The notes below the pieces were generated by a model, which was not told the DNA's origin, made no database searches, and worked only from the letters and a program-made list of their open reading frames with translations. 64,000 nt of DNA, from assembly GCA_937625935.1 (NCBI GenBank), contig OW569347.1, positions 1-64,000 of the forward strand, given 5' to 3'. The translations under genes were made by a program, and so were the position numbers. The stretch comes from Tetramitus jugosus. Taxonomy: Eukaryota > Protista > Heterolobosea. Shown here piece after piece: positions 1 through 64,000 of this stretch (the stretch's first letter is position 1; each line of letters starts with the position of its first letter).

Positions 1-753
1 CCAAACCCAACCCACACCCCAAACCCAAACCCCAAACCACACCCACCCAAACCCAACCCACACCCAAACCCAAACCAACCCCCACACCCCAACCCCCACA
101 CCCCACACCCAAACCCAAACCCAAACCCAAACCCAAACCCAAACCCAAACCCAAACCCAAACCCAAACCCAAACCCAAACCCAAACCCAAACCCAAACCC
201 AAACCCAAACCCAAACCCAAACCCAAACCCAAACCCAAACCCAAACCCAAACCCAAACCCAAACCCAAACCCAAACCCAAACCCAAACCCAAACCCAAAC
301 CCAAACCCAAACCCAAACCCAAACCCAAACCCAAACCCAAACCCAAACCCAAACCCAAACCCAAACCCAAACCCAAACCCAAACCCAAACCCAAACCCAA
401 ACCCAAACCCAAACCCAAACCCAAACCCAAACCCAAACCCAAACCCAAACCCAAACCCAAACCCAAACCCAAACCCAAACCCAAACCCAAACCCAAACCC
501 AAACCCAAACCCAAACCCAAACCCAAACCCAAACCCAAACCCAAACCCAAACCCAAACCCAAACCCAAACCCAAACCCAAACCCAAACCCAAACCCAAAC
601 CCAAACCCAAACCCAAACCCAAACCCAAACCCAAACCCAAACCCAAACCCAAACCCAAACCCAAACCCAAACCCAAACCCAAACCCAAACCCAAACCCAA
701 ACCCAAACCCAAACCCAAACCCAAACCCAAACCCAAACCCAAACCCAAACCCA
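1..753. repeat. Telomeric repeat (CCCAAA)n; G-rich strand TTTGGG runs toward the chromosome end
   Basis: Perfect CCCAAA hexamers from about 110 to 753, with variant units in the first ~110 nt; located at the window start. Confidence 0.97.
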
Positions 754-1694
754 AGTCAACTTCTTTCTCAAAAATCAAAAATTTCATCCAAATTCAAAAC
801 AGAATCCATCTTTCATCTAAAATTTGATCTAACAAGATAAATGGAAGCTAAAACCACTCAGTCCATTTCTATTTCCATCTTTTGACCTTCACTCCTTTGT
901 TTTTGTCGAAAACAGAAATCCTCTTATCAAAGGCTCAACATCTGAAAGGATTAGAGGCAATCAAGTGAGGCAACACACGTTTAATGAGTATTCATTTCTC
1001 TTTGTCTTCAGTTAGGACGGGTTGGGTCTGGGTATTCAACTCTGCATCCAAGGAAGTCTGAACAATAGAAATATATTTCTCTCATGAGCCAATCTCACTC
1101 CAAAATAGTATTTCCTGCAATATTTCTCAGTCAATTACGTTCATAGGTATGAATTTTTATCAACAAGCAAGATCTACTCTTATTTTATGAAGATTGCGTC
1201 TGGACTTTCAACTCTGCACTCATCTTACGAACTGAGAAGTTTAAATCTCATTCTGCCTGTCAAATATGTCAACATATCTCGTTCAAGAATGAAATTTTTC
1301 GTTCAGCATCAATAATTCGTTCCAAATTAGTTGATTTCCCCAATACAAGAGTGCTTCATATCATTCACAAGACAAAACTCCAATAATTTAGCTTATTCTT
1401 CCAAAATTATCTCATTCAACAGTGAAATATCTCTATTAGATCTATAAAATTTCTAAAACTGGTGAAGATCTTCATGTCAAGAGAATTTCAAGGCAATCAA
1501 AAGTCAGAACACCGAAATGCTACTCAATCCGCCAAAAATCAACAAAAAATGACAGAAATAACAGAATTAATGCTTCAAATGAATATGAGAGCTCTAAAAT
1601 TCCAATTTAAAATCTAAAAAATCGTTCTCTTATCATACGGTCCAGTGCTAATCTCATACTTTGCTGAAAAATTCTGACATAAAAAATCTGTTGT

Positions 1695-1790
1695 AGTTTT
1701 AATCCTGTTAAAGAGAAAATCTGTTAGATACAGCAGGGAGCGATCGTCTCTTCGAGACGATACAGTTTTAATCCTGTTAAATCCTGTTAG
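1695..1790. repeat. Subtelomeric 18-bp direct repeat flanking a perfect 8-bp hairpin
   Basis: AGTTTTAATCCTGTTAAA at 1695-1712 and 1764-1781; ATCGTCTC-TTC-GAGACGAT at 1743-1761; further ATC(C)TGTTA units nearby. Confidence 0.8.
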
Positions 1791-2054
1791 AGCTCGTTGA
1801 GATGACCTATTTGTACTGAAAAATTCCTTCGGGTTGGGTCTGGACTTATGACATGAACCCCAAACTCAAACTCAAAACTCTCCCAAAACCATATTTAGAC
1901 ACTCCTCTTCCATAAAAGGCAATATTTTGTCGGTTCAGAAGCGAATATAAAGATACTTCTCAAATTTCGGTAAAAATACCGCCACACTGTTCCGTACTGT
2001 CAGTTGAAGCCGTCAGTACTCTCAAAACTCAAAAATAAAAATCGGAATAATTTT

Positions 2055-2112
2055 AGGGTTGGGTATGGGTTTACCAAAACGCGGATGTAATACCAAACCC
2101 AAACCCAACCCT
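2055..2112. repeat. Inverted repeat made of telomere-like sequence
   Basis: AGGGTTGGGTATGGGTTT (2055-2072) versus AAACCCAAACCCAACCCT (2095-2112), 17/18 complementary, 22-nt spacer. Confidence 0.85.
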
Positions 2113-4534
2113 GATATCACAGTAGTGAATATCATCACTATCAGGTTTCTGTATGCGGTAAACGTATTCTGCACCAATAAACTTTCGAACGTATCCACTA
2201 TTATGGTATACAATACCCTTCTCAAGACGCTTGTTAAACTCTTGTACAGTTTTGGGAGCAGGAAGTGTTATATCACCGAGAGTCTCGTAATTTTCCTGCA
2301 ATCGTTCCACAACTGGGTCGATAACGTAGTCCAATCTTTGAATTACTCTGGAAGAAGCAGTTTCTTCCAGAAGTCTTATTTGACTCTCACAGATGTTGTT
2401 CGTGTTCCCAATACTGTTCATATCCAAGAGTCTAGATTCCGCTGTCCATGATTCGTGACAACTATGATACTTTTGATTGAAGTATTGCAAAAAGTTCTTG
2501 GTCTTCTCATCTTGTTTCTTACAGTACTTCTGAAACTGACCGTAGTACTTCAAGTATGTTTCACTATCTTTTGATATGCCCATGTAAACCAGATGTTTCG
2601 CGAGTTCTTTTTGAACACGTGATGGAAGCTTTGATAGATGTTTTTTCCATCTTTCTGAGATATGGAATCGACATAGCGTATAGGGGAGGTTGAGTCGACG
2701 CATAGCACTTAAGTTGGCTTTAGCGGCATCCATCATCCACAGTCGAAAGTTGAGATCCTTTCGCTTATTGTATTGGAGGAAGGTATCCAATATCTGCATT
2801 AATGTTTGGTGACTATTGTCATGAGCAATTGATATCGCCTGTATTACTCCTTTAAAATTGTCATCAATTGTGGCAATAACATTGATGGGGGAATGAAAAC
2901 TTGTAATCTTAAAAACTGAGTCTATGCCTTGAATCAGTTTCCCCTTACCGCTATTCAGGCCTATGTCGACCAGTTTCTCATTAAGGACAAGAACAACATA
3001 ATTTGTTTCGTTCATATCCATAAGTGTCATACCACTTGGAACGAGGACGACAATATCCTTCGTTCCATTCAACTTCGCTAATCTCAGCTTGAACGACAAG
3101 AAAGGATCTGAAGCTAATTGCTTTGACTTTTTCTCATATTGGATGATAGAGGTGACTTGTTTTCTAGAAAGTCCTGTAGCATGTGACAACCTTTTTCCAG
3201 TTGGCTTAAGTGTGTTGTAGGCCTCTACCACTTGTTCTCGTTTATCCGGTGTTATTCTGCGAGGGTCAATTGAGGGAATAAACGTACTATCATGTTGTCC
3301 TTTCGCATAGATAAAAGCTTGACTGGTATCATCGTTGTAAATAACGATTTTGCCTTTAGCAGAACAGTTTGTAAGGCACTTGACCTTCCCCACTCTCTTC
3401 AGAAACGACCCTTTGGATTCCAAACAAAGAGGATGCTTACAAAATACTGTTTCGTAAAACAAAATACTTTTTCCTGGAAGATCTGGGTTATTTGAATAGG
3501 GAAAGCGTTTCTTTAAACGCACATTCAATAATTTGTAGTTATGTTCCCTCAATATTGTTTCATTCACAACCTTACTTGATTCATTCATCTTCAGTTCGTG
3601 GCTTCCAATAATTGTTTGAAAGAAAGGGATTTCTTGGAGTTTTGACTCAATATAGCAAACATGACAACGAGCCACAAAAATGAATTCGCTTCCAAAGTCA
3701 GTATTGGTCCATGTACCGCTAGTTTCTGTGGGCTCTATTCTCAATTTTCTTTTTTCTAAGAATCGTACCTTAGGAATTGTCCTAAACACAGTTTGGGCAT
3801 CTGTCATCTCTTCTTCCTCTTGAAGTTCCTCGCCGCCGAAAACAGTTGTATCTTCTACTACTATCTGCTGTATATTTTGTCCGTCGATAGACTCTGTCCG
3901 ACCAGAATCTGAACCATTGCAATGATTCTCCGTCAGTAACATGGTTGATTCGTCTTCTGGAAGTTCAGCATCAGTTTCCAGATCGAGATGTCCAAGTTCT
4001 TGAGATAAATCCAGAACACTTGGCTCAACAAGGGTATCATCTTTCTCATAGTGGCTACGGTCTTCTTGTTCATTCTTGGAGATATGATCAATACATATTT
4101 GAATTTTCTCTTCTCTTGTTCCATATGAACTGAGGCCCAATGTGTGGCAGATATTTGCAATGTCATGAGTGTCAAATAACTCAATTCTTGAATGATCACG
4201 AAAATGATCCATCATCCTTGCGATAAGCACAATTTTTGCATTAGCTTTGTCGTTAAGTTAATTGTTGCGATATCCAAGTTTTTTATTCACTTGTTTAACC
4301 TGAGAATAAGATTACAATGGAAACTAGTGATACTAAAAGAATTACAATCAAAACAATTATAAATCCTACAACAAACTGCTCCATTTTCTGTCTGGCTTCA
4401 TCCATTTTCCTGAATTTTGCGAGTAGCTGCTCTTGTGATGTAACATCCCATAGTTCCATTTGTAACTGTTGTAGAGTAGTTATATCACTCTTCAGTTGAG
4501 CACCATATGCAGCTTGTTTTGTCAGTTCATCCAT
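2071..4534 (-). mobile_element. Mutator-like (MULE) DDE transposase gene with an N-terminal SAP-like motif; probably inactivated
   Basis: 719-aa ORF 2071-4230 with MULE core motifs (GIDSVFK..., WMMDAA...LCRFH...W, TNNICES). Upstream ORF 4295-4534 joins in frame through a GTAGGA...CTCAG intron (4300-4369), leaving one in-frame TAA (4258-4260). The C-terminus stops where a SWIM finger would start, at the telomere-like tract. Confidence 0.8.
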
Positions 4535-4624
4535 TGTTTTTATTGTAATTGCAACTGTCCCAAACTCAAATTCTCAATATAAAAAATGCAATGAATAATG
4601 ATTGTTGAATGAACAACAAAACAA

Positions 4625-6493
4625 ATGAAAGCAGCACGTCAAGCAGTTACCAGAATCATCAACAACAACGTTCATTAGCACAGAGAGCCTTTTAAGCTAT
4701 CCAGTGACTTTGTGGGAAAATATAAGAGCATCAAGCCTGAGTTTGGATTTAATGGTCTTGGAGAGATTGTATACAAACGTACATACTCTCGTTTGTTGGA
4801 GGATGGAGTAACTAATGAAGAATGATTTCAGACTGTTGAAAGAGTAGTTAATGGTACTATGTCAATGAGTAAGCGCTGGATGGTAAAGTCTGGATTGGGT
4901 TGGGATGAAACAGCAGCAGAAGAGATGGCATCAGAGCTCTATGACAGAATCTTCACTATGAAGTTTTTGCCACCGGGCAGAGGACTCTGGGCTATGGGCT
5001 CTCCTATCACTGAAGAGAAAGGTCTCTTTGCGAGTCTCAATAATTGTGCATTCGTGTCTACTGGAAGTATTGCAGATTGTGTAAGCAAGTGCTTTGAGTT
5101 CATGATGGATATGGCTATGCTTGGTGTTGGTGTTGGTTTTGATACTAAAGGAAAGGGTAAGATTGTTGTCAGAGGTACTTGTCACCCGCTATCTGGTAAT
5201 CTGGTTCATGTTGTTGAAGACACTCGTGAAGGATGGGTCAAGTCATTGAAACTATTAATTGATAGCTACTTTATAGAGAGCTATGGTGACGTACAGTTTG
5301 ATTATTCATTGATTAGAAAAGCAGGACTTCCAATCAAAGGATTTGGAGGTGTGTCCAGTGGTCCAGAGCATTTAAAGATGATGCATGAACAGATTAGACA
5401 GGTGTTGGACAAGAACAAGGGAACTACTATTACGGCAACTACCATTGTTGATCTGATGAATCTGGTAGGAAAGTGTGTTGTGTCAGGTAACGTTAGAAGG
5501 ACTGCTGAGATTTCGTTTGGTGATCCAGATGAAGAGTTCAAGGATCTGAAGAATTACAAGAAGAATCCTTATCGTTTGGACTTTGGCTATATCTCAAACA
5601 ATTCTGTATTTGCTACGCTTGGTATGGACTCTACAGATGCTGCACAAAGAGCCAGAACAAATGGAGAACCGGGGTTTGCTTGGTTAGAGAATATGCAAGC
5701 ATTCTCTCGTATGAATGGAGAACCAGATTGGAAGGATATCAAAGTAACAGGAGGGAACCCATGCCTTGAAGCAAGTATTTATTGTTCCTGTATATAGATT
5801 ACTAACAATTTCTTTAGCAAACACTTGAAAGCTATGAACTATGTTGTCTAGTAGAGACCTTTCCAGCTAAGCACGAGTCTCTGGAAGACTATCTGAAAAC
5901 ATTACGTTATGCTCTATTCTATGCCAAGACTGTTACACTTGGTACTACTCACTGGGAAGAGACAAACAGAGTATTGCTCAGAAACAGAAGAATTGGCTGT
6001 AGTATGACTGGTATTGCACAGTTTCTTGCCAAGTATAACATTGACAAGTTGAAGCAGTTCTGTACTGAAGGATATAATGCCATTCAGAAGTATGATGACG
6101 AGTTCTCAAAAATGTACTGTATTCCAAGAAGTATCAAGACTACATGTATCAAACCAAGTGGTACAGTCAGTCTGTTAGCAGGTGCTACACCGGGTATGCA
6201 TTATCCTAAGAGCAAATATTACATCAGAAGAATGCGTATTGCAACAAATTCTGATTTGACTTATAGACTGAAGAAACAAGGCTATCACGTAGAACAATTG
6301 ATTCTGGAAAGACAAGTAGAGAAGGAAGGAGTACCATTACTTGAAGAGAGAGAAGGTCCTCAGATTCCACATGCATTGAATTACTTCCAGTACATGCTCA
6401 AAGGAATTAGAGAGTCCAATCAATGACAGAGTAAGAAAAGGTATTGATCCAATGCCAGAGCTTTACTGTGATGGTGACAAATGTGTTTTGTAA
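4625..6493 (+). pseudogene. nrdJ: Adenosylcobalamin-dependent (class II, monomeric RTPR/NrdJ-type) ribonucleotide reductase pseudogene
   Basis: Motifs GFNGLGEIVYKRTYSR, FLPPGRGLW, LNNCAF, GVGVGFD, SGNVRRTAEI, NPCLEQ..ESYELCCLVE, TTCIKPSGTVSLLAGATPGMH and C-terminal YCDGDKC. GC-AG intron 5771-5817 with TACTAAC. In-frame TAG (4676) and TGA (4823). Apparent deletion and frameshift after about 6300. Confidence 0.92.
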
Positions 6494-6516
6494 CTACAGA
6501 AAGCATTAAACAGAGC

Positions 6517-7371
6517 TCATTTCTTGTTCTTCTTCTTTCTGTTAAACACAGCAAAGTCGTAGACAGGATTGTAGCTCCATTCGCTTCCACCTACTTCATT
6601 GAGGTCTGGTTTGTTGACCGCTGCGATTAGAGCACATCCATATTTGTTAACACTCGTCTTCAACTGATCTATCTTTGTCAAATCATCTTTGATATCGTCA
6701 ATAGATCCTCCTTCTCGGTACACTTTTAGTTCTACTGCATTTGTTGTAGGTTTTTGGTTTTCAAATGAGACTATCTCAAGATCCACACGTTGGAGCTTCA
6801 TTTTCACAGTAAGCTTGTCTTTCCATTCTTGGCGATGTCCAATGTCCACATACATGGTTTCTCTTCTAACCATACCTGGATACGGCTTCAATTCTTTCCC
6901 CCAAGTATTGCATATTGCTTCAGGTATCTCTGGCAAGCTAATGTAAAAAGTCTTCAATGCGTTAAAAACTACATCCTCAGATAGATCACTCGTTATCTCT
7001 ATTACATTGTTAAAAGTAGTCATCGCATCAAGTAACGACTCTCGTTGTTCTGTCTCGTCTTTCAACTGTTTAATTTCATTCCACTCTTCACATTGACTCT
7101 TTACAATTTGATTTAGCTTTTGTACAGCATGTACCACAGCTTCCTTATCTGAATTTAGAGTCTTGGAGAACAAAAACCCAACTTTTTTATAAGTGCTTGT
7201 TTTCTCGTTTTTGCTCAAATTTAAATAACCCAAGTGGTCTTGAAGATAATAACTCATTTCGTCTCTCAAGAAGTGCTCAAATCCGTAGTCATCGTGTATT
7301 CTTCTCTTGTACGCTGGTTTCTGATTGATATCTAAAAAAAATTTTTCAAACAAGTCCTCAACAACTGTCAT
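6517..7371 (-). CDS. Putative PD-(D/E)xK restriction-endonuclease-fold nuclease
   Basis: Intact 284-aa ORF; N-terminal helix FEHFLRDEM and C-terminal RVDLEI...AVELKV...IKDDLTKI pattern. Confidence 0.5.
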   Translation of the reverse strand: MTVVEDLFEKFFLDINQKPAYKRRIHDDYGFEHFLRDEMSYYLQDHLGYLNLSKNEKTSTYKKVGFLFSKTLNSDKEAVVHAVQKLNQIVKSQCEEWNEIKQLKDETEQRESLLDAMTTFNNVIEITSDLSEDVVFNALKTFYISLPEIPEAICNTWGKELKPYPGMVRRETMYVDIGHRQEWKDKLTVKMKLQRVDLEIVSFENQKPTTNAVELKVYREGGSIDDIKDDLTKIDQLKTSVNKYGCALIAAVNKPDLNEVGGSEWSYNPVYDFAVFNRKKKNKK

Positions 7372-7482
7372 TTTTTTCTTGTTGTTCTTTGACTAGTTTG
7401 ATATGGTTGGTGTGTAACGTTTTGTTGTGTGTTTGTTTTTCTTGTGGGAGGAGTTCCTCTTTCTTCCAGATTTCCATCAACA

Positions 7483-7516
7483 ACAGAGGTTTATTTTTAA
7501 TCGACATCCGACTGGT
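7483..7516. promoter_or_regulatory. Shared intergenic motif, copy 1 (core TATTTTTAATCGACATCCG)
   Basis: 19-bp core 7492-7510 is identical to 13592-13610; both copies lie between divergent genes. Confidence 0.65.
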
Positions 7517-7591
7517 TACAAAGAATTATTGTAAGACAACACCCACTCAAACGTCAAGTTGAGGATAAGAACGGTAACCGAAGAAAAAAAC

Positions 7592-8135
7592 ATGTCAACA
7601 GACACACCACAGTTCCCACCTGCAACAATATAAAAGTGTGACTTACTACCACCATGGCATCGTGGTTGAAGAAAATGAAGTGGTTCACTTTGTTGGAGAT
7701 ATGAACACGTTGGATAGCAAGGGGGAAGCTGAAGTTAAATGTACACCTCTGCAAGTGTTCATTGGAGAAAATACTATCGGTGCAAGTGTCGAAGTTGAAC
7801 AGTACAATGAAGAAGTACTTACAACACAACAAACAGTTTCTATTGCAAAGTTTTTGTGCTTTGTTTCACTCAAAGGTCAGTATCATTTGTTGGAGAGAAA
7901 CTGCGAACATGTTGCAACATTTTGCAAAACTCTAAAGGTAAGAAGCAAGCAGGTAGAACAAGCACAAGAAGCTCTTGAAATGTTTGTCCAACAGATGATT
8001 CAAGCGTTCTCAAGATTGTCAGACTGGGTGGAAAACAACCCTGCAGAGGCTCTTGTATTACTAGGGGTTTTGGTTCCAATTATTACTTTTGGAATTGCAA
8101 AGTACTTTGAATCTTGTTCTCGACGCAATGAATGA
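7592..8135 (+). pseudogene. LRAT/NlpC-P60 permuted (NC-domain) acyltransferase or phospholipase-like gene with C-terminal TM; 5' end damaged
   Basis: YYHHGIVV...VVHF and YHLLERNCEHVATFCK motifs; the frame from ATG 7592 has a TAA and a frameshift before the ORF at 7638. Confidence 0.75.
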
Positions 8136-8234
8136 AACACAGTACTTCACAGCTGTAGTAAATTCAAAACAGATTAAATAATGATTTGAACGTTCATTCC
8201 ATACACCACAACAAACAATTCACAAAACAAACAA

Positions 8235-8601
8235 ATGAACAACGAAGACAAGATCAACCACAATGCCAAGCTTCTGGGTATAGAGAAAGTTGTTACCATT
8301 ACGATCACTGAAATCATGTGGTCATTGTAAATGTGAAACGTACTGTTCATCAGAGTGTGAAGTGGCTCATATGGATGTCCATAAAGATGTTTGTTCTGAT
8401 CTGGCTGACTCAAGAAACACAAGAGAGTTTCTGATGCATGTAGAGGTTATGCTAAGAAACAAGAGCATTGGTATCCATTCATATGATCAGGTCCTGTTGA
8501 AGCGTTTCCACCGGTTCCCTACGTTTCTTAATCATCTGTACAAGGAACAGTACAATACTTTGGGGGACATCATCAAGAACAGAATGTTAATTGAACAGTA
8601 A
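8235..8601 (+). pseudogene. MYND-type zinc finger protein, frameshifted at the 5' end
   Basis: LKSCGHCKCETYCSSECEVAHMDVHKDVC; the ATG at about 8235 is in a different frame. Confidence 0.65.
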
Positions 8602-11151
8602 TAAAACATCAGATAATACATCAGTAACACAAAAATTTGTGAAGAAAACTGTATATACAACTATCAGTGAAAAATTACACAAAGTATTGAATTGTCTATC
8701 ATAGTAGGGATTAAGTGTACAGGGTCTGTTTAGATATGGAGCAATAAGCTGTTGATCAATCGTATTTGCTCTCAGACCTTTCCTGAAAGCAGCTTCCAGA
8801 TGATTCATAGTCAACTCTTCATTGAACCTTTTAACTCTCATTCTTTTCTTATCTCTTGTTACTATGTCTCCTGTTTTTTTAATAGTCTTACCGCACAATG
8901 TCTTGTACAATGATAGAAGCAGAGTGAACAACTCTGAGAATGAGCATACATCTTCTTTGGAGTTTCTGTAGTACACAAGCTTTTTCATGTACCAAATCTG
9001 TTGCTCGCGAGATCCTTTAACCACTCTGTTATCTTCGGGAATAAGTTTGATATCTGGATATTGGAATCTCATTAGTCCTAATTCTTCTTCGATAGCAAAG
9101 CATGATAGCATTCTCGCATGGTCGTTCTGTAGTCTCATTTCAGTAAAGTCCTTAGAATCTACATTGTTGTTAGCGACATAGGCATCCTTCGTCATGAACA
9201 TGTAAATCGTGTTGAGGTGTTTCTCTATTTCAGTATCCAACATCTGGATGATGTCCATTCTTTGAATTGATCGCAAGAGGGTTCAATCTAAAATACTCTA
9301 TCCTTTCACTAATGATTTTGCTCTTCTTCCATTTTTCGTTACTCTTATTCTTCTCCTTCTCTGTAAACCTATCCACAATATCGATGTAATACATATCATT
9401 CCAAAGCAGTTGTTGATCAACAAGAGTTTCCAGTTTTGCTCTTTTCATCTTCTTCTTTAGACCTTCGTATTTCTTCTCTGATAAATCTACTTCCTCTATT
9501 TGATAGCCCTTCAATGATAATAGATCAATAAGCCCGTCCTTAGGGTTATTTCTACTGATGTTCAGGTTTCGTAGATAATAACAGTATAGATGAGTAAACA
9601 GACTCTCCTTGGAGATCTTGAAGCACCCATAAAAGTCCATCTCTTGGGTTATCAATTCTGATGGGAAGAGTTCTGTAAAGTTTTGAGTCCTCTTCTACGT
9701 GGATTTCAATCTTGGAATAATCTGTACAATAGTTACATTCTTTTCTACCCTGTGACCACAATTTGACAACTGTTGCATCTCTTGGTCTTGATATCTGTTG
9801 CATCTGTTCCTGTATATTGATTGTACAGTTCTTATAGAATGCATATACATACTCAAACTTGGACACGTCATCATTGACCCCATAAGTAATACACGGAGAA
9901 CACAAAACATATTGTACCTTAACCCAATACAGCCCAATATTTTGTAGTTCTGTCCTGTCACCAATATCTCTTGTATAAATCTTGAACTTGGCTAATCCAC
10001 ATTTCTGTTGCAATACTCCTTTGATCGTAACAACCAATTCTGCTGTATCCGAGCAGATAAACATTCTCTTACCAGCTTTAACCATCTTTATCAGATCGTC
10101 TAGTAGACTGTACTTACAGGGAAAAATGATTACTTGTTTCCCAGTAGCAGGCTGTACAGTGTTGATAATAAATCGAGTCTCTACCTTTTCACAATACTTT
10201 CGCAATAGACAGAGAGACAAATCAGTAATATCTGCATCCATTGCAATGATACGTTTTGCGTTAGACAGTACATTCATCAAGGCACTCACACAAGCTTTTC
10301 TGTTCTTGACAGATTCAGCAAACATGTGTTTAACTGTAGAGTCACATTCATCAAGGACAACAATATCATATAGATGGATATCTTGAACAAGATACAATGA
10401 ATCAAAACTGACGCATAATCTATCAGCTTTGATTCTAGACGATAGACACGACCTCCTTGAGATCCAAGTAACTCTGAAAACCAAGATCTTTAAATCTTCC
10501 AAATTGGTCATGTACAAGACTGATTCTACTAGAGATAGACAATACTCTCGCATCTGGTTGTTGTTCTAGCAACTGAATTAGTAGTTGAGTCTTTCCAGTA
10601 CCTGTAGCGCTCTTGAGAATGAGATGCCTGGTAGTGATAGTAGGTAATAATTCAGATACATATGGTATATGAACAGGGATTATGGTAAAGGCATCAGTCT
10701 GATCGATCTTGAAGTCTGTTTTAGTACCGATTCGTTCGTCTGGGTGTCTGATATAGTTATAGACTGCCGAGTTCTTGTAGAAGGTGACTTTGTAGAGTAA
10801 TTCTTGTTTAGGTATATGCCTGAAAGGGTGGTCACGCCTGATTCTTATTGCTGTACCACCAACAATACCCATGTGTTCCTCAGTACCGCATGCTTGAGCT
10901 AACTCTTCTAGCAGTTGCTCGCGTTCTTCTGAAATACTTCTAAAGGTTTGTAATGTTTGTTGGATGTTGATATCGACAGAGGAGCACAGTGCGTCATCGT
11001 TGATGTATTCTTCGATGCCATCTGCTGACATGAGAGTATGCAATTCAAGGAGTGCCTCAGGGTGGAGCTTCTTAGACCTAGGTTCATCAGGATGTTGTTG
11101 TTCTGCTTTCCTTTTTAACATGTCGTTGTGTTGTTCGTGAGTGGGGTTCAA
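8587..11151 (-). pseudogene. Replication origin-binding protein (herpesvirus UL9/large DNA virus-like SF2 helicase), split by about 3 frameshifts
   Basis: Consecutive overlapping ORFs 10435-11151, 9552-10553, 9230-9655 and 8587-9276 with LKSATGTGKT, SISSRISLV, LCVSFDSL, VVLDECDS, IAMDADI, SPCITYGVND and QQISRPR. Confidence 0.8.
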
Positions 11152-11182
11152 TAGAAATTAATGTGACACCAACAAAAAATAA

Positions 11183-11678
11183 ATGCCGTACAAAACACTC
11201 AAAGTCTTGAATAGTGGCTATCAAGCACAATGTGCTGTTGATGGAGCAGGGTTTCGACAGCAAGACCATGTAACTCTCATTCACCAGTTCGAGGAGGAGG
11301 GTTACAAACTGATAAATTCATTTGGTTATTGTTATGGTCTCTATAGCCAATCCACATAACCCTAGCCAAACTGGAACCTACGATGTTTACGTGTTCTACA
11401 AACCAAAGGAGCTCAAAGTTGAAGAGATGGAACAACTTCAGCAGGCAAGTGGTCTTGAAGAGAGATTACGTATGAAGGCAGAGCAATTGCTTGCACGTGA
11501 GAGAGAAGTGGCTCAGAAGGAGGCTGAAGTGAAGAAGAAGACAGACGAGTTAGCTGCTGTGTTGAACAGATTGAAACAAAGAGGTAGTAAATGCCAGAGC
11601 TTTACTGTGACGGAGACAAGTGTGTCTTGTGATAAATACTACATCATAAAGCATCTCGACCCTTTTATTTCTCAATAG
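11183..11678 (+). pseudogene. Small frameshifted gene with a coiled-coil tail, overlapped by a duplicated RNR C-terminal fragment
   Basis: The frame from ATG about 11183 (MPYKTLK...GYKLINSF) shifts into ORF 11322-11678; 11591-11632 encodes MPELYCDGDKCVL* in another frame. Confidence 0.45.
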
Positions 11679-12609
11679 ACCTCTACGCGTAAATATTGTT
11701 GTTTGTGCAGTTTTGGCAGGATTCGTGCAACGATCCGGAAATTCCTTGCACCCACCGGAATGTTGACTCGATCTTGGATGTATTGAGCAAAAATAACACC
11801 GGAATACAATAAAAATCCAATTGTGCAACTACTGCAGCATTATTTAACCAGAAAGTTGTTGGACACAACTTCAAACAACAAGATTTTGAAGAAGACCAGC
11901 GAGGAATTGGAGTTAGAAGACAGTGATCCAGACAAAGATAAATTCCCTAACTCCTGGATTATACTTGGAGACAGTGCCTATGTGGGCGGAAAGAAGTTGT
12001 TGAGGACTGTTTCAGTGACAAAGAGGAAGCTCCAAAGAATTAACGATGAACGATTGTATAATCAAGCCATATCATGTGATCGGGTGAAAATTTTTACGGG
12101 AGGATGTTGAATTTGTTTGGCGTCATGAGAATGACATACAGATATGATCATCCCAGTACGATAATTTGTTTAAGATATGTGCGGCACTTACTAACTGGCA
12201 TATGTTGAAAATGCCTCTGAAAGAAGAAGATGGCGGATACCACAAGAGTAAAATAATAGAATTGATTGACAAGGCGAAGCAGAGAGAACAGACTCTCCGG
12301 AAATCTCGTGAGAAGTACCAGAAGAAGCAGAAGAACAGAAAACGTTGTCGAAGTCTGTTGGAAGAAATCACCAGTTGACAGACACAACAGACCTGGTTGC
12401 CCAGTCGGTTGATCGGTGCGAGGCAAATCACCTTTTGTAAGCTCTTGATGTTGTTGGGCAACCTCCTAGACAGGGGCGCCCCTGTTACAACTATTGCGCA
12501 ACGAGTTTCTCTTTTTTTGCCACAAGTAATTTTGGCAGTGAGAAAATACCGGGAAAATAAAGCCAACTGACAAGAAACCAATTCAACTCACAACTACGCG
12601 TAAAGGTCT
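11677..12609 (+). mobile_element. Internally deleted PIF/Harbinger-group (PHIS, DDE_Tnp_4-like) DNA transposon
   Basis: 15-bp TIRs AGACCTCTACGCGTA / TACGCGTAAAGGTCT (1 mismatch); AAT TSD at 11674-11676 and 12610-12612; transposase remnant WIILGDSAYVG...NQAISCDRVKI...FKICAALTNWH with frameshifts. Confidence 0.85.
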
Positions 12610-12611
12610 AA

Positions 12612-13527
12612 TCACTCACTTTTGATGATACCCAAATACTTTTGCTTCTGATCCTCATCAGGGGTCAATATGCCGTACCAACGACCCGCCACTGTTTTCT
12701 TATTACAGTATCCAATTAGCGCTTTCAGCAGCATATCTGCACAATCCAAATCATCATCTGAAAGCCTCATACGCTCTTCGACATCCACTTTTTCTTCAAA
12801 CACTAAGCATAACTCATTATTTTCATATTATACTTTAAGACCCAGAATTTTTCGAGCAGCGGGTATGAAATGAGCATATAGATCCTTACGTAGCAATACC
12901 ATCTTCTCTCTGATGTCCTTTTTTGCTTTGGTATCCTCTAATGTTTTTGGATATTTTTGGTTATAGCCGGTATATACTCTAGATATCTGTTCTTTTTCTG
13001 TTGCTGTTGTAAACGCATTGAGTAACGCTTCTGGATTAGTGTTGTAAGCAAATTACATGAGCCGCAAACGCATTGCGCATAACGCTGACAACATTCAAAG
13101 CTTGTGTTGTCAAACCGACTTCAGTTAATTCTTGTACAAACTGAGAATCTAGTAAAAGCGAGTTTACCTTTTCTTTTGAGATGAATGTATCGAAAACATG
13201 GTATAACTGTAAACAAGCAATTCGATGAAAAGACTTGAAAAACAGTTTGGGATCACTGGTGTCAGAAAGAAGTGTTACTAAATACTAGGTTGTATTAGCC
13301 AAGGCTTGTTTCGAATGGGCAATTGCGAAATAACTATAATGCTGCTTTTTCATCTGCTTCTCTTTGTCCTTCAGTTCCTGTATCAACATGTCAGCATATC
13401 GCAGTTGCTCTTCGTTGTTTACAGATTGTCCACGCCATAATTTCACATTGGCACTGGAAAACGATGGGTTTTGGAGGATAGTATTAATAACTTGTTGTTG
13501 GTCACTCGAGAGGTTGTGTGTTGCCAT
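12612..13527 (-). pseudogene. Interrupted ~300-codon gene with a HEPN-like RNxxxAH motif
   Basis: The frame from ATG 13527 reads through TAG 13285-13287 to VMRNAFAAH (13083-13057); a frameshift near 13050 and an in-frame TAA (12828-12830) lead into ORF 12612-12803. Confidence 0.45.
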
Positions 13528-13582
13528 TGTTTGTTGTTTGTTGTTTGTGTTGAAGAGGACTCCTTTTATATCTATACCCATC

Positions 13583-13616
13583 ACAGAAGTCTATTTTTAA
13601 TCGACATCCGTCTAGT
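13583..13616. promoter_or_regulatory. Shared intergenic motif, copy 2
   Basis: ACAGAAGTCTATTTTTAATCGACATCCGTCTAGT versus ACAGAGGTTTATTTTTAATCGACATCCGACTGGT at 7483-7516. Confidence 0.65.
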
Positions 13617-13737
13617 GGTCTTTCAATGATAGGCCTGTGAGTCTTCCAATCTCGGACGTGGGTAGAGCGAAAAATGGTGAAAACGTTGTTGTAAAGGGAA
13701 AACTCAGCTGAAAATAACTCATCCAAAGAAAAAAAAG

Positions 13738-14783
13738 ATGGATGAACAATACGCCAAACTATGGGAAGAACTTGACTTCAACCGCAAGAAGTATTGGAAC
13801 GAAAGAGACTCAGCTTGGGCAAAGCATAACACGACTGTAGTCGGTACCACAGCTGCGAAAGTTGTAGGTAATGCTTTAACTGGTGCAGGTGTGCTTGGCT
13901 CTTTATTCCTCAAATCAGTAAGTCCATGGAGTGCTCTATTCGTTGCTTCGTGTGCTGTCACAACTGCGTTCTTTACTTTTTTGAGTGAAGAAGACCACGA
14001 AGCGAAGAGTATTCAATGTAACCAAGTTGCAAATCAATATGATGCACTGCGTCGTGAAGTTCAATTTACTGCTTGGCGTCTGCACAAATACAAGGACGAC
14101 GAGGTTCGTAAGAAGTTCCAAAACTTCAACAAATAGATGTCAGAAATCAATGGTCCTGTTCCATCATCAGAAGCAGAGGAAATGGCGAAGAAATCAATCG
14201 CTAAAAGTCATACTGAGTACCGTACTGGCAAAATCATGAGTAGTCTTCCTGATAAAGAGATTATTCAAAAAGAGATGGATAATTTGATTGAGGATGCTGA
14301 GTGCAGCGAGGAACTTTATGAATTTAACACAAACACATTGAAATGGAATGCTTCTTTTCCCCTCGCGTACTTACCATTGAATCTATTATAAGTTTATCAC
14401 AGGTACAGCCAGAGTTTCTGCCATTTTTTTCAATTTGGCAACAGCAGGATCTGTCTACGCTCAATTCACTAATGTTTTGACGCCTATGACCAAATTATAC
14501 TGAATTCTGTGCTATTGTAGCAAATGCAATTTCACACAGAAGATATGATTCAGATGCTGCAAGAAGTGATGCTACCAGGAGAGAATACAAGAGTTTTATT
14601 TTCAAGGCGAATTCCTTTGATCAATCACAAGACTTCAATGAAGCATCCAATATCGTAAGAGAGCTTCAAAAAGAATTGGTGCAGATTAACACTCGTAGTC
14701 CACCTCTGTACTATGAAGATACATGGGAAAGAGTGCAAGAAAAGAAGCGACTGGAAAGAGAGCAAGAAAAGAAGTCATCATAG
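13738..14783 (+). pseudogene. Tandem SLATT-like (2TM) domain protein, interrupted
   Basis: Two TM helices then EAKSIQCNQVANQYDALRRE; reads through TAG 14134-14136 into INGPVPSSEAEEMAKKSI. A second frameshifted unit ends AARSDATRREYKSF...QINTRSPPLYYEDTW. Confidence 0.5.
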
Positions 14784-15589
14784 TTTCCCATTGATTGTGT
14801 AGTGAATAAAATTAGTTTACAAAAAAACACATTCAACAAAACAAGATGAAACTGCAAGATGTGTAGAACAAATTTCTCAGACCCCCTCCCTCGGGGGCCG
14901 TAAGAAATAATATCTGGACGCTCCCAATAGAGAATGATAAAAGCAGACATAATTGTTGTCCTAGATAAAATTTTGATCTTTGTTGAACAGAATCATATGA
15001 TTGCTGAACCTACCTGAAGCATCTCGAACCATTTGATACACAAAAAGTAGATGTTTCTTCGATGATTGAATGAATGCTGTAAAAATCGATACGAAATCTT
15101 CAGGTTGACTCTTGAAGTATGCGATCATCACTGTTAAGAAGCATTGGAACAACAGAGCAAGTTGCCATTTGATTGATATCACGAATCTTTTGGCATTATC
15201 TCTATTTGTCAGAGCATTTCGATAGCTCTTTGTCGTGCTTTCTTCCGGGATTTGGAACTAGGGTAGGGTCCCCACATTTATCACATAGCATATCCAAAGT
15301 GGAGTTATCATATTCTCTTTCTTGAATCATGCGATTAGCTTTCTCGATAATATGGTTGAGTTCTTGATTCCCAGTCCTTTTGTTTCGTGTTGATATTAAA
15401 GGCCGAGAGACTTCGAATTTTCTCCCGAATCTTCATCATCCTGCTCTACTTTCTCTTTCTTTTAACTCTATCATTCTCTACTTGATATTGAGTGCAATCC
15501 TAATACACACAATTGTTTGAAAAGCCTCTTCCAAGTATTCAAGTATTCGAACAAATGAATTGCAGTGTGGATCGTATAATATTCTTGTC

Positions 15590-16826
15590 ACCCTATTGTA
15601 CTGACAGAGTACAAACGTTTATGTTGATTGTTATGTATGATCCAGTAAACAGTGAATAGTAACTCAATAGAAGGAGGAGGATGGATGTGTGGTGTGGTGA
15701 GTGAACTCGGTAAGGGTTCAGACACAGATAGAAGAGTATAGCAACCAAATAATTGAGGTGAGAAAGTGATTTTCGTTTGCTAGGGTTTTGTCAGCTTGAT
15801 CGATCTTCAGTCAACCGACTAGAACTTGCTCCGTAAAAATAGGTTGTTTACAAAGATTCAGTGCAACTTTGCCCAGAGCGATTTTATCTCCCTATCTCAT
15901 TGTGGTATTGTTGATAGTTGGTTCAAAAACGATAGCACAGTATGGAAATTTCCACGGTTGGAATCATTGGATTCCTCGTCATTTGAACTAAAAGACTCAC
16001 CTATCATCAATTCTAGTAGCACCATAATAGATTCCTCTCTCATGATCGAAAGCACCCAGAGCTTCAACTACACCAGGCAACTCAGATTTAAATTCATTCA
16101 GTTTTCCAGTTTTCAAATCCAGTTTTGCAAAAAGTACATTGTTAGCATGTTGAGTGCAAGCGTAGAGAATATTGGAATGACCATCGACTGCCAAACCTGT
16201 CACACGTGTTGGTACTGGATAAGTTTTCTGCAATTTACGATGAGTCATATTGAACTGAGAAATCGCACCATTTTCAACACTTGTCGTGTAATACATATGA
16301 TTAATGGCATCATAAGCTGTTCTGTGGAAACGTCCTTGAAAGTCCAACAACAAATTAGGTTTGCCATTCTCAATATCGAACTCAACGAATGCATATTTAT
16401 CACCACCTCCTCTACCTACTATTCCAATCAATTTGTTTAAACAAATGGAGATCTGCAATTTGTAACTGGTTGACAATAGGAATCGATTTGATCACAGTCA
16501 GACTATCAACATCGATTGAATAAATGTTTTCGTTGTCTCTTGCGTAAATGGTACGTGTAGCCTCATCCAGACTCATGCCAATAGTGTTTGCCAAATTGCC
16601 ATTGGTTTTAATGAATGAACCAGTCTCGATATCCACTGGCATTAAGATATTCTGTAGATATTCCCTATTTCTAGCAAACAAGAATGAGCCAACACTTTCC
16701 TTATTATTCTTACTTTGTCCCTTGATACCACCACTACGAATTCTTGCCCCATTTGCTGAGTGCATCAACAATACAAGCACCACAGAGAACAAGATGAAAC
16801 TGTTAAAGAGATTTTGAAGCTCTACA
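15590..16826 (-). pseudogene. Secreted beta-propeller-like protein, frameshifted and degenerate
   Basis: ORFs 16412-16792 (signal peptide) and 15997-16476 join by a frameshift near 16440; the downstream segment has in-frame stops; distal boundary approximate. Confidence 0.45.
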
Positions 16827-17074
16827 TCATATTTTAGTTATTTTAGTGATGATAAGTTATCTTGTTTGTTTTTGCTTCACTTTTTATATGAAAGGCAAAT
16901 ACAAAACCGGAAATTCTTATTCCAATTGCGCTCTGCTTCTCCGTTTCTCCTCCTGGGAGTTTGCCAGAAGTTGATTCCAAGACCAAATTGGAATTCAAAT
17001 GTTGGAACCCCTGGGGGGCTACTGACGAACCATCCATATCCAGGTTTTAGAATTACGTCAATTTCTCCATCGAA

Positions 17075-20047
17075 CTAATACACATTAGAAACTGTGTTGA
17101 TTAGCTTGTTTCTGGAGTGCTCCAAAGCCACATTCTGCAAAAACTCCTCGATATTGGCGTCCAAGAAGCAATTGAGTGAATGATACTGCAAGTAAGGAAC
17201 TTTTCGTGCGTCCCTTTGCACCAATAGCAGAGCAGTTGTGTCATCTCGCGCTGAATCTTGTGGTGACACCAACTCATAGTTTGATTGTAAAGAATTGTGA
17301 GAACCGAAAACCATCTCTTGAATCAACTCAAGCATTTGTTCATCTTTAACCGTAATCTTAACTCTCTGAGCCAGTATGTATCCATACAAGCACCATTGTA
17401 TGTTGCTTGGTTCTTCATCCGAATAATTGCCACCACACAATGTCAATTCTACCTTATCTGTCGAAATCTTGGTTACTTCATACACATAGGCGACTGATGG
17501 GGAATCATGCCACAAACATGGCAGTGAAGGAACATCGATATCCTCCCGATCCACCATAATTTTCATTCCAATATCAGGATGTATTTGCAAGCCTGCAGAG
17601 TGTAACTCGATAATATGACGACCAATTTGGGCACACTTAATTGTTAGGCCTCTTGCTCGAGTAGACCTGGAAGAAAATCCACTACATGCCACAATGCTAT
17701 CATATTCATCATCGTAGGCTGTTTGACCGCAGAAATCAAACTCGTTTTCCTCGAGAACCCTTTGAATAGTGTTAACCAATTGGAAGTTGAACAATTTCCC
17801 ACTACTTTTCATTTCATAAATGAGCTCAAGCAGAGAGCTGGATCCATTGCGACGAAGTCCATCGTTCTGATCCATGACACAACGCAGGTACAATCCTTTA
17901 TCTAAATCATCAACAACATCCACGAAAGTACCCAGATGCTTTGATTCTAAATCGCTCGTAATTTCATCAATAATAACAGAGGATGTATGACAATGTTGAG
18001 CCAACAACTTGGATAACTTGAACAAGGTTGTGGTAGCAATGGTCGTCCCACCTCCGAGAGGTACTCGATTTACATCGTAAGATGTTCGCACGTTCCTGGA
18101 ATGTATGATGATATCCACATGTTTCAATGATCCCACCTTAGTCGCAGGTAGAATTACATTGTTGAATAATTTCAGGAGCAATGGACAACTAATGTCAAAT
18201 AGAGGAATCCTACGAGAATTATTAACGGAAAGATGTGTTTTTTCAACTTGATTAACAACAACACTCTGCAATAATTCAGTATCACATCCAACAACGATTA
18301 TGAGCTGCAAAGTTTCAATGTCCTTCAATAATCTACTCCATGACACAGTATTAATCTCATTCGAATCCAATATAATATTACAGTCATTAATCGTCATTTG
18401 ATTGAAACCAGTGTAGTCGAGACCTGACGATCTTCTTTCTTCTTGTCTCACGTTAGTAATTTGATTTCTCTCTAATCGAATATTGTCTCTTGCCTTAAGA
18501 TAGCTTTCGTCATATTGCAAATTCTCACGATTGAATTTGCGGACAATGTCTAGATACTCGTCGAGCACCTTCTCTTTCATCTTGCATCGCATAGTTATAT
18601 CTGAATTAAATAGCTTATGATTATCCGAATTGGATCCCTTTTTGTCCTGAACGTTCCTTTGGCTATCATGAGAACCATAACTGTAGGCTCCCAAGTGATT
18701 CCCTTCGTTTTTGCAACCGGCCGTACACAAAAAGAACAGCTTTTTGTCACACTCGGAACATGTTGTAGAAGCTTTCTTGCTGTTGGTGCCATCTCCTCTT
18801 CGTTTAGAACATTTTGATGCGATCATGAGATAATTTTTGCACGCGTCATTCAAGCAAAATACAACTAGCTTAGGTGGCAATTTAGCTCTGGGCTTGGATT
18901 CGGAGTTGGTTACAGGCTTGCGGTAAGGCCCATTTTCGCCCTTATTTGAACGAGTCTTTCTCACTTTACCACCTGAAGTGTTAGCTGTACTACTCAGATT
19001 ACTATGAACAGGAGAATGAGACTCCATCTGTTGCTGTTGTGAACAGTTATTGTTTAGTGTGTGGTTCATGTCGTAGTGATGAGGAGAAATTGAATGGGCA
19101 GACGATGGTTTCTCTTTCTCCTGGTATGAAACATCAATCACATGGTTCAACAACAATGTGTCTTTGTCACCCGACAATGAGGGAGATTGTGCGACATGCG
19201 CTTCCGGAGAGGATGGAACCATAAATGAGCCGACACCACAAGAACCAGTCTGACTTAAATCAAAAGGATAAGTAATGTTGGTGGTGTTGCTCTGAGTATT
19301 CATTGAACTCATTCCATTATAAATAAAATTATTGTCCAGCAAGGATAGATTTGATGGAGAGTAGGAGATGGGAGGTGAAAATGATGTTGCAGGCACATGA
19401 GTTGGTGAGGAATAGGGCTGTACTACAGCTTGTTGTAAATTGGACGGTTGTTGTGGATAATGTTGATTTGACTGCTGCTGTTGCAATGCTTGATAGGCAT
19501 GCAACATATTCACTTGTTGTTGATAATACAAGTGTTGTGCCAACCAGTGATCATACATGTGTTGCTGTTGTTGCTGAAACAATTGTTGCTGTTGATATGA
19601 GGTCAACTGATGGTTTGTTGTTGATGGATAATAGCTTGTTTGTGTCAATTGTATATGAGGGTCATTGATGGCCATTGTTTGCTGAGCCGTGTTGCTATTG
19701 TTACTATTGTCATGAGGTGCCACATGCGTTGTAGTTGCATGATGAAAATTCGCTTGTGTAGCATGACTCATATGATGTGGAGATGGAGCGACAGTAGTAG
19801 CATATGCAGTATGATGATGATGATGGCCATCGTGACCGTTGGTTGGACTTGAACCATTTCCCATGGAGGTGTTGGCAGAATCATACGTTTCAAATGAACT
19901 GGTGAAATGTGGTGGCTCAGTGGTTGCAGATGTTGTTGTTGGAGTGGAGGGTAACAGCATTTGGTCCATGAAAAATGCATCTGAAGGGGAGCCGAGATCG
20001 AGAACCGGGTCTCCGACTTGGTCATCAGACAGGAATGTGAAACTCAT
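17075..20047 (-). CDS. 990-aa hypothetical protein; Q/H/S-rich N-terminus and central basic Cys-rich segment (possible transcription factor)
   Basis: Long intact single-exon ORF; FCLNDAC...KCSK...TCSECDK...LCTAGC cluster. Confidence 0.7.
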   Translation of the reverse strand: MSFTFLSDDQVGDPVLDLGSPSDAFFMDQMLLPSTPTTTSATTEPPHFTSSFETYDSANTSMGNGSSPTNGHDGHHHHHTAYATTVAPSPHHMSHATQANFHHATTTHVAPHDNSNNSNTAQQTMAINDPHIQLTQTSYYPSTTNHQLTSYQQQQLFQQQQQHMYDHWLAQHLYYQQQVNMLHAYQALQQQQSNQHYPQQPSNLQQAVVQPYSSPTHVPATSFSPPISYSPSNLSLLDNNFIYNGMSSMNTQSNTTNITYPFDLSQTGSCGVGSFMVPSSPEAHVAQSPSLSGDKDTLLLNHVIDVSYQEKEKPSSAHSISPHHYDMNHTLNNNCSQQQQMESHSPVHSNLSSTANTSGGKVRKTRSNKGENGPYRKPVTNSESKPRAKLPPKLVVFCLNDACKNYLMIASKCSKRRGDGTNSKKASTTCSECDKKLFFLCTAGCKNEGNHLGAYSYGSHDSQRNVQDKKGSNSDNHKLFNSDITMRCKMKEKVLDEYLDIVRKFNRENLQYDESYLKARDNIRLERNQITNVRQEERRSSGLDYTGFNQMTINDCNIILDSNEINTVSWSRLLKDIETLQLIIVVGCDTELLQSVVVNQVEKTHLSVNNSRRIPLFDISCPLLLKLFNNVILPATKVGSLKHVDIIIHSRNVRTSYDVNRVPLGGGTTIATTTLFKLSKLLAQHCHTSSVIIDEITSDLESKHLGTFVDVVDDLDKGLYLRCVMDQNDGLRRNGSSSLLELIYEMKSSGKLFNFQLVNTIQRVLEENEFDFCGQTAYDDEYDSIVACSGFSSRSTRARGLTIKCAQIGRHIIELHSAGLQIHPDIGMKIMVDREDIDVPSLPCLWHDSPSVAYVYEVTKISTDKVELTLCGGNYSDEEPSNIQWCLYGYILAQRVKITVKDEQMLELIQEMVFGSHNSLQSNYELVSPQDSARDDTTALLLVQRDARKVPYLQYHSLNCFLDANIEEFLQNVALEHSRNKLINTVSNVY

Positions 20048-20197
20048 TAATGTGAATCAGATTAGAAAAATATGTGTAGTGTTTCGATTTGTTTTTGTTG
20101 GTTGTTTCTACTTTCGTGTTCGATAATTCAGGGCTTTTATTTCTGCAAGAACGACCGGAGAAACTAGTTTTCTGCAGGTTGTCTGAGGTTTGTCACA

Positions 20198-23100
20198 TCA
20201 ATTGGGATCTGTAGCTTCGCCCAAAAGAAGTAAAACACCATCGAAAGTGGGTCTCAAGGAAGGATCTGTATGCCAACAAGCAACCATCACCTTAGTTAAT
20301 GACTTCATAATTCTGGTTGGCACAGTGTGCAATGTATGAGAGCACCAAGCTTCTAGCTTGCTTTCATCGAAGGGTATCCTGTCGATTTTGCATGTGCTTA
20401 TATCAGCTTTGCTGTCAACGAATGGGATCGATGGTCTTTTTCCGTTCAAGATTTCATGAGCCAGCAGCAGCATGTTACAATGATCCCGAGCGAATGGAAC
20501 AACTTCAAACAATACCTGATACATCACCATTGCGAAGGAATAAACATCAACTTGAGGTCCATATTGGACGTTATTTCGACTGATAACCTCAGGTGCCATA
20601 TACTATGTTTACTGAAATGTTAAGAAATGAACAAACAAAAAGACAATAAAGCAATAATACGAACCTGGAATGTTCCTACAAATCCTGTGAGTTTACTCTC
20701 ACGGTCCACACTCGTCGATAAGCCAAAGTCACTAAATGGAGACAAGTCGAGAACTATGTGAGTAATTATGTGTTAACAAAGATTTCATCAAACAATCACA
20801 TACCCAATTTTTACATTCATATCCTCATCCAATAGTATATTTTGTGGCTATGAGAGATTTGTGTGTTAGTACATTGTTGACTGCTGATACACTTGAAATT
20901 GTTACAGTGTGACTCTTCATCATACCTTCAAATCCCTATGTATGATAGGAGGGTTATGAGTGTGCAAATATGCCATTCCTTTACATATTTGTTTCAATAT
21001 AACCACTTTTCTATCCATGCTCAATGTAAACTTTCCGAGCAAATGGCCGTCCAATGATCCCCTGTCAAGCAATTCAGTGATGATGAAGTTGAACCCCTCA
21101 TGCACACATATTCCAAGAAACCACAAAATGTTTGAGCTACGAAAAGTGATAACAAAAGTTTTGAATCAGTTTGAATATCATCAAAAATAATGGTTCTCAA
21201 CCTACATACTTTTTCAATGATATTAGTAATTGAGCTTCAGCGATGAACTCTGCTGAATTTTCTTCATACTGAAGTTTCATTTTCTTAATGGCGACGGGTA
21301 TATTGGTTCTCCACATTCCCCTATGTTCAAGAGAGTTAGCACATGCACATTAAGTAACGGAAGGATCCTAATTCATACCTGTACACGACTCCTGCAGCAC
21401 CTTCGCTTATCTTTGAGATTATTTTTATATCTTCGTAATTAATCATCCATTTCTTTGCTTGATTGGCAGGACTGAGTTCAAACTCGTTTTCGAGCAATAT
21501 CTGTTGCATTTGACTCTGCTCTACGCTCTTAATTCGGAGAATATGACGCAAATAAATCAGTAAACCAATACTAACTAGCAAAGCTAATCCAAGCACCACA
21601 ACTGCTGTTATAGAGAGAGAAAGATACAAGGCTTTCCTGTCCTTCTTCTTTACTCTAGGAAATCGTGGAGTTTTGAAAACTAATAGTTCAGATGAATCCA
21701 GTAAAGAATTGCTAGAGGTTACACCGAGAACAGTGTTATTGCTCAAGAAGGATACAGCTGAGAAACGGGCACCATTTGATTGAAACTTGCTGACATCTCC
21801 AGTTTCCAAATCATATTGAGCAATAACGGTACCACAGGTTACGTAGAAATACTTTGTTGATTCATCCATAAACAAATTTCTACATGAACAACGACAGGTG
21901 TTAAAATTAGAACCAAATTGAATCATACAAATATGACACATACTTGCAGAGATAATTCAATTTAAAATCCAGTAATTGTATCTTCTTTGTTTGCCTGTTG
22001 AACTTGTAAAGGTTGTTCGCATACTCTCCTTGTTCGTTCCTAAAACTAAATAGTAGGTAAATGTCTGCTTTTTGGATGTAAGTTGGAACAATGAGGTTAC
22101 GTTTCTCAGCACCGAGATCTCCGAGACTCAATACCTCTGTTCGCATCTTTGTTTGCAAATTATACTCTACTATAAAATCTAGAAAAATACTGTAATTAGT
22201 ATGTGTATGAAGAATCAAACTTCCAAATGACATACATTGGTTATTCTCCTTTGCCAAAAGACCAATTAAGTCGTGATTATTATCAAAAAAGCCTAAAGAA
22301 CTGAGTATTTGTGTTTGAGACGCCTCAAAACTCCAAGTTCTCATGCTCGCGTTATGAATGTTCGAGTAAGGATACTCAATAATTTCGTATTGCCTCAAGG
22401 AGGCTTCTGGGTTGACTTCTGAAAAAAGAAGTGTGAATAAATGTGAATATCAATACTCGTCAAATTGTTACATACGAATTGCACTATAGAAGGCACTCTT
22501 CTTCAGAGAGTCTAAGCTAAACACAAATTCCACTTTTTCCAGCTGCGGATCGTCAGTAAAAAGAGCAGAGAAAGAACAAGAAGAGAGTGAAGAAATCAAC
22601 ATACATAATACTTTGAGAGACACTTAATATTAATTTGACAAAACTGGCTAGAAAAATACGACCCCGATGTACCAAGTACAGGCCCCACGCTGAAATAGAA
22701 ACTACCTCCCTTTGTATGCAATAGTTGAATTGTGTCTCCAATGACTACTAGTTCAATTGCTCTTGAATTTTGGGTGACCATGTGATTGTTCGATACTGAT
22801 ATCTCAACATCCGTGATGAAACCAACGCTAATGTCATCAGCATGAAATGAGCTAATATATCGAGCGGAAATTAATTGATCTGAACTTGACAACACAATAA
22901 AATCTCTGACAGCTTCAGGAGCTGTAGGCCTAAGTCATGTGTCAATGATGATCTTACATATTAATCAATTCGATAATAATATACATACAAATTCTGAATT
23001 GCAAGCGCCTCTCCAGACATCACGGATATCGAACTGTATTCACTCCAGTATTGCGCCTTCACGCCTTGGTCGCTTTCGTCTCTTGGAGAAAAAGTAACAA

Positions 23101-24394
23101 ATCCGTTTTCACCCAATGGTGAGATTGTCCTATAACTTCGATCTACGACAGTAGAAATAGATTCTTGTTGAGATATGGAAGAATTGGTAAACGTTCGTGT
23201 TCTTGTATCATACTTTCGAATTACCCACCATTCTTCGCTCTCATTCTTTTGGTGATCTGCCAAAAGAATAAATGATCCCTCTCGATTTGAACTGGCTCCC
23301 ACATAACCAACATCAGGATCTGATGCATTGTAAACTAACGTAAGACGCTCATTAGAATGAAGATAATGGAGAATAGTTGTGGGAGCTTGGTATCCGCGAG
23401 CATCAACATGAGCCAGCACTACAACTAAATAATATTGACCATCAATCAATGTTCCGATGAGGTTGATAGGCTTTACATCAATAGCCGACACTGGAGTTTG
23501 TGTCACAGAATACTTTGCAGTCGTCAGATCCAAACAAAATACTCGCATAAAATAGTCAAATTCTCGATAGTACAAGTACAAAAAGTTCTTGTAATTAGAA
23601 AGTTGAATATTTGTCACAGTCTTCATTTCAAGAACATAAAAGAATTGACCAAATTGTGTGGACATGAACTCCAGATTGACATTCAATGTAGAAACCAGAA
23701 ATTTGCCCACACACACGATTGAAATGCCAGTATTACTTTCTATTAATTGCACATAGCTCATTGAGTTTGAATAAGAAAGAGGCGCTTCTACAACAGTGCC
23801 AAAATGATCCTCATACACTCGAATTTTCATCATCTTACTATTGGTTTGGTCTGGTCCTTTTTCCGATGAAACTGGAAAAGGCACCACAATCAAATACTTT
23901 TCCTCATCGGAAACATGAGCCATTTTCATTGTTCTTACCTGACGATATCCCTCAGAACTACTAATATCAGATGTTGTAATCAACTCGATCGAGTTACTTC
24001 CTCCATTTGTCGTATGTCGCCACAACATAATTCTGAGACCACCATCGTCTCCAGCTGATGAAACAAACAATGTTTGATTCGAATTGGAGAACGCAATCTC
24101 AACATGAGAAACACTTTCTATTCCTCTCATTGCTTTTCGATTGGCCAATTCAAAGGTTGGAGAAGCTTTTTCATCTGCTACCCCATTTGCAAGCAAAGAT
24201 AATACCTTGTCTCGAGCACTGTTGCTCTTGTTGAAAGTCACATGGAGATTTTCATCATGATAGATGGAACGAAAATCAAGAGGGTTACTCAAGGTTGGCT
24301 CGCATTGAATAACACCGAGAAGGAGTGCGTATGAGAGAATAAAACCCAGCAACAACCTCCATGAATGAGCAGAAGAAAGTTCTTGAATACCCAT
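20198..24394 (-). CDS. Multi-exon receptor-like tyrosine-kinase-like (TKL) protein kinase
   Basis: Signal peptide, large beta-rich ectodomain, TM helix (LSLSITAVVVLGLALLVSIGLLIYL), kinase motifs SEGAAGVVY, VAIKK, IIHRDLK, DFG and YMAPEV across GT-AG introns. Confidence 0.85.
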
Positions 24395-24511
24395 TCCGTT
24401 TTTTGTGCGATAATTTATGTTCCGACAATCATCGGGATTATCCGGTCAGTTCTGATTCTACAGAATGACAAGTTCTGCAGTTGATGAACTTTTCAGTAGT
24501 TAATCTTCCAT

Positions 24512-26476
24512 TTATTGGCGAGATCTTTTCTTAAGCAACATGTACAGAGAGATGCTGAGGAGTACCAGGACACCACCAATGATTTGATAAATGTTGTGGA
24601 TTCTCTCTCCGAGAATCAACCAAGAACAAGTAATGGTTGACACAAGACTGAGAGCTAGTATGCTGCTCGTGTTTGTAGCTCCAAAGTACTTAATGGCCAA
24701 CAAGTTGACCACATTTCCGATCAGATAATTACAAAGGGCATAGACGACGAAGAGAGCATAGGCGAGAGGTGGTAATCGAGTCCACACACTCAAGTCCTCC
24801 CTCAACACCAGACATAGTATAAAATAGCCTCCTCCAAGAACAATTAGGTGGAACAAGAATAAATTCTCTCCTGATAAGCTCTTGAGTTGCACTCTTCCTG
24901 TACCCCCTGACAAGTCCGAAGTTGTCGTAATCTTTAGAACAATATTGTTCAAACTGAGAACAAAGGTAGAGAACAGAGCAATTGACATTCCGATCATATC
25001 ATAAACAGTTAAACTGGAAGCAATTTGTGCGAAAGATGGTAAAGCGAAGAATGATGGGGCCGAGAGTGCCAAGATGATCATAGCTCCTCCAATGAGAGTA
25101 ACACCCATGCATAGCACCATTCCTACTGACAATTTCTCCTCGGAGAATATCTTTGTTATGGGTGATACATTTGAAGTTGAGTGATCCCCGCCCATCTCTT
25201 CATCTACTCGCCCTGAATTGTCGCGCTCCGTATCATTGACCTGTTGTTGCCCATTTTCCACGAGTTGAGTTCCTTGATTCTTCAAGGTCTTTCTGTCTCT
25301 GTGCCTCAACAATCTGTAGATGATGACACTGGATAGGGATACCATAAAGGGAGCGCATAGATTAATCAATTGAGAATTTGTGGCTTTGGTGAATCGAGGA
25401 CTCAACAGATTGGTCACTGAGCGAGTCATAATCAACAGTGCCAACAACCATAAGAAGATATACTCAACAAATAGTGTGTATGCAGCACTCGTTACTCTCC
25501 GAAGAATCTTCTTTGATGAATGAACGGTCTCCTTAACTTCGGATTCAGCAACGTGTTCGTCATTGTTGGAAATGTCATTTGAGCCACCAGAATGGACTTG
25601 ACGTATCACAGATTTTCTAATTCTATTCACAAAGTATCGTCCCAGACGAAACGTTAGATATAGTACAATCACCATTGCATTCGCAATCGCGTTGATGGAC
25701 ATTGGTGGAACTGAGCAATCTTTTTGTAGATAGCGCGTGATGACTGGCGAGGCTCCAGAGATGCCATAATTCAACACTGCACTCATAAAACCCACCATGA
25801 ACAAAAAGTGACTCGATCGGCCTGATGATGAAGTTGCTTCATCCGTATGTACTACTAGACACTGTGCGACCTCGACATGATCCTCCGTATGGGAAGAATG
25901 TGCATCTTCTTTTAGTGGATCAACATGCACAACAAAAGCAGTAGAGTTATCAACCACTTCACATTCAGACGACGACAACTTCAAAACAGTCATCATCTCG
26001 TGCTCATCTGGTGAACACTCGGGCACAGGACTGGCCACTGGGCTCTGTGATCCATCCAAGATAACGTTCCTTGAACCATGTTTCATCAGAGGAAAAATAT
26101 TGTCAGAGGACTGAGCAGGAGAGAATAGAGGAGAAACAGTGTTAACGATAGTGGAAGGTGAGGGTAAGGTTGGTGTAGCCGTCAGAGAAATGGATATGGA
26201 ACTGCTCAAGGGACCAGAGCAAGATGATATCCGAGTTGTTGAGTCACTATCTCCATTGACATTTGGTTGAGCAAGAGAAGATGTGGTGAGTTGCTGTTGT
26301 TGTTTCAGGTTTTCCGCACTACTATTGTGGATAGCGATACGCAATGGTGGCAAATTCTTCCTCATATTTTGACTCCTGGTTCTTCTTGAGTTGTTTGAGG
26401 ATGTTATTGTTGTTGTTGTTGAGACAAGAGATATTGCAGTGGTATGAGCTGGTGGTTCGTTCGTAGCGGTATCCAT
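24512..26476 (-). CDS. Drug/metabolite transporter (EamA-like) membrane protein
   Basis: About 10 TM helices in two repeats after a Ser-rich N-terminus; ends WLILGERIH..QIIGGVLVL; first ATG 26476. Confidence 0.75.
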   Translation of the reverse strand: MDTATNEPPAHTTAISLVSTTTTITSSNNSRRTRSQNMRKNLPPLRIAIHNSSAENLKQQQQLTTSSLAQPNVNGDSDSTTRISSCSGPLSSSISISLTATPTLPSPSTIVNTVSPLFSPAQSSDNIFPLMKHGSRNVILDGSQSPVASPVPECSPDEHEMMTVLKLSSSECEVVDNSTAFVVHVDPLKEDAHSSHTEDHVEVAQCLVVHTDEATSSSGRSSHFLFMVGFMSAVLNYGISGASPVITRYLQKDCSVPPMSINAIANAMVIVLYLTFRLGRYFVNRIRKSVIRQVHSGGSNDISNNDEHVAESEVKETVHSSKKILRRVTSAAYTLFVEYIFLWLLALLIMTRSVTNLLSPRFTKATNSQLINLCAPFMVSLSSVIIYRLLRHRDRKTLKNQGTQLVENGQQQVNDTERDNSGRVDEEMGGDHSTSNVSPITKIFSEEKLSVGMVLCMGVTLIGGAMIILALSAPSFFALPSFAQIASSLTVYDMIGMSIALFSTFVLSLNNIVLKITTTSDLSGGTGRVQLKSLSGENLFLFHLIVLGGGYFILCLVLREDLSVWTRLPPLAYALFVVYALCNYLIGNVVNLLAIKYFGATNTSSILALSLVSTITCSWLILGERIHNIYQIIGGVLVLLSISLYMLLKKRSRQ

Positions 26477-26729
26477 CCTTATTTTGTTTATTGTCTGGTG
26501 TTGTAGAGGTGTTATTTTGGTGTCAGGTATCAGCTTAGTTGATGGTGAAGATCCAGCGGACCAACGAATTCTTTTCTGAAAAGGAATCTTGGGGAATCTG
26601 TGATGGTGTTCTGACAGATGAATAATTAGTCGAATTTGTTCGTGATGAGGACCAATTTCGGCGGTTTTGCTGTTCAATCAATATCCAGAATGCAGATCCG
26701 GCACCGTTCACCGTGTGAACATTGATGAT

Positions 26730-28311
26730 TTATTGTGCACTTTGGTTCTGTGCATAAATTTCTCTGATGATAACAGGGACACTCGTGCAAGGTAGTAGAC
26801 CAACTTCTGTGACCACAACATCAACCCATTCTCCAGGTGTAACATCATATGTCAAATTGAGAACTGAACCGCCTTGATATCCTTCCTTACCACCTTCGCC
26901 ATACAATCCCATCTTAATAAATCTTTGTTTGACATCTTCTCTATCAGGGATAGTAAGTTCCTTTGGATCAGACAACTCGTTTCTTGTGATTGAATCCAAT
27001 TGGGACTTGTCAGAAAATTTGTACGTTTCACAGCACACTAGGACAGGCTTATTGTAAGAACGAGCAGCGAGACAAATCATAGCAGTACCTACACGACTCA
27101 AAACGTTTCCGTTGTTGAACATGCCATGAGCACCCAGAATGACCGATGTAACCTCCTTCATCATATAAGAGACTGCATTAATCAAACAGAATGAACACTT
27201 AATACCGGCAGCGGTCAGCTTACTCAACAGCTCGCGGCCTTCATTCTTTGGGCGCGAGTCCACTACGACAACAGAGAAATTTTTGCCTTCCTCCTTTGCT
27301 GCGAGCAAAATTCGTTCAACTGCTTCTGATCGTGCATACGTCAAAATAATGTCACCGTTTTGAATTTTTTGAACACCCTTCTCTACAATACTCTTCATTG
27401 TATATTCAATCTTTTCGCTGATCCATCCATCGATCACATCAACCAAAATTTGCTTTGCGTCTTCCTCGGCCATTGATGGATCCATTCTGTGAAGTTCAAA
27501 CTTGAAGTTTTTCAATGCATTTCCCATGCCAATACTCATTGGTCTAAATCGTTTTAAAAAGTCAATCTGAGGTATCAATTGTGAGTCCAAATCTCTCGTT
27601 AACACCTTATCCTGAGGTGTCTTATAATCCAAGACAAATTGTTTCAGTGCTTGCATAAATGCGACACAACGAGCATTTCCTCCACGAATCATTCCATTTG
27701 CAAACTGCAGTCCAAGTGACACAATCGCAGGGTGATACAATTCGTGATTAATTGGCACCTCTTCCGCTGGTTGAAACGGTGTCAAATGAGAATATATTCT
27801 AGTTTCATTGATCTTGTTTTGATGACGAATACTCTTTTGTAATCGTTCAATCTCCTTTTCCTTCTCAAGCAAGAGACGAGAAATTTCTGCACTTGTTTCA
27901 ACGGTAGCTGATGAAGCAACAGAAGGAGCACTGGTGCCCTCTCCGGAAGCTGCCTGTTGCTTTGCTTCACGTTGCTTCTTCTTCAATTCCATTTGTTGTT
28001 CCTGAAAGTAATGACGAAAAAAAAAAGATCACGTCAGTCAAAACACCGTCAGATGTTGATGATGAACATCAATAAAATCTCAATATTTTGTGAGAGATCC
28101 TCTGTTGTAACATGATTTGTCACAATATCACACATACAAGTTTTAAACGTCTTTCTTCCTTTGCCTTGATGGCTTCATCTTTATTCACGCTCCGCTTTTC
28201 CTCTTTTGCTTTTTTACGTTCCTCTCTTTGAGCCTTCTTTAACTGGGCACTCATTGGTTCACGCTCATTGCTGGTGGTGGCAGCAGGTGTGTTGCTACTC
28301 TCCTGTGACAT
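26730..28311 (-). CDS. EIF2B4: Translation initiation factor eIF2B subunit delta
   Basis: HPAIVSLG, GGNARC, RPMSIGMGNA, VDSRPKNEG, SRVGTA, CCETYKFS and YDVTP; intron 28002-28137. Confidence 0.95.
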
Positions 28312-28434
28312 GATGATGTTTGTAATGTTCTTCTTGTTGAAAGCCTTGACTGATTGCTTTTTGTTGTGAGACGAATTCTGGTCTGAAAAAATAGTGCATT
28401 ACAAGATTGAACTTTCAATTTCACAATCGACTTT

Positions 28435-30146
28435 TTATTCGGAGATATCCTCGTCAGAGCTTTCATTGTCAGAGAGATTGTGGTTCGTGGTTTCTTCAGA
28501 AGTCTTCTCTTCGTCATCTTCAAATGCACCACCCAAATTCCATTTCATAACCCAGAGACCGTTTCTGACTCCCTTTTGAGCACCCCAACGACCCATTCTG
28601 TGTTCATTTGAGCTAATACCAACCACTGTTAGCGTTTGAGTTTCCTTTTGGAAATCAGCACACATTCCATTGATCCAACCTTTGTAATCTTGGCTGGAGC
28701 TGTTGGTGCTTGGTATTGGCACACGTTTTATGAATCCAGAATCCATTCCATAAAAATCTATATGGCCGTAGTCTGATGAAGCCAGGAACATGTCAGAGTA
28801 TTGAACGGCAGCCAGGCCACTGATCCAACCGAGATTCTTTCCAGATTGTCTATCGATGGCATCTCCAGTGTTTGTGAATGTGTACAATGGCTTACGCTTT
28901 GCTCTGTTGAACACATGAATGTTACCATTCTGTCCAGCTGAAACATAGACGTTTTCTCTCAACATTTTCACACAGTCAATATTCTGTTTATGACTCTTGA
29001 ATAGCAACTGAGTCTCCTCCTCGACCTTCCATAGACGGACAGTATGATCACTAGAACAACTCAAAACTCGATAACTGTGCAATGTATCAACACCCAAGAC
29101 TTCAGCCTCGTGACCATAAAGTGTTTCTACAAAGCTCTGCTCTGCAAAATCCCACACTTTAACTGTTCTATCCAAACTGCTCGAAAACAAATTTTGAGTT
29201 CCTAATTGGAAACATAAGCCAGTAATATCACCAAAATGACCTGTTAATTCGCCAATAGGCCCACTGCTTGCAGCTGTTCTCAAATCCCACAATTTAATCA
29301 CCTTATCTCGACCACCTGATGCAGCAAGATTAGAGTCTGTTGGACATATAGCACACGCTAAAATCTCAGCAGTGTGACCATTTTTGTGATTCGTTTTACT
29401 TCGATGACCTCTGATAATAGAGAGTTTCTTTCCAGTCTCGAGATCCCCTTTGGTAAAAGAAAAAAAGAAGTGAGTAACAAGCACATGAGCGAACAAATAG
29501 AAAAACAGTGTGCACCATAATCTCAAATATGATAACGGTGATGATGATGATGATGATACATACAGTGAATGAGACAACAATCTTTACCACCAGTGAGAGC
29601 TTGTGTATAATTTTGGTTGACACTTATGCATGTAGGGGCCTTCTTGTGACCCTTGAAGAACACATTTGTCGTAAATACTCTGCCCTTCTTTTTTGTGTCA
29701 GTTTCGAGGTCAGCAGTAGATGCTGCAAATTTTCGCGCCAAATTATTTGGTATTCTTCTCTGTGATCTCATTGCTTCCTTCTTTAATCGTTCAGCAACAG
29801 GATCCAAATTCTTGTTCTTCATTGCTTGATCAAACTCAGTTTCTTCTTCATGTTCACGTTCGAATTCCTTAATTTGGTCCAAATATTGTTTCGCTATTGC
29901 TACTCGCTTCTCATCGGTTGACATTTGAGCACTGTCTGCATCATTGAGTTCTGACACTTTTGCCATTCGAGGAACTTTGCGTTCCTTCTCTTGCATTGCT
30001 CTCTCATTTCTGTTCAATGGCTTTGATGATATTTCTCTTGTGTTGAACAAAGTTTTTTCTTCATCAAAATCGGAGTCGTCAGAAGAGGAATTGATTTCTT
30101 CATCAGCAACTTTGGATGGAGTGCGTTGAGTAAACTTTCGTTTCAT
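28435..30146 (-). CDS. RRP9: U3 snoRNP WD40 protein RRP9/U3-55K
   Basis: EKRVAIAKQYL; WD40 repeats; FVETLYGH, RLWKVEEETQLLF and EHRMGRW; one intron about 29449-29562. Confidence 0.9.
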
Positions 30147-30332
30147 GACGTAATTTTTTTTGTTGGTGTGCTGTTGCTGTTGTTGTTATTGCTTTGATGA
30201 GATTGTCAAATGTCGGAGGAAATGCTTTTTTGTGTGTGTTTAACACATCTTCACTCTTGCACGATTTGGTTGAAGCTTCATCGAGAATGATTTTTGTCCG
30301 ACGACCAATGTATTTGAATTGTTTTACTGAGG

Positions 30333-31823
30333 TTATGGCTTGGCCGTGGTCTTTGTGATTTGAATCGTAATAGTTTCCTCCAATGAAGACGTTGGCACAA
30401 TTTCAATATAATTCGCTCTTGTTCTTCTCCACTTCGTGGAGTTGGCTGGGGAGATATCGACCGTGTATCCATCCGGGTAATGAATTTGTTCATTCAAGAA
30501 GATAACGGTGGGATGAGTACACGATGAACAAGTCCTATACCTGAGCAAATAGTCTTTTGTGTTTGACACATCAAATTCTTGTTCTATAACGGAGCCTGCC
30601 ACCTTTTGAGCATAGGTTTGACTGAGCAATGACACAACATTGTCATTGTCTAGAAATCCAGTATAGGTCCAACCAATCCAAGACACATGCCTCTTGTAGC
30701 ACGCTTCAATCGTACCTCTAATTTGCTTCATATTGGCTTCATCGTGATCAATAACGTCAAACTCAGTCAACATGCTGCCAGAACGCAAATTGGCTGCGTC
30801 CTTCTCCCTCATTGGTAAGTAATCATTGATAAGGGTGTTAGGAGGAACATAAAAGTGATAACTCAGGACACTTTTGTTTTGGAAACGATCACCTCCTGGA
30901 ACAGTTTTAAATCCTGATCCCAAGTCACTCCAAGTGACAGGTTCAAAAAATATGAGAGTGTCAGGGTCGACTCTACGGATGGCTTCTGACACCTTGTGGT
31001 ACATTGGCATTAGATTCTCATTGTCTGCAACACTTGGCAAGAAAAGACTAGGGCGAGAGTAAACATCACCTGCAAATGGCTCATTCAAAAGTTCATATCC
31101 AAGAATGTTCGTATAGTTCTTGAATTGATAAGCCAAGAATTGCCACCATGAACTAAATGAATCTAATGCTCCTTCGTGATTGTCATAAAAGTTCTGAATG
31201 GCGGATGAACCTGCTTCAGACAGACAATAAAATCCCCAGTAGTGCTTGCTACAATCCTCTCTGTTGGGGTAACCTGTGGCATTATTGATCACATAGGGCC
31301 TATCAATAGGCTCTGGAAAAGGTGCAGCGTTTGCTCTGGGGTTTGCTGCCCAGTCAGGCACTCCATCACCACAAAACTTTGGACTCAAACAGTCTTGATG
31401 CGCATCAATGAGAGCATACATACCCAAACTGTCCATTTCTCTCAGTATTGTGTGTATTAATTGGACATATGTCATGTTGTATTGACCTCGCACAGGTTCC
31501 AATCCATGCCAGTCAATTGCCAACCGAATTACATTCATTCCCAGATCACCTGTCCTCTTTATCTCCTCCTTTGAAAATCGATCTATTGTTGGTGCAGGAC
31601 CCATGAATTTATTAGCTCCATGGAAGTAAACTTCCCGGCCATCACCATCGGCAATCCTCAACGTTCGTGGATGTATGAGAAATTTGTGACCATCACCTTC
31701 TACAGCACCCCTTCTCTGGGGTTGGCCTTTAACAACCTCAGGTGATGACATCACCAAGGTCAATAATAATAAAAGTACAAGTTTCAAAGCATTTGATAAT
31801 ATTGAATTCTGAAGGTTGGTCAT
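30333..31823 (-). CDS. Secreted GH5 endoglycoceramidase-like glycoside hydrolase
   Basis: Signal peptide; YFHGAN, NVIRL, DAHQD, GYELLNEPF (acid/base) and MLTEF (nucleophile). Confidence 0.9.
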   Translation of the reverse strand: MTNLQNSILSNALKLVLLLLLTLVMSSPEVVKGQPQRRGAVEGDGHKFLIHPRTLRIADGDGREVYFHGANKFMGPAPTIDRFSKEEIKRTGDLGMNVIRLAIDWHGLEPVRGQYNMTYVQLIHTILREMDSLGMYALIDAHQDCLSPKFCGDGVPDWAANPRANAAPFPEPIDRPYVINNATGYPNREDCSKHYWGFYCLSEAGSSAIQNFYDNHEGALDSFSSWWQFLAYQFKNYTNILGYELLNEPFAGDVYSRPSLFLPSVADNENLMPMYHKVSEAIRRVDPDTLIFFEPVTWSDLGSGFKTVPGGDRFQNKSVLSYHFYVPPNTLINDYLPMREKDAANLRSGSMLTEFDVIDHDEANMKQIRGTIEACYKRHVSWIGWTYTGFLDNDNVVSLLSQTYAQKVAGSVIEQEFDVSNTKDYLLRYRTCSSCTHPTVIFLNEQIHYPDGYTVDISPANSTKWRRTRANYIEIVPTSSLEETITIQITKTTAKP

Positions 31824-31987
31824 ATTGTTGGTTGTTTAGCTGTTTCTTGTTTTTGTTTGCCAGATCACTTCTGGCACCCAAAAATGTTTTTCAACTGCAG
31901 TCAAAAAATAGAAACACGAAACAAAGGTACGCAAAAGAGGGATATCAAAAAGGGGCTTTTATTGACTCAAAGTTAATTTAGCGATGG

Positions 31988-33296
31988 CTAACATATCTTC
32001 TTGGTCAGTTTCTTGAAGCTATTCAAGTATTGCATACTCGTATTTTCCATCCAAGTGGAACCGAATGGCAACCATCCTTCGACCCATGCAACATGACCTC
32101 CTCTGGTTGTTGTCACGAGCAACAGATTGGGATTCGACTCGATTTCCATGTAAGGAATAGCAGTGTGGCAAGAGATTGGGTCGTCAAGTGCATTCAACAT
32201 GAAAACAGGAATAGAAATTTTTGACAATCCATCGATACAGCTCAAACTCTCATATGCTTCCTCGACAGTGTTGCACCCAACGAGCAATCGTGTCAATTCA
32301 GAGTCAAATTCTCTGCAGCTTCGCGACCGCATCAACCTATCCATATTCAATCCCTCCATTTTTTGATAGAGGTGATTGTGCTTTGACACAAGGGCCTTTC
32401 TCTTTGAAGTAAACACCTTGTCGTACGTCCATCTGCACACTGGATCTCTCAGTCGAATCGTAGCACGATCCAAGTCAAATGGATTGGAGATGGACAGGGC
32501 ACAGGTCAATGGTGTATCATTTGCAACTTCACCCAAGTATTTGAGCAACAAGTTGGAACCTAGGGAGAAACCGGCTGCGAACATGGTGGCTTTTGGATAC
32601 TTTTGATGAATGTGATCAAACACGTCAATCAAGTCCTGAGTCTCTAAACCGTACTTTTCAGTCTGAGTGCAAAGCAAAAATGAAATGTAAAAATGTGTGT
32701 GAGTCATGCACGAGGACAATTGAGAAAAAAATCTCTCAGCAAATAAAGACAACCACCGCGCATATACATACAACCAATTCCGTCAATGCACCTCGATAGT
32801 TGATGACAACTGGTCTAAAATGATTCATCAAACACGCATGAACAAAGTGCTTAATTTCAACTTCGACAGAACTGCCTGTCACTCCACTCAAGATACAAAT
32901 GACTGGTGTATCACTTGTCCATTCCTTCACTTTTTGTTGTTTTGATGTGGTTGTTGTTGTTGAAGTGGATGTTGATGTTGTCGTGAGTGGCAATGAATTT
33001 GCCCAATCTAAAATAATTTTTCCTCCACATTTGAATTGAAAGATTTCTGGAGAGTATTTGACGTGGGGAACATCAGGCCTGCATGCAACATTGAATATGG
33101 TTTGGAGGTGAGTGTTGGATGCCCAAAAAGTCGGACAAAAGTCATAGTGTAAATTGGACATGAGCTGCACGATTTTGTTGTTGAGAACAGAGTCCTCGTG
33201 CACGTGAATATTGCATGGATGACAAATGACCCAACGATAGTACACTGTCCATAGAATGATGAACAGAGCAATGACCGCACAACCCAATAAAAGCAT
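31988..33296 (-). CDS. ABHD1/2/3-like (YheT family) alpha/beta hydrolase
   Basis: N-terminal TM; NTHLQTI, GVTGSS, INYRG, GFSLGSNLLLKYLGE, NALDDP and RGGHVAW; one intron near 32663-32770. Confidence 0.88.
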
Positions 33297-33934
33297 ATTC
33301 TAATATCACAAAGTGTTGTTGTTGTTGTTGGTGTTGTTACGATATACTATTATTATAATGTAATGTGTGATAAATTTCCTATTGGTGATTGGCAAGAGTG
33401 AAAAAAAGCCTTGAGACTGTCCTCCCTTAGTACTCGAGTTGTTCGTTTTTCTTTGCAATCAAGCGACCGTCGTTGTTTTGGTGTTTGTTGTTCGAAGATG
33501 CTGTTGACGGTTGTTTGGATTTCTAACACCATTGGGGAAGGCCGAGGAAAATTAGGGTCGCCCGTCAAAAAGCCGCCAAAAACTCCTAGCAAGGGAGAGT
33601 CGTTGGAACAATTTGTAGAGGGAAGAATATCTTGGTGCGATTTTTCAAGAGGTTATTATTTGGTCCAAGCTCAAGACATTTCTATCCGTGCTCAATTATG
33701 AAGTTGTCAGACACTCAATCTGATGCGCTTCAATCTATCCCAGCTCTTTGTCCTCACTTCCGCATCATTCGTTATTATGCCGAACTATTTTTTGTAAAGT
33801 GAAGTGATTTTGATATCACAAGGGCTCACAACAACAAACAAATTCGTCCAAAAGCAAACCACTAAAACAAAAAATCTCTCGTATTTTGGGGCGGTGTTGC
33901 ATGAAAACTACCACACACAATACGATATAATGGA

Positions 33935-35389
33935 ATGCAAGACCGAAAAGACAATAACGACAACAACAATAAAAATGAAAACACAAAAAATAACAATGAT
34001 GATAACAGGTCAGCAATGAACTCCACTGGAGCGATGATGACCTCACCAACAACAACAAGCATCAATGTCGAGAGGGACACTGCCCTTTTTATGGCATCTC
34101 CCACCTTTGCGGGTGATTATCTCTCTATACCTGAAAACCAACAACCACAACAGCCACTACCACCACAACAACAACAACAACAGGAACAACTTTTGACAAA
34201 ATCAGAAGAAGAAGAAGAGAGTGATGATGAGCGAGTTGTGTCTGATTCTTCCATGATTTGGAAGGATTTCATTGCAGGAAACTTTGCTGGTATCGCTGGT
34301 ATCATAGCAGGACATCCCGTATGTATATTTATTTGTCATCCATCTCTCTCTCTCTCTATTGGACTTGTCATGTGTGAGATTTGTATGTGTGTGCTGACAG
34401 TTTCTCCTACTATGTCTCTTATGTGTGTGAAACATGACATGATTTGGATCAACAAACTATTATTCTGATGATATGGATTGATGATATGTTTTGTATAGTT
34501 TGACACGGTAAAGACCAGAATTCAGACCAATCCCACAAAGTACTCCACCAATGTTTTCAAGTGCTTGGCTGACATTGTTCGGAAAGAGTCCGTATTTGGT
34601 CTCTACAAGGGCATGGCATCACCTGTTCTCGGTGTTGGTATACTGAATGCACTCATATTTGGTGTGTATGGCAATACGATGAGATTCTTGGATGGTTGGA
34701 GAGGTGTAAGCAATGGAAGATATGCGTCAGATGATGACGAAGATGAGTTGGATGAAGAGGGACGCAGAAGAAGAACGATTTCAGAGTTTTATACTGATAT
34801 TTTTGTAGCAGGTGCATTGGGAGGATTGGTGAATTGTGCAGTGTGTTCTCCATTGGAGTTGGTGAAGACGCGCTTGCAGATTCAAGACGCAAGCAATCAT
34901 CAATTGTACAAGGGACCTATTGACTGTATTGGAAAGACTTGGAAATTGGAAGGTATTCGAGGTGTGTTCAAAGGCATGTACGCCACCATCTTGCGTGATA
35001 TGCCATCCTATGGTGTCTATTTTGTGGGTTATGAGTTCTTTAAGGGACGATGGGGCGAGTCGCCATTTGCTTTATTAATGGCAGGAGGTAGTGCAGGTGT
35101 ATTTTGTTGGATATTATCGTATCCGTTTGATGTTGTGAAATCACGTATTCAGGCCCAGCCAGTAGCACCTACACCAGGTCATGATCTCTACAAGGGAGTG
35201 ATTGATTGCACGGTGAAGAGTTGCCGACGGGAAGGTTATGGTGTCTTGTTCCGTGGACTCAATTCGGCTATTGTGAGAGCTTTCCCTGTGAATGCAGTCA
35301 CATTTTTCACATATGAGATGATACTTAAAATTTTGAATGCGAGAGAGGGTGGTGATGAGGAGGAAGATGATTCAGATGAGTCACTTTGA
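33935..35389 (+). CDS. Mitochondrial carrier (SLC25; carnitine/basic amino acid carrier-like)
   Basis: Three PxD/ExxKxR motifs (HP|FDTVKTR, PLELVKTR, PFDVVKSR); intron about 34319-34498; start codon uncertain. Confidence 0.9.
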
Positions 35390-35561
35390 ACCAATAATCG
35401 GGCGGTTTTTTCACACATATATTTTTCCAAAGGTAATAACAATAACAATAACGACAGACAAAGTGTAAATATATAAAAAGGAGTCAAACTTAAATCATGT
35501 GTCTGATTATTATTGTGTTTCAGAAAACTTATCTATAGCGGTGTGCTGAGAGTAGAGTTGT

Positions 35562-36311
35562 TCATTGTTTGCCAGCAAGCGCCAACAAATTGGATTCAGC
35601 ATCCTTCAGTGCATCTTCGTATTGAGCCATCTCCAAATTCTCAGACTCTTCCTTGAACAGTTTTCCCATGTCCATGCCTGGTGCACCTCCCATCATCATA
35701 CCACCATTCATCTGTTGTTGAACCAATTGAGCGTCATCAGCGGCATTCTCACCCAGAACCAAAGAGTACATTCCTCTCAGACCAAACAAGATTAAAAAGT
35801 ACATGGAAGCTGAGGTCACATAGCTCACATCCAGAGAACTCAACTTGATTCCACTTTGAACCATTCCTCTAAAGCTCGTAGTCAATGGGAAGGGAAACTT
35901 TGCAATAACGAATCCAGTGAAGAAGAATGAGACCCATCCGAGAATAATGGCATTAGGGATCACAGTAACAACATTGTTCTTCATCATTTCCATCATGTTG
36001 CTCGGATCGGCCATTGCAGTCAACGTGCTGGCAGGAATGTTCTTTTGTAGAGCACCTTTTTGAGCATCATTGAAGAACAATTTTCGCTTCTCAAATGATT
36101 GTTTTGGTATGTAGTTTGCGTTGGATCGTATGATTTGAGCTCTGCGCAATGTTTGTGCCTGTGACACTTTTTCTGCGTCCACCTTTCTGTTTGATCGCAT
36201 AGCAATCGTCACATAATGACGCAATATTCCAAATAGAAAAATGACAAGGACAATTGGAAAGAGAACCCAGTCACGGATACTGCTGTCTAGAACGAGGCGA
36301 CTTGTTGTCAT
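35562..36311 (-). CDS. EMC3: ER membrane complex subunit 3
   Basis: LVLDSSIRDWVLFPI, GILRHY, KFPFPLT..FRGMVQSGI and LDVSYVTSASMYFL. Confidence 0.95.
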   Translation of the reverse strand: MTTSRLVLDSSIRDWVLFPIVLVIFLFGILRHYVTIAMRSNRKVDAEKVSQAQTLRRAQIIRSNANYIPKQSFEKRKLFFNDAQKGALQKNIPASTLTAMADPSNMMEMMKNNVVTVIPNAIILGWVSFFFTGFVIAKFPFPLTTSFRGMVQSGIKLSSLDVSYVTSASMYFLILFGLRGMYSLVLGENAADDAQLVQQQMNGGMMMGGAPGMDMGKLFKEESENLEMAQYEDALKDAESNLLALAGKQ

Positions 36312-36575
36312 TTTTCAATCAAAAAAAATAATGAATGTTCAGTGTTGTTATTATGTGTGCTGTGGAGTACTTTTTTGATCACAGAAGCGAAAAGAGAATA
36401 ATTTTTGCGTGTATGGCGGAGTATACTTTGAATTACTCGGAGAATATAAATTCAGTGGCAGCATGTGCTCTTTGGGGCACTCGGATCAATTCACGATTGT
36501 TCTCTTCGAGGAAAGAATTGTTTCGAAAAAAGATATCACATAAATCACATAACAATCAAATTGTTGTTCTTGGGG

Positions 36576-38445
36576 ATGAGAAACAGAAACAGCGACAGAG
36601 AAACCGTGGTTTCCTACAGGGATGAAACTGTAAAGGAAGTTTATGAGCGATTGAAAAAAAAGCAGGAACAAGAATGGAGCAAGAACAGGGGCAGTGGTCG
36701 AATGAGCAGTGAACTTGACTTTATCAGAGAATCAAGCAGTGAGTTGTCAGGTTCTGAATCGGATCGACCTCAACAACAACAACAATCACCTTCCAAGAGC
36801 TCTTCTGACAAGGCAAAGAAGAGCACGAGTGGTGCAGGTGGCGCTTCTGTTGACTCACAGAGGAATATTCTGGTGAGCACAGTTCGTCCCTCGATTCTCT
36901 CATCAGAGTACAAGAGCACTCATACAGTGTCCTATCAAGGTTTCATCAATCTGGGTATACTCATGCTTGTTGTGTCTCATTTGGGATTGATTATGGAGAA
37001 TCTTCAAAAGTATGGTGTACTGATCAACACGTACAACAATATTGTAGAGTTTATTGGAGATCCGTCATCATTTCCTTCCTTGTCATTGACTGTCATGTTG
37101 CAAGCCTGGGTTCTATTGTCCTATTTGGTTGAGAAGATTGCTTCTAGTTTAACAATGAGAGAATATGAAAAGTTTAAGAAGGAGAAGGAGAGATTAGTCA
37201 AGAGAATGCAAAAGAAGACGAGCAAATCATCGTCATCGGCATCACCTTCTGCCTCTCAGCAGAGTGATGAGTCATCTGAGAAGAATATGAGCTCATCTGA
37301 CAGTGAGCAACGAAAGGTTGTGAAAAAGTCGTTTGCAGACTTGTGGAAGAAAATGATTAACCGTGTCAACATGTTCTCCATGATTTGCCATATCATTCTC
37401 ATCTCATCTCTGTTGGTTCTCCCAGTGATCTATATTCACCATATTAAGCCAAATCCTATCGCATCCATGATCAATTGCATATTCCAGACCATTATTTTCT
37501 TGAAGTTGATTTCCTATGCTGTCGTGAATGCCAAGTTGAGAGAGTGTATGTACGATCCTAGAAAGAGAGACGAAGAGTGTCCATCGATCGGACCGTTGAG
37601 ATACCCAGAAAACATTAGTATTTTGAATCTGTACTATTTCATGTGTGCACCTACTTTGGTTTATGAGGAAAACTTCCCGAGAAACAAGAGGATTCGCTGG
37701 GGATTTTTGCTCAAGAGAACACTCGAACTAATTTTGTTGAGTGTAATTATGGTGGCGATGGTAGAGCAGTACATTGTACCTTTGATTAAGAATACCATGG
37801 TTCCGATGGCAAACAATGACACGTTGCGCGTGTTTGAAAGATTGCTCAAGATTACCATTCCTATCATTGCAGTTTGGGTACTCGGATTCTATGCACTCTT
37901 CCATGTCTTCTTGAACATTACGGGTGAGTTATTGTGCTATGGTGATCGATTGTTTTATCAAGAGTGGTGGAATTCAACCACGATGGGATATTTCTGGAGA
38001 ACTTGGAACAAGCCTGTCAACTGCGTATGTTTTTATTTATGCTTCAAAATACTTGCCAACCATCATCCTCTGTTGTATGTGAACTAACATTTACATTTTG
38101 TTTTTCTTCGCATCTGAATAGTGGATGTACAATCACGTGTACGTCCCTCTCTTGAACAGAGGATATTCCCAGAACATGGCTTCATTCTTCGTCTTTTTTG
38201 TTTCTGCATTCTTCCATGAATTTGTGGTTTCTGTTCCGTTCCAAACAGTCAAGTTATGGAGTTTTACTGCTATGATTGTCCAAGTCCCTCTATCATATCT
38301 GACCAGAAAGTACACCAAAGGAAAGGTGTACGGTAATATTTTGTTCTGGGCTTCCTTCATGTTTGGTCAGTCCAATTGTATTTTGATGTACTATTATGCA
38401 TATACACAAGAGAACAATATGCTGGCAAATGTTGAGAGCAATTAA
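36576..38445 (+). CDS. DGAT1: Diacylglycerol O-acyltransferase 1 (MBOAT)
   Basis: PSILSSE, YQGFINL, LKLISY, APTLVYE..FPR, FYQEWWN, WRTWNKPV and SAFFHE; intron 38025-38121. Confidence 0.93.
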
Positions 38446-38462
38446 CTTGACCAACATTTCAT

Positions 38463-39944
38463 TTACTTTTTATAATAAAAACAAATAGGTCGATGATCAA
38501 AACCCTTCTTTTTCGAATGAGTCTTTGTATCTGTTGACTGGCATTCACTCTGGGCTGGTTCTGGTTGTCGCGACTCAACAAATCGAGTCACACATCTAGC
38601 GAATCCAATCTCATTCAGCAAATACTCATTGAACTGCGTAGGTCTAAACTGAATCGATTTCAGTATTCGTTGCGTCTTCTTTGTTAAATCGTTTCGTTTC
38701 GTATAGGATTTCCACAACTGTGGCTCAAAAACAAATACACCACCCGGTTTCAACATGTCATACACCTTTTGAAACAGGGTTTTCACTCCCTTGTCACCAA
38801 AATTTAAATGAATCCACTTTGAAACACTCATGCAGAATATAACATGATATTTTTGAGCATCACTTTCATTCACAGTCTCTTCCTGAACAAAATTCGATTT
38901 CATGAACCGAATATTATCATTATTGTCATCCTTCTCTATAACACCACCATCTACATCATCTACCTGATTTTCTACTATGAGATTTCTATCGTTATTAGTG
39001 ATAGTTGAGGTACCATCGCTATTATTAGATTGATCATTGTGTTTCTCGATTGTCAATTCGTCTTGCGCAGCAACTATTCCCTCTACTCCTTCTTCATCAG
39101 ATGCTAATACTACTCGATGATTTTCATCATTATTGTTCTTCTTGTCGTTGGATGAGTTTTTGTCATCACCTGCATTCACTATGTTTTCATGTCCATTATT
39201 ACGACTACCACTGCTACAAATAGTTTCACAAATTGTCTCATTCACTTCTGTTGTTGATATTGCTGTGGTCAAATTGTAATTAATTTGTTGAATGAGTTTC
39301 ATGCGTTCTTCTTCTTCTTCTTCCTTCTTCTTCTTCTTGTGTTCAACACTACTCTGAATATTATTCCTATGATGATGATGATGATTCATCTCATATGTTT
39401 CAAGCCATTGTTTGCTATTGATCTCTTCTTGTTTCATTTGTTTCCACATTTTCTTTGCTTTTCGAATCAACCCCGGGTCAATATCCACTCCAATCATGTT
39501 CATCATCTTCAACGACAATGATATTGGTGAAGAATTTTTTTTTGTTTCATCATCATGTGCTTCATTGCGAGTTGATTCTATCATTCTATTGTTGTTGTTA
39601 TTGTTGAATTGTTCCATGATTTGAATGGTGAATAGACCAGTGTTACATCCAATGTCCAAACCATTGATTTCATCATTCTTTGATTGATCATTAAAGTGCA
39701 AGTGTAGTTGATCGTGAATGATGGGTACTCTGGGATCTAGAAATGAAGGTTTTGTTGTTATAGTTGTTGATGATGCATGTGATGACAGTAATCGTATTCG
39801 ATAATAGTCATTGTAATTGCCATATGGAAATTGTTGTGAAGGGAGAGATGATGTTTTTTGTCTTTTGGGAGGTGTGGTTGTTGTTTGATCACTGGAAGAA
39901 GAGATGACAATTTCAGACCTTTTTCGTTTGTTGTTGTTTTTCAT
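38463..39944 (-). CDS. MEPCE: Bin3/MEPCE-family RNA methylphosphate capping methyltransferase
   Basis: YGNYNDYY, LDIGCNTG, GVDIDPGLI, SVSKWIHLNFGD and PGGVFVFEPQLWKSY. Confidence 0.88.
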   Translation of the reverse strand: MKNNNKRKRSEIVISSSSDQTTTTPPKRQKTSSLPSQQFPYGNYNDYYRIRLLSSHASSTTITTKPSFLDPRVPIIHDQLHLHFNDQSKNDEINGLDIGCNTGLFTIQIMEQFNNNNNNRMIESTRNEAHDDETKKNSSPISLSLKMMNMIGVDIDPGLIRKAKKMWKQMKQEEINSKQWLETYEMNHHHHHRNNIQSSVEHKKKKKEEEEEERMKLIQQINYNLTTAISTTEVNETICETICSSGSRNNGHENIVNAGDDKNSSNDKKNNNDENHRVVLASDEEGVEGIVAAQDELTIEKHNDQSNNSDGTSTITNNDRNLIVENQVDDVDGGVIEKDDNNDNIRFMKSNFVQEETVNESDAQKYHVIFCMSVSKWIHLNFGDKGVKTLFQKVYDMLKPGGVFVFEPQLWKSYTKRNDLTKKTQRILKSIQFRPTQFNEYLLNEIGFARCVTRFVESRQPEPAQSECQSTDTKTHSKKKGFDHRPICFYYKK

Positions 39945-40018
39945 GGTTTTGTTTTTAGGAATTGTTCATAAAAATTGAACCATTTATTTGTTTGTTGTTG
40001 AAGTTTGTGCAAACCTTC

Positions 40019-40279
40019 TCATCTTAATTGATGTTGTTGCTTCTGCTCATCTACGGTACGGCTGGTCTCTTTGGCTTTCCTTTCGACGTACTCTTCCAGA
40101 TTTTCTCCTTCTTCCATGTCCCTTGGGTGCTGATCAGAGGATCCTACTACCAGGGATTTGAGAGAATCGACGGCGACACCAGCCATCCCTGCAATGACAT
40201 TCGATGTAGATACAGCAGAATCCACTATTTGATCAGTAAGTGTATTACTTTTTTGTTTGTCTTCTCTAGGTTCTACCAT
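40019..40279 (-). CDS. Small hypothetical protein (86 aa)
   Basis: ATG ORF with an A/C-rich leader like those of neighbouring genes; no recognised motif. Confidence 0.5.
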   Translation of the reverse strand: MVEPREDKQKSNTLTDQIVDSAVSTSNVIAGMAGVAVDSLKSLVVGSSDQHPRDMEEGENLEEYVERKAKETSRTVDEQKQQHQLR

Positions 40280-40510
40280 GTTGTTGGTTCTTTTCTTTTG
40301 TTTTTTGTCAAGGAGAGAAGAACAATTGTTGGTTGACTGTATTGACGGCGATGTATTTTCGGACGAGAAACAAACACAAGAGTAAGGATAAATTGTTACG
40401 GTTAAATTATCTTTAATTAACTACCACATTGATCATGTGGAGCTTGCTAGTCATACAATTCGAAACATTTGTTCAGACACTATCAGTTTTGTTCAAGCGT
40501 GAGAGTGAAA

Positions 40511-41806
40511 TTACAATGGTCTTGCAGAGTAAATTGAACCTTCAATGCTACACTCATTGGAGCCTCTCTTGATCCAGAAGTATCCGCTCATTCCCCAGTT
40601 TGGTCCCCAACTGTTGGCAACAATCCAATATGGCAATCCAGAAGCGCTATCTGTTCCCCAACCAACAATTCTAATGGCATGACCTGCAACGAGAGAACCA
40701 TAAGTATGAGTGTAGACACCAGACTTGTAATAGTAGAAATCAGAGTAGACATAGTATGAGGCATGAACTGGGCCATAGGCAACAATATCATTCATCACAC
40801 TGGTCAAATCAGTACTGGCGAACTTCTTGATGGTGCTAGAGTTTGCTCTGTATCTGACGAATGAGCCAGAACCGGTACATGAGCTAGCACAAGCCTTATT
40901 GCTAGTATCGGATGCACTAATGTACGGAGTACATGTTTCAGTGGTTGTTCCAGTCTCAGCCATGAAAGTCCAGGTCTTTGACATGTAACCACCCTTGCAA
41001 GCCAAGTTGTAACTGTTGCAGTTTAGTTGGTATTGTGGGGAGAGAACAACCTTGGTTGCACCTTTGGAAGCAATACAGATTCTATCAGCTAACACTCCGC
41101 TAGCACTGAATGCCCAGCATCCTCCACAGCTTCCCTGAGACTTGATAGGTGACATGCATGTTGGCCACTTGGTACGAGCGTCAAAGGAACTTGGGAGTCC
41201 ATCGGTAACGGCTGGTGATGGAGCTGGTGATGGTGAAGGGGTTGGAGCAGGGGCCGGGGCAGGAGTTGGTGAAGGAGTTGGTGCTGGTGCTGGTGAAGGT
41301 GATGGAGTTGATGATTCAGCTCCGAAAACCAAATTACCATTCACGCAGTGATATTGAGTTGGGTTGTAGCAAGATCTTCCGCAAGCCTTCATTCCAGTTG
41401 GACACATTTGTCCATTGGTACAAGTGTATTGATTTGGATTATAGCAAGCACCATTACAGCAAGAAAGGGTACCACAGTTGACACCTCCGCAGGTCTCTTT
41501 AATCTTTCTGCTCTCAGGAGCAGTGGCATTGTTAAACATTTCTTCTTCTTCGTCTTCAATCTTCAGACCTACCAGGTAACTGAGATCTCTGACACGCTTG
41601 CCTTGGAAGTCCTCGTTCACACCAGCAGTCCATGAAGGATTGTTAAAGTTGATACGTTCGATAACAGCCTCATCGTCCAAGTCTTCAAATTCGTGATTCA
41701 CACCAGCAATGGATCTTGGGAATGCACTCATTACGAATGAGCAATAGGAGACTGCTAGGAGAAGCAGAGCCAACAAGATGGCAGAATTCTTTCTTGAGTA
41801 AGTCAT
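40511..41806 (-). CDS. Cathepsin B-like C1A cysteine protease with an inserted Cys-rich CBM52-like module and Pro-rich linker
   Basis: Signal peptide, propeptide (WTAGVN), QGSCGGCWAF, GHAIRIVGWG and YWIVANSWG. Confidence 0.9.
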   Translation of the reverse strand: MTYSRKNSAILLALLLLAVSYCSFVMSAFPRSIAGVNHEFEDLDDEAVIERINFNNPSWTAGVNEDFQGKRVRDLSYLVGLKIEDEEEEMFNNATAPESRKIKETCGGVNCGTLSCCNGACYNPNQYTCTNGQMCPTGMKACGRSCYNPTQYHCVNGNLVFGAESSTPSPSPAPAPTPSPTPAPAPAPTPSPSPAPSPAVTDGLPSSFDARTKWPTCMSPIKSQGSCGGCWAFSASGVLADRICIASKGATKVVLSPQYQLNCNSYNLACKGGYMSKTWTFMAETGTTTETCTPYISASDTSNKACASSCTGSGSFVRYRANSSTIKKFASTDLTSVMNDIVAYGPVHASYYVYSDFYYYKSGVYTHTYGSLVAGHAIRIVGWGTDSASGLPYWIVANSWGPNWGMSGYFWIKRGSNECSIEGSIYSARPL

Positions 41807-42449
41807 GATGATTCTTTCAGGGGTATTAAAGAGTTTGTTGTTGTTTTGTGTTTGTGTTGTTATCCAAAGTGGTGTTGTCTGGGTGTTGCTTTTATACTGT
41901 TGGTTGGGTGTTACTCAACCCATGCGTTTGTAACCTTTCGAATCTAGATTGATTCGCGGAAAGCGTCACATACATTGACAGCGTCAGTCACATAAAACGT
42001 GCGAGCGTACGGAGGTCACTTCGAATCTGCGCCAGAGTGAAAGAAGAATCCATTGACAGGGTACCATTCTCCGAGACAGGGACAGCGTCGTTCTATTTCA
42101 CATTTCGGCCAGTTGTTTGAAAATGGTGATGAAACAGTTGATTCGACGCGAGAGTCTTGACAAGATTCGCGCAAAAGACTTGACTCTCTAATTTGCCTAT
42201 AAACATCGAATCGAAAAAGATGCAACACCTCCGCCGTCAAGTGAAATAATGGTTAATTATGTCATTTGTTTGTTGTTTGAACTTTGTCGGACTTTTTAAA
42301 CACAAAAATGAAGTCTCAACCAAAATGAAGAAGTCGGAGGAGTTTCACACAATTTTCTCCACCGCCACACATGTGAAAAAAAACACAATTTTTTCCCATC
42401 TTGTTCAATTCTTAAGAGCCAACAACATCAACAAACGCGAGAACAAAAG

Positions 42450-44969
42450 ATGAGTGACGCACCAGCACCAACCATTCACAGAGCCGGTTCAGGCAAACAA
42501 GTCCACAAACCATACAAATCCAAACACTCTACCAAAAATTCACTCAAACGAACCAACAAGGGCAGAATCATCAAGGGTGCCTCACTGAAACACAACATGA
42601 TTGCAGGACAAGAACAAATGAGCAGAACACAGCGCAGAAATCGTTCCGAACAAATCAGAAAACAAAAAAAAGACAATGTTCTCTTCCAAAAGAGAATTGG
42701 TCAGGAAAGTGCACCAAAAATTGTTGCCATGATTTCATTGAGTGAACAAGAGTCCATGTCAGTCAGTATGAGTGAGATTCGATCTCAACTCGATCAACAA
42801 TTTTCATCATCATCATCATCATCAACAACAACAAGCATCTCTCCAAACATTCCACTCACAATCAAATTGGACAAGAAACGAGTCACGTTATTTGAAGTGG
42901 CAAGAGAAGCGAGAGCAGTGTTGGATGCTGGAAAAGTGGCTGATATCCTGTTGTTTGTCATTGATGGAGAGAATGGAGTGGATTCACTAGGTGAATTTTT
43001 CATTTCATTGTTGAGAGCTCAGGGATTTTGTTCCTCACTCGTATTGATGACCGGATTGGAAAAATTGGGCAAGAAGAAGCATGATGTGAAAAAGTATTGG
43101 ACTCGATGGATTCAAGAACAAGTACCAGATGATCCACGTGTCATTCCATTCGAATCCAAGAATCAAAGTGATGTGAAACAGTTGGGAAGATGGCTCGGTG
43201 AACAATCAGTCAAGGAGATTCAGTGGAGAGAGAAACGGCCATATCTCGTGGTTGAAAAGTATGAGTTTGTGCCTTCGACGACAACATCGGCAGAAACATC
43301 AACAGTCGATGCATCCTCCAACAATGATCCATTGAGTTCATTGGCTCACGTTCACAAGAATGGTACGTTGATTGTTCGTGGATTCTTGCGTGGTAAGGGC
43401 ATTACACCCAATCAATTGGTTCACATTGTCAACTATGGTACCTATCAATTGTCAAAGATTGAATTGTTGGATGATCCATGTCCACTCAAGAAGAGAGTTG
43501 TGAACAATGATGACGATGAGATGAACAATGACAGTTCTAGCAAGTATTTGTTGGCTGATCCTGCCAAGCAAGAATCATTGCAGACCTCTCTGCCTCCAGA
43601 CACAACCATGAATGAGCAAACATGGCCAACAGAAGAAGATTTCCAACAACAGATTGCAGCAAAGAAGATCAAGAAGGTTCCAAAGGGATTCTCAGAGTAT
43701 CAAGCCGCTTGGATTGTCGATAGCGATAATGAGGCAGAGGACGGTGACGAAGAGGAGGAAGACGAAGATGAAATGGGTGATTATGATGATGAAGAAGATG
43801 ACAATTTGGAAGATGGTGACGATTATCAGTTCAATGATGTTGCATCAGAGGCTCAGACACATGTTGATAGACACTTTAATATTGACGATGATGAGGCAAT
43901 GACTGAGGAGGAGCGTATTGCCGAGAGAGAGCGTATCATGAAGAAGATTCAAGAGAGCAGAGAAGATATGGAGTTCCCAGATGAGGTCGTAACACCTATT
44001 GACGTTGCAGCAAGAGTTCGATTCCAAAAGTATCGTGGTCTCAAGAGTTTCAGACAATCCCCATGGGATCCAAAGGAGAACTTGCCTGTTGACTACTCTC
44101 GTATTTTCCAATTTGAAAACTTCCAGAGATCACAAAAGTTGTCCATGTTGGACCCTTCTGAATACTCAGAGGAAGCATGTGCTGATCGTGAGTCCTATGT
44201 GGCATTCCACATCAATGACGTACCAGAGAATTTGGTCCAAATTCACGAGTCCAACCCTGTCTCTCCACTGCTCGTCTTTGGATTGATGAGACATGAACAA
44301 AAGTACTCTGTCATGCACTTCCAAATCAAGAAGTGTCCCGACTATGATGAGCCAATCAAGTCAAAGGACGAATTAATTGTTCAGATTGGCTTTAGAACTT
44401 TCAAGTGCAATCCTGTTTATTCTGAACACAATCCTAGAAACGACAAGCACAAGTTCGAGAGATTCTTGCAACCACATAGATTCTTGGCTGCTTCCGTGTT
44501 TGCTCCTATCACTTTCAAGCCTTCTCCAGTGCTAATGTTCAAGAGAGATCCTAATGCTCTGAACAAAAACGACAGATTAAGACTGGTAGCTACAGGTGCA
44601 CTGTTAGGCGTTGATCCAGATCGAGTGATGATTAAGAAGCTCATTTTGACAGGTCATCCATTCAAGATTCATAAGAAGCAGAGTGTTGTGCGTTACATGT
44701 TCCACAACGCTGAAGATATCCGTTGGTTCAGACCTGTTGAAATTTATACAAAGAATGGTAGACATGGTATTATCAAGGAGTCTCTCGGTACTCACGGTTA
44801 CATGAAGTGCTTGTTCGATGATGTCGTGCATCAGTCTGACACAGTGTGCATGAATTTATACAAGCGTGTGTATCCTAAGTGGACAACTGAACATTTCTCG
44901 CTATTGTTCAATCAGAGTCAACCATCCGGAACGACGATTGAAGACGTCACAATGGAAGACGAAGAATAA
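42450..44969 (+). CDS. TSR1: Pre-40S ribosome biogenesis factor TSR1
   Basis: HKPYKSKH, EQTWPTEE, VPKGFSEYQAAWI, FPDEV.TP, RFQKYRGLKSFR and LGTHGYMKC. Confidence 0.96.
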   Translation: MSDAPAPTIHRAGSGKQVHKPYKSKHSTKNSLKRTNKGRIIKGASLKHNMIAGQEQMSRTQRRNRSEQIRKQKKDNVLFQKRIGQESAPKIVAMISLSEQESMSVSMSEIRSQLDQQFSSSSSSSTTTSISPNIPLTIKLDKKRVTLFEVAREARAVLDAGKVADILLFVIDGENGVDSLGEFFISLLRAQGFCSSLVLMTGLEKLGKKKHDVKKYWTRWIQEQVPDDPRVIPFESKNQSDVKQLGRWLGEQSVKEIQWREKRPYLVVEKYEFVPSTTTSAETSTVDASSNNDPLSSLAHVHKNGTLIVRGFLRGKGITPNQLVHIVNYGTYQLSKIELLDDPCPLKKRVVNNDDDEMNNDSSSKYLLADPAKQESLQTSLPPDTTMNEQTWPTEEDFQQQIAAKKIKKVPKGFSEYQAAWIVDSDNEAEDGDEEEEDEDEMGDYDDEEDDNLEDGDDYQFNDVASEAQTHVDRHFNIDDDEAMTEEERIAERERIMKKIQESREDMEFPDEVVTPIDVAARVRFQKYRGLKSFRQSPWDPKENLPVDYSRIFQFENFQRSQKLSMLDPSEYSEEACADRESYVAFHINDVPENLVQIHESNPVSPLLVFGLMRHEQKYSVMHFQIKKCPDYDEPIKSKDELIVQIGFRTFKCNPVYSEHNPRNDKHKFERFLQPHRFLAASVFAPITFKPSPVLMFKRDPNALNKNDRLRLVATGALLGVDPDRVMIKKLILTGHPFKIHKKQSVVRYMFHNAEDIRWFRPVEIYTKNGRHGIIKESLGTHGYMKCLFDDVVHQSDTVCMNLYKRVYPKWTTEHFSLLFNQSQPSGTTIEDVTMEDEE

Positions 44970-44995
44970 AAACTTATATTCATACATGTGATATC

Positions 44996-46130
44996 TTACT
45001 CTATTCTTTGCACAATCTCCTTCAAAATTGTTTCCCATGCTGTGAAGAAGTAAAGATGCCCATATTCTTCTGCGATGAATTCTGTCGAGTTGGGTATCGC
45101 TCGCGTGAGATATCTTCCCATGGGTGGGACACATTGCTTGTCTAATCATTGAGTGGATTGTTTATGGTTAGTAACACTCATGTCGTTGTTGATTGGCGAA
45201 TGAATACAATCGGATACTTACCTTTCAAGCCATAAAACACGAGAACTGAAATGTCCCGCGAGATTTCCTCCAAATGAAATCCCCAGATATTGGCAAACAA
45301 GTAACATTCCCAAGCCTCAGTGTAGTATTGCTCTTTTCTGTTGTTTCGAGAGTTCAGAGGAATACAATAGATTAGAAGGTATTGACATAAACCAATGATC
45401 GAACAAAAGCAAAGGATACTTACTCATAGGCATGAAGTGTGTTTGTAAGAAAAGTGTCCCTAATATCATGATTATTTGTCACAAGGTCAAAGTCTTCTGG
45501 AGATATGTCCTTCCATTGATTGCAAATGTGTTGTTGTTTGTCTGGCAATGTTTTATCGATTAGCTGGCGAGCGTCCTTCGCAAACACCCTAGCTACAATT
45601 CCAGGAGAATACTTGGACAGCCAAAATCCAAGTCTCAACTTGAAAGGCATACCATCTGTTGAATCAGGTTGCTCTCTGGGACCGAGAGAACTCACAGGAA
45701 CAACGCATTTTAATCTTTGAGACAATTGAGCATGAGAAGCACATGCCAGAGCAAAAGGACCTCCAGCCGAATATCCAATGATTGATATTTTTTCATCTTC
45801 ATCAATGTTCAGGTGTTCCAACAGTTCGAGCACATCGTCACCATAGTCTAACAATGAACGATTCTCTTTGATGGTAGAATCTCCGAAACCAGGTCGATCC
45901 AGACTGAGTAATCGAATGTTGGATCGAACATCAGGTGACATCAGATGAGATACTTGATGATTGGAGAGGAATCCTCGATATCCAGGTGATCCATGAAAGT
46001 AAAGGACCAGATGTCGACGAGCCGGTGGTTGATGGTTGGGAGAGAATTCTTCGATTGGAATCCATTCTCTGTAGTACAGCAATCGCTGATCAGATAGGGT
46101 GACAAAAGAGTCTTGTGCCGTCCAGGTCAT
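44996..46130 (-). CDS. Alpha/beta hydrolase, three exons
   Basis: YFHGSPG, DRPGFG and GYSAGG; later exons give YGLK|DKQCV and EYGHL. Confidence 0.82.
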
Positions 46131-46832
46131 TTTCAATTAAGATTGTTTTCGTTGATCTGTTTCTTGGTTGATTGGTTTCTTTTCCTGGAAACGAAAACAA
46201 TCTTAATTCTGACTTATTTTTTCTTCCTCATCTGTGACGTCAGACAAGATAGGAACTGTTGATCCCCAAGTTCAACAGTTTTTTTATCAAAAGCTGTTGT
46301 ATATCTTGTCTTTGTTTTCAATCCAATTTGCTTTATCCATGCCAAAAAACACCCATTCAAACCCAAAAATAAGAAGATCTTATGTAACAGCAATAGTTAA
46401 GATACTATGGGTAGGAACCTTCGAATCAACCGATCGCATTGTCTCATGCACAAATGATGGATCTAGCTCTTGGTTGACAGGTACATCTGGATCAGCCATT
46501 GTATCTCTGGGAGTACTATCTTCGCGGATTTGTCGAAAACGACACGTCGGTCTTGGGGTGGATATGTTCGTGACAGATGTACAGAACGGCAATACATCCT
46601 TGAACGAGAAAACAACATTAACATGGCCAGTTAGGGATGTTTCTTCATCTTCTATTTCTTGCAGGTCTTCTAGAAGAGAATAGCCTGCGCATCGACATCT
46701 ACAGCGGAGAATGTGCCGCGGATTCAGAGTTATTTCTCCTCGCAGCAAAGGAAGATGCGCGAAAATTCACCGCAAAAAATCTTTATTAGCGCGACAAAAC
46801 AACAAAACAGCAACAACAAACACCACCGTTTC

Positions 46833-49800
46833 ATGAAATCCAATCGAACCACCACTTATTTATTGATTTCATTGTTGTGGTTTCTATTGTTGTTCTCACA
46901 TATCTCCAATGCTTCCACACCAACAACCAAACATGCCCTTCCCACAAACAATAACAAAAATAACAACAATATTGATTTACTCCATGTGAGCACTGCTCTC
47001 AACTCAACCACACCCAACAATGAAACAACCAACAACAGTAATTCAACCTCACCACCATCACCATCCAACCAACAACAACAAAATTGTAGTACTGTACCAT
47101 CACTCTATCAACAACCTTCCTTTTCTGGTCATGCAATGAACTTGAATGACACGAGTGCACTCAACACGACAACTGCCTATCAAATTACTCTTGTTCCATT
47201 ATCGAATAGTGGTGAAGTTGATCCCACAATTCAATTCCTCACTCGAACCAATCAAAAATTATCTTATTACATGACGAATGATCCAGTAAAGTTTCTATCG
47301 ATGCATCCAGAAGGTCGATTCTTTAGTGCTGGAATGTTGTACGAGTTCTTTACGTTTATGACTGTTCAGTTGAATGGTTCACTGTGCTTGTCAGATGAGA
47401 TGAGTCAGCCAACACTGACCTTTTTCCCTCCTTCGCTCAGGAATATGACCTATTTTTTGCAAAAGCAGTTTCCTACGTTGAAAATGAAAGAAACATGTGT
47501 GGTGCACCTGAATGATCATTTTAATTATTTTTCATTGACTGCTGGCAATGTTTCCGTGTACTGTTGTCAGTGGGATGCTACAAAGAGTGAAGTAACCAAT
47601 TGTAGACAGATTGCCAATCCACCAAAATATCTGGCCGCACGTATGATTATATCCCTTGTCATTATTTGTTGGTTTTTGACTCTGCAAGTACGAGGACTGT
47701 TAATCTATGATGGTTGGCATAAACCTGTGGAATTTTGGTATGAAACAACCAATGATCGAGCAGATGATGACGTTTTGACAAAATTGTTGTCCGAGTATTG
47801 GATCATTCAAGTGGTTGTTCGGATAAAACTATGGATGGATCACAAGATTCCCTATCGAGTCATATTTGTCAAGATGCAAAAGTTGAACCCATGGAATTGG
47901 CCAATGTGCACACGGTGGAGAACAGACAAAGAACAAGAAGAAGAGAAACAGAATTTGCTTGTCGAAGAGTTGAATTTAAGCAGAGAGAGTGTCGTGGAGA
48001 GAATTGAGACAGTTGATGAAGGACTTAGTTCGCGCCCGTTAAGAATCACGCAAGTGATAACACAGATATTCCTACCCTGCATTTTCTTCTCTGTGATTGT
48101 GCTCTTCAACATCTATGTGCCTCGAGGAACAGAGGGCTTGCCGGATGTGTACGTCAAGGTGCGAACAGAGAACTTTCTATCACTACTGTCGTACAATATG
48201 GAGCCGCAGTCCGGTCGTCAAACAACGATATCCATAGTGATCGTTATCTCGTACTTGATTCTGAATTTTCTCCAATACTTTTATCGTGGATCGCGCTATA
48301 TTCGTTGGTGTCACAACTATACTCGAGTGCCAAGAGTGATCAACTTTGTTATCGCAGGGTATGCATGCAGTCATTTTGTCGTTTGATACTATTGTACAGA
48401 ATGGTTCATCATCTAACAACTTTTATTTTATAGGTGGAGTTTAGTATTCTTACTCTTGCCCATCGTCATTCAAGTGCCAGTATACCTGAAGACGTCCTAC
48501 GATCCAAAATCTGACTCTTTGAATCTAATCTATATACGATATACGCTCTTGTCAATTGCATCATTGGTTGTATTTCTCGTATCAGTTCAAATCCATGTGG
48601 ACTTCAATATTCCCGAGCGACGTTTCTGGATATTTAGAACTTTATTGGTTAATTTGGTTGTGAATACGCTCTATGTTGCTGCCACACTAATGGTTGGAAT
48701 GGTAGTCGCAAATATGATCGTTGGATTTGTGTGGTATTGGGTATTGTGTATTGCACAGAGCACCTCGCGTCTCCATCTTGCTCTATTCTTCGGTATCGTG
48801 ATTGGTATGTTTAGAAGTGCCAGACAATCTTTCTTACAGCCACTGGTTGTTGTAAGGTCGCAACTCAAGTCAACAGCCACCACGTGTATTATTAAGAGAA
48901 GAGACAAACCAATTGATATCAAGTATCCTTGGTTCACATGGAAACATGAAATTGGAAAGCGTGACCGATTCTTTACATTGTACAATGGTGGCATATTGAA
49001 CTTGGTGGATGAAGAAAAGATAGCCAAAAAGAAAAAGGACGAGGAAGAGAAAAAGAGTAAAGAGGATGCAATCAAGAAGAAGGGTTATCCAACGCCACCC
49101 ACTAGTGATAAGACTCCAGAAAAGACTCTTATGTTAACGGATCACCAAATTAGAAGTGTTATGCGATTTGCTGATGATCCTGTGAAGTATGGACGACCAA
49201 TTATTCAAGATTCAGGTGGGTGCTTCCACGTCCCAATGACTTATATAGATTTATTGCGGCTAAAGAGTCAGTGTATGAACGATATGGAACATCTCATTCA
49301 ATTGATAATGACAAATGCGGCTAAGTTACTGTTCACATTTATCTTGGTGCTTGCATTCAGCAATGTGACAACATTAGACAAGACAATATTGGATTCCGTG
49401 CCGCTGCTCACTGCTGCTTTCATTCCATTCTTCTTCTTCGGTAAATCCAACGAGCAACTATCACAAGAAATTAGTCGAAGATTTCAATCAGCGCAAAGAA
49501 GTGAGTTGGACAGGGTTCGTTTGGCTAACAGTCGGTACAAGGATGTTAAAATTGAGAAGCTCTCGTGGACAATGTTGCACGTAGACAACGCTCCTAAAGA
49601 ACTTCAATTATTGGACGACAGTACACTTTGGGGAGTATCAGATCGTTTCTTGTCTGAATGGTTTGCTGGAAAGGCATTTAAGAGCAAGGAAGAATTTGTG
49701 ACATTTTTGCAGAGTCATCTCATTCATAAGAGTTTTACGAGAACTCCAACTGAAACACAAGCCGAACTCGTGTATACTGTTCTCAACAGTCAAAATTTGG

Positions 49801-50678
49801 CAAAATTCGATAGGAGAGATTTTCTCAGAGAGATTGAATGTTTGTACCAATCCTGCTCGCTAAAGGAATATCTTACTCTGTTGTTCAGATTATTCCAACA
49901 ATTCAATTACAAGGATGAACAGTATGAAGTATCCATTCAAAATATTGATTTGAAAAAGTACGCACAGTTCTCTGCCTATCTCATTCATAACTCTGAGTGG
50001 GGAGATGTAATTTCTCATCGATACCACAAAATATTGCAAATACTCAAGAGTATGAAGAACGAGCTGAAGTATACCCCTATTCTCACTTATGATACGTGGC
50101 TGTTTTATATTTTGTTCAAACTGGGAGAAGATGATAAATATTCAACCGTAGTCAAGAATCTGAAGTGGTTCGATGATTTAGCCTCCAAGATTGCTCGTTT
50201 AGACCAGGAACCAAAGGAAAAAGTCGAACCAAAGGAAGAAGATACAAAGCTGGAAAATGCAGAAAAGCAGGATGAATCTTTGGATACTGAAAACGAAGAC
50301 GACACGAAGGATGACAAACCAGACGATCAGATGAAGAGCGTATCAAGTTTCTCTCAATTCTCTCAGATTTCTGATTTGCATATGAGTATCTTATTCAAAG
50401 AAAAATCAGAATTGGATCCTGAACAACTTGTGGTCGAAGTAGACGAGTTCTGTAATGTCAGTAGACTTGGAGATTGGAGAAAAGTACGAGAATTCCAACC
50501 CCTGGTCAGTCACATTATCTGTTCCACTTGGCCAAACATTGAAGCAACGGATATCAACTTGTACCAACAGCATATCCACCAGCAACATCACCATCCACAT
50601 GATCACGACGAATATTCAGATACCTTTATGCATGATGAGCGAACACTGCTGGATGTCATTGACAATCAAATACACTAA
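46833..50678 (+). CDS. Large multi-pass membrane protein of unknown function, two exons
   Basis: Signal peptide, N-glycosylation-site-rich ectodomain and several TM helices; intron about 48359-48433. Confidence 0.7.
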
Positions 50679-50788
50679 TAAAAAGCGAATCTGCAGTAGA
50701 GCCGCCAAATCTGCTCATCTACGAATTTTTCGTCAACAAACAACAGTCGATGAAATGTTATTCGCGTTGAAGACTTGAACAACAATCA

Positions 50789-53700
50789 ATGGTACAAAGG
50801 TTGCGCAGTATTTATAGTTTTCAAACTCAATTCGATGAAGACAAGAGTAGTACGGACCTCATCAAGGCCTTACAACAGAAGAAGATAAATGAGAGAAGAG
50901 CTTTGATAGCTCAGCAAAATCATGAAATATTCAAAGAGAGGAAGAGGATGGAATCAAGAGAAAGAGTCCTCGCCAAACGAGAACACCGCATCCAGCAGAG
51001 AAATGATGAGGAATGTGCGACAACGATCATCCATATGAACAATTATAGAGATGAGTTTCACAACTACATGACAGTTCAGATTGTCTATCTAAAATCCATT
51101 GGTTTGAGAAATTTAGAAACATTGGGCTTTCTTTTTGCTTCTCATGGTCTTCGGAAGATGGACTTGAGTCACAATGAAATTGTCCATCTTCCAAAGGTGA
51201 ATGTTTGGAAACAAGTACCTAATTTAGAACTGTTGTATCTTCATGGAAATAGAATAAGTGCTATCAAGAACATTGAAAAGTTGGCTCCACTCAAAAAGTT
51301 AGTATATCTGACATTATTTGACAACAAAATTTCCCTTACCAAGGGATACAGGAGAAGAGTATGTCAATCGTTGCCTGAATTAAAAGCCTTAGATCATCAT
51401 GTAGTGACAATTATGGACTTTTTGTCACGAGAGTTTGCATCATTTCGGTTCTATCGACCATGTGGTCAAATGATGTTATTGGATTCCTATCCCTTGGACT
51501 TGTCAGATAGATACTTAGATCTGCCTAGTACTTTCCGGATTCAGGAAGTTGAAGCCGTTGTTTCCTCTGAACTGCGAGTTATTCAACTCAAGTACTTGAG
51601 ATGTGATCCTGTAACGAGAATCAAAGCGATTTGGAGAGGATACACTGCCCGAAAGTGGATGAAGAGTTTTAAACAAATTACTGCTTCTCCTATGACGACC
51701 AACCGCGCAACGAAATTGAAACATCAAGTTGAACGATGGGAACACAAGAGGACAACGACTCATTGGTCCTCAGAAATGTCACTACAGCAGTCAACAGATG
51801 TTGACAAAGAAACAAGGGAGTCAGTAGTAGTGTTGCAGAAGTACTATCGCAGACATCTAGCAATCAAATTATCGACAAATATGTTTCTACAAAGTTGTAA
51901 GGGATTGGTACGTATTCATATTTTAAACAATGAGGATAATTGGAAATTGGGTCGTTAACTTCATCTTTGTAGGTGGAATGCTTTTGCCATGTATCAGATC
52001 TCGAAAAGATCTATCAATTTTCTAACACCCATGCAAGTAAGTTTACTCTTTCAAGAACCAATGTTTTCTTTGAGAATCGAAATTCTGGATTTCAAGAGGA
52101 GAGACTACGTTTCTTTCCTTTTGTTCGCTCTTCAGGTATGGCGAATAACTTCCTTTTCACAATGAGTTTATTGTGTTAATTCTTTCACACGTGTGCAGGA
52201 GCTGTGTTAAAGATGCTGGGAAATTCAAAAGCTTCTCGACCGATCAAAAAACTGGAAAGCCAAATCAAGTGCAAAGATTTTGTTAGTCTTGAACTGTCTA
52301 GGCAATTTAATGAACGCCAATGGAATTGCTTATCCGGCCAGCTAAATGTGAAGGTATTGATCTATTTCTTCTTCCTGGCTTTCCACTCCATCCTTAACTT
52401 TTGTATCATTTGCAGGTTCAACAAAATCTCATGTGGAGGCTGGTTTGTCCTGACAACGCATCTCTCTACGATCTAATCGAACAAGTGCAGCGCTTCAACA
52501 CCCTACGAGCACCATCAAAGAAAATTTACCTCTACTTTCAAAGAGATGTCATCAGGATTACGAGTGTTGTTCTGATTCAGAAATACTGGAGAGGATATGC
52601 CGTAAGAAAAACCTTTAATCCCATAAGAATCCAGAGAAGAGCCTCCTTGGTGATACAGTTGAGATGGAGGCTCTATAAAGCCAGAACGAATCTTCGCTAT
52701 TTCAAAAAGATAAAAGCTCTAACAGATAACAAACCGAGGTCGAAGTACTTCTATATATCCGTACAACAATGGAGGCAGTTGGAATCATTCGTCTCCCAAG
52801 AAAAATTGTTGGATTGGTTCTTTATTAGTTCGGCCTCGAACATTTTTCAACAGAGGGACATAAGAATATTTGAAACTTCGAATGATCCCAATCAGACTAA
52901 ATCCAATATCTCATTCTTCCTTCGACAGGTATTACAAGTTCCACCTACTATTTTCGAGCCATCAGATAGAAGTCCGAGTAAGTACAACAAAATTCTCGCC
53001 AGAATGGCAGAGTAGAAAATACTAACACACTGCCAGATCTGCAAAAGCTTCTTACTGTAGGTTCAAAAATTGAAATCATTTCTCGAACTCATAGAAGACT
53101 GAAGATTGACAATGTAGAAGATCTTTCAAAGATATTTAATGAAGGATATATTAGATTTCAATTCAATTCTCCAGAGGAAACTTTTCGGAGAAAGGTGTTA
53201 TTGGCAATTAAAACTTACGCCAGCTGGCGAAACAAAGAAGAAATGATCGTTCCTCTGAGCGATTCAGAGATCAAAGTTGGACTTGCAGCTTTGAGACTTC
53301 AGAGTTGGTGGAGAAGAAAGAGAATCAGCACACTTGTAAAGAACAAGAAAGAGCGATATCTTTCGGTTGAATCAAGTGAGAAAGTGGGACAGAATCTGTT
53401 ATTTTCTCCACGTAAAAATGCGCTCAGCATTGATCTGTTCAAAGAAAGAATAAGTCTCGAGTATGAAGATGATGGAACTACCCTTACAAAATCACTAGAT
53501 AGTTACCAATTTAAGAGACCTCCCATGAAGAAGTTTCATAGCGAAATGAAGTTTTCTGAACTACCTTCAGAATTGGTTACTCGGCCCCCATTTTCTCGAT
53601 CGTATTCTATTGGTGACAGCGTCCAGGGTCTGAAAACAAAGATAATTGAGAACCAAAAATTCAAAGAAGGAATGCAACTATTGCTTCGAGGTCGAGAGGA

Positions 53701-54892
53701 GAAAGAACTGTATCAACTCGCTTCTCGTAGAGAAAAAGTGCAGACTGCTAGAACAGCCCGGATGGGTGTTCATCCAAGATCCCTAGGTGGCCAATTGGTT
53801 GGTTCAGACTCTGAAGAATTGATGGGCCTAAGAATGAATCTTAAGTCTCTGGAACATATAGGAAGTCAACATAACAACTCAACAGAGGTTGACGACAATA
53901 ACTTGAAACATCAACTATTGGACATTCAAGATGTTCTTAACTCTCAATTTGGTTTCAACTTGGCTCAAATGAGAGCACTGAGTTACTCTACTCCGTTCAT
54001 TTCACATAATTCTGCATTCTTGGACTATCCAACAATTCAACGTTTCCAAAGTGAGGTTTATCAACGGGAAAAGGTTGAACGATCTTTGGTACGATTTGTT
54101 AAAGAAACAGAACTACTGAAGAAACACAGAGAAAAAGTGAAAAAGAGGAAAGATGAGATAGCCGTGGGGATGATGAAGAAAGAGAGGAAACAAGAGGAAA
54201 GAAAGAATGAAATTGAGAAGATACAACGAGATGCTTTTCGCACTCTTCAGGAGATAGAGCGAAGCAAGTCAAAAGACCACGAAAAAGTATTACTCACACG
54301 AGATGAAATTAAGTCAGAAAAAACAAGAAGAAGCATTCAATTACTGCAAAGAATACAAACACATCAGTTTATTTCCCAAGCGAACAGTATTCAGAGACAG
54401 TATGAGAAACAAAGCAGAAGAGAATCAAGAGAAGAAAATCGAGCAAAGAGTGCAACAGCTGTCCGTCAACGAAAAAGTTCCTCTCAACAAAAAAGACGTA
54501 AGATAGATGAGTACCTAGTCGAGGATTTGAATAGGAGGAAGGTTGAGACACAGTACGAGAAGAGCTCAATCCGGAAGGCAACAGAAGAACATCAACAAAA
54601 GAACAATAGTAGAAACCAACTCAAGCGACTCATGATAAGAAACAAGGAGCAGTATTCCTCTCTGATAAAAGAGAGGATATCAGAGTTGATCAAAACTGAT
54701 AGGGGTGATGCAGATCCTTCCTTGGGTTCTCTTTCTCAAACAACAAGAGACTTTGAACCAACCGAATTAGGCAAAGAAGATGTCATAGCTCTGAAAGAAG
54801 CTCTCCGTAATAAACAGTTTTGGACGAGAGAGCTGAGCTCAGTGCCAGCGTTACCCACCGTTCGCCCTGTGACAAATGGCACAAATAAATAG
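50789..54892 (+). CDS. LRR and IQ-motif protein (LRRIQ3-like, probably flagellar/basal body), multi-exon
   Basis: LRRs (MDLSHNEI, LYLHGNRI, LTLFDN, LKALD), IQ motifs (IKAIWRGY, IQKYWRGY, LQSWWRR), coiled-coil tail and about 4 introns. Confidence 0.75.
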
Positions 54893-54917
54893 ATGCTAAA
54901 AGAACATGATGTTTGTT

Positions 54918-56132
54918 TTACTCGCGCATAAACTCCAAGTCATAAGTGGACAAAGAAGTAGATGCTTCAACAGTAACATAAACAAATGATGGTTGGTGGA
55001 AAACCATATCGAGTACTCCATTGAATCCGTCAAAGGAATATTCGTGATCAATCTTGCTTGGGGTTGTGGTCTTGCTGCTCACATAAACAACAACCTTTCC
55101 AGTTCTAGTCACGATGCCCAATTTGACAATCTCGTTGACACGTGCAGTATCAACATAGAATGAGAATTGAGAATAGTATCCACGCTCAATACCAGCACCA
55201 ACTTGAGGTTGTCTATCGAACAAGAGAATTGGTCTCGATTGAGACTTCTTGACCAATTGAACAACAGTAGTAAAGTGAACCAATGGAGTGGCATTCAAGA
55301 AGCTCAATGGTCTCTTGTTGATGGCACTTTGAGGGTTCTCTTGAAGAGCAACAGCAATATAGTACTTGCCTGATCCTCTCCAGAAAGGATCAGTTCTTCT
55401 CAACTCAATAAATGCATCACCGTCATCCATGGAGAGAGATGCCCATTGATGATTGGCTTGAGTTGGTCTTGCATTGTCATTGGACACAAACACCTTGTAG
55501 TCATAGTGCTTTTGTTCGACTTGGCCTTCGACACTGGTCAAATAAATGTTCATTCCTTCAATTTCAGGGTCTTCCTTTCCGAGATCATACTCGAACCATT
55601 GAATGTATGGCTTTTGTGGTGCTGATTCAATCTTGAATGCACTCCATTGTGGAACAGATGGCTCCAATGTGATCATGTGAGTGTTGTGTCTTGCGTAGGC
55701 AACCATGTACACACTGCACAACTCACCTGGTGCTTGCTTGGAATTGACTAGAATGTACACGTCTTCGTCTGATCCCTTGCCCTGTTGGAACAAGTCTGCC
55801 AACAAAAAGTTGGTCTCTCCAATCTTGTTCACCTTGGAAACGTAGTCATAATTGTCAGTGGTTGGTTGCTTGTTGATACTGGCATAAATGTCAATCTCAG
55901 AGTTGCATCCGTGTGGAGCAGTGAACACTTCCAATACTCTGTGATGGAAGGCTGGCAGATCGAGGACAAAGCTTGCAGAAGCTCCAGCTTCATTCTTCAA
56001 GTGAAACAGTTGATATTTGCCGTTGCGAACCTTGGCTGGATCAGCAGCAGCTGAAGCAAAGGAGGAGACATTGATGATCATTAGAACAGCAATCAAGAGA
56101 GCTGCCTGAATCATGTAGGAGGAGGTGGACAT
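54918..56132 (-). CDS. Secreted beta-sandwich (PPC-like repeat) protein
   Basis: Signal peptide; repeated DIYAS..QPT..YDY, KVFVS...RPT...W and VYVSS..TPS motifs. Confidence 0.7.
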   Translation of the reverse strand: MSTSSYMIQAALLIAVLMIINVSSFASAAADPAKVRNGKYQLFHLKNEAGASASFVLDLPAFHHRVLEVFTAPHGCNSEIDIYASINKQPTTDNYDYVSKVNKIGETNFLLADLFQQGKGSDEDVYILVNSKQAPGELCSVYMVAYARHNTHMITLEPSVPQWSAFKIESAPQKPYIQWFEYDLGKEDPEIEGMNIYLTSVEGQVEQKHYDYKVFVSNDNARPTQANHQWASLSMDDGDAFIELRRTDPFWRGSGKYYIAVALQENPQSAINKRPLSFLNATPLVHFTTVVQLVKKSQSRPILLFDRQPQVGAGIERGYYSQFSFYVDTARVNEIVKLGIVTRTGKVVVYVSSKTTTPSKIDHEYSFDGFNGVLDMVFHQPSFVYVTVEASTSLSTYDLEFMRE

Positions 56133-56312
56133 GTTGTTAATTGCGTTGTGTGTGTCAATGATTTGTTGTTTTTTTTTTACTGTGAATCACAATCATCTGA
56201 TGAAAGTTCCAGTTACAATCTTTTTTCGCGACATAGGACAACGCGATTTGTCGGCTGTCGCTTTCTTTTCGGAAGCGATGAATTACGATTACTCCGTTTT
56301 AGAAGCGAAAAT

Positions 56313-56820
56313 TTTTTTTTTTTTATACAACCATTTCGGTTGCTCGCTTTATTGTCTTTTGTTTTCTTCGGCCATCGCTCGAAGAGCGATGACCCTTGGT
56401 CACCTGATTAATTCTCAATGACGCTCGCAGAGCGTCATTGTTGTTTCGCTTTTGTTGTGGTGAAGAGGTGAAGGAGAGTCGTGAGACATCTCCGTTTCAC
56501 CCCATTCACATAAATTCTTGCTTTTTTTACGGCCACTGCTACTCTGACTCCACTGGCTACCAAGCCATTGGTGATATCTTCGATGGCACTCGTTTCGATG
56601 CCCATCATACCTGTTAGATATTCTCTGCTAGTCCACCGCAGTGCTCTTTTTTCAATCTTTCCGTTCTTGAGTCTGACATTATCGAACCATATGTCGATAC
56701 AACTGTCAGCTGACACTCCCAGGCTAATTAGTTCCTTACCCACTGTCAGTGCTAGACACCGTCTAGCATGGACAGACCTGGGACAACGTACCAAGCAGTG
56801 TAAGACACTCTCGGGTTCTT
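56313..56820 (-). mobile_element. 5'-truncated non-LTR retrotransposon (element B) carrying the 3' end of ORF2
   Basis: TSD GTTTTAGAAGCGAAAAT at 56296-56312 and 56821-56837; T13 tract 56312-56324 (poly-A tail); ORF remnant EPESVLHCLVRC resembles the C-terminal zinc knuckle of L1-type ORF2. Confidence 0.85.
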
Positions 56821-56848
56821 GTTTTAGAAGCGAAAATGATTGATTTTT

Positions 56849-58179
56849 TTTTTGTTCCATACAACCATGTGTGCTTGCGTGCTTGCGCAGCAAGCACACG
56901 ATTGCTCATTTATTGACTTGTTTTGTGAGTGACGACCCGTAGGGCGTCATTCACTCTTCTTCTCTTGTTGTCCCCGACGGTGCATCTACAGGTTGGAATA
57001 ATCACTCTGGTGAGTGTTTTGGTTGATGCCCTTCATCAAAGGGTGTAACCTTGTAGTAGGACCGTCGATGGACACAGAGCCATCTGTTGTTTTTTTCTTG
57101 TTTTGGGCCTTGTTGCTCATCAGATCACCCAGTGTGATCCTGGCACTCCTCTTCTTGTTGTCATTGAGTTGTGGACTCTGAATCTCCTTTTCGGAGTCAT
57201 CATCCACATCCACAATGACTGGTTCGTCCTCAGTCAAACCATACCTTTTGCGTGCAGCAGCCAGCGCCAATGCAGCAATTTCCTTTTTCACTCTGGCGAA
57301 CACTGGAGAAGTGGCATTCACTTGCTCCAGAATCTGCCGGTTCTCAGCACTGAGCTGTACAACAGGCACTGATGGCAGTGGTGTTGCTACAGTCCTCTGT
57401 TCTTCTACCTCCAATAGCTCAGGAGTGGTCTCCATCCTAGCAGTGGCTTGGGCAACTACTTGTTCCGGCATTGGTACCGGTTTGTTGCCCCCTTGACCCT
57501 TTGTCTTTACTAATTCCTTGGTGAGTTCTGTGACCTGTCGACGCAGTCCGTCAACCACCGTCAGCAGCTCCTCGTACATCTTCGTCAACCTCTTGTTGAC
57601 AGCCTTGAGAGGATCATGTGGTCTCTCGACGTATCGAGTGACCGTGGCCTTTACCTTGTTCTCTCCACTGAGTACTGCTCGTGCATAGGTTTCGTCACCC
57701 ATGACCACGAAAGCAGTGTCACGCTTCTTGAGCACACTGGCAACCTTCTCAGGCCCCAGTAGCTTCTTGATGTCGTCCACTGACATGTTCTTCATGCCAT
57801 GGACGACCACCTTTCTTGTGCAATCAACACTGCGCTTGGGTGCAGCAGTGCTGTTGCCAATCCTCCTCTCTTTGTTGAACAACTCAACAAAGTCATAGAT
57901 GCGGTCACCCTTGACCGTCACCCATGCAACAAAGCGTTGCTGGCCTTTCCTCTTGATGACCTGGACTCGGTTGAGCCAGTCACCAAACTCCTCTCCTATC
58001 TTTCTTGCCAAAGATGACTGAGAGACACCATTACCGTTGCCAGTAATGACCACCTCTCTGTCACTTGGCCTAGAGCCTTTCCGTGCAGTGGTCCACACTG
58101 CATAACGGCTGTTGCCGTATTCCTTCACCAAATTTGTTGAATCACCAGACATGTGATTCCGTTTTTTTCTGCGTTTTTT
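56849..58179 (-). mobile_element. Non-autonomous ORF1-only non-LTR retroelement (element A)
   Basis: TSD GAAAATGATTGATTTTT at 56832-56848 and 58180-58196; T10 tract 56844-56853; 3' end shares ATACAACCAT and TTGCTC..TTTATTG with element B; GC content looks higher than flanks. Confidence 0.85.
56986..58152 (-). CDS. ORF1-like protein with RRM-like domains and a coiled coil
   Basis: Intact 388-aa ORF; RRM-like KVVVHGM...DDIKKLLG...TAFVVM; heptad coiled coil; lies inside the TSD-bounded element. Confidence 0.7.
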   Translation of the reverse strand: MSGDSTNLVKEYGNSRYAVWTTARKGSRPSDREVVITGNGNGVSQSSLARKIGEEFGDWLNRVQVIKRKGQQRFVAWVTVKGDRIYDFVELFNKERRIGNSTAAPKRSVDCTRKVVVHGMKNMSVDDIKKLLGPEKVASVLKKRDTAFVVMGDETYARAVLSGENKVKATVTRYVERPHDPLKAVNKRLTKMYEELLTVVDGLRRQVTELTKELVKTKGQGGNKPVPMPEQVVAQATARMETTPELLEVEEQRTVATPLPSVPVVQLSAENRQILEQVNATSPVFARVKKEIAALALAAARKRYGLTEDEPVIVDVDDDSEKEIQSPQLNDNKKRSARITLGDLMSNKAQNKKKTTDGSVSIDGPTTRLHPLMKGINQNTHQSDYSNL

Positions 58180-58223
58180 GAAAATGATTGATTTTTATAA
58201 TAACTCCGATTGATGAATATCTA

Positions 58224-58305
58224 GCATTCGTGGCCGAGTGGTCTAAGGCGTCCGACTCAAGTTCGGATATCTCCGGATGCGTGAGTTCAAATCTCACCGG
58301 ATGCA
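58224..58305 (+). tRNA. tRNA-Leu(CAA)
   Basis: Acceptor GCATTCG/CGGATGC, A box TGGCCGAGTGG, anticodon arm TCCGA-CTCAAGT-TCGGA, long variable arm, T arm GTGAG-TTCAAAT-CTCAC and downstream TTTT. Confidence 0.96.
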
Positions 58306-58404
58306 CAGTTTTGCTCCTGGGTGTAGGTGTGATCTGTTCACGTGCAAAGTGGGACCTATTTTGTGCTTTGTTTTTGGTCAGAACAACCCAAACACACATC
58401 AGCA

Positions 58405-59421
58405 ATGCTGCGATTCAAACATCTACCAACGCGATCTCTTTTCAGCTCAGTTCGACTATTCAGTTCTCGGTCCTCACCACCACCCTACACTGTTTCATTG
58501 ACTGACATTGACTTGACTCCAACAGTGCAATCCATTATATCAACATGTGTCAATGTGTTCACATCGAATGAACCATCCAAAAAAGTTCAACATCTTGTGC
58601 ATTTGAATAGCAGAACCGGTAGTAGTAATAGCGTAGCACCATCACTGAATCAGTCAGAATCGACGTCAGAATTACTTGATGTGATCTCTCGCATGAATCA
58701 TCCTGCTCGCCCTGCAACGCCCACTCTTAGCGATATCAGAGATATTCCTTCTCTAAAGGAATCTGGCCTATCTCAGCCCATTTACATGTTGCACAATTGT
58801 GCACACATTGAATTGAATGCGATGGATGTGTGTTGTCACACGTTGCTTCTCCCATCTCTGCACCATTGTCAACCACAACAACAATCATTGTCGATATCAG
58901 ATGAAACAATGTCAAATTCAGCTAAGTTATCTCTGCCTGAAGAATTCTATCAAGATTTTGTGAGTATTGCACGCGATGAGGCAAGACACTTTCAGATGCT
59001 ATCGGATCGATTGCATGAACTCGGTTCATACTATGGTGTTCTGAACAGTCACAAGATGCTATGGGATGGAGCTGCACGTACTTCTCACTCGCTTCTCGCT
59101 CGAATCGTCATGTGCCAACTCATTAATGAGTGCAGAGGATTAGACAGTGGCCCCAGACTGGTCCACAAGTTGAAGAGCAGTGGAGACAACAAGTCTGCGC
59201 AAATCATGCAGCAGATTGTAGATGAGGAGGAAAATCATGTGCGCCTCGGGATGAAATGGTTTCTGAGGTTGTGCGAGCAGATGAATCTGGAGCCCAAGGA
59301 GACATTCCAAAGCATTGTGAACCACTATTATGGAAAGCTGGTGCCACCTTTTAATCACGAGGCAAGGAACAGAGCTGAGATGCCAAGAGAATGGTACGAG
59401 TCATTATCCAGAGAGAGATAA
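58405..59421 (+). CDS. DUF455 ferritin-like di-iron protein, probably mitochondrion-targeted
   Basis: LHNCAHIELNAMD, DEARHF, ECRGLDSGP, EEENHVRLG.KWF and PPFN..AR; presequence-like N-terminus. Confidence 0.88.
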   Translation: MLRFKHLPTRSLFSSVRLFSSRSSPPPYTVSLTDIDLTPTVQSIISTCVNVFTSNEPSKKVQHLVHLNSRTGSSNSVAPSLNQSESTSELLDVISRMNHPARPATPTLSDIRDIPSLKESGLSQPIYMLHNCAHIELNAMDVCCHTLLLPSLHHCQPQQQSLSISDETMSNSAKLSLPEEFYQDFVSIARDEARHFQMLSDRLHELGSYYGVLNSHKMLWDGAARTSHSLLARIVMCQLINECRGLDSGPRLVHKLKSSGDNKSAQIMQQIVDEEENHVRLGMKWFLRLCEQMNLEPKETFQSIVNHYYGKLVPPFNHEARNRAEMPREWYESLSRER

Positions 59422-59947
59422 TAAAAATGTCGTTTCATTGTTGTTTCCTATTGGGAATGTTATGTCCGAGGCAGGTCTGAAAATATCAACCGCTTATGCT
59501 AACATGACTTTTCCGGCCAAATCCCACACTGTAAAGATGTCAACCGCCATCAATAATTGTCGGAGATTACACGAAGAGCCAAATCCATGTCTCTATTTGG
59601 AATTGGGATGACGTTTTCTACCGATGGCTGTTACGAATCAAGAACAGACCAGCACTTTTCCTACAAGACACAAACAGCACGTGAAGAATTTTTTTCAGAG
59701 AGATAAAGTGAGTCAGAAATAACATCCAAACATCTTTTTGCTGACACTTTAAACATCAACCCTTATTCCAAGCTAACAAACAAGCAAGCAGCAAACAATC
59801 AACATCTCCACTCACACAACAATAACACACTCCCCTTTTTTTGACTGTTTATCAAAAAGCTTGCCACACCACTCCCATCAACCGTTCTCCCCACAACATC
59901 ACCGTGAACTGAGAAAAAAATAGTAATACTCCACTTCACCACACAAT

Positions 59948-62005
59948 ATGAGTCAACAAGAACAACTACAACTACAACCACAACTACAACAAAATGACAA
60001 TAGTCAACAGTTTGACATTCGAAGTTTGGTGACCCAAGTGAGTCAAACCCAAACTGTACGCAAGCCTAGTCATCTATCACAACAACAACAACCACGGAGA
60101 CGGTCCATTCCTTCGAACAGCACCACAATCGTAGCTACAACAACAATTATAGCTACTACTACGACATTGTCCTCATCAGCAACAACACCAAATGGTCCAC
60201 ACACTGTAGACACACCTGTTGAACACAGCAGTACGTCTTCATTTCAACATCAAGATGGTATGTTGTTTTTCAGAGCTTTTTTGTTGTTAATCATTTTTTT
60301 TTCGTAAGTGACATTTTTTTTATTAACATCATTTTTTTGACCAAAAATAGTGTACGATGACTTACACATGAGCTCATCCACCATTTATGAGAGCTCTTCA
60401 ACTGACAATGCTTGTGATACCACTGTAAGCAGTAGCTCTGCTGATACAACACAGGCTATACTTGATGAGATTGAAGCAAGTACAAAGAGATGTAGCTTAA
60501 GAGCTTCCTCCACTTCACAATTGTCTGATGACGCTCAATCCGACAATGAAAATCAATTCTATCAAGTGGTTCAACAACAACAACAACAACAGCAGCAACA
60601 ACAACCATCATCTTCACCACAGACTCTCAACAACAATGACAACAATGACAATGCTCGTACAGCCAACAGAGGTTCATTGTTCCAATTTTTGTTGAGGCCA
60701 TTTATGGGTTGTTTCAACAATCATGGCAAGTCATCCTCATCTACAACTACTACAATGGGAGATGACAAGTCAAAGAAGAAGAAGAACAATGGTTCATGCA
60801 GTGTTGTGATTGATGTAGAGACTGAGGAGTCTCAAAGACAATATCAACAATATACTGATGGAGAGAATGGCACTGATGGATCATCCACCAACACTCATCC
60901 AAACAATGGTGCAAAGAAGCTCAAGAAGAAGAAGAGAAAAAAGTCTCGTCATTATCACAGAGGTTCACTTCCTCATCCAACACCTAGTGTGCTCAATGCT
61001 CAACAGCAGCAGCAACAACCACAACAATATCAACAACCACAGCAACAACAGTATTATCCTCACGCATCAAACCACCATGCTCAACAACAACAGCCATCAT
61101 CCAGAACCAGCTCTAGACACCAAAGAGTTTCCACGACTGTTCAACCATCTCATGCCACTCAATCCTCTGCCTACTATTATCAATATCAACAACAACAACA
61201 ACAACAGCAGCAGCAACAACAAGGTTATGATGATGAGAGCAGTGAGGAACAAACTGTCAATCAACAGTACTACTACCACTACAATAACAATGAGCAACAA
61301 CAATCACAACAACAACAGAATCACTACCATCAATACTCTTACAGCAAGAGATCTTCCTCTACTCTGAATCATCACTACAATAATCACCATGGTCGCAACT
61401 ACAATAGTGCCTACCAACAAAATGTCAAGTGCAAGCCATTGTTGCCACCACCTGCTACTCTCCCATTGAGATGTCAGGGCAAGAAGACTCTTGTTCTCGA
61501 TTTGGATGAAACATTGGTCCACTCAAAGTTTGAACCAGTGGATGGTGCTGACTTTGAAATTCCAATCGATATCGAGGGCAGACAACACGTTGTCTATGTG
61601 ATGAAGAGACCAGGTGTTGATGAGTTCCTGTTCGAGATGGGAAAGCACTTTGAAGTTGTAATCTTTACGGCCAGTCTCAGCAAGTATGCTAATCCATTGT
61701 TGGATCGATTGGATGTTCACAATGTGATCACTGGTCGATTGTTCAGAGAACATTGTACCTATGTAGATCAGTGCTACGTCAAGGATTTGTCTCGATTGGG
61801 CAGAGATGTCGATCAAACCTTGATTATTGACAATTCACCAACATGCTACGCGTTCCAACCAAGAAACGCAATGCCGTGCATGAGTTGGTTCGATAACCAG
61901 AATGACAGTGAATTGTTGGAGATGATTCCATGGTTGGCCAAACTGGCTCAAGAGAGCGCAGTCTATGAGACATTGGACGACTGGAAAACATACATTGGCT
62001 CTTAA
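59948..62005 (+). CDS. FCP/SCP (NIF-domain) CTD small phosphatase-like protein with a Q/N/S-rich N-terminus
   Basis: KKTLVLDLDETLVHS, KRPGVDEF, IFTASLSKYA, YVKDLSRLGR and IIDNSP; intron about 60258-60350. Confidence 0.93.
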
Positions 62006-62567
62006 TTCTCTGGTGTTGTTCTCTTGTTGAATCCACACCATTCCTATCCTGTATCATTCCTCCCCCAGTGTGGGATCCCCACTACCCAACCCTTATTTAT
62101 TCTTATTATGATTTTACCATTTATGTATGAGAACTCACACAGCAGGAGTCTTAGAGATTACGTTTGTCACGATGTGATGAGTAGAGAGCATTTGTCAAGC
62201 GTAGAGTATCCAATTTTGAGAGAGTAAAGGGTACTCAGACTGAACTACCAGTCCTCTATGGTTTCTATATCGGCCAACGTTTTTATCATTAAACATTAGA
62301 GGTTCATTCAAGTGAGTCCAACTCTTTTGCAACGGTGTTTGCTTGTGTGTTGTCACTTTCATTTGTATCTGTCACCCTCCATTGAATAACATCATTGTGA
62401 CACGTTTGGTAGTAGTTTGTGGCAAGTTGGTTCTCTCCCACTGGTGCAAATTCACTCAGCAAGATATCTTTCCTTTCTACTTCTTCGAGAATGATAGGGA
62501 CTGTTTCTTTGAGCAGAGGAATGTCAGGTAAGTTTCGAACAGCTTCAACGTCCCGTTGTAAAGTTGG

Positions 62568-63885
62568 CTATCTGGATTTTTTCTTGTTCGCTTTGGAGTT
62601 AGGACCTGGTTTTGGGAACCTTAGGTTACTCTGTTTGGGTTTGTGAGGAGATTCTGACAATCGAGAGGATGTTCGTACAGGGAACTGCTTTGGTTCTCCT
62701 AATTCCTGCTTTCTATTGATTGCTGATAATCTTGGTGAGCAAGGAACAGATAGGTTCAAGTGGTTGTACACACCACATTCTTTACTCTGGAAAGTATCGG
62801 AGTTAACTCGTGTCATAACCCAATCATTAAAAGTCAGTCGAGAAATACCTTATCGATAACGATTTTCATTGAGAGAAGTTTCTCTGTGCATGGTCTCTTC
62901 TCTGGCTGTAATGTCAAGCAGCACTGAACAAGTTTTGTTAAGTCGCTCGAGTAGAACGAACCAATGGGAGTGTATTTTCCCTTCAAAATCTTCAGTATGA
63001 GGGCTGCTTGATTAGTTGCTTCAAAAGGATGTTTGAATGTGCACATCTCATACAGTATACAACCGACAGCCCATATATCAGACTTTTCTGTAAGCAAGGT
63101 TAGAAGTCATATCTTTTGTATGTGATAACACTCATATACTCATATGAGACTAGAAAGTTCCATACCTGCATAAGGCTTGTTCTCACACAATTCAGGCGAT
63201 AGATAATAAGGTGTTCCAACCAATGTTCTTGCCAAGCTTCTCGTATGGCTCAACACTCTAGACACGCCAAAATCACCAATCTTTACATGGTCATTCTCAT
63301 CCAAGAAAATATTCATCGTTTTCATATCTCTGTGAAGAATCTTTTGATTGTGTACATCTTCTCAATCATTAGACATTATCCATATAGACCCAAAAACTAA
63401 AAAGTAAGAATACGTCATACAGTTCAATCCATGGAGAATTTCTAATAAGTATCTCCATATCTTCTTCTCTGGCAACTTCTTACCGTTCCTCCTTGTTAAT
63501 ACATCGTCCAGAGTACCTTGAGAGGCATACTCCATAACGATGTTCAGCTTCTTATCTTCAGAGATGAATGAATCATAATATCTAATAATACATGAATGAT
63601 CGAGAGCTGCCAAGATATGGACCTCCTGTAGGATATCTAACTGTTCCTGCTTTGCCATTCCACTGATATTAATCTGTTTGATTACATAAAATCGGTCATC
63701 AACTTTTTCAAAGCAAAAGGTTACCTTCGGATGACTGTAGTGAACACTGAAAGATTCATAAACATACTCTTGCGCCTCACTCGAAACACAAGGCCATAAC
63801 TACCCTCACCAATGGACTCAATGAACTCAAAATCAGCAATGGTTGACTTTGGAATGGTGGTTTTGCTAGTCAAATCGGTTGTCAT
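62568..63885 (-). CDS. NIMA-related (NEK) protein kinase, multi-exon
   Basis: [54 protein letters not shown] and KSDIWAVGC. Confidence 0.92.
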
Positions 63886-64000
63886 TTCATTTCGTTTTTT
63901 CCGAAATGCTGGATTTCCAACTACAGCTGCAAAAGAGTCAAGAAAGAATGACAAACAATTAATTTTATGTAAAATTGTTTCAGCTTGACTTGAAATGGTG

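Follow-up and report, generated by a model that had tools for sequence, protein, structure and literature searches.

Possible fused fragments of a mobile DNA family with a class II ribonucleotide reductase and a variable gene slot in a subtelomeric island

The island described here, which lies in a window of 64 kb (the whole stretch of DNA that was analysed), has about an even chance of being made of the fused fragments of two copies, long diverged, of a mobile DNA family that is multicopy and host-adapted, with a short repeated motif as the likely conserved promoter element of its variable slot. On the best reading of the sequence, such a family would combine a class II ribonucleotide reductase (RNR) and an SF2 replication helicase in the subtelomere, with one variable slot per fragment. 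In each fragment the 3' end of an RNR is followed by a convergent cargo gene and then by the motif, with a divergent membrane gene beyond; the two anchors, RNR end and motif, recur in the same order and at near-equal spacing. The unit exceeds the two cassettes of the first-pass annotation in size, since its start is the RNR tail. What is available is a single decayed locus with two slots, which points to a family and falls short of a working system. The features of the island are the following:

1..754, telomeric array (CCAAAC)n = (TTTGGG)n
4625..6493, + strand, monomeric class II (B12) RNR pseudogene (Pfam RNR_Alpha 8e-13, RNR-II_ins_dom 4e-12; RTPR 9e-44; mapped by tblastn)
6451..6493, + strand, first RNR tail (MPELYCDGDKCVL*), which anchors unit 1 on the left
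6517..7371, - strand, slot 1 cargo, intact 284-aa ORF, PD-(D/E)xK-like nuclease as a lead only (motif RVDLEI...AVELK)
7420..7516, first copy of the homologous spacer block: weak homology over about 70 nt, followed by the 34-mer 7483-7516 with the exact 19-mer 7492-7510
7592..8135, + strand, LRAT/NlpC-P60-like gene whose C terminus has a hydrophobic segment; frameshift directly after the start codon
8235..8601, + strand, MYND-finger gene (zf-MYND 3e-6), frameshift near the start
8587..11121, - strand, SF2 replication helicase (Herpes_ori_bp / CyRepA1-like) in four frameshifted pieces
11183..11589, + strand, small frameshifted gene with a coiled coil; the lack of a stop codon before the RNR tail, which it abuts, marks the likely fusion junction
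11590..11632, + strand, second RNR tail, orphaned and derived from a different paralogue; it anchors unit 2 on the left
11677..12609, + strand, remnant of a Harbinger/PIF-like transposon, inserted later, with short terminal inverted repeats and flanked by AAT at each end
12613..13527, - strand, slot 2 cargo, pseudogene of about 300 codons (2 stops, 1 frameshift), HEPN-like by motif only
13529..13616, homologous spacer block copy 2: 34-mer 13583-13616 with the exact 19-mer 13592-13610
13738..14783, + strand, SLATT-like 2TM gene, seemingly a tandem of two SLATT modules, with stops and frameshifts

The island is subtelomeric, as follows from the telomeric array at 1..754, and for Naegleria gruberi TTTGGG has been put forward as candidate telomere repeat (PMC3622300). 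Neither this array nor the transposon inside unit 2 had been reported in the first-pass annotation. It is densely packed, most gaps being of 15-220 nt, and seven of its eight genes are broken.

The 19-bp motif, TATTTTTAATCGACATCCG, was confirmed as exact at both positions, on the + strand and in two copies only; no further site occurs at up to 3 mismatches in the 64 kb, and shuffling gave a mean of 0.04 matches, with two matches reached in 0 of 100 shuffles. It widens to 34 nt at 88% identity. The weaker similarity formerly seen around it holds for the left flank, where about 70 nt could be aligned (score reached by 3 of 300 shuffles), and fails for the right one (30 of 300): the left homology runs up to the start codon of the slot 2 cargo and fades over 70 nt, and on the right the homology stops sharply 6 nt from the 19-mer. 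The divergent layout around each copy was borne out, with spacers of 220 and 210 nt. Conservation is higher in the motif than in its flanks, and higher also than at synonymous sites in the two paired tails of the RNR. In a simulated 150-nt spacer, an exact run of 19 appeared in 0.08% of cases at 55% neutral identity, in 1.3% at 65% and in 4.4% at 70%; at 75% such a run is unremarkable (13.5% of simulations), and so are 30 matches out of 34 from 70% neutral identity (19%).

The motif is likely a conserved promoter element. The earlier proposal of an element-specific promoter with interchangeable cargo stands in part, the conserved motif beside unrelated slot genes fitting a conserved cis element; a promoter for the whole element does not fit, because two of the four divergent spacers of the island are without the motif. 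Its distances to the start codons differ between the copies (120/81 nt versus 64/127 nt), and a TATA-like word is present in spacer 2 and absent from spacer 1. Outside the window, neither the 19-mer in viral contigs nor a 28-mer of the motif in prokaryote genomes gave a match. Four metagenome-contig matches of the 19-mer and 18 viral matches of its 15-mer core were rejected as chance, since none encodes an island protein and they agree poorly with the window outside the core (3-11 of 19 positions, as against 15 of 19 between the window copies; for the four 19-mer matches, 4 of these 19 positions are fixed by the query itself).

Beyond the motif there is a second repeat, missed in the first-pass annotation, which comprises the last 14 codons of the class II RNR. 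The tails lie upstream of the motif at 1041 bp in unit 1 and 1066 bp in unit 2, the latter with the 936-bp transposon subtracted. All four codon differences between them are synonymous and none is non-synonymous (chance about 0.001), the stop codons differ, and pS is 0.57, from only 7 synonymous sites. As the differences are all synonymous, the second tail comes from another, long-diverged coding paralogue rather than from a recent local duplication; upstream of it no homology was found (score reached by 187 of 300 shuffles).

The RNR pseudogene has an in-frame stop near 4823 and internal deletions toward its 3' end, and carries one spliceosomal GC-AG intron (5771-5818). In a quick tree, which took in 24 of 129 RNR proteins and 34 of 68 eligible viral loci, its nearest rows are P0151, P0258 and a Diphylleia protein, the group being not strongly supported (SH-aLRT 91), and it falls apart from most viral NrdJ rows. 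Because of the intron and this position, the RNR may be a host gene. Neither an island gene nor the motif was found in 78 viral NrdJ loci (0/78), and the viral-locus search with the window RNR returned nothing. Eukaryotic monomeric NrdJ is already known (PMC3019208), and the island enzyme resembles it in the monomeric-type insertion domain and the RTPR match; unlike it, the island RNR is multicopy, with unlike 3' neighbours and a pseudogene copy. In run X1, which may be of the same source, one contig repeats unit 1 with 0 differences and has the second tail as well, and four more contigs have an RNR end with 2-12 differences and unlike flanks, which gives at least six RNR ends in five contigs. 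In a groundwater metagenome of a separate study (X6), all six matching contigs are RNR ends with various flanks, and in a third study a contig of organism B (X8 record 23) joins pieces of the MYND and helicase genes in unchanged order, with a gap of about 1 kb between them. No second X1 contig runs over motif 1 and motif 2 itself is uncovered, so that further motif copies may exist.

The genes of the two cassettes are unrelated, as had been claimed: the score of the slot DNA was reached by 39 of 100 shuffles and that of the protein by 63, 225 and 276 of 300 in three frames, and cargo turnover is read from n = 2 slots. For the slot 1 ORF, the proposed PD-(D/E)xK assignment remains a lead only: nucleases of this clan have a D...ExK motif on the restriction-enzyme fold, and here the motif is visible and a profile match missing. 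Its nearest named clusters in the Atlas are all of PD-(D/E)xK type, but at a score of only 0.77; no homologue or family was found in sequence and profile searches (Pfam and NCBIfam among them), and a single-sequence AlphaFold model reached pLDDT 39. That it is the sole intact gene is not significant: counted roughly by hand, at about 2 lesions per kb, the chance of this is roughly 1 in 6. Its divergent neighbour is clearly LRAT (Pfam 1.3e-12, 48.5 bits versus a cut-off of 24.3), with the His, His and NCEH Cys residues of LRAT / permuted NlpC-P60 present in the ORF (YYHHG, VVHF, NCEH); a search for it in phages gave nothing. The HEPN RNase hallmark is an Rx4-6H motif on a HEPN helical fold. In the slot 2 cargo two RxxxxxH motifs support the HEPN label, which no Pfam HEPN match at E up to 1 accompanied. 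The SLATT call, for a family with two TM helices and a helical tail, was upheld by NCBIfam SLATT_4 (7e-8 for 13738-14133 and 3e-4 for 14490-14780), SLATT_1 (8e-4) and the PADLOC 2TM effector (5e-6), the NCBIfam matches lying below the curated cut-offs, and by an Atlas score of 0.90-0.92 to clusters that are 50-88% viral among the recorded members. The transposon remnant before the slot 2 cargo matches DDE_Tnp_4 at E 0.004, below the cut-off, and for the small gene at 11183..11589 no Pfam family was found below E 0.001.

The helicase between the motif copies matches Herpes_ori_bp (1e-9), CyRepA1 (1e-34, below the cut-off), phage replication families (2e-18), phage families labelled 'replication origin binding', and a plasmid Rep family. 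A primase domain was detected neither in it nor in the window, and of the replicase types of Polinton-like viruses and virophages (pPolB, or a primase fused to an SF3/SF2 helicase) the island has an SF2 helicase akin to AEP-PriCT-SF2 proteins. Six of the ten intact relatives that were scanned carry an AEP, PriCT_2, Prim-Pol, Toprim or DnaG zinc-ribbon domain, and AEP_C962R is among the domains found; judged by sequence, these relatives are mobile-type replicases. Searches with the helicase among longer proteins, and in viral loci with it, P0005 and P0002, returned nothing.

A six-frame Pfam scan of 755-16100 (88 segments of at least 58 aa and 19 ORFs, the remaining 4 of 92 segments being scanned as ORFs) found no capsid (major or minor), packaging ATPase, polymerase or integrase/tyrosine recombinase, though such a scan could miss highly diverged or deleted capsid and ATPase genes. 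The Nucleocytoviricota core genes MCP, PolB, A32 ATPase, D5 and VLTF3 were not detected in the same interval, ORF lists only serving beyond 16.1 kb; no paired or matched terminal repeats of an element were found, a TIR-like end at 14866-14925 having no partner in the window, and an Rfam search gave nothing.

The mobile family has its most serious competitor, itself rather unlikely, in old host segmental duplicates, by which the RNR would be a host family with two paralogous neighbourhoods that became mixed in the subtelomere and independently acquired unrelated foreign genes, the motif being either a site of host regulation or a remnant preserved by luck. The intron of the RNR and its loose grouping with a eukaryotic protein, the existence of eukaryotic monomeric NrdJ, the host-like GC3 (0.34-0.40 versus 0.37-0.45) and CA-rich leaders, and the lack of mobility genes of its own all agree with it. 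However, the number of RNR ends in run X1 is large for a housekeeping enzyme, their neighbours here are a replicon-type helicase and SLATT, and in the remaining 49 kb of the window the motif is not found next to host genes (the best remaining site matches at 23/34). A recent local duplication that left two copies of a functionless motif, which the first-pass annotation had raised against its own reading, is scarcely credible: only two copies are known and both are in the window, but the all-synonymous tail differences exclude recency, and the slot interiors and right flanks cannot be aligned while the anchors are 88-90% alike.

The first-pass annotation had also offered two other functions for the motif, both of which are poorly supported, since no capsid, ATPase or recombinase was found in the island and the 34-mers are without dyad symmetry. 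Use of the 34-mer as an integron-like site of site-specific recombination, at which cargo cassettes are inserted, would explain the abrupt end of homology and the unrelated genes on both sides, and recombinase sites resemble it in their 34-bp length; but neither 34-mer has inverted symmetry of 4 nt or more, their folding is weak, no recombinase was found, five genes in both orientations separate the two sites, where an integron-like array would have a dyad-symmetric site at each cassette boundary, and the left homology is gradual and one-sided, which makes this use improbable. Binding of the motif, as a site or an origin, by the helicase encoded between the copies appears very improbable. The origin-related matches of the helicase and the A/T run of the motif adjoining a G/C-richer word speak for it. 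Systems of UL9 type combine clustered inverted boxes with a C-terminal domain that binds DNA sequence-specifically, but the Herpes_ori_bp match is limited to the N-terminal helicase part (model positions 51-192 of 820, or 4-267 in the intact relative P0002), the two sites, separated by 6.1 kb, are each single and in direct orientation rather than clustered or inverted, and the paired RNR tail accounts for the repetition without any helicase.

Under the mobile family reading, the RNR end and the promoter block would have been kept under selection, and the gene between them swapped by homologous or illegitimate recombination at these anchors, an exchange comparable to that in the defence hotspots of phage satellites. 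In the subtelomere, two copies would have come to stand in tandem and been fused by a deletion that reached from the small gene at 11183 to the final codons of the second RNR; the Harbinger-like transposon would have been inserted afterwards, and the island would have decayed. The putative role of the cargo (nuclease, HEPN-like, SLATT and LRAT genes) would have been in conflict with viruses or other elements.

In the defence hotspots of P2 phages and of P4 satellites, cargo is proposed to be exchanged through recombination at the flanking anchors (PMC9122126); as in those loci of about 1 kb or larger, two conserved anchors enclose differing nuclease- or SLATT-type cargo in each copy, with unrelated cargo in both units here. 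Unlike them, the island is eukaryotic, subtelomeric and decayed, an RNR end and a non-coding motif serve as its anchors, its cargo is defence-like by sequence, and there are two cases as against thousands. Polinton-like viruses carry SLATT and primase-SF2 fusions (PMC12220804), and tandem accretion followed by deletion was proposed for their mosaicism (10.64898/2026.10.13.758929). The island shares with their endogenous forms SLATT genes, an SF2 helicase of primase-helicase type, degraded copies, and a proposed tandem integration with later deletion; in contrast to them and to virophages, it shows no capsid, ATPase, integrase, paired terminal repeats or detectable primase, and it has an intron-bearing class II RNR, whereas the word 'ribonucleotide' is absent from the main text of PMC12220804. 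Decayed Nucleocytoviricota insertions in amoeba genomes (PMC11702301) are similar in their pseudogenised virus-like genes and through AEP_C962R among the helicase relatives, but the island differs by its undetected core genes, unshifted GC, host-like leaders and intron.

If the family is real, an anchor-bounded defence hotspot, known from phages, extends to a eukaryotic mobile element, and protist antiviral genes could be found directly, between each RNR end and the motif. A bolder proposal, that heterolobosean-like amoebae carry undescribed capsid-less mobile replicons with a captured intron-bearing class II RNR, an SF2 Rep helicase, and a prokaryote-style defence hotspot in which nuclease, HEPN and SLATT effectors replace one another in the stretch from the RNR end to a conserved promoter, is unlikely; if true, the two anchors could serve to harvest eukaryotic antiviral genes.

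Some contig observations are added for completeness. Joints at 13545-7371 (X3) and 2111-14907 (X5) were dropped, as they lie in low-complexity or repeat sequence. The nuclease gene is not covered in X5 and X6, nor most of the HEPN-like gene in X5, which is not evidence; X5 covers the RNR, helicase and SLATT genes. The contigs of run X4 span 6219-7375, 7523-8576 and 13743-14380, with none over 7414-7507 (motif 1) and an A-run at 15854, a pattern that resembles divergent transcripts and is not taken as evidence, since contigs reveal neither starts nor levels.

The 19-bp motif claimed as a pair in the first-pass annotation is present in two exact copies, at 7492 and 13592, against a chance expectation of 0.04, with no other site in the window within three mismatches. 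It lies inside a 34-nt extension of 88% identity between the copies (the next-best 34-mer site in the window being 23/34). The island (the gene cluster from RNR to SLATT) has two further divergent spacers, one ahead of RNR and one separating the helicase from the small gene; neither contains the motif. The similarity claimed for both its sides holds on the left, where homology continues for ~70 nt, as far as the unit 2 cargo's start codon (3/300 shuffles), and not on the right, where it ends 6 nt after the core (30/300 shuffles). The feature is, moreover, larger than reported: an overlooked second direct repeat (41 nt, 90%), at 6451 and 11590, codes for the final residues of monomeric class II ribonucleotide reductase (RNR).

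RNR tail copy 1, at 6451: end of the RNR pseudogene 4625-6493
RNR tail copy 2, at 11590: orphan tail
Harbinger-like insertion, 11677-12609: flanked by AAT

Tail and motif lie 1041 bp apart in unit 1; in unit 2 they are separated by 2002 bp, or by 1066 bp when the later Harbinger-like insertion and one flanking AAT are left out. Tails and motifs thus pair at near-equal spacing, and both units have the same order: they begin with the RNR end, continue with a convergent cargo gene and the motif, and close with a divergent membrane gene. The small gene preceding tail 2 reads into it without a stop codon, and the boundary is thus a fusion junction; upstream of tail 2 no homology was found (187/300 shuffles).

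The two tails differ by four sense codons, all synonymous (probability ~0.001 for four random changes), and by the stop codon, with a pS of 0.57 from only 7 sites. Since the codon differences are all synonymous, tail 2 derives from another paralogue, one that was still coding as it diverged, and this divergence rules out the recent local duplication that the annotation had itself set against its reading. The slot genes, between tail and motif, share no similarity in DNA or protein, as claimed for the genes beside the motif. An exact 19-run is expected by chance in 0.08% of cases at 55% identity, 1.3% at 65%, 4.4% at 70% and 13.5% at 75%; being unlikely at 55-70%, it suggests, with moderate confidence, a motif conserved by function.

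Most likely, this now decayed locus represents a variable cargo slot belonging to an undescribed mobile family adapted to its host. Copies of such a multicopy family would retain the RNR end and a putative promoter block and swap the gene in between; two of them would have been placed in tandem and then joined by deletion, and the motif, given the one-sided homology, would serve the leftward gene, perhaps both. The main rival, old host duplicates without any mobile element, is rather unlikely. In its favour, GC3 and leaders of the island are host-like, and scans of the island's ORFs and six-frame segments detected neither capsid nor ATPase, and neither polymerase nor recombinase. The recombination or capture site proposed earlier is improbable, the motif having no symmetry and no recombinase being found. 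Slightly less probable still is binding by the encoded helicase, as the motif copies lack the expected arrangement and the helicase the expected domain: its match to the herpes origin-binding model covers only the helicase part of that model. The helicase, with 2209 relatives (a primase-type domain in 6/10 scanned), matches phage replication families and the plasmid CyRepA1 family.

Several RNR ends were found in other data. The run X1, possibly the source of the window DNA, contains a 5745-nt contig with unchanged unit 1 and tail 2, and four further contigs with the RNR end and unlike flanks on both sides; in a groundwater metagenome from a separate study, all six matching contigs are RNR ends. 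One contig of an organism from another study has MYND and helicase pieces in the window order, with a gap of ~1 kb between, and metagenome contigs match 9375-10696 for the helicase and 13688-14350 for the SLATT gene. The closest protein in the database (P0001, 88%) carries its own frameshifts. The frameshifts of the LRAT, small and HEPN-like genes and the first SLATT stop are present in the DNA, since contigs from another sample of the same study (X3) cross them without difference. Slot turnover rests on two cases, units 1 and 2. In a quick tree, the RNR has a Diphylleia protein and two proteins from metagenomes as its nearest neighbours, and the group, which also includes one viral row, has weak support; 0/78 viral NrdJ loci have an island gene or the motif. 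The window copy retains one GC-AG intron (5771-5818), and an RNR paralogue found in X4 and X5 is longer by 50 letters at 5044/5045 and by 45 at 5500/5501, probably introns missing from the window copy; intron loss or gain may have occurred among the copies.

Among eight genes, the unit 1 cargo, a 284-aa ORF, is the sole intact one. Its D...ELK motif and its neighbourhood in the Atlas, a protein-cluster collection, agree with the proposed PD-(D/E)xK nuclease as a lead only; homologue searches detected none. The unit 2 cargo (12613-13527, minus strand), labelled HEPN-like from its motifs only, has two Rx5H motifs, suggestive of a tandem HEPN whose active site could form within one chain, and no match in a HEPN profile search. 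The LRAT assignment was confirmed above the Pfam cut-off, and the SLATT-like 2TM one is supported by matches to SLATT and 2TM-effector models that fall below cut-off. The nearest Atlas clusters of the SLATT gene contain many viral members, most commonly, among the few with a record, Nucleocytoviricota, Uroviricota and Preplasmiviricota. This gene (13738-14783) apparently has two tandem SLATT modules.

The slot works like the P2 and P4 hotspots, described in PMC9122126 as 1-5 kb between conserved genes, in holding cargo between conserved anchors. The island resembles the tandem, degraded Polinton-like virus mosaics (PMC12220804; 10.64898/2026.10.13.758929), but neither the capsid nor the integrase of that family was detected in it, nor were the core genes of giant-virus inserts (PMC11702301). 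Searches of the accessible literature listed no account of an RNR-anchored element of this kind.

The window opens with 126 CCAAAC copies, matching TTTGGG, a candidate telomere repeat for the heterolobosean Naegleria gruberi in PMC3622300. This array and the genes farther in mark the host as a protist, likely heterolobosean, and the island as subtelomeric. The stretch 755-2050, covered by many variant contigs in X3, is likely a subtelomeric repeat common to chromosome ends. A MULE-like transposase ORF (719 aa, 2050-4256, minus strand; Pfam MULE 0.008, below cut-off) runs into telomere-like repeats at about 2095-2110, apparently within its SWIM finger; one metagenome contig carries on there into other sequence, suggesting that the chromosome once broke here and was healed by telomere addition. 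Divergent from RNR, a 79-aa ORF (4295-4534, minus strand) has a hydrophobic C-terminal segment and no convincing family in profile scans. The ~60-nt repeated-element end at 14866-14925, similar to terminal repeats of Zator/Sola type, has no partner in the window and occurs in the other-study organism with many unlike flanks; it may be the right-hand terminus of a larger element around the island. Beyond ~16 kb, the listed ORFs look to us like the usual genes of a eukaryote with the standard code, one of them resembling a receptor kinase, in fragments and with an extended extracellular portion (20198-24394, minus strand); a 388-aa ORF (56986-58152, minus strand) in a GC-richer patch (0.47) gives us the impression of a LINE ORF1 or gag-type protein.
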